From: an uncultured Bacilli bacterium
GTDB lineage: Bacteria > Bacillota_I > Bacilli_A > RF39 > UBA660
Direction: 5' to 3'
Length of the DNA: 37,959 bases
NCBI GenBank assembly: GCA_947630105.1
Contig: CANRGD010000004.1
Coordinates: 1 to 37,959 of the forward strand
Below, in pieces: positions 1 to 37,959 of the stretch. The notes under the pieces were generated by a model that was given only the letters and a program-made list of their open reading frames with translations, searched no databases and was not told where the DNA came from. A program made the translations under genes and the position numbers. Every line of letters starts with the position of its first letter. The stretch's first letter is position 1.

Positions 1-1
1 A

Positions 2-2365
2 GCGCAAAATATATTAGCAAATAATAAAATAAGTGTAGAAGAAATGAATCAACAAATTGGAAATATTACTTCTCAAATAGAACGTTATACGGAGTTATTA
101 GAAATACAAAATTCTACAGAGTATCAAGAATATGTAAATAATAAATTAGCTCCATATTCAGAAGAAGTAAGATCAAAATTTGATTCAGTTGAACAAGAGT
201 TAGAAAATTTAAAAGCTTCTCCTATTATTCAGGCATATGTATTATCAGATTCTGACATACAAAATTTATTTAAAGAGGCTAATCATCAGGATTATTTTAA
301 TACTTTTAATATAGATTCATTATCTAATAATTTACAGAAAATGTTTTCTAATGTTCTTACTGGTAATGAAGTTGCAGAAATTTTAAATAATATAATTATT
401 GTTCCAGAAAGTCAATGGGAAGAAGTTTCTAGAAAGCATAGAAGAAGTGGAATGTCTTCTATAGCAGGATTTGTAGATGAAAATTATAATGTCTATTTAC
501 CATCTAATGCAAATATGCATACAGCAATGCATGAATGTTTACATATGGCTTCTCAATTAGCACGACAAAAAATTTATGATGCCAATGGTAATTTAAGAAA
601 ACAAACAGGAATTAAGGAATTTTATCAAGATGGAAGTAATACTAACATTGCTGATGAAAGTTTAACAGATTATTTAGCATCAAAATATGATGATCAAAAA
701 ATATATAATTCAACTTATGGTAAATCTAATGTATTATTATGGAATAGACTTGATAATGCATTGACTAAAATTACTGGAAATAGTGATGCTTTATTAGAGT
801 TATATGTAAAACATGATACTAACTTTTTACGTGAGTTTTTTGATAAATATTGTACTGAAGGAAGTTATGACGAATTTGCATTGGGTATGAATGATTGGTA
901 TAAAAATGATAATTTCTTGGAATCTATGATTGAGTCTATTGAAAAGTCAACAAATCCATCAATTTGGTCAAGAATTAAATCTAAAATATTAAGTTTGTTC
1001 AGTAAGAAGGAAAGTAGTAATGTCGAAACTAATAGTAATAGTGTAGTTGAAAATAATGATAATGTAGAAGAAATTTTTAAGTCTCTACAGAGTTTAGTAA
1101 ATGCTATAAATTATGATGGTACTTCAAATGGATTAGATGTGTTGGCACAATATTATACATATGGAGAAGCTGGATTGTTAAATCAATCACAAACTGTAAT
1201 TAATTATCTTAATTCTATTCCAAGAGAAATTGTGGGTGAATATTTAACAAGCGAAGAAGCAAATAATTCTTATAATAGTAGTAGTAATAATGTTGAATTA
1301 TCAACTGATTATTTATTTTCTCAATTAGATCAAGTTGTTAGTATAATAGATAATAAGACAGGTAATGGATTACAAGCTTTACAAAAATATGTAGAAACAG
1401 GTAATTTAGCAGTAATTACTAGAACTGAAAATTGTAGGAATATAATAAAAACAGTACCTATAGATATTATTAGACAATATTTGAATAATTCTACAAGTAA
1501 TAATAGTTATGCTACAAATAATAATAATGATTATGCTACGAATAATAATAGTTATGCTACAAATAATACTAACTATGTAACCGATTTAAATAGTTTTTTA
1601 AATAGTATTAATAATCCTATTGCTAATTATGCTAATTTAGATAAAATTTTAAGAGCTTATCTTAATTCTAATGGTTCATTGTATAACTCTTTTGTTTCGG
1701 CACAAACTACAAATCCAAAGTCACCTCCAAATGAAATGCAAATTAATAATTTTAGAAATCGTTTTAATAATAATGATTATCGTATACAACATCAAAATAA
1801 TGCTTTTGTGCATATAAGAACAAATGATTATAGTACTTCTTTAATACGTCATCGATTATATATTAATATGGAGTATGGGGATGCCTATGAATTTGCTATA
1901 AAATTTGCTAATAAATGTGAAGAAAGAGGAATACCATTTTATTTTAAAACTACACCATTTTATATGGAGTACGATCAATTTTCATTAAATAGAGATGAAA
2001 GTATTGTAATATATTCTTATGATGAATATTTAGCAGACTATGCTAATATTTGTGAAGAGATAAGAGCGGAAAATTCTAATATGCAAATACTTTCTCCGCC
2101 AATTTTTTCAGGAGTATATAATGGTTGGATAGGTTATGGTATGGAAGAAACAAATGCTAAACATTCTTATAATACAATACGTACTTATCTTGTTTCTGCA
2201 GCTATACATGAAACAATGAATAAGTATAGTAATTATTCTATGGTTTATATTTTGGGTAATTCAGAATTGTATACTAATTTTTTAAATGATTTATATGCTG
2301 AAATTAGGCGTTTATGTCCATATTATAATGTTGATGTAAATAGTTTTAGTTTATCAACAAAATAG
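2..2365 (+). CDS. Large multidomain protein, probably 5'-partial: coiled-coil N-region, HExxH zincin-like motif, two paralogous ~70-aa modules, Asn-rich linker, C-terminal HopA1 / lanthionine-synthetase-lyase-like domain (tentative)
   Basis: The frame of ORF 44..2365 has no stop back to nt 2. ATG 44 lacks the strong SD seen before every other gene here, so the true start is probably upstream of the window. HECLH (HExxH) is encoded at nt 530-544. Modules at ~1067-1290 and ~1291-1525 align (F..L...V..I..T.NGL..L..Y...G...I...(I/V)P..I...YL.....NNSY). 'RLYINMEYGDAYEFAIKFANKCEERGIPFYFKT...NRDESIVIYSY' (nt ~1850-2020) resembles the HopA1 / LanKC-lyase pattern as I remember it. This is unverified. 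Confidence 0.7.
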   Translation, partial: AQNILANNKISVEEMNQQIGNITSQIERYTELLEIQNSTEYQEYVNNKLAPYSEEVRSKFDSVEQELENLKASPIIQAYVLSDSDIQNLFKEANHQDYFNTFNIDSLSNNLQKMFSNVLTGNEVAEILNNIIIVPESQWEEVSRKHRRSGMSSIAGFVDENYNVYLPSNANMHTAMHECLHMASQLARQKIYDANGNLRKQTGIKEFYQDGSNTNIADESLTDYLASKYDDQKIYNSTYGKSNVLLWNRLDNALTKITGNSDALLELYVKHDTNFLREFFDKYCTEGSYDEFALGMNDWYKNDNFLESMIESIEKSTNPSIWSRIKSKILSLFSKKESSNVETNSNSVVENNDNVEEIFKSLQSLVNAINYDGTSNGLDVLAQYYTYGEAGLLNQSQTVINYLNSIPREIVGEYLTSEEANNSYNSSSNNVELSTDYLFSQLDQVVSIIDNKTGNGLQALQKYVETGNLAVITRTENCRNIIKTVPIDIIRQYLNNSTSNNSYATNNNNDYATNNNSYATNNTNYVTDLNSFLNSINNPIANYANLDKILRAYLNSNGSLYNSFVSAQTTNPKSPPNEMQINNFRNRFNNNDYRIQHQNNAFVHIRTNDYSTSLIRHRLYINMEYGDAYEFAIKFANKCEERGIPFYFKTTPFYMEYDQFSLNRDESIVIYSYDEYLADYANICEEIRAENSNMQILSPPIFSGVYNGWIGYGMEETNAKHSYNTIRTYLVSAAIHETMNKYSNYSMVYILGNSELYTNFLNDLYAEIRRLCPYYNVDVNSFSLSTK

Positions 2366-2381
2366 AGAGGAGTTTTAAAGT

Positions 2382-2675
2382 ATGTCAATGAAAGTAAAAA
2401 TAAGAAAGGTAGAAGAAATTACAGATATTAGTTTAGATAAGTTAAAATATCTTCAAGTATCAGCCTATTCTATTTTAGAAACTATAGATAGTATATATTT
2501 ATCTAATGAGAAAAAAAATAATATTTTACAAACGATTTCATTCTTATTTATGTCTTTTAATATTCCAGAAGAAAAAACAGCTGAAAGAGATCTTAAATAT
2601 ATAATTGTTGCTTGTAATTTTATTCAAAAGTATTTTTTAAATATGAAAAAGGGGGAAAATGATAATGCAAGGTAA
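2382..2675 (+). CDS. Hypothetical small protein (97 aa), no TM segment or signal peptide seen
   Basis: ORF with SD GAGGAG 9 nt upstream, 16 nt after the stop of the preceding gene. No recognisable motif. Confidence 0.6.
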   Translation: MSMKVKIRKVEEITDISLDKLKYLQVSAYSILETIDSIYLSNEKKNNILQTISFLFMSFNIPEEKTAERDLKYIIVACNFIQKYFLNMKKGENDNAR

Positions 2676-2904
2676 TGTTTCTTATCAATATAAAGTAATA
2701 CTAGAAAATAATCAACAGTACTATATTACTTTAGAAACATATATAGAAAATGATAAATATTGGTATTTAATGAATTTAGAAAATAATGATGATATTTTAA
2801 TTGCTAAAGTAAATGATCAAGAAATAGAAATTATTGATCAACCTGAAGAATTAAGTAAAATTATTAATAAAATAGCAAAAGAAATGAAAGTATTTTTTGA
2901 TTAA
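2659..2904 (+). CDS. Hypothetical small acidic protein (81 aa); weak DUF1292-like pattern
   Basis: ATG overlaps the end of the previous ORF by 17 nt, consistent with translational coupling. The acidic C-terminal 'DILIAKVNDQEIEIIDQPEELSKI' loosely recalls DUF1292 proteins. This is low-confidence similarity. Confidence 0.55.
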   Translation: MIMQGNVSYQYKVILENNQQYYITLETYIENDKYWYLMNLENNDDILIAKVNDQEIEIIDQPEELSKIINKIAKEMKVFFD

Positions 2905-2926
2905 TATAAGTATGTAGGTGAATTGT

Positions 2927-3442
2927 ATGGACTATGAAGAATTTTACAAACAAATGCATGAATATTTTATTACTTCAATTAAAACAAAAAACAAGGCCTT
3001 AAAAGATAAAATTATTAACATTTTTGAAATTTGGTATAAGAAAGAAAAAGAAGAGAAAATTAAGCAAGCTATTAAAAATAAAAATGGTGAAGCTTTAATG
3101 GCTATTGCTGAAGAAATAAAAAAATTAGCTGATAGTGATGATATAACAAAGTTAAAAAATACTTATATTGATACTAATTTTAATAAAATGCTTGATTTAT
3201 CAAGAGAAATATATGAAAAAGTACAAATGCAAATAGAACAAGGTGTCTTATTAGATGAAAATAAAATAAAGTATTATAAAGATAGAATAAGCTCTTTAGA
3301 AAAAAGTATTTCTCCTTTATTTAAAGAAGAATTTTTACAGGAAAAATCAGAATGTGATTTAGATTTAGATTTTTTAGCAAACAAAGGACAAGTAGATATT
3401 TTTAGTAAACGTGTTTTTAGAATTTTAAAAGTTGAAAAATAA
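2927..3442 (+). CDS. Hypothetical Lys/Glu-rich helical protein (171 aa from ATG 2927; ORF track starts at GTG 2918)
   Basis: AGGTGA SD at 2915-2920 lies 6 nt before ATG 2927. GTG 2918 sits inside that SD. No conserved motif recognised. Confidence 0.6.
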   Translation: MDYEEFYKQMHEYFITSIKTKNKALKDKIINIFEIWYKKEKEEKIKQAIKNKNGEALMAIAEEIKKLADSDDITKLKNTYIDTNFNKMLDLSREIYEKVQMQIEQGVLLDENKIKYYKDRISSLEKSISPLFKEEFLQEKSECDLDLDFLANKGQVDIFSKRVFRILKVEK

Positions 3443-3515
3443 ATATGTTAAGGATCTTATTAATAATTATGTTAGCTTATTAAATTTAAATATGGTAGAA
3501 TTATTTTGGGTGGTT

Positions 3516-3824
3516 ATGATGAAACTTGAAGAACAATTTCAGTATTTAGTTGGAGGATATTTTGGAGTAGAACTTTTAGATGAATACGACTTAAAAATTT
3601 ATCTTTTAAAAGATATTGAAAAATATATCATTGATTTTTTGAATGCTAATCCCATAAAAGATTTTGATTATATAAATGAAGCTAAAAAAATTAAAGATAA
3701 ATTATCAGAAAAAGAAAAATTACAAGATGCTTTACTGATATTAAATTTAATGGATGTTCAAATGCAAGTTATTTTTTTAATAAAAAAAAGATTAAAAAAA
3801 ATGAATGCAAAAGTTAATATATAA
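3516..3824 (+). CDS. Hypothetical small protein (~102 aa; ORF track extends to TTG 3432)
   Basis: The in-frame ATG ATG at 3516/3519 is preceded by GGGTGG. The TTG 3432 extension overlaps the previous gene and has no SD. No motif recognised. Confidence 0.5.
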   Translation: MMKLEEQFQYLVGGYFGVELLDEYDLKIYLLKDIEKYIIDFLNANPIKDFDYINEAKKIKDKLSEKEKLQDALLILNLMDVQMQVIFLIKKRLKKMNAKVNI

Positions 3825-3857
3825 TTTAAAAAGAGATAGTATATAAGGGAGGATTTT

Positions 3858-4682
3858 ATGAAGAAAATAGGGAAAATAATTTTTTTAGTTTTATTGGTTT
3901 TTTTATGTAATGGTTGTAATGGTACTATTACTAGAAATATTCGGCATGCAGGATTTAATCTAAGTTCTAATGAATTTATTTGTGATGAGTTATTACCTAA
4001 GAAAGATAGTACTAATTTTTTAAAAATGAGATATTTTATGGGTAATTTGGCAATTATGGATGATGGAAGTATTTATGAAATTTCATTAGATAAAAATTTT
4101 TCTAATAATAAGAATTGTAGAAAAGCAGCTACTAATTTAGGTGTAGTTTCTATTTTTGATTCAGTTTTTAAATCAAATGATGGAAATATTTATAGTTTAG
4201 TGGCTTCTAATAATAATCAAGCATATAGTGCTGTTACTAGTGCGGATAGTAATTATAATTTGTATAAATTATTATTGGGGGATAATAATATTATAAAGGT
4301 ACAAACAGTTGATAATAATGGTTCTTATTATGTATTAAAAAATGATGGAAATATTTATAATTATAATATTTCTAATAATGAAAATAATAATTATACTATT
4401 TTAAGTAGTAGTATTGTGTATGATAAAAATAATTATGGGGGAAGTAATATAATAGATTTTAATTATGCAGGTAAATCACTTAATACTTTTTTTAAAACTG
4501 AAGATAAAGTTTATAGAATGTATAATACTAATCGAGATTCTTGTAATAAATTTGCAGATGTTCCATGTGAATTTGAATTGAAAAATGATGAAATTTTTAC
4601 TACTTATAAAGATAAAATATTAGCATATAATGGAAGTATGCTTATAACTACTTATGGAAATGAATTTACAGTTTCTTCTTAG
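3858..4682 (+). CDS. Putative lipoprotein / secreted protein with repeated DG(N/S)IY motifs (possible beta-propeller)
   Basis: N-terminus MKKIGKIIFLVLLVFLCNGCNG is a signal peptide with Cys near the cleavage region. SD is AGGGAGG. Recurrent motifs: DDGSIYEIS, NDGNIYSLV, NDGNIYNYN, EDKVYRMYN. Confidence 0.7.
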   Translation: MKKIGKIIFLVLLVFLCNGCNGTITRNIRHAGFNLSSNEFICDELLPKKDSTNFLKMRYFMGNLAIMDDGSIYEISLDKNFSNNKNCRKAATNLGVVSIFDSVFKSNDGNIYSLVASNNNQAYSAVTSADSNYNLYKLLLGDNNIIKVQTVDNNGSYYVLKNDGNIYNYNISNNENNNYTILSSSIVYDKNNYGGSNIIDFNYAGKSLNTFFKTEDKVYRMYNTNRDSCNKFADVPCEFELKNDEIFTTYKDKILAYNGSMLITTYGNEFTVSS

Positions 4683-4715
4683 TAGTTCTTTTTCTTTTGT
4701 GAGGTGATTAAATAA

Positions 4716-5582
4716 ATGTTAATTTCTGAAGAGTGGGAAGATTATGAAATAATTGATGCTGGTAGTGGGTATAAATTGGAAAGATGGAATAATATTTATC
4801 TTTTAAGACCTGATCCTCAGATAATTTGGGATGATAAAAATTTATTTGAAGATAGAAAAATAGATGCAATATATTATCGAAGTAATAAAGGAGGAGGCCA
4901 TTGGGAAAATAAGCATAATATTCCTGCTAGTTGGATTGTTACTTATAAGAATTTAAAATTTAATATAAAACAAATGGGATTTAAACATACGGGATTATTT
5001 CCAGAACAAGCAATTAATTGGGATTTTATGCAACAAAAAATTAAAAATTCTAAGCGTAAAATAAAAGTATTGAATTTATTTGCTTATACTGGTGGAGCAA
5101 CAGTTGCTTGTTTAGCAGCTGGGGCTAGTGTTTGTCATGTTGATTCGGCAAAAGGAATGATTGATTGGTGTAAAGAAAATGTAAAATTAAATGGATTAGA
5201 AAATTCTGAAGTAAGATATTTAGTGGATGATGTTGTAAAGTTTGTCAAAAGAGAAATTAGAAGAGGGCATAAATATGATGCTATTATAATGGATCCACCT
5301 AGTTATGGTAGAGGAGCAAATGGAGAAGTTTGGGATATAGAAAAAGATTTATATAATTTAGTAACACTATGTTGTAATGTTTTAAGTGATAATCCTTTGT
5401 TTTTTCTTATAAATTCTTATACTACGGGGCTATCTTCTAAGGTCTTAGAAAATTTATTGAAAGGAACAGTAAATAGAAAGTTTATAGGAAAAATTTCCTG
5501 TGGAGAGGTTGGATTACCTATTAAAAAAAATAATTTAGTATTACCATGTGGAATTTATGGAAGATGGGAAAGTAATGAATAA
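4716..5582 (+). CDS. Class I SAM-dependent methyltransferase (RlmI/RlmK C-terminal-like, PF10672-type)
   Basis: SAM-binding motif I 'VLNLFAYTGGATVACLAAGA', 'VDSAK', and 'YDAIIMDPPSYGRG' (DPP(S/T)F/Y catalytic-type motif). Confidence 0.85.
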   Translation: MLISEEWEDYEIIDAGSGYKLERWNNIYLLRPDPQIIWDDKNLFEDRKIDAIYYRSNKGGGHWENKHNIPASWIVTYKNLKFNIKQMGFKHTGLFPEQAINWDFMQQKIKNSKRKIKVLNLFAYTGGATVACLAAGASVCHVDSAKGMIDWCKENVKLNGLENSEVRYLVDDVVKFVKREIRRGHKYDAIIMDPPSYGRGANGEVWDIEKDLYNLVTLCCNVLSDNPLFFLINSYTTGLSSKVLENLLKGTVNRKFIGKISCGEVGLPIKKNNLVLPCGIYGRWESNE

Positions 5583-6234
5583 ACTAAATATATTATATGA
5601 AGATAATCATATTATTGTTGTAGAAAAACCAATAAATGTTTTAAGTCAAAAGGATAATACAGCTGATCTTGACTTATTTACAATGACAAAGAATTATATA
5701 AAAGTTAAGTATAATAAGCCAGGAAATGTATATTTGGCACTTATTCATCGATTAGATAGGCCAGTAGGAGGAATAATGGTTTTTGCTAAAACTTCAAAAG
5801 CGGCAAAAAGACTTAATGATGATTTTAAAAATCATTTGATTACTAAAAAATATTTGGCTATTTGTTATAATAAATTTGAAAATATTGAAGGAACATATAA
5901 AGATAAAATATTAAGAATTGATAATGGGAATAGTATAATTTCTGAGAAGGGAAAAGAGGCAATATTAAATTATAAAGTTATTAAATATAATGAGAAAAAG
6001 AATATAAGTTTAGTTGAAGTTACTTTGGAAACAGGAAGACATCATCAAATTAGAGTTCAATTTGCTCATCATAATCATGCTTTATGTGGTGATCAAAGAT
6101 ATGGAATACAAGATAAAAAACAAATTTGTTTATATGCCTATAAACTAGAACTAATTCATCCAATTACAAAGGAGAGGTTAAAGTTTACTTTAAAGCCCCC
6201 AAAAATAAGTTTTTGGACAGAATTTACATTGTAA
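5575..6234 (+). CDS. RluA-family RNA pseudouridine synthase (no S4 domain)
   Basis: 'HRLDRPVGGIMVFAKTSKAAKRL' carries the catalytic Asp motif, and 'GRHHQIRVQFA' is present. ATG 5575 overlaps the upstream stop (ATGAATAA). The ORF track alternative start is 5548. Confidence 0.9.
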   Translation: MNKLNILYEDNHIIVVEKPINVLSQKDNTADLDLFTMTKNYIKVKYNKPGNVYLALIHRLDRPVGGIMVFAKTSKAAKRLNDDFKNHLITKKYLAICYNKFENIEGTYKDKILRIDNGNSIISEKGKEAILNYKVIKYNEKKNISLVEVTLETGRHHQIRVQFAHHNHALCGDQRYGIQDKKQICLYAYKLELIHPITKERLKFTLKPPKISFWTEFTL

Positions 6235-6258
6235 AGATATGTCAAATAAAAAATATAT

Positions 6259-6287
6259 TTGCAATCAGTATGTTTTTTTGTTATTAT
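6259..6287 (+). promoter_or_regulatory. Candidate sigma-A promoter for the Pro/Val-rich protein gene
   Basis: TTGCAA (6259-6264), 17-nt spacer, TATTAT (6282-6287), about 35 nt upstream of ATG 6323. Confidence 0.35.
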
Positions 6288-6322
6288 TAATATAGATTAT
6301 AGAATAGAGGGTGTAGATTATT

Positions 6323-7282
6323 ATGAATTTTGATTTAGGTTGGTTTTTAACTATACCAGGAATGTTAATTACTGGTGGAGTTATTTTATTAATTATAGCT
6401 TTAATAATTTTAATTGTTACTTCAGCAAAAGCTAAAAAAGAGAAAAAAAGTGAAGAAGCAAATGGAGGAATTGGTAATCAATCTTCAATTCCAGGTCAAG
6501 TTGTCGGTGTAAATAATCAAGGAATGGACAATCCAATGAATATGCAACCAGGATTAAATAATATGACTATGGGTGATGCTCCTGTTATGACTAATCCTAC
6601 TCCTCAAGTTGATATGGCTCAACAATCAGCACCAATGATGGAACCTGTGCCAGTTACTTCTGTAGTAGAAGCAGCTCCTGTTAATTCAGAAGTTGCCCCA
6701 GTTGCTCCTGTAGTAGAAACAGCTCCTGTTGTTAGTCCAGAAGTTGCCCCAGTTGCTCCTGTAGTAGAGCCAGTTGCTCCTGTTGTTAGTCCAGAAGTTG
6801 CTCCAACTATTCCTGTAGTAGAACCAGTAGTTCCTGTTGTTAGTCCAGAAGTTGCCCCAACTATTCCTGTAGTAGAACCAGTAGCTCCTGTTGTTAGCCC
6901 AGAAGTTGCTCCAACTATTCCTGTAGTAGAACCAGTAGCTCCTGTTGTTAGCCCAGAAGTTGCTCCTGCAGTAGAAGCAACAGCTCCTGTTAGTCCAGAA
7001 GTTGCTCCAACAAATGCTGCTCCTGTGATATATGGTGGAGCTAATCCAGCAGTTACAGATATAAATATTAATCAAAATTCTACACATCAAATATATGGTG
7101 GTGCAGATCCATTACAAAATACACAACCACTACCAGCAGTTGCACAAGCTTCTACAGATACAGCTCCTGTTAACAGTACACCTACAATTCAATCTTCAAC
7201 ACCAGTAATTGAGCCATTAGGACAACAAGCATCTATTCAAACACCACCTTCTGAAGTTTCGTCAATTCCAGTAGGACAGTAA
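6323..7282 (+). CDS. N-terminally membrane-anchored Pro/Val/Ala/Glu-rich repeat protein (surface spacer-like)
   Basis: TM helix '[27 protein letters not shown]' followed by KAKKEKK. Then 18-aa tandem repeats [18 protein letters not shown] and a Q/T/S/P-rich tail. No LPXTG motif. Confidence 0.85.
6680..7010 (+). repeat. In-frame 54-bp tandem repeat array (about 4 near-identical copies plus degenerate flanking copies)
   Basis: Copies start at 6734, 6788, 6842 and 6896, with a diverging copy at 6950. Copies B-D differ at only 2-3 nt. A shorter 48-nt degenerate unit lies at ~6686-6733. Confidence 0.9.
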
Positions 7283-7313
7283 TTAAATATTTAAGTTTAA
7301 TATAACTTTTATT

Positions 7314-7347
7314 AAAAAAAAGAATAGCATTTCAATGCTATTTTTTA
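7314..7347. terminator. Bidirectional rho-independent terminator between convergent genes
   Basis: A-run 7314-7321. Perfect 8-bp stem AATAGCAT (7323-7330) / ATGCTATT (7335-7342) with loop TTCA, followed by a T-run. It lies 40 nt after the + gene stop and 36 nt after the rpmB stop. Confidence 0.7.
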
Positions 7348-7382
7348 TATTTTATTTTAAATGCTTAAAATAAAAAAAGCAA

Positions 7383-7565
7383 TTATGCTGCTTTTTCATT
7401 CTTTAATAAAGTTCTTTTCTCTTTAGTTGAAATTCTTACTTTAGTACCATCTTTTTTTCTAAAGACTTGTAAATTAAGATTTTGGGTACTATTAGTTGTA
7501 TTTCTAGCATGAGAACGGATTCTTTTTTTATTATTTGGTTTTCTATTTGTAACATTAACAGCCAT
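7383..7565 (-). CDS. rpmB: 50S ribosomal protein L28
   Basis: 'RSHARNTTNSTQNLNLQ...VRISTKEKRTL' matches the L28 signature (N-x-x-SHA-x-N-x-T-K-R...PNLQ...V(R/W)VS-x-x-x-(L)RT). SD is AAGGAGG. About 60 aa. Confidence 0.85.
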   Translation of the reverse strand: MAVNVTNRKPNNKKRIRSHARNTTNSTQNLNLQVFRKKDGTKVRISTKEKRTLLKNEKAA

Positions 7566-7669
7566 ATTCTTCCTCCTTTGGTCATTTCTTTTGCTTTATA
7601 ATTTTAACATGGATGTATATAAAAGTCAAATTAAAGTGTATAATTAAATTAGTTATTTAATATTTAATT

Positions 7670-7697
7670 TTGTGGAAAAAAATATTTTTGATAAAAT
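7670..7697 (+). promoter_or_regulatory. Candidate extended -10 promoter upstream of dnaE
   Basis: TTGTGG (7670-7675), 16-nt spacer, TGaTAAAAT (TG at 7689-7690, -10 at 7692-7697). A perfect TATAAT also sits at 7639-7644 without a good -35. Confidence 0.35.
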
Positions 7698-7717
7698 ATA
7701 CTTGAGGAGGTATTGTT

Positions 7718-10669
7718 ATGTTTATTTCTTTATTTAATAAGAGTAATTATTCTTTATTATCTAGTTTATTAAGAATAGATGATATTATTGAATATGCGGT
7801 TAATAATAATATCTCAAGTATAGCATTAACTGATACTAATATGTATGGGGTAATGGAATTTTATAAAAAATGTCTTAATAAAAATATTAAACCTATTATT
7901 GGGTTACAGTTATTATTAGAAAATTATAATTATATTATTTTAGCTAAAGATTATGAAGGCTATAAAACCTTAATAAAGTTATCTTCTATTCAAAATGAAA
8001 GATTAGTAACTGAAGAAGATATAAAAAAATATAAGAAAAATGTTATAGTATTAATACCATTTATATATAAAGAAGAATTTAATCATTTAAAAGATATTTA
8101 TTTAGATGTTTATTTAGGTTATAGTAATAAAAAAGAAGAATTGGAAGCTTCTTTAATAACAAAAGATATTGTTTTTTTAAGAGAAGCTTTATATTTATCA
8201 AAGAATGATCAACAGTATTTGAAATATCTATATAAAATTAGAGATGGAAAAACGATAAAAGATGAAGATAATTATATGGTACAAAATTTTGAATTAAGTA
8301 TTTCTAATATTTATGAATTATCTTCTAATATTGGAGTAGAAAATTCTAAGAAAATTGCGGATGAATGTAATGTAGAATTTCCTAAAAATGAAAATTTTTT
8401 ACCAATATTTGAATGTGATGATCCTAATAAATATTTATTTGAATTATGTAAAAAAGGGTTATTTAAAAGATTAAATGATAATGTTTCTTTAGAGTATAAA
8501 AAAAGATTAATTTATGAATTAAATATTATTAAAGATATGGGGTTTGCGAATTATTTTTTAGTAGTATATGACTTTATTAAGTATGCTAAAAAAAATAAGA
8601 TTTTAGTAGGACCAGGAAGAGGAAGTGCAGCTGGATCATTAGTTGCTTATACACTAGGGATTACTGATATTGATCCTTTGAAATATGATTTATTATTTGA
8701 GAGATTTTTAAATCCTGAACGTAAAACAATGCCTGATATTGATACAGATTTTCCTGATAATAAAAGAAATGATGTAATTAATTATGTTATTAATAAATAT
8801 GGAAAAAAGAGAGTGTGTGGTATTGTAACTTTTGGAACAATGGGAGCAAAACAAGTTATTAGGGATGTTTCTAGAGTTTTAAATATTCCTTTATATAAAG
8901 TAGATAGTTTATGTAAATTTATTCCTAGTTTTACAAAAGATAAATTAAGTGATTTTTATAATAAAAATCCTGCTTTTAAAGCAAGAATTGATAGTGATAC
9001 ACTTTTTATCGAAATGTTTAAAATAGCACAAAAAATTGAAGGATTTCCTAGACATACTTCTTCTCATGCTGCAGGTATTGTTATGAGTCGAGTTGATTTG
9101 GATGAAGTTATTCCCTTAACTGTAGGAGATAATATGTATTTATCAAGTTACTCGATGGAATATTTAGAAGAAGTAGGTTTACTAAAAATGGATTTTTTAG
9201 GATTAAAAAATTTAAGTATCATAGATAATATTTTAAATGATGTAAAAGAAAGTTTAGGAGTAGAAATTGATTTCTCTAAAATTCCTCTAGATGATAAAGA
9301 TACGTTAAAAATATTTGAAACTGCTAATACAAGTGGTATTTTTCAATTTGAATCTGCAGGAATGAGAAATTTTATAAGAAAATTAAAACCTAATACTTTT
9401 GAAGATATTTTTGCTGCAATTGCTTTATTTAGACCAGGAGCTGCGAATAATATAGATTCTTATATAAGAAGGAAACATGGGGAAGAAAAAATTGTTTATA
9501 TTGATCCATCTTTAGAACAAATAACAAAAAATACTTATGGTATTTTAATTTATCAAGAGCAAATAATGCAACTAGCTGTTGTTTATGCTGGATATACAAC
9601 AGGAGAAGCTGATATTTTAAGAAGAGCTATGAGTAAAAAGAAAGTGGAGTTATTAAAATTAGAAGAAGATAAATTTATTAAAAAAAGTATAGCTAAAGGA
9701 CATTTAGAAAAACAAGCTAGGGAAATTTTTCAATTAGTTTTAAAATTTGCCGGATATGGATTTAATAGATCTCATTCAGTTGCTTATTCTTTAATTGCAT
9801 ATAAAATGGCATATTTAAAATGTCATTATAAAACAATATTTTTTGCTAATCTTTTAAGTAATGTTATTGGAAGTGAAAGTAAAACTTTTGAATATATTAT
9901 GGAAGCTAAGGCTAATAATATTTCAATTATCAAACCTACTATTTCACTTAGTGAAGATAGATATATTGTAAAAGATAATAAAATTGTATATCCAATATCT
10001 AATATAAAATCTATAGGAACAGTTGTTTCAAATACTATAAAAAAAGAAAAAGAAAAAGGACCTTTTATAGATATTTATGATTGTTTTAGTAGGTTATATA
10101 TAGCTGGAATTGGGAAAAAGACATTGGAAATATTAATTATGGCTGGCGTTTTTTTAGAATTTGGTTATAATAAGGGTACTCTTATTAGTAATTTAGATAG
10201 TTTATTTAATTATGCGGAACTTACTAAAGATATAGATCCATCATTAGTTATGAAACCAGATATTGAAATAAGGGATGAATATCCAAAAGATTATTTATTG
10301 GAAAAAGAAAAGGAAGTTTTTGGATTTTATTTATCTAATCATCCAGCAACATTTTATAAAAAAGATAATAAGTATATTTCTTTAAACGAAATTGAAAATT
10401 ATTTTAATAAAACAGTAGAAGTTATAGCTTTAATAGATAAAATAAAATTAGTAAGTACTAAAAATTCTGAAAAAATGGCTTTTGTTACAGGTAGTGATGA
10501 AACAGCCACAGCGGATTTTACTTTATTTCCAAAAACTTTGAAAAAATATAATGTCGAAAAAGGTGATTTAATTAAAGTAAGGGGTATAGTTGAAAGAAGA
10601 TTAAATAAGTATCAAATAATTGTTAATGTAGTAGAAGTTTTACAAGGAGTTGAAAATGAAAAAGAATAG
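7718..10669 (+). CDS. dnaE: DNA polymerase III alpha subunit, DnaE type (short, 983 aa)
   Basis: N-terminal PHP domain, 'GPGRGSAAGSLVAYTLGITDIDP', 'MPDIDTDF' catalytic aspartates, 'FNRSHSVAYSLIAY', and a C-terminal OB fold region. Confidence 0.95.
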   Translation: MFISLFNKSNYSLLSSLLRIDDIIEYAVNNNISSIALTDTNMYGVMEFYKKCLNKNIKPIIGLQLLLENYNYIILAKDYEGYKTLIKLSSIQNERLVTEEDIKKYKKNVIVLIPFIYKEEFNHLKDIYLDVYLGYSNKKEELEASLITKDIVFLREALYLSKNDQQYLKYLYKIRDGKTIKDEDNYMVQNFELSISNIYELSSNIGVENSKKIADECNVEFPKNENFLPIFECDDPNKYLFELCKKGLFKRLNDNVSLEYKKRLIYELNIIKDMGFANYFLVVYDFIKYAKKNKILVGPGRGSAAGSLVAYTLGITDIDPLKYDLLFERFLNPERKTMPDIDTDFPDNKRNDVINYVINKYGKKRVCGIVTFGTMGAKQVIRDVSRVLNIPLYKVDSLCKFIPSFTKDKLSDFYNKNPAFKARIDSDTLFIEMFKIAQKIEGFPRHTSSHAAGIVMSRVDLDEVIPLTVGDNMYLSSYSMEYLEEVGLLKMDFLGLKNLSIIDNILNDVKESLGVEIDFSKIPLDDKDTLKIFETANTSGIFQFESAGMRNFIRKLKPNTFEDIFAAIALFRPGAANNIDSYIRRKHGEEKIVYIDPSLEQITKNTYGILIYQEQIMQLAVVYAGYTTGEADILRRAMSKKKVELLKLEEDKFIKKSIAKGHLEKQAREIFQLVLKFAGYGFNRSHSVAYSLIAYKMAYLKCHYKTIFFANLLSNVIGSESKTFEYIMEAKANNISIIKPTISLSEDRYIVKDNKIVYPISNIKSIGTVVSNTIKKEKEKGPFIDIYDCFSRLYIAGIGKKTLEILIMAGVFLEFGYNKGTLISNLDSLFNYAELTKDIDPSLVMKPDIEIRDEYPKDYLLEKEKEVFGFYLSNHPATFYKKDNKYISLNEIENYFNKTVEVIALIDKIKLVSTKNSEKMAFVTGSDETATADFTLFPKTLKKYNVEKGDLIKVRGIVERRLNKYQIIVNVVEVLQGVENEKE

Positions 10670-11141
10670 AGAAAAAATTTATTCGAAAGCAGCTATATTA
10701 TTAATGATGGATCAATTTTTAAAAATTCTTGTTACTAATAATATGAAAATTGGAGAAAAAATAGCGGTAATACCAAATTTTTTTGCAATATATTATTTAA
10801 AAAATAGTGGAGCAGCTTTTTCTATATTAGAAAATAGGACTTTTTTGTTAATTATTTTAAGTTTTGCGTTTTTATTAATAATTGATAATTATTTAAAAAA
10901 AGAAAAGAAGTTTAATAAAATAGATATTGTTGCTTGGGGAATGATTATTGGAGGAGTTTTAGGAAATTTAATAGATAGGCTTTTATATCATGGAGTAGTC
11001 GATTATTTATCTTTTTATCTTGGTAATAATAGTTTTCCAATATTTAATTTTGCTGATATGTGTATTACAGGGGGAATTTTTCTATATTTTATTTCTATTT
11101 TCTTTGAGAATAAAAAGACAAAAGAGGAGAAGAAAAAATGA
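10656..11141 (+). CDS. lspA: Lipoprotein signal peptidase II
   Basis: 'KNSGAAFS', 'GNLIDR', 'VVDYLSF', 'FNFADMCITGG'. AAGGAG lies 6 nt before ATG 10656. The ORF track start 10650 is a TTG. Confidence 0.9.
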   Translation: MKKNREKIYSKAAILLMMDQFLKILVTNNMKIGEKIAVIPNFFAIYYLKNSGAAFSILENRTFLLIILSFAFLLIIDNYLKKEKKFNKIDIVAWGMIIGGVLGNLIDRLLYHGVVDYLSFYLGNNSFPIFNFADMCITGGIFLYFISIFFENKKTKEEKKK

Positions 11142-12046
11142 TAGTTGTAAGTGAAGATAAAGATAAAAGATTAGATGTATATTTAGCTTGGAAATTAGAC
11201 TTATCACGTAGTAAAATTCAAAAATTAATTAAGGAAAAATTAGTTGTTGTTAATAATAAAAATGTTACTGCTAATTATTTAATCAAAGAAAATGATGTTA
11301 TAGAAATTCTTGATGAGTTAAATTATGAAATTAATATAGAAGCACAAAATATACCTTTAGATATTATATATGAAGATGATGATTTATTAGTAATTAATAA
11401 AAAAAGTGGAATGGTTGTTCATCCAGCTCCAGGACATTATAAAGATACTTTAGTAAATGCTTTACTTTATAAATTTGAGTTAACTAGTGGAGAAAAAGAA
11501 AGACCTGGTATTGTGCATAGATTAGATAAAGACACTAGTGGATTAATGCTAGTTGCTAAAAATGAATGGACGCATGAAAAGTTAGCTGAGGCTATTGCTA
11601 AAAAAGAAGTTGAAAGGCGTTATTTAGCTATTGTAGAGGGAGTAATAAAAAATGATAGTGGGACAATTGATGCTCCAATAGGAAGAGATATTAATGATCG
11701 ACAAAAAATGGCGGTAACTGATGTAAATGCTAAAGATGCTATTACGCATTTTAAAGTCTTAAAAAGATTTAAAGATAAGACATTAATAGAATGTATATTG
11801 GAAACAGGTAGAACACATCAAATAAGGGTTCATCTAGCTTATATTCATCATCCTGTTGTAAATGATCCAGTTTATAATAAAAAGAAAGCAACTTCCTTTG
11901 GGCAAATGCTTCATTCTAAGAGTATAAAATTTATTCATCCTAGAACGAATAAAGAGTTATTTTTTGAAGTAGATGTGCCAGATGAATTTAGAAAAGAATT
12001 AAAAAAATTAGAAAATGATTTAAATGAAAAAATTATTGTGGTATAA
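11138..12046 (+). CDS. rluD: 23S rRNA pseudouridine synthase RluD-type (S4 domain plus RluA-family catalytic domain)
   Basis: N-terminal S4-like 'RLDVYLA...SRSKIQKLIKE', then 'HRLDKDTSGLMLVAKN' and 'GRTHQIRVHLA'. Overlaps the lspA stop by 4 nt. The lspA-rluD pairing is typical of Firmicutes. Confidence 0.9.
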   Translation: MIVVSEDKDKRLDVYLAWKLDLSRSKIQKLIKEKLVVVNNKNVTANYLIKENDVIEILDELNYEINIEAQNIPLDIIYEDDDLLVINKKSGMVVHPAPGHYKDTLVNALLYKFELTSGEKERPGIVHRLDKDTSGLMLVAKNEWTHEKLAEAIAKKEVERRYLAIVEGVIKNDSGTIDAPIGRDINDRQKMAVTDVNAKDAITHFKVLKRFKDKTLIECILETGRTHQIRVHLAYIHHPVVNDPVYNKKKATSFGQMLHSKSIKFIHPRTNKELFFEVDVPDEFRKELKKLENDLNEKIIVV

Positions 12047-12073
12047 TTATTTTTATTTAGAAATGGGAGGTTA

Positions 12074-13825
12074 ATGGTAATGAAAGAAATGACAGGTTAT
12101 ACATCAATTGATAAGCCTCAAAATAGAGGTTATGGTTTTATGGCTAAACATCCAATTGTACCTGATATGAATGTATATGGGGCAGTTAGAGCTTTAAGTA
12201 TGTTTTATAGAAATAAAGAAGCAGTAGAATGTTTTGATTTAAAGGCTGATTATAATCAGTTATTAAAAGATTCTGTAACTATTTCTTTGGCCTTAAAGGA
12301 ATTAGGAGTAAAAAAAGGAGATATAATTGCTGTTAGTATGCCTAATTTTTATCAAGCGGTAGCAACTTTTATGGCTTGTAATAGAATAGGTGCAGTAACA
12401 ACATTTTTGAATGCAACTGCACCTGAGGAAGAGTTATATCATTATTTAAATTTATTTGAATCACCAATTTTAGTAAATTATGATAAATCAACTGAAGAAA
12501 ATCAAATTATAAAAAATAAAACAGGAGTTAAACATATAATTACGCTTGATAAAAGTAAAGTAAATGATTTATCATTAAAAGGTAATTATCATATAACAAG
12601 TAATGATGATAAAATTGATTTTCATAGTTTAGAGAGTATTTCAAAATATCAAAAGAAGAATTTAGAAATACATTCTGGAAAAGATGATTCATTAATATTA
12701 TATACTAGTGGTTCTACAGGAGATCCTAAATCAGTAGTATTGACAAATAAAAATATTTTAGCAGCAGGAACGTATTTAAAAAATTCAAGTAAAGCTAAAT
12801 CTTTAAATGGAGATAGAACTTTGGTATGTGTACCATTTACTTATCCATATGGTTTTGCTACGTCAACAATTATGACTTTATTAACGGGGAAAGCAGCAAT
12901 ATTAGCTCCTAATATGTCAAAAGAGACAATAAGTTATTATTTAGGGAAAAAGCCAAATATTATTTTTGGAAGTCCTGCTTTATTGGATTTGATAATGAAA
13001 AATGTTCCAGAAAATCAAGATTTATCATCAATAACTACTTTTATTTCAGGGGGAGATTTTTTAACACCAACACATTCAGAAAGGGGAAGCCAATTTTTTG
13101 AAAAACATGGTGCTAAAAATGTTGAAATGGGAAATGGTTCTGGTAATGCTGAAACAGTCAGTTGTGGAACAAATCCTACAGGAATAGAAATAAGGCCAGA
13201 AACGGCAGGTAAAGTATTAGTTGGAACTTCTGCAATGATTGTTGATCCAGAGACAATGGAAGAGAAAAAATATGGTGAAGAAGGATTATTGTGTGTATCT
13301 GGAGAACATGTATTTAAGGAATATTATCAAGAACCGGAATTAACCAAAAAGGCTAAATTTAAAAGAAATGGACGAGAGTATTTTAAAACAGGTACAATGG
13401 GCTTTATTGATAAAGATGGATATTTTACATTAACTGGAAGAGAATCTAGATTTTATATTATTTCAACATTAAATAAAGTATATTGTGATAGAGTACAATT
13501 AATGATGTCTAATTTTGATGAAATTAGTGATTGTGCTATAGTAAAAGTTCCGGATAAAGATATGTTATATGTAAATAAAGCATACATTGTTTTAAAAGAT
13601 GGAGTAGAACCTAGTAAAGATACAGTTGATAAAATATACAGTCAATGTCTACAACCAATAATTTCTTCTAAAGGAAATGTGGAGCAATTAAAATGGTATG
13701 AAATACCAACATATATAGAATTTATTGATGAATTACCTAGAAGAAAGGGAACAGATAAAATAGATTACAAAAAGTTAGAAAAAGATGCTGAGAAAAAAGA
13801 AAATAAACTTTTAATAAAAAGATGA
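12074..13825 (+). CDS. AMP-binding (class I adenylate-forming) enzyme, acyl-CoA synthetase/ligase-like
   Basis: AMP-binding signature 'LYTSGSTGDPKSVV', plus 'GYFTLTGRESRF' and a C-terminal 'GKIDYKKL'-type Lys motif ('GTDKIDYKKL'). Confidence 0.85.
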   Translation: MVMKEMTGYTSIDKPQNRGYGFMAKHPIVPDMNVYGAVRALSMFYRNKEAVECFDLKADYNQLLKDSVTISLALKELGVKKGDIIAVSMPNFYQAVATFMACNRIGAVTTFLNATAPEEELYHYLNLFESPILVNYDKSTEENQIIKNKTGVKHIITLDKSKVNDLSLKGNYHITSNDDKIDFHSLESISKYQKKNLEIHSGKDDSLILYTSGSTGDPKSVVLTNKNILAAGTYLKNSSKAKSLNGDRTLVCVPFTYPYGFATSTIMTLLTGKAAILAPNMSKETISYYLGKKPNIIFGSPALLDLIMKNVPENQDLSSITTFISGGDFLTPTHSERGSQFFEKHGAKNVEMGNGSGNAETVSCGTNPTGIEIRPETAGKVLVGTSAMIVDPETMEEKKYGEEGLLCVSGEHVFKEYYQEPELTKKAKFKRNGREYFKTGTMGFIDKDGYFTLTGRESRFYIISTLNKVYCDRVQLMMSNFDEISDCAIVKVPDKDMLYVNKAYIVLKDGVEPSKDTVDKIYSQCLQPIISSKGNVEQLKWYEIPTYIEFIDELPRRKGTDKIDYKKLEKDAEKKENKLLIKR

Positions 13826-13852
13826 TAATATTGATGAAATATTATCATTTTT
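13822..13852 (+). terminator. Rho-independent terminator overlapping the ligase stop codon
   Basis: 11-bp stem ATGATAATATT (13822-13832) / AATATTATCAT (13838-13848), loop GATGA, then TTTT. A perfect TATAAT at 13857-13862 follows and may serve the kinase gene. Confidence 0.55.
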
Positions 13853-13884
13853 GTTGTATAATTTTGTAAAGATAGGTGATTTCT

Positions 13885-16164
13885 ATGGGAAGTGGGATTT
13901 TTTTTCCTATAAGTGCTATTCCTTTTAGTATTTTAACAATTGTATTATTTTATCTTAAAGGACATGTAAAAAATAAAGAAACAAAAATATTTGAAGTGCT
14001 AATAATATCTAATTTATGTGGATTAATAATTGAATTATTATGTACTTATGCAGCATTAATATATGGGGCAAATAAAATATTTAGTATTTTAATATTTAAA
14101 GCATATTTATTTTATATAATAGTATGGATATCGACTTTTGCATATTATATATTTAGTATTTCTAAAGAAAATGAAAATGTTATAAAAAAAGAACGATATA
14201 TAATTATAGCAATTTATTATATAATAATAGCAATTATATTAGCTATATTACCAATTGAGCTTGTAATTAAAGATAATTTTCAAATTAGATATACAACTGG
14301 TCCTAGTGTTTTCTTTTCCTATTTTATATCTTTTGTAGCAATTATTGTTATAATTGGTTCAATGGTGTTAAATTATAAAAATTTAAAGAGTAAAAAATAT
14401 GTTCCCGTTTTAGTATTTTTAATTTTGGGTGGGGTAGCTATTTTTATTCAAACTAGATATCCGCAAGTTTTAATTATGACCTATATAGAAACTTTGATTT
14501 CAGTGATAATGTTTTTTACGATGGAAAATCCAGATGTTAAAATGATTGAACAATTAACTATAGCTAAAGAGCAAGCAGAAAAAGCTAATAATGCAAAAAC
14601 TGATTTTTTATCTAGTATGTCTCATGAAATTAGGACTCCACTAAATGCCATAGTTGGTTTTAGTGAGTGTATAGAAGATGCTAAAAATTTAGATGAAGCA
14701 AAAGAAAATGCTAAGGATATAGTAATGGCTTCCAATACTTTATTGGAAATAGTAAATGGTATTTTAGATATTTCTAAAATTGAAGCTGGTAAATTAGAAA
14801 TAGTTAACTCAGCATATGAAGCTAAAGAAGTTTTTTTAGAATTAGCTAAGTTAATAACGCCAAGAATGAGAGAAAAAAATTTAGAATTTACATATTTTAT
14901 TGCGCCTGATTTACCTACTGTCTTATATGGAGATTGTGCTAATATAAAAAAGATTATTACAAATTTATTGAGTAATGCTTATAAATATACATCAAGAGGA
15001 TATGTTAGATTTGAAGTAAATTGTGTAAATAGTAAAGAAAACAGTAAATTGATTATTTCTGTTGAAGATACAGGACGAGGAATAAAAAGTGAAAATGTTG
15101 ATAAATTATTTACTAAATTTGAAAGAATAGATGAAGATCGTAATACGACAATTGAAGGAACGGGATTAGGTTTAGCAATTACTAAACAATTAGTTGAATT
15201 AATGGGTGGAAGAATTATAGTGCATACAATTTTTGGAGAAGGTTCTAAATTTACGGTAATTTTAAATCAAAAAATTGGTGCGGAAAAAGACTTAAAAAGA
15301 AAAATAACTTATAATAAAAAAATAGAAGAATTTAATTTAAAAGGTGTTAAAATTTTATTAGTTGATGATAATGAACTTAATATAAAAGTTACTAATAAGT
15401 TGTTAGAAAAATTTGGAGCAGACAGTATAGTTAATGTGACTTCAGGAAGTGAGTGCTTAAATAAAATTCAAGCTTTGGAAAAATATGATGTTATTTTATT
15501 AGATATAATGATGCCTAAAATGTCTGGAGAAGAAACCTTAGAAAAACTAAAAGAAATTCCTGATTTTAACATTCCAGTTGTTGCTTTAACAGCAAATGCT
15601 ATTACTGGTATGAAGGAAAAATATTTAGAAGAAGGATTTATAGATTATTTAGCTAAACCTATTGAAAAAGAACAATTAATATATGTTTTAAGTAAAATAT
15701 TAAATAATAATAAAATAGATATAGCTGAAAAAAACGAAGAAAAAATAAGTGCTAAAAAACAAGAAGATGTTTTAGAACCACCTACTATTGATAATATAGA
15801 ATTTTTAAAAAGTAAAGGCGTACAAATTGAGCAAGCATTAGAATATCTAGGAGATATAGAAACATATAACTTTACAGTTAAAGAATTTTCTCAAGAAATA
15901 GAAGAAAAAATTAATGAGTTAGAAAAATATAAACTAGAAAATGATATGGAAAATTATGCTATATTAGTACATTCTTTAAAAAGTGATGCTAAATATTTAG
16001 GTTTTATGAAATTTGCGGATATTGCCTATCAACATGAATTAAAAAGTAAAGAAAAAAATCAAGATTATATAAATGCTAATTTTGCTAAATTAGAAGAAGA
16101 ATTAAGTAAATGTATAAATGTTATTAATGATTATTTACAAAAAATAGATAAGGATTCTCTTTAG
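13885..16164 (+). CDS. Hybrid sensor histidine kinase / response regulator with C-terminal Hpt domain (polytopic N-terminal sensor)
   Basis: About 6-7 TM helices, H-box 'SHEIRTPLNAI', N/G boxes 'LLSNAYKYT' and 'GTGLGLAI'. REC domain 'ILLVDDNELN...LLDIMMPKMSG...ALTANA'. Hpt 'HSLKSDAKYLG'. ATG 13885 lies 5 nt after AGGTGA; the track start GTG 13876 is inside the SD. Confidence 0.9.
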   Translation: MGSGIFFPISAIPFSILTIVLFYLKGHVKNKETKIFEVLIISNLCGLIIELLCTYAALIYGANKIFSILIFKAYLFYIIVWISTFAYYIFSISKENENVIKKERYIIIAIYYIIIAIILAILPIELVIKDNFQIRYTTGPSVFFSYFISFVAIIVIIGSMVLNYKNLKSKKYVPVLVFLILGGVAIFIQTRYPQVLIMTYIETLISVIMFFTMENPDVKMIEQLTIAKEQAEKANNAKTDFLSSMSHEIRTPLNAIVGFSECIEDAKNLDEAKENAKDIVMASNTLLEIVNGILDISKIEAGKLEIVNSAYEAKEVFLELAKLITPRMREKNLEFTYFIAPDLPTVLYGDCANIKKIITNLLSNAYKYTSRGYVRFEVNCVNSKENSKLIISVEDTGRGIKSENVDKLFTKFERIDEDRNTTIEGTGLGLAITKQLVELMGGRIIVHTIFGEGSKFTVILNQKIGAEKDLKRKITYNKKIEEFNLKGVKILLVDDNELNIKVTNKLLEKFGADSIVNVTSGSECLNKIQALEKYDVILLDIMMPKMSGEETLEKLKEIPDFNIPVVALTANAITGMKEKYLEEGFIDYLAKPIEKEQLIYVLSKILNNNKIDIAEKNEEKISAKKQEDVLEPPTIDNIEFLKSKGVQIEQALEYLGDIETYNFTVKEFSQEIEEKINELEKYKLENDMENYAILVHSLKSDAKYLGFMKFADIAYQHELKSKEKNQDYINANFAKLEEELSKCINVINDYLQKIDKDSL

Positions 16165-16230
16165 AAATTTATCTTTTATATTTTAAACATTTAGTATATA
16201 ATACTATATAGCAATTTAGGAGGAATTGTT

Positions 16231-17385
16231 ATGAAAAATGAGATATTACTTGATGATAAAAATATTATAGTTATGAAATTATTACATTATTTTATTACAG
16301 AAAAAAATTATAATCCTATAATTTTACAAGGTGTTGAGAATGAAATATGGTTAGAGAATTTAGATGAAGATTGTAAAATAGTTAGAATTGTTTCTAATTA
16401 TATTCATAATGATGAACAATTTAATTTTGATGTTTTTAAAACTAAAAGAATCATGAAAAAAATTAAGAAAAAAACTTTGTCTTTTAGTTTGAATGTATTA
16501 AGTATTTTTTTAGATTTAGGAGATAATGTTACTAAAGAAATTAATACTAACCCTAATTTACTTAGTGTAAATGCTAAAGATGAAGAGGATATTAAGAAAA
16601 ATCCTTTAATAGATAAGGTTTTTCCTGATTTAAAAAAGAAATTGACTTATTCTGAAGAGGGAGTTGAATTATTTATAAAAATAACAAATGATATAAATAA
16701 ACATAATAGAGAAGATGCTAGTAAAATTGAAAAAGTATTTAAAAGTAAATTTCCATATTTTACTTATACTTTAATTATTATGAATGTAATTTTATATGTT
16801 TTTCCAATTTTGATTGGTAAATATGATGAAATTATTCAACTTTTTTGTATTCATGGACCAAGTATTAGAGCTTTCCAATATTATAGATTAATTACAGGTA
16901 TATTTTTACATGGTAATATTTTACATTTATTATTTAATTGCTATGCATTGTATGTAATTGGATCACAATTAGAAAGTTTTTTAGGTAAAGTTAAATTTAT
17001 TATAATTTATTTATTTTCGGGCTTAACAGGAGCATTATTTTCAATGACATTTGGAGGTAACTATGCATCAATAGGAGCTAGTGGAGCTATTTTTGGTCTT
17101 ATGGGTTCCCTTGTTTATTTTGGATATCATTATCGAGTTTATTTGGGAAATGTTATTAATTCACAAATAATTCCCCTTATTGTTTTAAATTTAATTTTAG
17201 GATTTTTAATGAGTGGCGTAGATAATTTTGCTCATATAGGAGGACTAATTGGTGGAACTTTAATTACTATTGCGTTAGGAGTTAAAGATAAAAGTTCTAT
17301 ATTTGAAAGAATTAATGGTTTTATAGTTACTTTGATTTTTTTAGCTTTTGCTTGGTATATGGCATTTGTTTATGCGATTAAGTAA
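16231..17385 (+). CDS. Rhomboid-family intramembrane serine protease with cytoplasmic N-terminal domain
   Basis: 'HGNILHLLFNCYALY', catalytic 'GASGAIFGLMG', and 'FAHIGGLIGG' with the catalytic His. Confidence 0.9.
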   Translation: MKNEILLDDKNIIVMKLLHYFITEKNYNPIILQGVENEIWLENLDEDCKIVRIVSNYIHNDEQFNFDVFKTKRIMKKIKKKTLSFSLNVLSIFLDLGDNVTKEINTNPNLLSVNAKDEEDIKKNPLIDKVFPDLKKKLTYSEEGVELFIKITNDINKHNREDASKIEKVFKSKFPYFTYTLIIMNVILYVFPILIGKYDEIIQLFCIHGPSIRAFQYYRLITGIFLHGNILHLLFNCYALYVIGSQLESFLGKVKFIIIYLFSGLTGALFSMTFGGNYASIGASGAIFGLMGSLVYFGYHYRVYLGNVINSQIIPLIVLNLILGFLMSGVDNFAHIGGLIGGTLITIALGVKDKSSIFERINGFIVTLIFLAFAWYMAFVYAIK

Positions 17386-17448
17386 AAATTGTTGAATTTG
17401 TTAGGGATAAATGCTATCATAAAGATATGAAATATAGAGGTGATTATT

Positions 17449-17700
17449 ATGGCCCAAGAGCAAACTAATTTATTTGATATTAAAGAACTAGATACTACTT
17501 TTGTTAGAAAGACTTTGAATGAGGTTTATACTGCTTTAGAAGAGCGAGGATATAATCCAACTAATCAAATTGTAGGTTATCTAATAAGTGGAGATCCTGG
17601 TTATATTTCTAGTTATAAAGATGCTAGAAATAGAATTCAAGAAATAGATAGGGCGAAAATTGTCGAAATTCTTTTAGATGAATTTCGAAAGAATGAATAA
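17449..17700 (+). CDS. ireB: IreB-family regulatory phosphoprotein (UPF0297 / YrzL)
   Basis: 'YNPTNQIVGYLISGDPGYISSYKDARNRI' is the DUF965 signature. Its position ahead of ruvX matches Bacillus yrzL-yrrK. Confidence 0.85.
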   Translation: MAQEQTNLFDIKELDTTFVRKTLNEVYTALEERGYNPTNQIVGYLISGDPGYISSYKDARNRIQEIDRAKIVEILLDEFRKNE

Positions 17701-18120
17701 ATGCGTTATTTAGGACTTGACTTGGGCAGTAAAACTTTAGGTATCGCTGTTAGTGATAAAACTGGTATGATTGCTTCTAGCGTAAAAACTATAAGACATA
17801 ATGAAGAATATGAAAAGCTATTAAATATAATATGTGATATTGTTAAAGAGATGAATATTGAGGCAATAGTGTTAGGCTTTCCCAAGAATATGGATAATTC
17901 TATTGGAATAAAAGGACAATTGAGTTTAGATTTTAAAGAGAAACTAGCTCAGGTAGTTTCAGTTCCTATATTTTTGCAAGATGAAAGACTAACTACTAAA
18001 ACTGCAACAGATATGTTAATAGATGGGAATATTTCAAGAAAAAAAAGAAAAAAAATAGTTGATAGTGTAGCAGCTACAATTATTTTACAAACATTTTTAG
18101 ATAAGGAGAATAAAAAATGA
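17701..18120 (+). CDS. ruvX: Holliday junction resolvase-like / pre-16S rRNA nuclease RuvX (YqgF)
   Basis: 'YLGLDLGSKTLGIAVSD', 'VLGFPKNMDNSIG', 'DERLTT'. Confidence 0.9.
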   Translation: MRYLGLDLGSKTLGIAVSDKTGMIASSVKTIRHNEEYEKLLNIICDIVKEMNIEAIVLGFPKNMDNSIGIKGQLSLDFKEKLAQVVSVPIFLQDERLTTKTATDMLIDGNISRKKRKKIVDSVAATIILQTFLDKENKK

Positions 18121-18413
18121 AGAAAAATACTTTTTCAATGATAGACGAAAATGGTAACGAAGTTGTTTATGATGTGTTATTTACATTTGAAAGTGAAGAA
18201 ACTAATAAAAATTATATAGTTTATACAGATAATACAAAGGATGAAAATGGTAATATAGAAGTATATGCATCTATTTATGATCCAGAAAATCCTAAGAGTA
18301 AATTAGAAGCTATTGAAACAGAAAAAGAATGGAAAGTTATAGAAACTATTTTAAATACATTACAAGAAGAGATTAAAAAGAAAAGTGATGAAGATGTAAC
18401 TAATGAGCAATAG
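18117..18413 (+). CDS. DUF1292 (UPF0473 / YrzB) protein
   Basis: 'DENGNEVVYDVLFTFESEETNKNYIVYTD...EAIETEKEWKVIE'. Overlaps ruvX by 4 nt. Confidence 0.85.
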   Translation: MKKNTFSMIDENGNEVVYDVLFTFESEETNKNYIVYTDNTKDENGNIEVYASIYDPENPKSKLEAIETEKEWKVIETILNTLQEEIKKKSDEDVTNEQ

Positions 18414-18440
18414 CTCTTTATTTTTTCTGGAGGTACAAGT

Positions 18441-19502
18441 GTGATAAAAAGAAAACCAAAATTGTTATTAATCGTAATCATTATAGTAGTAGTTTTTATA
18501 AGTAGTGGACTAGGGATGTATATTTATTTAAGTAGTCCTGTTAATAAAAAGAGTGATGCTTCAATAGAAGTTGTAATTAAAAGTGGAAGCAGTGTAAAAC
18601 AAATTGCAAAAGAATTAAAACAAAAAAATTTAATAAAAAATACTTTGTTTTTTCAATTTTATGTAAAACTTAGTAATGTTAATTCTTTAAAAGCAACAAC
18701 TTATGTTTTTAAGAAAAGTATGTCTTTAAAAGAGATAGTTAAGTCATTAGAAGAGGGTAATTCATATAATCCTGATGTTATTAGTATTACATTTAAAGAA
18801 GGAAAGAGAATAACAGATTATGCTAAGGAAATAGAAAAAAAGACAACTAATACTTATGAAGATGTAATTGCAGTAATGCAAGATAAAGTATATATAAAGA
18901 CTTTAATTGATAAATATTGGTTTTTAACAGATAAAATTTTAGATGAAAATATATATTATCCATTAGAAGGATATTTGGCTGCTAATACATATGATTTTGC
19001 TAATAAAAATGTAGCTGTTAAAGATATTGTTGAAACAATGTTACAAGAAATGGATAATATGCTAAAAAAATATAAAAATTATAGTGATATACATTCATAT
19101 ATAACAATGGCATCTTTAGTTGAATTAGAAGGAACAAATACAGAAAATAGAAAAATGATTGTAGGAGTATTTAATAATAGAATAGATGCAAAAATGAATT
19201 TAGGCAGTGATGTTTCTACATATTATGCATTACAAGTTCCTATGACTAGTGATTTAACAGCTGAGCAATTTGGATTTGTAAGTCCTTATAATACTAGGGG
19301 AGCTAATATGATTGGAAAGTTACCAATTGGCCCAATTTGTAGTATTAGTAAAAGTAGTTTAGAAGCAAGTTTTAATCCTACTAAAAATGATTATTTATAT
19401 TTTGTAGCAGATAAATATGGAAATATATTTTATACTAAAACTAATGCAGAACATGTTGCTAAAGTAAATGAAATAAAAGAAAAAGGTGACTGGCTATGGT
19501 AA
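18441..19502 (+). CDS. mltG: Endolytic murein transglycosylase MltG (YceG family)
   Basis: N-terminal TM segment and 'MASLVELEGTNTENRKMIVGVFNNRIDAKMNLGSDVSTYYAL'. GTG start 7 nt after GGAGG. Confidence 0.9.
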   Translation: MIKRKPKLLLIVIIIVVVFISSGLGMYIYLSSPVNKKSDASIEVVIKSGSSVKQIAKELKQKNLIKNTLFFQFYVKLSNVNSLKATTYVFKKSMSLKEIVKSLEEGNSYNPDVISITFKEGKRITDYAKEIEKKTTNTYEDVIAVMQDKVYIKTLIDKYWFLTDKILDENIYYPLEGYLAANTYDFANKNVAVKDIVETMLQEMDNMLKKYKNYSDIHSYITMASLVELEGTNTENRKMIVGVFNNRIDAKMNLGSDVSTYYALQVPMTSDLTAEQFGFVSPYNTRGANMIGKLPIGPICSISKSSLEASFNPTKNDYLYFVADKYGNIFYTKTNAEHVAKVNEIKEKGDWLW

Positions 19503-20083
19503 ATAGTGCAAGTGTTATAAAAGATATAAAAAATTATGCTGATATAGAAAATGTTCCTATTATTAATGATAAAAGTTTAGAACATATTAAATATTTAATA
19601 AAGAAATATCAAATAAAAAATATTTTAGAAATAGGAACAGCTATAGGTTATTCAGCTATTGAAATGGCATTAGTTGATAGTGATATAAATATTACAACTA
19701 TTGAAAGAGATGAAAAAAGGTATTTAGAAGCAATAAAAAATATAAAAAAACTTAATTTAGAAAAGAGAATAAACTTAATTTATAATGATGCTTTAAATGT
19801 TCAATTAGGGGATAAATTTGATATGATTTTTATTGATGCTGCTAAGGCTCAAAATATAAAGTTTTTTGAAAAATTTGAAAAAAATTTAAATGATAGGGGA
19901 ATTATTATTACAGATAATATTAAATTTCATGGATTAGTTGACAGTCAAGATATAAAAAGTAAAAATTTGAAGTCTTTAGTGAGAAAAATTCGTGATTATA
20001 TTACTTATTTAAAGGAAAATAGTAATTATGAAACGGAATTTATAGATATTGGAGATGGGTTAGCTATTAGTTATAAAAAATAG
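19496..20083 (+). CDS. trmR: SAM-dependent O-methyltransferase, YrrM/TrmR type (tRNA 5-hydroxyuridine methyltransferase)
   Basis: 'ILEIGTAIGYSAIEMA', 'FDMIFIDAAK'. Its position directly after mltG matches B. subtilis yrrL-yrrM. Overlaps the mltG stop (ATGGTAA). Confidence 0.75.
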   Translation: MVNSASVIKDIKNYADIENVPIINDKSLEHIKYLIKKYQIKNILEIGTAIGYSAIEMALVDSDINITTIERDEKRYLEAIKNIKKLNLEKRINLIYNDALNVQLGDKFDMIFIDAAKAQNIKFFEKFEKNLNDRGIIITDNIKFHGLVDSQDIKSKNLKSLVRKIRDYITYLKENSNYETEFIDIGDGLAISYKK

Positions 20084-20115
20084 TATTTATAAATTCTTTA
20101 AAAGAGGTGATAAAA

Positions 20116-20952
20116 ATGGCATTAATTCAAATACTTGATTGTAGTGATACTTTAGGAACATGTTGTAGTGATTATGGAATTGTAAGTGTTTTAGATGTAA
20201 TAAGAAAAGTATTAGAATTATTTCAATTACTTGTACCAATTTTACTTATAGTTGGAACTACTGTACAATTTATAGTTTTAGCTTCAAATCCTGAAGCTAA
20301 AGATGGATTAAAAAAGTTATCAAATAAATATATTGCTGCTGTTGTGTGTTTCTTTTTACCAATAATTGTTAATGTTGTATTAAATTTATTACCTGAAAAT
20401 TTTGAAATTTCTTCTTGTTGGCAAACAGCAAAAGTTTCTGCAGAAATGGTGAGAATGCAAGAATCAAAATATATTAATCCCCATACTAAAGAAGCAAAAT
20501 CTATAATAATAAATGCTGATGATTATGAAAAAGCTTCAAAAAATAATGATAATAGTAATAGTAGTGATAAAGCAAAAGAAATTGTTGCTTATGCCAAAAG
20601 CTTTGTAGGACAACGTTATGTTTATGGAGGTAGTTGGAATGGGGAACTTCCCTATACAGGTACAGATTGTAGTGGATTCGTGCAAGGTGTATTTAAACAT
20701 TTTGGAATAAATTTAAGCAGAACTACTTATAGCCAATGGGCAGATACTAATTCTTATACATTAGTTAGTTCTGGTAGTATTCAAGCTGGTGACTTAGTAA
20801 TGTATGATGGACATGTAGGCATATTAACTGGAAATGGGTATGAAATGGTGCATGCACAATCGACAAGGACAGGGATAGTTTTGTCTAATGATTATAGAAC
20901 ATGTTCAAGTAAAGCTATCTTAGGTATTATGCGTATAAAAGGGGTTAACTAG
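20116..20952 (+). CDS. Membrane-anchored NlpC/P60 peptidoglycan endopeptidase with Cys-rich N-terminus and two TM helices
   Basis: C-terminal 'YVYGGSWNG...GTDCSGFVQGVFKHFGINLSRTTYSQW...GDLVMYDGHVGIL...VHA' carries the Cys-His-His triad. N-terminal 'DCSDTLGTCCSDYG' is followed by two hydrophobic helices. ATG 20116 lies 5 nt after AGAGGTGA. Confidence 0.85.
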   Translation: MALIQILDCSDTLGTCCSDYGIVSVLDVIRKVLELFQLLVPILLIVGTTVQFIVLASNPEAKDGLKKLSNKYIAAVVCFFLPIIVNVVLNLLPENFEISSCWQTAKVSAEMVRMQESKYINPHTKEAKSIIINADDYEKASKNNDNSNSSDKAKEIVAYAKSFVGQRYVYGGSWNGELPYTGTDCSGFVQGVFKHFGINLSRTTYSQWADTNSYTLVSSGSIQAGDLVMYDGHVGILTGNGYEMVHAQSTRTGIVLSNDYRTCSSKAILGIMRIKGVN

Positions 20953-20960
20953 GAGGATTT

Positions 20961-21728
20961 ATGTTATTAAAAGAAAAAAAGGTACATAATAATAAGAAAA
21001 ATACTAAAGCAATGAATAAAAATAATACTATTATTATTGCTATTACAGCAGCTGTTTTTGGAATTATATTTGTTATTGTGTTTATGATTAATCAAAATAA
21101 TAATAGAAATTATAATAATATAAAGATTACTAAAAATAAGTATTTAGTTTATACAAAAACTGAAAATACAACTGGTAAATTTTCTCAAGAAATTCCTTTT
21201 TTAAATATTGATTGTCCTATTGCTGAAAGTATTAATAAAGACATAGATATGTTTTTAAGTTCATTTAATAATTCTAATAAAAATATTATTAATTATGAGT
21301 ATAATATAAATGGAATAATTTTATCATTAGTAGTGAAAGTTGTTGATTATGATACAACTAATGCTCCTAATGTTTATTTTAGAACTTATAATTTTAATTT
21401 GGATACTTTAGAAGCTATTTCGGATGAGGCATTATTAAATTTTTTTGGAGTAGAGGCTGATACAGTTAGACAAAAAATTGAAGATAAATTTAAAGATTAT
21501 TATTATGAGGAACTAAAAGAAGGGTATTTGAATCAAAGTGAATGTGATTTTGATTGTTTTATTACTTACCGAGGATTTCAGGGGTATATGGAAGATATTC
21601 ATTACTATGTAGAAGCTGGTAAATTAGTTTTGTTTAAACCATTTATATTTGCTTCTATTTATGGGGAAGAAGAATTTTTTACAGATGAACATTTTAAATT
21701 TTTAATAGCAAATTTTTCTAATAAATAA
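20961..21728 (+). CDS. Bitopic membrane protein, extracytoplasmic domain of unknown function (weak DUF4163/DUF3298-like start)
   Basis: TM helix 'IIIAITAAVFGIIFVIVFMI'. 'EIPFLNIDCPIAESINKDIDMFL' loosely recalls DUF4163. SD is AGGAGG. Confidence 0.65.
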   Translation: MLLKEKKVHNNKKNTKAMNKNNTIIIAITAAVFGIIFVIVFMINQNNNRNYNNIKITKNKYLVYTKTENTTGKFSQEIPFLNIDCPIAESINKDIDMFLSSFNNSNKNIINYEYNINGIILSLVVKVVDYDTTNAPNVYFRTYNFNLDTLEAISDEALLNFFGVEADTVRQKIEDKFKDYYYEELKEGYLNQSECDFDCFITYRGFQGYMEDIHYYVEAGKLVLFKPFIFASIYGEEEFFTDEHFKFLIANFSNK

Positions 21729-21765
21729 AATAATAGTTACATTAAGTTGAGAAGGATTGTTTATT

Positions 21766-22608
21766 ATGGAAGAAAAAAGTAATAAAAATTTAGGGTTTAT
21801 AATAATTATTTGGGTACTTGTATTATTAATAATAGTCTTAGCTGGCTATATTTTAATTGATAAAAATATTATTAGCTTTAAAGATAATAAGATAGGGGTG
21901 TCTGATTCAGAAAATATAGGTGTGGATATAGAAGATAGAGAAGAAAAAATTAGTATTAATAATTCTGTTATTAAAACAATGTTTGAAAGTGCTCATGGAT
22001 ATTCAATTGGTCCTTGGGAACCAATTTTTGCTGCGGGAGGCTATGATATCAAAACAGCTGATACTGATTTTAAATTTAAATTATCTTTTAAACAATGGGA
22101 AAAAGAAGTAAAAACTTATGATACAACACAAAATGGATTATATTATGAAGTTAGCGAAGAAGCTGTAAAAAATGGGTATGAAAAATTATTTGGTCCTAAT
22201 ACTTATAAAAATATTGCACAAATAAAAACAGAATGTGAAACTTATACATATGATGCTACTAATAAGGTTTATCGTGCTGATGTTGGAGGTTGTGGAGGAG
22301 TAGCAGTTTTTGATGTTTATGAAAAAATTATTTCTGCAACACGATATAGTGATAGGATAGAAATAGTTAGTGCAGTATTTTATGAAGAAGAAAATTCTTT
22401 ATATAAAGATTATACTAAAACTAGTAGATTAACTGGTAATACTTGGCAAGATATTTCTAATACCGAAGAAAATGTTTTAAAAATAAAAGAATTAAAAGAT
22501 CAATATATTGAAAGTAATAAAGATAATTTAGAACAATATAGGTATATTTTTAAAGTGGCTGAGGATGGATTTTATTATATTGATCAAGTTAAACGAACTA
22601 AATCATAA
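21766..22608 (+). CDS. Bitopic membrane protein of unknown function
   Basis: TM helix 'LGFIIIIWVLVLLIIVLAGYILI'. ATG 21766; the track start is TTG 21757. No motif recognised. Confidence 0.65.
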   Translation: MEEKSNKNLGFIIIIWVLVLLIIVLAGYILIDKNIISFKDNKIGVSDSENIGVDIEDREEKISINNSVIKTMFESAHGYSIGPWEPIFAAGGYDIKTADTDFKFKLSFKQWEKEVKTYDTTQNGLYYEVSEEAVKNGYEKLFGPNTYKNIAQIKTECETYTYDATNKVYRADVGGCGGVAVFDVYEKIISATRYSDRIEIVSAVFYEEENSLYKDYTKTSRLTGNTWQDISNTEENVLKIKELKDQYIESNKDNLEQYRYIFKVAEDGFYYIDQVKRTKS

Positions 22609-22620
22609 ATTAAATTTATT

Positions 22621-22641
22621 AAAAAGCTTTGGCTTTTTTTT
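22621..22641 (+). terminator. Weak candidate terminator
   Basis: AAAAAGC (22621-22627) / GCTTTTT (22632-22638), loop TTTG, then a T-run. The stem is short and AT-rich. Confidence 0.35.
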
Positions 22642-22683
22642 AATTTCCATTTGAGATATAATATGAATTTAGAGGTGATGATA

Positions 22684-23550
22684 ATGAAATTATTAGTAGA
22701 GTTATCAGAAAAAAATGAAGATATATATAAAGAAGTTGATGGAGTTATTGTTGCCTTAAAAGGCTTGGCTATAGAAAGTGATGTTTATTACACTATTAAA
22801 GAAATAGAAAATATTGTTTCTAAGTATCCAAAATTAGAAGTTTTTGTAAAAATAAATAAAAATATTTTTAATAAAGATTTAGAAATTCTTAAAGAGGCTT
22901 TAATAAAATTAGATAAATTAAATATTAAAGGAATTTTATTTTATGATATAGCTATTTTACAACTAAAAAAAGATTTAAAACTAAATGTAGAGTTAGTTTG
23001 GAATCAAACACATATGGTTAATAATTATGAAACTTGTAATTATTATTATGAGCATGGTGTAAAATATGCAATATTAGGAAAAGAAATAACACTGGATGAA
23101 ATAATAGAAATTGTGAAAAATGCTAAAACGCAAACAATAGTAGAAGTGGTAGGAATTCCAAGTGTTGCCTTTTCCAAAAGAAAATTACTTTCTAATTATT
23201 ATAGTGATTTACATAAAAGTGCAAAAAATAAAATAGTAATTGAAGAAAAGATAACAAAAGATCACTATGAAGTAATTGAAGATGATAATGGAACAAGTTT
23301 TTATTTAGATAAAGTTGTTAATGCTACAGGAATTATACGTACTTTGTATTTAAATGAAACTGAGTACATTTTAATGCGTGAAAAAGGCCTTGAAAAGGTG
23401 TTTTATGAGTTAGTTGTTGATACTAAAAAGTATATTGATAATAAATGTGAAGATAATACGTATGTTGATAAATATAAGATGCTTGGAGAATTTACTAATT
23501 TCTTTTTTAAGAAAACTATTTATAGGGTGAAGAAGAATGAAAAAAATTGA
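22684..23550 (+). CDS. Peptidase U32 family protein, YrrN type (tRNA ho5U synthesis partner TrhP1 in B. subtilis)
   Basis: Size and position upstream of the larger U32 gene match yrrN-yrrO. ATG 22684 lies 5 nt after AGAGGTGA; the track start is TTG 22651. Confidence 0.7.
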   Translation: MKLLVELSEKNEDIYKEVDGVIVALKGLAIESDVYYTIKEIENIVSKYPKLEVFVKINKNIFNKDLEILKEALIKLDKLNIKGILFYDIAILQLKKDLKLNVELVWNQTHMVNNYETCNYYYEHGVKYAILGKEITLDEIIEIVKNAKTQTIVEVVGIPSVAFSKRKLLSNYYSDLHKSAKNKIVIEEKITKDHYEVIEDDNGTSFYLDKVVNATGIIRTLYLNETEYILMREKGLEKVFYELVVDTKKYIDNKCEDNTYVDKYKMLGEFTNFFFKKTIYRVKKNEKN

Positions 23551-24730
23551 ATTATTAGCTCCAGCTGGAGATTTGGAAAGATTAAAAATTGATTTACTTT
23601 ATGGAGCAGATGCGGTATATATTGGCGGAGAAAATTATGGGCTTAGGGCTAATGCTCCTAATTTTACTTTGGATGAAATTAAAGAGGGATGTTTATTTGC
23701 TCATAAGCTAAAAAAGAAAGTTTATTTAACTCTTAATATTGTTTTTCATAATGAAGATATGAAAGATGTTTTTTCATATATTGAAAAAGTAGTTGAGGCG
23801 GGAATTGATGCTTTTATTGTTAGTGATCCTTTTATAATATCTTTTATAAAAGATAATTTTAAGGTAGAAGTTCATTTGTCAACTCAAAATTCAACTAGTA
23901 ATTATAAGAGTGTTGAATATTTTAAAAATGAAGGTGTTGATCGAGTAGTTTTAGCACGAGAGTTATCTAAAATAGAAATTAAAGAGATAATTGATAAAAC
24001 AAAAATGGATATTGAAGTATTTATTCATGGAGCAATGTGTACTTGTTATAGCGGTAGATGTAGTTTATCTAATTATGTTACTAATCGAGATGCTAATAGG
24101 GGAGGCTGTGCTCAAGTTTGCCGGTTTGCCTTTAAGACGGATGAAGAAAAAGATTTTACTTTTGCGACAAAAGATTTAAATATGGCAAAATATATTAAAG
24201 ATTTAATAGAGATTGGTGTTAGTAGTTTAAAAATTGAAGGTAGAATGAGATCAATTTATTATTTAGCTACAGTTATAGGATGTTATAGGGAAATAATTGA
24301 TAGTTATTATTCTAATGATTTAACAGATCGAAAGCTTACAAGACTGCAACAAATATTAGATAGAGTAGCTAATAGAGCTACAGCAGAACATTATTTCATG
24401 AAAGAAGCAGATGCAACTGATCAATATTATTCAGGAAGAGTAGAATTATCTAATCAAGATTATTTGGGATTAATAATAGGATATGATAAAAAAAACAAGT
24501 GCTTAATTTTAAGAGAAAGAAATTATTTTGAAGTGGGAGATGAAATTGAAATATTTACTCCAGAACATAAAAATTATAAACTAGTTGTTAAAAATATATA
24601 TGACGAAAATATGAATAAATTATTGGTTGCTAGGCATCCAGAAGAAATTCTAAAAATTGAATTTTGTGAAGAATTACCTAAATATTCGATGATTAGACTA
24701 ATTAAAAAAAATGAAAACAAAAGTAGGTGA
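23537..24730 (+). CDS. Peptidase U32 family protein, YrrO type (TrhP2-like)
   Basis: 'ELLAPAGDLERLKIDLLYGADAVYIGG', and 'FIHGAMCTCYSGRCSLSNY', the U32 signature Cys cluster. Overlaps the upstream gene by 14 nt. Confidence 0.9.
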   Translation: MKKIELLAPAGDLERLKIDLLYGADAVYIGGENYGLRANAPNFTLDEIKEGCLFAHKLKKKVYLTLNIVFHNEDMKDVFSYIEKVVEAGIDAFIVSDPFIISFIKDNFKVEVHLSTQNSTSNYKSVEYFKNEGVDRVVLARELSKIEIKEIIDKTKMDIEVFIHGAMCTCYSGRCSLSNYVTNRDANRGGCAQVCRFAFKTDEEKDFTFATKDLNMAKYIKDLIEIGVSSLKIEGRMRSIYYLATVIGCYREIIDSYYSNDLTDRKLTRLQQILDRVANRATAEHYFMKEADATDQYYSGRVELSNQDYLGLIIGYDKKNKCLILRERNYFEVGDEIEIFTPEHKNYKLVVKNIYDENMNKLLVARHPEEILKIEFCEELPKYSMIRLIKKNENKSR

Positions 24731-24734
24731 GTTA

Positions 24735-25871
24735 ATGAAAAATATAGAAATAGTTAAACATAATTTTTTGAATAAAGAAAGCTATTTAAATGAATATGCT
24801 ACAAAAAGTAGTGATGCTATCAGATTAAAGGTAATGCAAGAGGATTATAGACCACCTTATTTTCATGATATTGATAGAATTATTCATTCTTATTCCTATA
24901 CAAGATATTTAGATAAGACACAAGTTTTTACAAGAAGTATGAATGATCATATCAGTAAAAGAATTACACATGTACAACTTGTTAGTAAAATTGCTAGAAC
25001 TATTGGAAGAGCCCTTAATTTAAATGAAGATTTAATTGAAGCTATTGCTTTAGGACATGATATAGGACATACTCCTTTGGGACATGTAGGAGAAGAAATA
25101 CTTAATGAAATATCACAACGAGAATTAGGTTTATATTTTGCACATAATATTCAAAGTGTTAGACATTATATGGAAGTGGAAAATGCAGGAGAAGGGTTAA
25201 ATTTAACTATTCAAGTATTAGATGGAATTATGTGTCATAATGGAGAGCTGCTAACAAATATTTATGAACCTGTTGCTAAAACAAAAGAAGAATTTTTAGC
25301 AGAATATAATGATGCGTATAAAGATTTAAATAAAGCAAGTAAAAATCATCCTATGACTTTAGAAGGCTGTGTTGTTAGAATTAGTGACATTATTGGTTAT
25401 ATTGGAAGAGATATTGAAGATGCAATAATGATTGGTAAAATTAAAAGAGAAATTCTTCCTAAAGAAATAAGAGATGTTTTAGGTGATAATAATAAAGATA
25501 TTGTTAATAATATTATTGATGATATTATTAGTAATAGTTTAGCTAAACCATATATAAAATTAAGTGATAAAGTTTTTAAAGCTTTATTTCGACTAAAAAA
25601 ATTTAATTATGAAAATATTTATAAGTATAGTTTAAGTAAAAAAGAAAAAGAATATTATAGGAAAGGTATGAATACTATTTATAGTAATTATTTAAAGGCA
25701 ATTTTAAATAATGATAAAAATAATATTATTTTTAATATATTTTTAAATTATCAAAAACCAAGGTATTTGAAAGATACTGATCCTAAAAGAATGGTTATTG
25801 ATTTTATAGCTGGAATGACTGATGAATTATTTATAAATGAAGTAAAACTTGCATTTGAAAAGAAAATGTGA
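24735..25871 (+). CDS. HD-domain dNTP triphosphohydrolase (dGTPase-like)
   Basis: 'FHDIDRIIHSYSYTRYLDKTQVF', 'RITHVQLVSKIARTIG', 'LGHDIGHTPLGHVGE'. ATG 24735 follows AGGTGA and the U32 stop; the track alternative is 24711. Confidence 0.9.
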   Translation: MKNIEIVKHNFLNKESYLNEYATKSSDAIRLKVMQEDYRPPYFHDIDRIIHSYSYTRYLDKTQVFTRSMNDHISKRITHVQLVSKIARTIGRALNLNEDLIEAIALGHDIGHTPLGHVGEEILNEISQRELGLYFAHNIQSVRHYMEVENAGEGLNLTIQVLDGIMCHNGELLTNIYEPVAKTKEEFLAEYNDAYKDLNKASKNHPMTLEGCVVRISDIIGYIGRDIEDAIMIGKIKREILPKEIRDVLGDNNKDIVNNIIDDIISNSLAKPYIKLSDKVFKALFRLKKFNYENIYKYSLSKKEKEYYRKGMNTIYSNYLKAILNNDKNNIIFNIFLNYQKPRYLKDTDPKRMVIDFIAGMTDELFINEVKLAFEKKM

Positions 25872-25914
25872 TATAATATGTCCAATTTTCAGATAACAGA
25901 TATTATTTTAGTTA

Positions 25915-25943
25915 TTGCAACTTTTGATTTATTATGATATACT
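25915..25943 (+). promoter_or_regulatory. Strong candidate sigma-A promoter for greA (extended -10)
   Basis: TTGCAA (25915-25920), 17-nt spacer containing TG at 25935-25936, then TATACT (25938-25943). Confidence 0.6.
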
Positions 25944-25951
25944 GTGGCAAG

Positions 25952-25967
25952 TTGAATTTAAATTCAA
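25952..25967. promoter_or_regulatory. Perfect 16-bp palindrome in the greA leader (operator or leader hairpin)
   Basis: TTGAATTT/AAATTCAA at 25952-25967, beginning about 9 nt after the predicted -10. Confidence 0.4.
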
Positions 25968-25994
25968 TGATAAGCAAATTTAGAGGTGATAATT

Positions 25995-26465
25995 ATGGGA
26001 AATAAAAATACAGTCTATTTAACTCAAGAAGGGTTAGATGAATTAAAAAAAGAATTGGATGATTTGATTAATGTAAAACGTCCAGAAAATATTCAAGCTA
26101 TAAAAGAGGCTAGATCTTTAGGAGATTTATCAGAAAATGCTGAATATGATGCGGCGCGTAATGAACAAGCAGTTATTGAAGCAAGAATTAAACAATTAGA
26201 AAAAATGTTAGAAAATGTTTCTATAATTAAAGAAGTATCTAAAGATAAAGTAAGTATTGGTAATACAGTTTCCATTAAATATGTTGATGATAATGAAGAA
26301 GATGAATATAAAATAGTAGGTAGTCAAGAAGCAAATCCTTTTGAAAGTAAAATTTCTAACGAAAGTCCAATTGCTCAAGCATTATTTGATCATAAAGTTG
26401 GAGATATTGTAACTGTTGAAAGTCCAAATGGTTCATATGAAGTAGAAATAATTAATATTGAATAA
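25995..26465 (+). CDS. greA: Transcription elongation factor GreA
   Basis: 'LTQEGLDELKKELDDL...RPENIQAIKEARSLGDLSENAEYDAARNEQA', with a C-terminal 'ESPIAQAL...KVGD' domain. 156 aa from ATG 25995. Confidence 0.95.
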   Translation: MGNKNTVYLTQEGLDELKKELDDLINVKRPENIQAIKEARSLGDLSENAEYDAARNEQAVIEARIKQLEKMLENVSIIKEVSKDKVSIGNTVSIKYVDDNEEDEYKIVGSQEANPFESKISNESPIAQALFDHKVGDIVTVESPNGSYEVEIINIE

Positions 26466-26492
26466 ATTGAAATTATATTTCGACAAGAAAGT

Positions 26493-26532
26493 TAAAAAAA
26501 ATAGTTTATAAAGAGAATAAACTATTTTTTTT
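26493..26532 (+). terminator. Candidate rho-independent terminator after greA (AT-rich stem, bidirectional shape)
   Basis: A-run, stem ATAGTTTAT (26501-26509) / ATAAACTAT (26517-26525), loop AAAGAGA, T8 run (26526-26532). The T-run merges directly into the SD of the next gene. Confidence 0.5.
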
Positions 26533-26542
26533 GAGGTGAAAT

Positions 26543-27460
26543 ATGAGTTCATTAATTAATATATTATTTATATTTATTGGAAAGAATAATTTTTTTGAGT
26601 TAAATAGAACAAAAAATTATATTATAGAGAAAAATTATATAAAAGAAGAAGTGGAGTATTTAAAAGAAAATAAAGTTTTAAAAATAAATATAGAAATTCC
26701 TAAAGAATATTCAAAAAAACAAATAGAAATAGAACCTAGTATTTTTGATGGATTAAGGGAATATAAAAAAATAAGGGCTGATGAACAAACTGATGTGATA
26801 ATTGAAATTTTTAATAAAAGTAGATATACATATAAATATAAAGCTAAAAGTTTTAAAGTTGAGACGGTAAAGATAACTAGGGATTTTGATAATTATAAAA
26901 AAAGTGGTGGAGTAGGATTTGATAAAAAAGATATATATGAAATATTTATACCTATTAGGTGTTATAATGAAGCATTATATTCTTTATATAATGATGAGTT
27001 TAAAGAAGAATATTTAAAAGATGAGATATTAGATAGTAAACTTAAAAGTAGAGGATATGATGGTATTAAACAATTAGATAACTATTATAAAGATTTTTTT
27101 AATTTAAAATATGGTAAAAACTATAAAAAATTTGAGGATGTAGATGTAGATTTAAAAGGAAAAATATTTAAGGGGGAGACTAGTTCTATATTTGAGAGCA
27201 ATATACTAATAATAGAGGAAGCTTATAAATATTTTTATCAAAATATTATGACAATTATATTAAAAGATAAAAATAAAAAATATAGTATATATGATATTAT
27301 GAATAGTAATAGTGGAGATACATATTTAAAAGATGAATTGGCTGTTATTAATAATAATAGTAAAAAAAAGCTAAAATTAACTATAAATATAAATAACTAT
27401 TATGAAGCATTTGAAAAGTATAATTATTATGGAAATTTAAGATTTATACTTGAAAAATGA
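26543..27460 (+). CDS. Hypothetical Lys/Tyr-rich protein (305 aa) with a hydrophobic N-terminus
   Basis: SD GAGGTGA. N-terminal 'LINILFIFIG'. No recognisable domain. Confidence 0.6.
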   Translation: MSSLINILFIFIGKNNFFELNRTKNYIIEKNYIKEEVEYLKENKVLKINIEIPKEYSKKQIEIEPSIFDGLREYKKIRADEQTDVIIEIFNKSRYTYKYKAKSFKVETVKITRDFDNYKKSGGVGFDKKDIYEIFIPIRCYNEALYSLYNDEFKEEYLKDEILDSKLKSRGYDGIKQLDNYYKDFFNLKYGKNYKKFEDVDVDLKGKIFKGETSSIFESNILIIEEAYKYFYQNIMTIILKDKNKKYSIYDIMNSNSGDTYLKDELAVINNNSKKKLKLTININNYYEAFEKYNYYGNLRFILEK

Positions 27461-27488
27461 CTAAAATTAATAGTTTTTTATTTTTGTC

Positions 27489-27517
27489 TTTAAAAATAAA
27501 AAAAATTGAGATATACT
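27489..27517 (+). promoter_or_regulatory. Weak candidate promoter for the Tad-like operon
   Basis: TTTAAA (27489-27494), 17-nt spacer, TATACT (27512-27517). An alternative is TTGAGA (27506-27511) with GATAAT at 27531-27536, but the 19-nt spacer is poor. Confidence 0.25.
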
Positions 27518-27554
27518 TAATGTAAGATAAGATAATAGGGAGTGACGTGGTAAG

Positions 27555-29114
27555 ATGATTATCAGAAAACCTTATGCTTTTTTAATTAAAAATTTTAGAA
27601 AAATTCATATTTTCTTGTTTATTATATGTGCTTATATATATTATAAAATGTTACGAGTAAGTTCATTTGTACGAGAATTTATGGAGTTGGGAAGTTATGA
27701 TGTATATAATGAACCAATATCTAAATATATATCAGGGATTACTATTTTAAGTTTATTAATTATAATTTCTACTAGTATAATACTTATTATTTTATTGAAA
27801 CATAAAAATAAACCTTGGAAATTATACTTGTTATTTATGAGTTATGTGGTAATATTATTAATTTTTATGTGGACTTCTAGTTTTTTTAATTCTTATAATG
27901 GTAGTTTGGAAACTACTAATATTAGATTAATTAGGGATTTATTATTTATAAGTTCTATTTTTCAATATCCTGTATTTATAATTTTATTAATGCGTATATT
28001 TGGTATTGATCTTCATAAATTTAATTTTAATAAAGATGTTGAATTTTTAGAATTAGATAGTGAAGATCGTGATGAAGTTGAAATTAGTATAGATATTGAT
28101 AAAGAATCTTTTAAAAGATTATATAGAAAATTTTTAAGAAATTTAAATTACTTTTATTTAGAACATAAAGCTATTTGTAATACAGTTATTGTAGCTATAG
28201 TAATAATTTTAATTAGAAATGCCTATGTTTTTATTTTTGTAACTAATAAATCTTATATGGAAAATGAAATTTTAAATGCAAATGGATATTCGATTAAAAT
28301 AAATAATAGTTATTATACAAATAGGAAATATAATGGAGAAATTATTTCTAATAAGCAAAGTTTTATTGTTATTGATTTAACAATTAAAAATAATATTGCA
28401 GAGAGAAATATAGATTTAGATAATTTTCATGTTTTAAATGGAGTGGAAAATTATAAACAAACTAAAAAAACTTATGAGACAGAATTTAAAGATTTAGGTG
28501 TATCAACAGATAGTGTGCAAAAAATAAAAAAAGATGAGAGTAAAAACTTTATTTTAATTTATAGAGTGGATAATAAATTACCAATTAAAAGATTTGTCTT
28601 ATATTATCAAGAATTAGGAAATAATCCATTTTTAAGAAAAATAAAATTATCTATTAAAGATGTTTCGAAGATTAAAGAAAATAAAGAATTAAATTTGGGG
28701 GATGAATTAGATATCAATATTTTAAATAAGCAGGAAAAGATTATTTTTGAAGAGTATAAATTTTTAGATGAAATGAATTATATATATCAAAGTTGTATTG
28801 GAAATAAATGTGTTAATAAGACGGAGATGTGTACGGCTAAAGAAGGGGAAAAAATTCTTTATTTATCTTTTTCATCAGATACATTTGAGGGAAAAGAAAT
28901 GATTGACTTTTCAAGTAGTTATGGTAAAATTATTTATAAGAATAGCGTAGGTAAAGAAGAGACTTTGGAAATAAAAAATTATGTACATAAAAATTATAAT
29001 GGTAAATATTTGTATTTGAGAGTTCCAGCAGAAATTACTACGGCAACTGATATAAAGCTTGTATTTACAGTAAGAAATAATAAATATATTTATAATTTAT
29101 TAAAGGGAGAGTAA
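27555..29114 (+). CDS. Polytopic membrane protein with large C-terminal extracytoplasmic beta-rich region (DUF4352-like segment, tentative)
   Basis: About 4 N-terminal TM helices plus one central helix ('ICNTVIVAIVIILIRNAYVFIFV'). 'SFIVIDLTIKNNIAERNIDLDNFHVLNG' resembles DUF4352-type Ig-like folds. Confidence 0.7.
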   Translation: MIIRKPYAFLIKNFRKIHIFLFIICAYIYYKMLRVSSFVREFMELGSYDVYNEPISKYISGITILSLLIIISTSIILIILLKHKNKPWKLYLLFMSYVVILLIFMWTSSFFNSYNGSLETTNIRLIRDLLFISSIFQYPVFIILLMRIFGIDLHKFNFNKDVEFLELDSEDRDEVEISIDIDKESFKRLYRKFLRNLNYFYLEHKAICNTVIVAIVIILIRNAYVFIFVTNKSYMENEILNANGYSIKINNSYYTNRKYNGEIISNKQSFIVIDLTIKNNIAERNIDLDNFHVLNGVENYKQTKKTYETEFKDLGVSTDSVQKIKKDESKNFILIYRVDNKLPIKRFVLYYQELGNNPFLRKIKLSIKDVSKIKENKELNLGDELDINILNKQEKIIFEEYKFLDEMNYIYQSCIGNKCVNKTEMCTAKEGEKILYLSFSSDTFEGKEMIDFSSSYGKIIYKNSVGKEETLEIKNYVHKNYNGKYLYLRVPAEITTATDIKLVFTVRNNKYIYNLLKGE

Positions 29115-29116
29115 AC

Positions 29117-30937
29117 ATGAATAAAAAGGTTATTAAATATATAAAATTAGCTATCACATTTGGTATTGTAGCACTATTTGTATGGTTTTTAGTTTTATAT
29201 CCATATATTAAGTTTAAAGGATATGAAAAAGCAATGGAAAAAGCTGGAAAAAGATATTTTTCAATTAATAGTACAGAATTGCCTTCTGGAGAAAGAATTA
29301 AGACAATTACCTTACAAGATTTATATTATAAATCATTTTTAAATGAAGATTTTTATATTCCCTATACTAAAAAGCCTTGTTCTTTAAAAGAAAGTTTTAT
29401 TAAAGTAAAAAGAGTAGATGGAGAATATAAGTATTATACATATTTACAATGTGGTGTTATTGCTTCAAATATAGATCATAAAGGACCAACTATTACTTTA
29501 AATGGTAAAGAAGATATTACTATTACTAGAGGTGATGAGTTTACTGATCCAGGAGTAAAAAGTGTTGTTGATAATGTAGATGGTAAAATGAATACTAATA
29601 AAGTTACAATAAAGGGAAAAGTTGATACAACTAAAGTTGGAACTTATGAAGTTACTTATAGTGCTTTAGATTCTTTAAATAATAAAACAGAAGTTGTTAG
29701 AAAAGTTAATGTTGTTGAAAGATTAATTAGTACAGCTAAAGATACTATTAAAAGTACTAATAGTACTAATAATTATTATATGGGTGATTCAAAAAATAGT
29801 TATCTATTATTTTCAGGAATGCTTTTTAGGATAATGGCAGTTGATGGTAATAATGTAAAGATTGTTGCAAATAATGATATTGCAAATGTTAATTATGAAG
29901 GAATAGATAAGTGGTTAAGTGATTATTTTTATAAACATTTAACTAAAGAGAGTAAAAAATTAATAGTTAATAATAAATATTGTAATATGAAAGTTACAAA
30001 TGAAAATTTAAATTCTACGGAATGTAGTTCTTATACAGGGTCTAGAAGTAGTTATATTCCTTCAATTGTTGATGTTAACTTATCAAAAGATGAGCAAGGT
30101 AATACTTATTTAAAACCATCTACTATGAGTTGGATTGCAGAATCAATGGATGATAATACAGGATATGTAATAAGAAATTATTTCTTTGGAGAGTATTATA
30201 ATGATACATTTTTAGCAGTAAATAAGAAATATAATTTTGGAATTAGACCTGTAATTACTATAAAAGGTGATACATTAATAAAATCAGGTACTGGTACAGT
30301 AGATAATCCTTATACGTTAGGAGATATAATACCTGGTAAAGTAGATGATAAAGTTAATACAAGATTTTCAGGAGAATATTTAAACATTGCAGGTAATGAT
30401 TATAGAATTATTGAAACATTAGATGATGGAACAACAAAAGTTATAGGTGAATATTCAATATTTAATGATAGAGAACAAATTACTACTAAGTATAATGTTG
30501 CTGCTGAAGAAGAAGTATATAATCCAAAACAACAAGGAAATGTAGGTTATTTTATAAATAATAAAATAAGTGAATATATAAATACTAGTTATTTTGTTAA
30601 TCATCAAATAGAAGTTCCAATTTATAAAAATGATGCTGCTTATGGTAAAGAAAGTGAAACAAAGAAATATAAAGTTAAATTATCAGCTCCTAATATGTAT
30701 GAAATGTTTAGTACTTTTAATGATAATTCATTTATGAAATCTTATTGGTTAATTAATTCATCTTTAAATAATGATTTAAAATATGCTGTTTCTGATATTG
30801 GATCAGTAATGTATTATGAAAATGGAGCAGCAAATTATGATTATTATGGAATTAGACCAGTTGGATATTTAAATAAAAATTGTTCTATTGTTAGTGGAAA
30901 AGGTACTAAAAACAATCCATATATAATTGATAAGTAG
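29117..30937 (+). CDS. Bitopic surface protein: N-terminal anchor, DUF5011-type bacterial Ig-like domain, two modules ending in GIRPV...G(T/K)GTxxNPY
   Basis: TM helix 'LAITFGIVALFVWFLVLYPYI'. 'DHKGPTITLNGKEDITITRGDEFTDPGVKSVVDNVDGKMNTNKVTIKGKVDTTKVGTYEVTYSALDSLNNKTEVVRKVNVV' is a close DUF5011 pattern. 'FGIRPVITIK...GTGTVDNPYTLG' and 'YGIRPVGYLNK...GKGTKNNPYIID' follow. Starts 2 nt after the upstream stop. Confidence 0.8.
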   Translation: MNKKVIKYIKLAITFGIVALFVWFLVLYPYIKFKGYEKAMEKAGKRYFSINSTELPSGERIKTITLQDLYYKSFLNEDFYIPYTKKPCSLKESFIKVKRVDGEYKYYTYLQCGVIASNIDHKGPTITLNGKEDITITRGDEFTDPGVKSVVDNVDGKMNTNKVTIKGKVDTTKVGTYEVTYSALDSLNNKTEVVRKVNVVERLISTAKDTIKSTNSTNNYYMGDSKNSYLLFSGMLFRIMAVDGNNVKIVANNDIANVNYEGIDKWLSDYFYKHLTKESKKLIVNNKYCNMKVTNENLNSTECSSYTGSRSSYIPSIVDVNLSKDEQGNTYLKPSTMSWIAESMDDNTGYVIRNYFFGEYYNDTFLAVNKKYNFGIRPVITIKGDTLIKSGTGTVDNPYTLGDIIPGKVDDKVNTRFSGEYLNIAGNDYRIIETLDDGTTKVIGEYSIFNDREQITTKYNVAAEEEVYNPKQQGNVGYFINNKISEYINTSYFVNHQIEVPIYKNDAAYGKESETKKYKVKLSAPNMYEMFSTFNDNSFMKSYWLINSSLNNDLKYAVSDIGSVMYYENGAANYDYYGIRPVGYLNKNCSIVSGKGTKNNPYIIDK

Positions 30938-30946
30938 GTGATAATT

Positions 30947-31753
30947 ATGACAAAGAAAAAAAGAAAAGCAAATTATAATAAAATAATTATTTTAGGAATT
31001 GCTTTTCTAATTTTCTGTTTAATAATTGGTAGTGGTATTTTTTGGATCTTGTCAAAAAAATATACGATAGTATCTAGAGTTTCAAATATAGAGGAATATT
31101 CAAAAAATGATCCACAAGAATATAAAACAGTAGGGTGGCTTAAAGTTGAAGGAACTAATATAGATTATCCAGTAATATATGGACCTAAATATGATATAAG
31201 TAAAAAGGTTGATGATTTTGTATGGACTGAGGCAGACTTTAATGATTTAAATAATATAGTGTTTATTACAGGACATAATATTTTGAATTTATCTAATAAA
31301 CCTTTAATAACAGATGCTAATCATAAAAGATTTGAACAATTAATGAGTTTTACATATTTAGATTTTGTTAAAGAAAATAAGTATATTCAATATACATTTA
31401 ATGGGAAAGATTATCTTTATAAAATATTTGCTGTTTCTTATGTTAAACCTAATGAATTAGATGTTTATAATGATACTATGTATAAAGTTGAAGAATTACA
31501 AGGATACATTAATAAATCTTTAAAAAATAGTATTTTTGATTTTGATGTTAAGGTTAATGGAAAGGATAAAGTAATATCTCTTATAACTTGTACAAGAATG
31601 ATGAAATTAAAAAATGCTAATTATAATTTTAAAGTAGATGCTAGGCTAGTTAGAAAAGGTGAATTAATAAAAAATTATAAAGTTAAAAAGAATACAAATT
31701 ATAAAGAAATAGAGAAATATATGAAAGGTGGAGATGTAGATGAAAAAGCGTAA
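30947..31753 (+). CDS. srtB: Class B sortase (SrtB-like transpeptidase)
   Basis: Aligns by eye with S. aureus SrtB: 'VGWLKVEGTNIDYPVIYG' (cf. IVGWIKLSGTSLNYPVLQG), 'IVFITGHNI' (catalytic His), 'VISLITCT' (TLxTC-type Cys, codon at 31589-31591), and 'KVDARLV' (Arg). N-terminal TM anchor. Confidence 0.85.
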   Translation: MTKKKRKANYNKIIILGIAFLIFCLIIGSGIFWILSKKYTIVSRVSNIEEYSKNDPQEYKTVGWLKVEGTNIDYPVIYGPKYDISKKVDDFVWTEADFNDLNNIVFITGHNILNLSNKPLITDANHKRFEQLMSFTYLDFVKENKYIQYTFNGKDYLYKIFAVSYVKPNELDVYNDTMYKVEELQGYINKSLKNSIFDFDVKVNGKDKVISLITCTRMMKLKNANYNFKVDARLVRKGELIKNYKVKKNTNYKEIEKYMKGGDVDEKA

Positions 31754-34673
31754 TAAAAGAATAATTGGGGTAGTTATATTCTTATTAGCGTTAGGTCTCC
31801 TAGGAACATTATTTATTGATACTGATAAAGTTAAGGCTGCAAATAAAACAAATAAAGTTAAATGTGATTCTGTGAGAGTAGAAGAAGAATTAGGATTAAA
31901 TGTGGCTCCTGATCTTGGAGATTCTTCTAATATAATTCTTGCTTCAGATAAAGGAGCATTTAAAATAGTAGAGGTTACAGAAAATAAAGATAAAATACTT
32001 ACAGAAGAAAGTAAATATATAGGTGTAGTGTTTGGGGCTGATGCAGGAAGTAGATTAACTTTAAAAGTTAAAAATTCTGGTGTTAGTTCTAGCGATCAAG
32101 TTACTTTAAAGCTTCAATTGACTACTGATTCTATAGAAGGTTGTAATAAAGAAGGATATGAATTTACATATAGTTTTACTTTAGCTAATTCTTCTAACAC
32201 TAAGACGCTTTCTCCTAATCCTCAATATAATACTTATTGTACATTTATTAGAACAGGACAAGATTATAATAAAAAGTTTTCAGATATTGTAAGTCTTTGG
32301 AATAGTAATTTTTCTAGTGACTATCAAGAAACTGCTGATTATTGTTATAATGCTAATGTAAAAGTTGTTTTAAGTGATAATACAGTTATAAATATGATTA
32401 AGGCAGCAGTTAATGCATCATATTATCAATCAATTGAAAATGAAGATATTGGTGATAGTGAATTTAATATTCGTTTTAAGGCTTGGAAAGAAGAAGCTCA
32501 AAAAACAAAGAGCCATGTATTTGAAGACAATAGTTATTTTAAGCGTGGTGGTGATGATTCTAAATTTAATTTTAATGATGATAGTTTAAAAATTGATCCT
32601 ATAGGGTTAACGTGTAATGCTGAATATACTGGAACATTATATAATGATGATGGGACATATGATTATGCTAATTCACAATATTATTATGCAAAAGAAACAG
32701 CAACTAGAAAAATAGCTTATAACAGTTGGAAAACAGGAAGTCGGGCACCAAGTACCAATAATGGTAGAGCTACTAATCGAAGTGATGCTTTAAAGATAAC
32801 AGGTAATTCTAAAAATGTATGTGATATATCATGTGAAGAAGTTGTAAAGGTTGATTATGGACCACCTATTGCTTCTAAAGCGGGGTTATGTTTTGAATAT
32901 CGAGTTAAAATAGCTAGTAAGGTAAAATGTAGTTCAAAAATTAATAAAAAATCTCAACCTAAACGAGATGATGATGTTTGTACACCATATCCATTATGTC
33001 AAAACGGTACGGTATTATATATGCATCAAGGAGGTCCAGTAGAAGAATTTGAAAAGTGTATTAATGAATGTGATGGTGGAAAATATAGCCAAAGTTGTAG
33101 TAATAAATGTTATGATGAAGTATATGGAAAGCAAAATAATATATTGAATACTAGATTTAATTCTTTTATAAGTCCAAGTAAAATAAGTTTTGATGAAAAT
33201 GTAAGTTATACATGTTCTAATGGTAAAGTTTTACCAACAAAAGGTTTTTACATACGTACAAGTAATGGTACTATTGATTGGCAATCAGCAATGCCTAATG
33301 GAAAATTTAGTTATGGAAGATATTATCTTGAAGAAGAATTAACTAGAACATGTGATGATCATGGAGAAGTAAAAGGAACATATGGTGTATTTAGAGATGA
33401 TGGTATTAAAAGACATAATTATGGTTCATATTTTTGTCAGGATTCATGTTCCTGGGAAGGGTGTGCTGATGCTACTTACTTAAATGCTAAAGATGCTGAT
33501 GCAGATTATAATCAACAAATGGAAGATTGGGAAGCTGCCATTAAAGATTGTGCTGCTAAAGCTTCTTGTACTGAAAAAACAGCGGAATTTACTATGACAA
33601 CTAGTTATACTGATGATAAAGGTACTAAAAAAACGATAACGTATCCAGCATCTAGTAGTAGTAAATTAAATTCAAAAAGCAAAGAAGATACTCCTGATTC
33701 TACGCAAACTAGCGATTCTGTTATTATAGATTATAATGGATGTTATGAAGATACTGATAATAGAAATTGGTATGAAACAGAAATTACATATCCTGGAACA
33801 TGGATAAACAATAAAACTGGAGAAATTTCATTTACTCCAAGAACTGATAGAGGATGGTATGAAGAAAAAGGAAAATTCTGTTTACCTTTAAATGCTCAAA
33901 ATGTTAATGTTGAGTGGTGGAATTGGTATATGAAATCTACGGCTCTTAAACAAGGCAATGATTACATGTATGAAAGTTCTAATTATGCGGATTCATGTTC
34001 AGCAATTAATAAAACAAATACTAGTAAAGCTAATATTAATAGTATTAAGGACGATATTATTTGGAATATAGCTGCAAAAATTAGAAAATTTGGACATTTT
34101 GGTTGGAAATTTGATGTTAGTTGTTTTTATGCATTAAATGATAATCCTGGTGAGGAAACAAATTCTTCTAGTAATTCCACTGATGATACTAGTATGTGTG
34201 AAACTAGTCCAACTAATTATCGTGTTAGAACTGTAGATAATAGTAATTTATTCCCAAGTGAAAAAGGAAATGATACTTTAGATAAATCTATTACTGGTAG
34301 AGAGGCTGGATTTAACTGGACAGATGCGGCAGCATTGAATAAATATAATAATTCGGGTGCTTATAATGTTATACCATCTCAATATATTGCTAATGTTCAA
34401 ACAAGAGGTGATACAATTTATCAAAATGATAATCAATATTTAGACTATTCATTCCATTTAACACCTACTGATTTGAGTAATATAAGAAAGTTTAATAAAG
34501 CAAATGGAGCATATACTAACTTTACAGGTAATTCAAGTATTATAAATGGTGTCTCAGCTTATGCTAGTAGCTTATTTAGAAATGGTGGAACAATCAAGGC
34601 TAATTCTTTAGGAAATATTGGTTGCAACAATGATGGAATTGGCAATAATTGTGAGAATTTTAAGGAGGGTTAA
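31740..34673 (+). CDS. Large secreted cysteine-rich protein (977 aa), unknown function, no cell-wall sorting signal
   Basis: Signal peptide 'MKKRNKRIIGVVIFLLALGLLGTLFIDTDKVKA'. About 29 Cys by my count, clustered for example in 'CTPYPLCQNG...CINECDGGKYSQSCSNKCYDE' and 'FCQDSCSWEGC'. Ends '...NNCENFKEG' without a hydrophobic tail. Overlaps the sortase gene by 14 nt. Confidence 0.8.
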   Translation: MKKRNKRIIGVVIFLLALGLLGTLFIDTDKVKAANKTNKVKCDSVRVEEELGLNVAPDLGDSSNIILASDKGAFKIVEVTENKDKILTEESKYIGVVFGADAGSRLTLKVKNSGVSSSDQVTLKLQLTTDSIEGCNKEGYEFTYSFTLANSSNTKTLSPNPQYNTYCTFIRTGQDYNKKFSDIVSLWNSNFSSDYQETADYCYNANVKVVLSDNTVINMIKAAVNASYYQSIENEDIGDSEFNIRFKAWKEEAQKTKSHVFEDNSYFKRGGDDSKFNFNDDSLKIDPIGLTCNAEYTGTLYNDDGTYDYANSQYYYAKETATRKIAYNSWKTGSRAPSTNNGRATNRSDALKITGNSKNVCDISCEEVVKVDYGPPIASKAGLCFEYRVKIASKVKCSSKINKKSQPKRDDDVCTPYPLCQNGTVLYMHQGGPVEEFEKCINECDGGKYSQSCSNKCYDEVYGKQNNILNTRFNSFISPSKISFDENVSYTCSNGKVLPTKGFYIRTSNGTIDWQSAMPNGKFSYGRYYLEEELTRTCDDHGEVKGTYGVFRDDGIKRHNYGSYFCQDSCSWEGCADATYLNAKDADADYNQQMEDWEAAIKDCAAKASCTEKTAEFTMTTSYTDDKGTKKTITYPASSSSKLNSKSKEDTPDSTQTSDSVIIDYNGCYEDTDNRNWYETEITYPGTWINNKTGEISFTPRTDRGWYEEKGKFCLPLNAQNVNVEWWNWYMKSTALKQGNDYMYESSNYADSCSAINKTNTSKANINSIKDDIIWNIAAKIRKFGHFGWKFDVSCFYALNDNPGEETNSSSNSTDDTSMCETSPTNYRVRTVDNSNLFPSEKGNDTLDKSITGREAGFNWTDAAALNKYNNSGAYNVIPSQYIANVQTRGDTIYQNDNQYLDYSFHLTPTDLSNIRKFNKANGAYTNFTGNSSIINGVSAYASSLFRNGGTIKANSLGNIGCNNDGIGNNCENFKEG

Positions 34674-34679
34674 AAGAAT

Positions 34680-35144
34680 ATGAATAAAGGTATGTTAACG
34701 GTTGGAATTATTTTATTAGCTTTGATTTCATTATTATTAATAAATGTTTTAAGTAATTATGAAACAGGTGGAGAATTAGATTATTATTTGTTAAAGGAAA
34801 CAACAACCGCAGCTATGGAAGATGCAATTGATTATAAATTTTATAGAGAAAATTCATTATATAGAATCGACAAAGAAAAGTTCGTTGAGAGCTTTCTTCG
34901 TCGATTTGCAGATAATGTAGATAATACTCGAACTTATGATATAAAATTTTATGATATTAATGAGGTGCCTCCTAAAGTAAGTGTTAAAATTGATTCTTTA
35001 ACAGTTTTAAGTTTTCAAAATTCAGCAGCTAATATTTCAACTCAAATAGATTCTATTGTGGAATCTAATTATATAGGTGATCCTTATACTGAATATGGTC
35101 TTAAAGATTATAATAATATTTTAGGTAAACCGAATGAATCATAA
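34680..35144 (+). CDS. Small bitopic membrane protein (154 aa), candidate pilus/secretion accessory component
   Basis: SD AAGGAGGG. N-terminal 'MNKGMLTVGIILLALISLLLINVL' followed by a soluble domain. No G/FTLxE or G/xxxxEY prepilin motif. Confidence 0.7.
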   Translation: MNKGMLTVGIILLALISLLLINVLSNYETGGELDYYLLKETTTAAMEDAIDYKFYRENSLYRIDKEKFVESFLRRFADNVDNTRTYDIKFYDINEVPPKVSVKIDSLTVLSFQNSAANISTQIDSIVESNYIGDPYTEYGLKDYNNILGKPNES

Positions 35145-35170
35145 GGAATTAAAATAGAAAGGGTGATAAA

Positions 35171-35977
35171 ATGGGGAATATAAGTCAAAGTATAAAAAAA
35201 TTTATGCAAAATAAGAATACAGTTACAGTATTAGGTGTAATTGCAGCAATTGCAGTTTTATATGTAGCTTATAATTGGCGTGTAAAATCTGCAATTAATC
35301 CAGTAAATGTTCCATATGCTATTAAGCAAATTAATCCTGGAACGCAAATAACATCTGATATGGTTGGAACAAGACAAGTACCACCAGCAATGTTAGAAGG
35401 TGATGTACTAAGAAATGTAGGAGATGTAATTGATAAATATTCTAGTGCAGATACAGTTATTCCTGAAGGAAGTTTATTTTACTCAAGAGCAGTTGTTGAA
35501 GAAGAACAATTACCAGGAAATATTATTTTAAAATATCCTGCTGGTTATGTTCTTTATAATATGGCTGTTGATACAGAATCAACATATGGTAACTCTATTT
35601 ATCCAGGTAATTATATTGATATTTATTTAAAGGCAGTTAATAAAATTTATGATGAGCAACAAATAACTCCAGATGCAGATAAAATAATGTTGGGTAAATT
35701 TATTTCAAATGTTAAGGTTTTAGCCGTAAAAGATTCTAATGGACAACCAGTATTTTCTAATTTAGATGAACAACGTACTCCCGCTATGATAGTATTTGCA
35801 GTACCAGAAGAATATTATATTTTACTTAAAAAAGCAGAATATTTGAGATCATATGAATCTACTTTAATTCCTGTTCCTACTAATGAAAGTTTAAAAGATG
35901 AACAAGGTGATTTGGAAATTAGTAGTGAAAGTTTGAAAGAATGGATTAATACTGTTACAGTATGGGATGAGACTTAA
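35171..35977 (+). CDS. cpaB: Flp/Tad pilus assembly protein CpaB/RcpC-like (SAF plus RcpC domains)
   Basis: N-terminal TM helix. SAF-like 'VPYAIKQINPGTQITSDMVGTRQVPPAML...VIPEGSLF', and RcpC-like 'MAVDTESTYGNSIYPGNYIDIYL...NVKVLAV'. Confidence 0.7.
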   Translation: MGNISQSIKKFMQNKNTVTVLGVIAAIAVLYVAYNWRVKSAINPVNVPYAIKQINPGTQITSDMVGTRQVPPAMLEGDVLRNVGDVIDKYSSADTVIPEGSLFYSRAVVEEEQLPGNIILKYPAGYVLYNMAVDTESTYGNSIYPGNYIDIYLKAVNKIYDEQQITPDADKIMLGKFISNVKVLAVKDSNGQPVFSNLDEQRTPAMIVFAVPEEYYILLKKAEYLRSYESTLIPVPTNESLKDEQGDLEISSESLKEWINTVTVWDET

Positions 35978-36003
35978 TTTTTAGAATAAAAAGGGTGAGT
36001 TAA

Positions 36004-37377
36004 ATGAACGAAAATATATTTGATAAGTTAGATTTTGGTCCATTAAAATCATTATTAGATAATGATGATATTACAGATATCTCTTATGATAATAATGGGC
36101 AAATTTGGATTCGATCATTAACTCAAGGATCAATGCGTGTTGAAGTTGAAGGGGCAACTCCAGAATTTATCGAAAAACTAGCTTTTCAGTGTTCAAATGT
36201 TATGGGAACAACATTTAATAATGCTAAACCATTTTTAGATGCTGAATCTGCCGAATTACGTCTTAACTTTGTTCATCAGTCTATAGCAACAAATGGTATT
36301 GCACTGGTTATTCGTAAAACACCAGCTAAAATTAGACTGGAGAAAGAAAAGTTATTAAAAGAAGATTATTTTACTAATGATATTCATGATTTATTAATTA
36401 AATGTGTTCAAGGACATTGTAATATTATGGTGGCTGGAGAAACTGGTTCTGGTAAAACAGAATTTGTTAAGTATTTAGCTAGTCATACTAAAACGGATGA
36501 AAAAATTATTACAATTGAGGATACTTTGGAATTACATTTAGATAAAATTTTTCCTCAACGAGATATTGTAGCAATGAAAACAAATAATGTTGCTAGTTAC
36601 ACTGATGTTTTAGTTACTTGTATGCGACAAAATCCAAAATGGATTTTACTATCTGAAGTTCGTAGTGCTGAAGCAGTTTCTGCTGTTCGTAATTCAATAT
36701 CTTCAGGACATAATATTTTATCTACAATTCATGCTGATAAAGCTTCAGCTATTCCTTATCGTTTATATTCTTTAATGGAAACAGATTTGGATGTTAACCA
36801 ATTTTTATCTACAATTTATCGGTATATTCAATTAGGAGTGCATATAAAAGCTTATTACAGTAAACAATATGGAAAATTTCACAGGGAAGTTGATGAAGTT
36901 ACAGAATTTTATGTTGATGAAGATAATGTTCCTAAGTCGAGGACAATTTATCAAAAGATTTATGGGCAAAGTCCTATGATGTGTAAACCTAGTGCTCATT
37001 TAATAGAGTACTTAGAAAATCAAAATATAGATATAAGTTCTATTATTGCAAGATTACCTGATGAGTTACCAATTAGGGAACAAGGCGAATATGAATTTGA
37101 AAATGTGACTTCCCCTACTGGGGAAAAAGATACAATTAACACACAAAGTAATATTCAACAAAATTCTGAAATTCAGCAGACAACAAATGTGTCTCAACCA
37201 AAGCAAAGTAGTGAAAGTACTCAAGAAAATAGTAGTGCTTCTACTCCTGTTATTCAACCAATTAAAACTGATACTTTGCCAACGATAACACCTGTAGAAA
37301 CAACACAAAATACTCAGAGTGTAGTTCAACCACTTAATTCATCACCAAATGTAAATATTACTAAACTTGATGGATAG
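36004..37377 (+). CDS. CpaF/TadA/VirB11-family secretion ATPase with a ~90-aa Gln/Ser/Thr/Pro-rich C-terminal tail
   Basis: Walker A 'VAGETGSGKTEFVKYL' (nt ~36433-36460), 'ITIEDTLEL', Walker B/Asp box 'NPKWILLSEVRSAEA', His box 'GHNILSTIHA'. The tail runs from ~37080. Confidence 0.85.
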   Translation: MNENIFDKLDFGPLKSLLDNDDITDISYDNNGQIWIRSLTQGSMRVEVEGATPEFIEKLAFQCSNVMGTTFNNAKPFLDAESAELRLNFVHQSIATNGIALVIRKTPAKIRLEKEKLLKEDYFTNDIHDLLIKCVQGHCNIMVAGETGSGKTEFVKYLASHTKTDEKIITIEDTLELHLDKIFPQRDIVAMKTNNVASYTDVLVTCMRQNPKWILLSEVRSAEAVSAVRNSISSGHNILSTIHADKASAIPYRLYSLMETDLDVNQFLSTIYRYIQLGVHIKAYYSKQYGKFHREVDEVTEFYVDEDNVPKSRTIYQKIYGQSPMMCKPSAHLIEYLENQNIDISSIIARLPDELPIREQGEYEFENVTSPTGEKDTINTQSNIQQNSEIQQTTNVSQPKQSSESTQENSSASTPVIQPIKTDTLPTITPVETTQNTQSVVQPLNSSPNVNITKLDG

Positions 37378-37390
37378 AAAGGAGATTTTT

Positions 37391-37959
37391 ATGTATATAG
37401 AAGAATTATTAATTATAGTTATTTTTATAGTCTGTATTTATTTATATCGTAATTATAAAGGCCAGAATGTTGGAAAATATATAGTTAATCAATTTCAAGT
37501 TATGTATGATAGATTTGCTCCTTATTCATTTAAAATGGTGAGAGAGAAAACTAAACAATTAGGGCAAGAATACACAGCAAGGCAATATATGATACAAATA
37601 TTAGTTATAGCTGGATTTACAGCAGTGGTTACTTATTTATATTTTTATAATTTAGTTATAAGTATATTTTATGTAGTGGTTTCTATTATGTTTGTACCAT
37701 ATTTATCTTATTTAAGATGTAAAAGAGTATATAGTGAATTTTTATTTGAACAAGTTCAAGTTTATACTACTAATACGATTATGGAGTTTGCAACTACTCA
37801 ATCTTTTGTAAAAGCATTAGAAGGTGTTAGAAATTCTGGAGTATTAGAAGATCCTGTAAAAAGAGATGTTTCTCATATGATTGAACTTGCATATCAAAAT
37901 GGTACTATTGAGGAATCACTAGATTATATGAATAATTTATATCCTTATTTTATTGTTAA
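37391..37959 (+). CDS. TadB/TadC-like type II secretion system F-family membrane protein, 3'-partial (runs off the window)
   Basis: SD AAGGAG 7 nt before ATG 37391, and the frame is open to the last base. TM helices are followed by 'FEQVQVYTTNTIMEFATTQSFVKALEGVRNSGVLEDPVKRDVSHMIELAYQNGTIEESLDYM', the T2SS-F cytoplasmic pattern. Not in the supplied ORF track because no stop lies inside the window. Confidence 0.7.
   Translation, partial: MYIEELLIIVIFIVCIYLYRNYKGQNVGKYIVNQFQVMYDRFAPYSFKMVREKTKQLGQEYTARQYMIQILVIAGFTAVVTYLYFYNLVISIFYVVVSIMFVPYLSYLRCKRVYSEFLFEQVQVYTTNTIMEFATTQSFVKALEGVRNSGVLEDPVKRDVSHMIELAYQNGTIEESLDYMNNLYPYFIV

Follow-up and report, generated by a model that had tools for sequence, protein, structure and literature searches.

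Type IV secretion systems (T4SSs) cooperate with type IV pili in the IncI R64 thin pilus and P. aeruginosa PAPI-1 systems, which are mobile, diderm and relaxase-encoding and combine a T4SS ATPase and coupling protein with a contact-making type IVb pilus machine (PMC12857230). Patescibacteria such as Southlakia epibionticum are monoderm, have reduced genomes and carry a chromosomal, widely conserved, relaxase-less and MPF_FATA-derived T4SS with VirB2-like pilins that is essential in Southlakia (PMC12102498, PMC12857230); according to reviews, Gram-positive T4SSs otherwise lack VirB2-like pilins (PMC12857230). Other points of reference are the Gram-positive MPF_FATA conjugation systems and the integrative conjugative elements (ICEs) of Mycoplasma (pCF10 Prg/Pcf, pIP501, Mbov_0395-0397) and the Tad/Flp pili of monoderms, known from Bifidobacterium breve and, as CpaB-TadZ-CpaE-TadA-TadBC-pilin clusters kept across a whole uncultured gut lineage, from the Clostridia order TANB77 (PMC11680825). 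[quoted passage not shown] The locus described here shares features with all of these, and its closest known analogue is the T4SS of Patescibacteria.

We analyzed a window of 37,959 nt (the whole stretch of DNA under study) from an uncultured Bacilli bacterium, in which eight plus-strand open reading frames run from position 27555 to the window end. They had been described as closely packed, separated by -14 to +26 nt, and all reading frames, their shared direction, and the spacing are confirmed (+2, 0, -14, +6, +26, +26, and +13 nt from 5' to 3'), with ribosome-binding sites of the GGAG/GGTG type at seven of the eight starts and no terminator-like sites found between the genes. Homologues lie in the same order in 62 to 81 of 82 related loci, so these reading frames are not chance. 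The 305-aa gene at 26543-27460, previously considered a possible member, was rejected because it recurs in only 8 of the 82 loci. By comparison with homologous loci, these genes account for the 5' third of a stretch of some 29 kb with about 22 to 23 genes; the original prediction was incomplete because the window cuts this much larger locus.

Matches to the locus were found in 166 species-level genomes, nearly all of them metagenome-assembled genomes of uncultured gut "Bacilli/Tenericutes" (Ca. Faecimonas is assigned to order RF39), and gene order was analyzed in 78 of these. Comparing the proteins of the window and of locus L002 with all open reading frames of the 82 loci by phmmer recovered each gene in unchanged order in 62 to 81 loci, with contig ends accounting for the shortfall, and the five 5' genes keep company with the CpaB/CpaF core. 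As originally predicted, this is a single unit, and its closely spaced genes are conserved together. Four separate contigs (L084, L085, L087, and L089) are unbroken from the gene of the 977-aa protein to virD4, and on every contig that is long enough T4SS genes come next in the same orientation and at short distances, also in distant lineages with other chromosomal neighbors (L100). Housekeeping genes flank the locus, with greA or others upstream and dedA/rmuC downstream; greA was seen in 65 of the 82 loci and adjoins most of those that reach far enough upstream. By these comparisons, the locus appears to be chromosomal and vertically inherited, and it is present across RF39, an order of uncultured gut bacteria in class Bacilli.

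The locus opens with genes that seem to form an envelope and recognition cassette. The first (27555..29114, + strand; in first position in 76 of 82 loci) encodes a 519-aa protein with about five transmembrane segments in its N-terminal 230 aa and a beta-rich extracellular C-terminal half; the window copy has no Pfam match, 19 of 25 homologues contain DUF4352 (best E-value 2.7e-6), and none of the 25 matches Peptidase_A24. It is followed by a 606-aa bitopic protein (29117..30937, +; in 79 of 82 loci) with an N-terminal transmembrane anchor, Ig-like PF16403 (8.6e-20), Big_3, and then DUF6273 regions (8.5e-6). DUF6273 is a C-type-lectin-like fold of phage receptor-binding proteins (PMC10743442), and this fold together with the presence of DUF6273 proteins at both ends of the locus supports a recognition role; the 606-aa protein is probably a ligand-recognition protein.

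The third gene (30938..31753, +) encodes a 271-aa sortase with an N-terminal transmembrane anchor (Pfam Sortase, 1.5e-10). Translation more likely begins at the ATG at position 30947, which also has a ribosome-binding site (AGGTGA) and would make the gap to the preceding gene +9 nt. Its proposed assignment to class B is supported by its best solved relatives, the clostridial and staphylococcal SrtB enzymes (8e-14 to 8e-8), while its score against TIGR03064 srtB (57 bits) is far under the cutoff of 153.75. The GHN histidine and the TC cysteine are invariant, Arg236 is arginine in 67 and lysine in 12 of 79 homologues, and a conserved C-terminal extension contains the invariant Tyr255. That this enzyme acts on the 977-aa or 606-aa proteins is something we infer, since no protein of the cluster has a cell-wall sorting signal and one distant locus (L098) lacks the sortase.

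The overlapping fourth gene (31740..34673, +) encodes the 977-aa protein predicted to be a giant, cysteine-rich secreted protein, and it indeed has a signal peptide and 29 cysteines (3.0%, compared to at most 1.1% in its neighbors). Its family comprises 94 homologues of 850 to 1160 aa, none of them named and one with a precomputed Pfam domain (PF09479), and shares 15 invariant and 5 near-invariant cysteines. An AF2 model (mean pLDDT 73.4, pTM 0.61) has no match with E < 0.01 in PDB or BFVD, and its fold is not recognizable. In one genome, a single homologue occurs with no such locus around it (L099). The cassette closes with a 154-aa bitopic protein (34680..35144, +) that matches DUF5411 (1.7e-47), a family of 1585 homologues of which the 120 matches listed are about 70 to 80% identical to the window copy. 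Its N-terminus, with a short basic leader and a hydrophobic stretch (MNKG-MLTVGIILL), has a pilin-like outline, and homology to the pseudopilin-like family described below is not detectable.

These genes evolve fast, with median cross-species identities of 39% for the 977-aa protein (the lowest of the locus), 47% for the sortase, 48% for the 519-aa, and 52% for the 606-aa protein, compared to 82% for the pilin encoded downstream, 78 to 79% for the platform, and 77% for the ATPase. The four genes from the 606-aa protein to DUF5411 are duplicated wholly or partly in five species (L020, L027, L035, L039, and L043), with the full tandem arrangement traced through every gene in L043 and L020, and the gene of the 977-aa protein is duplicated in 6 of 78 loci; duplication was never seen for motor, pilin, and T4SS genes. 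This co-duplication suggests that the 5' genes are linked in function.

The motor module begins with a 268-aa CpaB/RcpC-like protein (35171..35977, +) composed of a transmembrane anchor, a SAF domain (22.0 bits, cutoff 21), and an RcpC-type domain just below cutoff (27.1 bits, cutoff 28.8); TIGR03177 cpaB scores 38 bits against a cutoff of 71, the PDB match to RcpC (9gzr) has E = 0.067, and additional paralogues occur in L008 and L012. The next gene (36004..37377, +) encodes a 457-aa ATPase (T2SSE, 4.3e-28) with a variable, low-complexity C-terminal tail. It belongs to the FlaI/CpaF/VirB11 clade, with FlaI (3.6e-19), CpaF (8.6e-18), and VirB11 (7e-15) as PDB relatives and NCBIfam scores of 115 (VirB11), 108 (TadA-conjugal), and 95 bits (FlaI) that all stay below cutoff. 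The last gene (37391..37959, +) is cut by the window end after the first 189 of about 300 aa, and its product is a candidate TadB/GspF-like platform. Pfam recovers PF16403 (named DUF5011 in the original prediction), Sortase, DUF5411, RcpC/SAF, and T2SSE, but not the expected T2SSF; the platform has no Pfam or NCBIfam match even when relatives at 20% identity are used. In a structural comparison, the soluble helical domain of a full-length homologue (P0335; AF2 pLDDT 84.5) weakly resembles the cytoplasmic domains of EpsF/OutF (probabilities 0.90/0.80/0.54 and target TM 0.63, but E-values of 1.9 to 5.8).

In homologous loci, this gene is followed by a second polytopic platform-like protein and, after a gap of 134 nt, a near-invariant pilin-like gene of about 50 aa, one or two genes of cysteine-rich pseudopilin-like proteins, and, in TadZ position, a gene of 336 aa. 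An ISL3 fragment sits in the gap in L003 and L004, and gap and insertion together suggest at least two transcription units. The apparent absence of a pilin was therefore an effect of the window edge, while the absence of a prepilin peptidase from the locus holds. As in monoderm Tad/Flp clusters, a CpaB-like protein, a FlaI/CpaF-clade ATPase, and polytopic platform-like proteins are followed by a very small pilin and larger bitopic pilin-like proteins. Unlike in these systems, the RF39 pilin has neither the Flp motif G/xxxxEY nor an Flp Pfam match, no TadV is encoded in the locus, equivalents of the platform, TadZ, and TadE/F are undetectable by sequence, the gene in TadZ position follows the pilins instead of preceding the ATPase, and the motor is preceded by a sortase, the 977-aa protein, and DUF5411 and followed by a T4SS. 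To call this a recognizable Tad motor was too strong, because sequence comparison detects no component of it beyond the CpaB-like protein and the ATPase.

The T4SS genes comprise two for VirB2-like pilins (the first only 58 nt after the TadZ-position gene), a VirB6-like and a VirB3-sized protein, VirB4 split into two open reading frames of which the N-terminal one is TraC-like, a hydrolase with a SpoIID domain, a bitopic protein of 259 aa, VirD4, and a terminal DUF6273 protein. VirD4 matches PF02534 (1.6e-57) and exceeds the curated cutoff of the NCBIfam conju_CD1115 family (306.8 bits, cutoff 250), with 73 to 82% identity among the non-redundant relatives listed, and VirB4 (AAA_10/P-loop_TraG/DUF87) is closest to the Mycoplasma-ICE type (Mbov_0397, 356 bits). 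Further domains are TrbL_4 (4.4e-5), T4SS_pilin, and SpoIID. The two VirB2-like genes are paralogous to each other (hhalign 98.7%), with a third copy in 2 of 58 loci. The TadZ, pseudopilin, and VirB3/VirB8 roles are putative and based on position, topology, or weak fold matches. No relaxase, integrase, or prepilin peptidase genes were found within the locus or in the roughly 10 kb that follow downstream; a relaxase gene could lie outside this region. Some 6.6 kb before the locus begins, an NlpC/P60 peptidoglycan hydrolase (20107..20952, +; NLPC_P60 2.1e-17) has an N-terminal VirB2-like domain (T4SS_pilin, 27.7 bits, cutoff 26.6) that cross-matches the downstream 112/158-aa VirB2-like proteins in most loci. 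A similar gene also lies upstream in L002-L004, and this hydrolase is possibly associated with the locus.

The relaxase-less T4SS of Patescibacteria likewise has VirB3, VirB4, VirB6, VirD4, a hydrolase, and PF18895/VirB2-like pilins. It differs in phylum, in its arrays of up to eleven VirB2-like genes, and in its type IVa pilus genes, whereas the RF39 locus itself includes Tad-like filament genes and a sortase/adhesin cassette. With MPF_FATA conjugation systems and Mycoplasma ICEs, it shares the VirB4 and VirD4 families, a VirB6-like polytopic protein, a membrane-anchored peptidoglycan hydrolase, and, as in pCF10 (prgA/B/C), surface-protein genes upstream of the channel genes. These affinities, with VirB4, VirD4, and VirB6 nearest to families named from ICEs of Mycoplasma and Clostridioides, and the frequency of surface adhesins and sortase substrates on Gram-positive conjugative elements (PMC12857230), would fit an integrated conjugative element or a decaying remnant that carries pilus and adhesin genes by chance. 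We regard this as very improbable, since neither integrase, relaxase, nor repeats were seen, housekeeping genes flank both sides, the greA-adjacent position is constant in dozens of species, 166 species-level genomes are carriers, and all genes are intact and strongly constrained (77 to 82% identity of motor genes despite species divergence). Compared to these elements, the RF39 hydrolase is also of SpoIID and not CHAP/SLT type, VirB4 is encoded in two open reading frames, the adhesin candidates lack LPxTG, and a pilus motor is built in; R64 and PAPI-1 are set apart by the monoderm host, chromosomal location, and Tad-like filament of the RF39 system.

The original prediction of a surface-fiber or secretion apparatus was right that the motor adjoins the sortase, Ig-like, and cysteine-rich genes, but it missed the complete Gram-positive-type T4SS downstream, which changes the most likely function. 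A self-contained version, in which a pilus or pseudopilus made by ATPase, platform, and pilins would display or export the 977-aa protein for attachment by the sortase next to a separate T4SS, seems unlikely. In its favor, the cassette always lies directly upstream of the CpaB-like and ATPase genes, the gap before the pilin gene tolerates an IS insertion, lineage-wide Tad clusters are known from TANB77 (PMC11680825), and the Clostridia operon was described with DUF5411, CpaF, and PilC/GspF and without mention of a T4SS (PMC9523054); by its published description, a sortase and the 977-aa family are unreported there as well. Against this stand the same-strand T4SS genes in all long contigs including L100, the DUF6273 proteins that bound the locus, and the mere 58 nt before the VirB2-like pilins.

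We instead consider it reasonably probable that the locus encodes a contact-dependent machine for cell-to-cell attachment and transfer and not a stand-alone Tad pilus. Its three parts would be the recognition cassette (from the DUF4352 polytopic protein to DUF5411), a type IV filament module that is Tad-like but highly divergent (from the CpaB-like to the 336-aa protein), and a relaxase-less Gram-positive-type T4SS (from the VirB2-like pilins to the terminal DUF6273 protein). ATPase and platform may assemble the small and minor pilins into a thin fiber or a short pseudopilus across the wall, the lectin-like and cysteine-rich proteins, which evolve fast, would form the exposed target-recognition part that the sortase fixes to peptidoglycan or the fiber, and the T4SS with VirD4 would move macromolecules between the RF39 cell and the contacted cell. 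Counting against this reading, the two halves could be adjacent yet independent, given the gap of 134 nt before the pilin gene and the ISL3 insertion there. Further counterpoints are the Clostridia operon described without a T4SS, the sortase-less L098 and lone homologue L099, the pilin without Flp motif, the lack of a prepilin peptidase and sorting signals in the locus, and the putative nature of the platform, TadZ, pseudopilin, and VirB3/VirB8 roles.

Transfer direction is the sole difference between this machine and one for import, in which a Tad-like fiber would capture a substrate or partner and DNA or other material from the medium or a contacted cell would feed an auxotrophic, reduced genome, comparable to Helicobacter ComB, archaeal Ced, or the proposed role of the Patescibacteria T4SS. 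RF39 genomes are indeed reduced and auxotrophic (PMC12306168), the locus has no relaxase, VirB4 and VirD4 are weakly similar to CedD (46 bits) and CedB (15 bits), and epibiotic growth requires the analogue in Patescibacteria (PMC12102498). Import nonetheless seems quite improbable, as a complete VirD4 coupling protein from a conjugation family is encoded in the locus and systems for uptake of exogenous DNA are among the T4SSs without a VirD4-like coupling protein (PMC12857230), while the sequence gives no sign of direction. The favored machine for attachment and transfer might carry DNA, by analogy with the oriT-independent chromosomal transfer of Mycoplasma, or proteins. In a literature search, no paper describing this gene combination came up, as had been anticipated; what seems new is a surface and sortase cassette, a divergent Tad-like motor, and a relaxase-less T4SS in one locus, which may equip RF39 bacteria for contact-dependent attachment and transfer.

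The eight genes that run from position 27555 to the end of the window are the front end of a conserved composite locus of the RF39 lineage, part Tad-like and part T4SS. The window is very A+T-rich (19% to 31% G+C in most 1-kb stretches) and carries nearly all of its coding on the plus strand. As originally predicted, the eight frames are tightly packed, with gaps of +2, 0, −14, +6, +26, +26, and +13 nt. A Shine-Dalgarno-like sequence precedes each; the ATG at 30947 is the likelier start of the sortase gene, making the preceding gap +9 rather than 0 nt. A sequence scan showed no terminator-like sites between the eight genes, and promoter and terminator scans are uninformative in DNA of 24% G+C (93 promoter-like sites versus 101 expected). 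Upstream in the window lie housekeeping genes (dnaE, lspA, rluD, a YqgF-like nuclease gene, mltG, U32 peptidase genes, an HD-domain gene, and greA). The 305-aa gene at 26543, previously considered a possible member, has no family assignment and reappears in just 8 of the related loci, which places it outside the unit.

The gene arrangement first described is thus borne out, and its original reading as a non-canonical Tad operon holds in part, since the operon does not stand by itself. The only other contig with an identical ATPase is 2 kb long, and the family of the 977-aa protein gave the wider view: it has 94 homologues of 850 to 1160 aa, none of them named, whose contigs share with the window both its upstream housekeeping genes and all eight genes of the set, and then run on past the window's cut. 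A profile of this family, scanned over one genome per species, found relatives in 166 genomes, of which 78 loci were fetched. Carriers are nearly all uncultured gut MAGs from humans, rabbits, goats, cattle, deer, mice, and chickens, labeled Bacilli, Tenericutes, Mollicutes, or Erysipelotrichaceae; a few other labels (Muribaculaceae, Acidaminococcus) we take to be mis-assignments. Candidatus Faecimonas, which is among the carriers, is placed by GTDB in order RF39 (PMC8035907).

When all ORFs of the loci were searched with the window proteins and the downstream proteins of one homologous locus (L002), gene order was the same in 62 to 81 of 82 loci, the shortfall being contig ends, so that the upstream genes are indeed conserved together with the CpaB/ATPase core. 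From greA the order is the 519-aa, 606-aa, sortase, 977-aa, and DUF5411 genes; the CpaB-like, ATPase, 300-aa, and 267-aa genes; a pilin of approximately 50 aa, one or two proteins of approximately 150 aa, and a 336-aa protein; and then proteins of 112, 158, and approximately 690 aa. Further contigs add a membrane hairpin of 103 to 107 aa, a split VirB4, a 785-aa SpoIID-domain hydrolase, a 259-aa bitopic protein, the VirD4 coupling protein, and a 410-aa protein with a TM segment and DUF6273, followed by dedA, rmuC, and other housekeeping genes. The whole locus spans approximately 29 kb and encodes approximately 23 proteins. In distant lineages, whose 977-aa family members are approximately 25% identical, this order is retained beside other chromosomal neighbors (L097, L100).

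Whether such a locus might be an integrative conjugative element can be judged from its gene content and its position. These elements have a relaxase, integrase or excision functions, and a variable presence, whereas no relaxase or integrase was called in the RF39 locus or within about 10 kb downstream or upstream of it, and its chromosomal site is fixed beside greA.

Profile searches bore out most of what had been proposed for the window proteins, giving PF16403, sortase, DUF5411, SAF and RcpC, and T2SSE domains, and the 977-aa protein has the signal peptide and cysteine content of a secreted Cys-rich protein. The Tad/Flp-type motor stood only in part: the locus has an ATPase of the FlaI/CpaF clade and a weakly recognizable CpaB-like protein, but its platform lacks a sequence match and this half is much less canonical than had been thought. 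The ATPase matches T2SSE (4.3e-28), and its closest solved structures are FlaI (3.6e-19) and CpaF (8.6e-18), both ahead of VirB11. All its NCBIfam equivalog scores stay under their cutoffs, so that it is placed in the FlaI/CpaF/VirB11 clade without being called an orthologue of any one member. Residues approximately 360 to 457 of this protein (36004–37377) form a Gln/Ser/Thr/Pro-rich low-complexity tail, unusual for its family, that varies in length between species, the whole protein ranging from 428 to >700 aa. For the CpaB/RcpC-like protein, SAF scores above its cutoff and the topology fits, with RcpC at 27.1 versus 28.8 bits, TIGR03177 at 38 versus 71 bits, and RcpC in the PDB at an E-value of 0.067.

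The last gene, cut by the window end and previously read as T2SS-F-like, encodes a polytopic membrane protein. Neither the window fragment nor its full-length homologues nor relatives at 20% to 30% identity match T2SSF, and PDB sequences gave no match either; the distant relatives came from an HMMER search of 1.84 billion representatives. In an AF2 model of the 300-aa protein (pLDDT 84.5), the soluble helical domain resembles the cytoplasmic domains of EpsF/OutF (probabilities 0.90/0.80/0.54, TM 0.63, poor E-values of 1.9 to 5.8), a modeled likeness that is suggestive of a GspF-like fold rather than proof of one. Nothing meaningful came up when PDB sequences were searched with profiles of the 300-aa and 336-aa families, and the 300-aa and 267-aa proteins could not be recognized as paralogues. 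The 336-aa protein, without Pfam, NCBIfam, or PDB sequence match, has only a degenerate P-loop-like GxxNVTxxAGATT motif, and its position is suggestive of a TadZ/CpaE role. More generally, the two polytopic proteins, the 336-aa and approximately 150-aa proteins, and the small pilin match no family.

Pilin and peptidase genes had been suggested to lie downstream of the window, and homologous contigs do contain a small pilin-like gene, but one without the Flp motif and in a locus without Peptidase_A24. The approximately 50-aa product, MKAATGELNLTVITLIAIAAVIGFFW.MWP.I...IN.QW.NIS, is near-invariant over order RF39 and has a short basic leader ending in Gly. This protein (MKAATGELNLTVITLIAIAAVIGFFW...), whose gene is not in the window itself, has no G/xxxxEY processing motif and no Pfam or NCBIfam match. 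Similar leaders are found in the pseudopilin-like proteins of approximately 150 aa (MRDAFGG-IVNL...) and DUF5411 (MNKG-MLTVGII...), and hhalign finds no paralogy of DUF5411 with the former or with the pilin. No Peptidase_A24 (TadV/CpaA) match exists among the approximately 23 locus proteins, and a prepilin peptidase hidden in the 519-aa polytopic protein can be dismissed, as 25 homologues show only DUF4352 and no A24 match. The pilin gene is preceded by a gap of 134 nt, and in two contigs ISL3-family transposase fragments separate the second of the platform-like genes from the pilin gene, on the minus strand (L003, 17690–18329; L004, 17690–17863), with the rest of the locus intact. These insertions suggest that the pilin and downstream genes are under their own promoter and, with the gap, that the locus comprises more than one transcription unit.

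The T4SS half is securely identified through VirD4 and VirB4. VirD4 matches PF02534 (1.6e-57), TraG-D_C, and TrwB_AAD_bind and passes the NCBIfam model conju_CD1115 (306.8 bits, cutoff 250). VirB4 matches AAA_10, P-loop_TraG, and DUF87; its best NCBIfam model is Mbov_0397 of the Mycoplasma ICE (2.6e-106; 356 bits, cutoff 590), and CD1110 scores 9.4e-51. In every locus read gene by gene, VirB4 is split into a TraC-like N-terminal ORF of 184 to 203 aa that overlaps an ATPase ORF of 596 to 597 aa (L084, 12394–14792; L095, 4404–6748; L096, 4374–6763), and the split is therefore conserved and not a sequencing error; both parts were detected in eleven of 14 loci surveyed. The polytopic VirB6-like protein of approximately 690 to 700 aa has a TrbL_4 match below cutoff (4.4e-5) and 20 bits to Mbov_0396, and the 103-aa and 259-aa proteins, which have no matches, are candidates for the VirB3/PrgI-like and VirB8-like roles by size and position only. 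The 112-aa and 158-aa proteins are paralogues (hhalign 98.7%) and weakly resemble the VirB2-like family PF18895 (T4SS_pilin; 16.5 to 16.9 bits, below cutoff); 56 of 58 loci have two such genes, and the remaining two have three. The 785-aa hydrolase has a SpoIID domain (2.9e-11) and is not of the usual CHAP/SLT type. This domain next to a secretion ATPase brought to mind a SpoIIIA-like sporulation channel, but NCBIfam gave no SpoIIIA matches, and VirB4, VirD4, and a VirB6-like protein are present.

Approximately 6.6 kb upstream of the eight genes, the window encodes an NlpC/P60 peptidoglycan hydrolase (20107–20952, plus strand) with an N-terminal T4SS_pilin domain (27.7 bits, cutoff 26.6). This fusion is unusual, and in L002 to L004, too, a comparable gene precedes the locus; two bitopic proteins of no family follow it in the window (20961–21728 and 21757–22608). 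Near the start of the window (44–2365, plus strand), a 773-aa protein with Asn-rich linkers and an HECLH motif ends in a HopA1 effector-family domain (PF17914, 25.3 bits, cutoff 22.7), followed by four small ORFs without annotation and a 274-aa protein that resembles a lipoprotein and weakly matches tachylectin (ORFs at 2382–3824 and 3858–4682). The arrangement resembles that of an effector or toxin gene with accessory genes, and the product is possibly T4SS cargo. Further along, a 319-aa membrane-anchored protein (6323–7282, plus strand) consists mostly of PVVSPEVAP-type Pro/Val/Glu tandem repeats, which account for the window's only G+C peak (35.5%), and a hybrid histidine kinase (13876–16164, plus strand; HisKA, HATPase, receiver, and Hpt) with a long polytopic N-terminal sensor has no adjoining cognate regulator.

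The 5′ genes of the locus encode exposed proteins. In the 519-aa protein, about five TM segments are combined with a DUF4352 beta-sandwich. The 606-aa protein joins an Ig-like PF16403 domain to DUF6273, a C-type-lectin-like fold of phage receptor-binding proteins (PMC10743442). The 977-aa protein has a signal peptide and 29 cysteines, with 15 invariant in the family, and its confidently modeled core has no likeness in the PDB or BFVD. A lone 1124-aa member of this family is encoded next to a two-component system in one genome, remote from any locus of this type (L099, 10001–13375). For DUF5411, all 120 matches listed are close relatives at about 70% to 80% identity.

In the sortase, GHN and TC are invariant, and position 236 holds Arg in 67 of 79 homologues and Lys in the other 12. 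Its nearest solved relatives are class B enzymes (SrtB in the PDB, 8e-14), and a His-Cys-Arg triad sits on a sortase fold; it is not the SrtB equivalog, since TIGR03064 scores 57 versus a cutoff of 153.75. None of 14 locus families has a conserved C-terminal sorting signal (NPxTx/LPxTG, hydrophobic stretch, and basic tail). A scan of the 14 alignments for P-x-[TSA] found only internal core motifs in the 977-aa family (YGPPVASKAGLCFEY, SFPGTWINNKTGE), similar internal matches in the 519-aa, 606-aa, ATPase, and 300/267-aa families, and SAF-domain motifs in CpaB, none of them C-terminal with a TM segment and basic tail. The NPYTL and NNPYII motifs of the 606-aa protein were rejected as sorting signals, being part of a generic DUF6273 terminus with no TM segment after it. 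RF39 is predicted to keep a peptidoglycan wall, and srtA/B were reported lacking in the sister orders RFN20 and ML615J-28 and not in RF39 (PMC10868615), all of which fits a working sortase. One locus of a distant lineage (L098, 8207–13477) has no sortase gene between its Ig-like and 977-family genes, which are 27 nt apart.

Median identity across species differs steeply between the genes of the locus, from 39% for the 977-aa protein through 47% to 52% for the sortase, 519-aa, and 606-aa proteins, 66% for DUF5411, and 71% for CpaB to 77% to 82% for the ATPase, platform-like proteins, and pilin; VirD4 is 73% to 82% identical among the non-redundant relatives listed. The gradient therefore separates a constrained engine from a diversifying exterior. 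In five species (L020, L027, L035, L039, and L043), the cassette of 606-aa, sortase, 977-aa, and DUF5411 genes is duplicated in whole or part, and the tandem arrangement was read gene by gene in two of them (L043, 1026–13431; L020, 9989–20688, including the 519-aa gene). L012 carries an extra 977-aa paralogue of approximately 1270 aa, and three CpaB-like paralogues occur in both L008 and L012; none of the loci duplicates its motor, pilin, or T4SS genes. Duplication of the cassette is the best evidence that the sortase works with the 977-aa, 606-aa, and DUF5411 proteins. The locus has DUF6273 lectin-like proteins at both ends and lies at a fixed chromosomal site without mobility genes. Conservation gradient, cassette duplication, and bracketed fixed site favor a domesticated, contact-dependent machine.

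Gram-positive T4SSs are said in reviews to have no VirB2 pilins and to rely on LPxTG adhesins, with the exception of Patescibacteria, whose chromosomal, relaxase-less, MPF_FATA-derived T4SS has arrays of VirB2-like pilins and is essential for epibiotic growth (PMC12857230, PMC12102498). The RF39 locus differs from the Gram-positive classes in its two (or three) VirB2-like genes. It is like the system of Patescibacteria, in organization only, in being chromosomal, without a relaxase nearby, equipped with VirB2-like pilins, and kept across a reduced-genome lineage, but, unlike it, belongs to Bacillota and has a built-in Tad-like motor and sortase cassette. T4SS ATPases that cooperate with type IV pili are known from R64 and PAPI-1 in diderm bacteria (PMC12857230), lineage-wide Tad clusters from TANB77 (PMC11680825), and a DUF5411-CpaF-PilC operon has been predicted in Clostridia (PMC9523054). 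The modules are of known superfamilies; what is new is the way they are combined, along with the 977-aa family and a sortase that lacks an evident substrate. In agreement with the view of the gene set as undescribed, we found no account of the locus in the literature searched (RF39 with T4SS, pili or secretion, and DUF5411), which is not the whole literature.

RF39 is among the commonest uncultured reduced-genome gut lineages, abundant in human, ruminant, rabbit, and poultry guts, with small auxotrophic genomes and, to our knowledge, no cultured member; complete MAGs from HiFi reads are available (PMC9606305). A 29-kb locus retained so widely (977-family relatives in at least 166 species-level genomes), with motor genes approximately 80% identical, must matter to RF39 life. 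It contradicts two textbook statements, that Gram-positive T4SSs lack VirB2 pilins and that Tad systems come with a Flp pilin and TadV peptidase, and gives, next to Patescibacteria, another and independent example of a monoderm with a reduced genome whose T4SS is domesticated and lacks a relaxase. It also offers a large secreted Cys-rich family without known fold, a sortase without evident substrate, and a set of proteins that are candidates for surface antigens and for partner recognition, of use in enriching, imaging, or cultivating RF39. The variable surface proteins and a thin fiber would serve recognition and attachment, the CpaB-like, SpoIID, and NlpC/P60 proteins may help in crossing the wall, and the VirB4/VirB6/VirD4 channel would mediate transfer. 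A bolder reading, which we offer as speculative and consider rather unlikely, is that a core trait of RF39 might be a single hybrid nanomachine of Tad-like motor, VirB2-like pilins, and Gram-positive T4SS, which would dock on other cells and exchange DNA or nutrients by means of a fast-diversifying recognition head that depends on the sortase and is centered on a protein of new fold. If true, Bacillota would have in this machine their equivalent of the T4SS that Patescibacteria need for epibiotic growth, and it would hint at a reason for the difficulty of culturing RF39.
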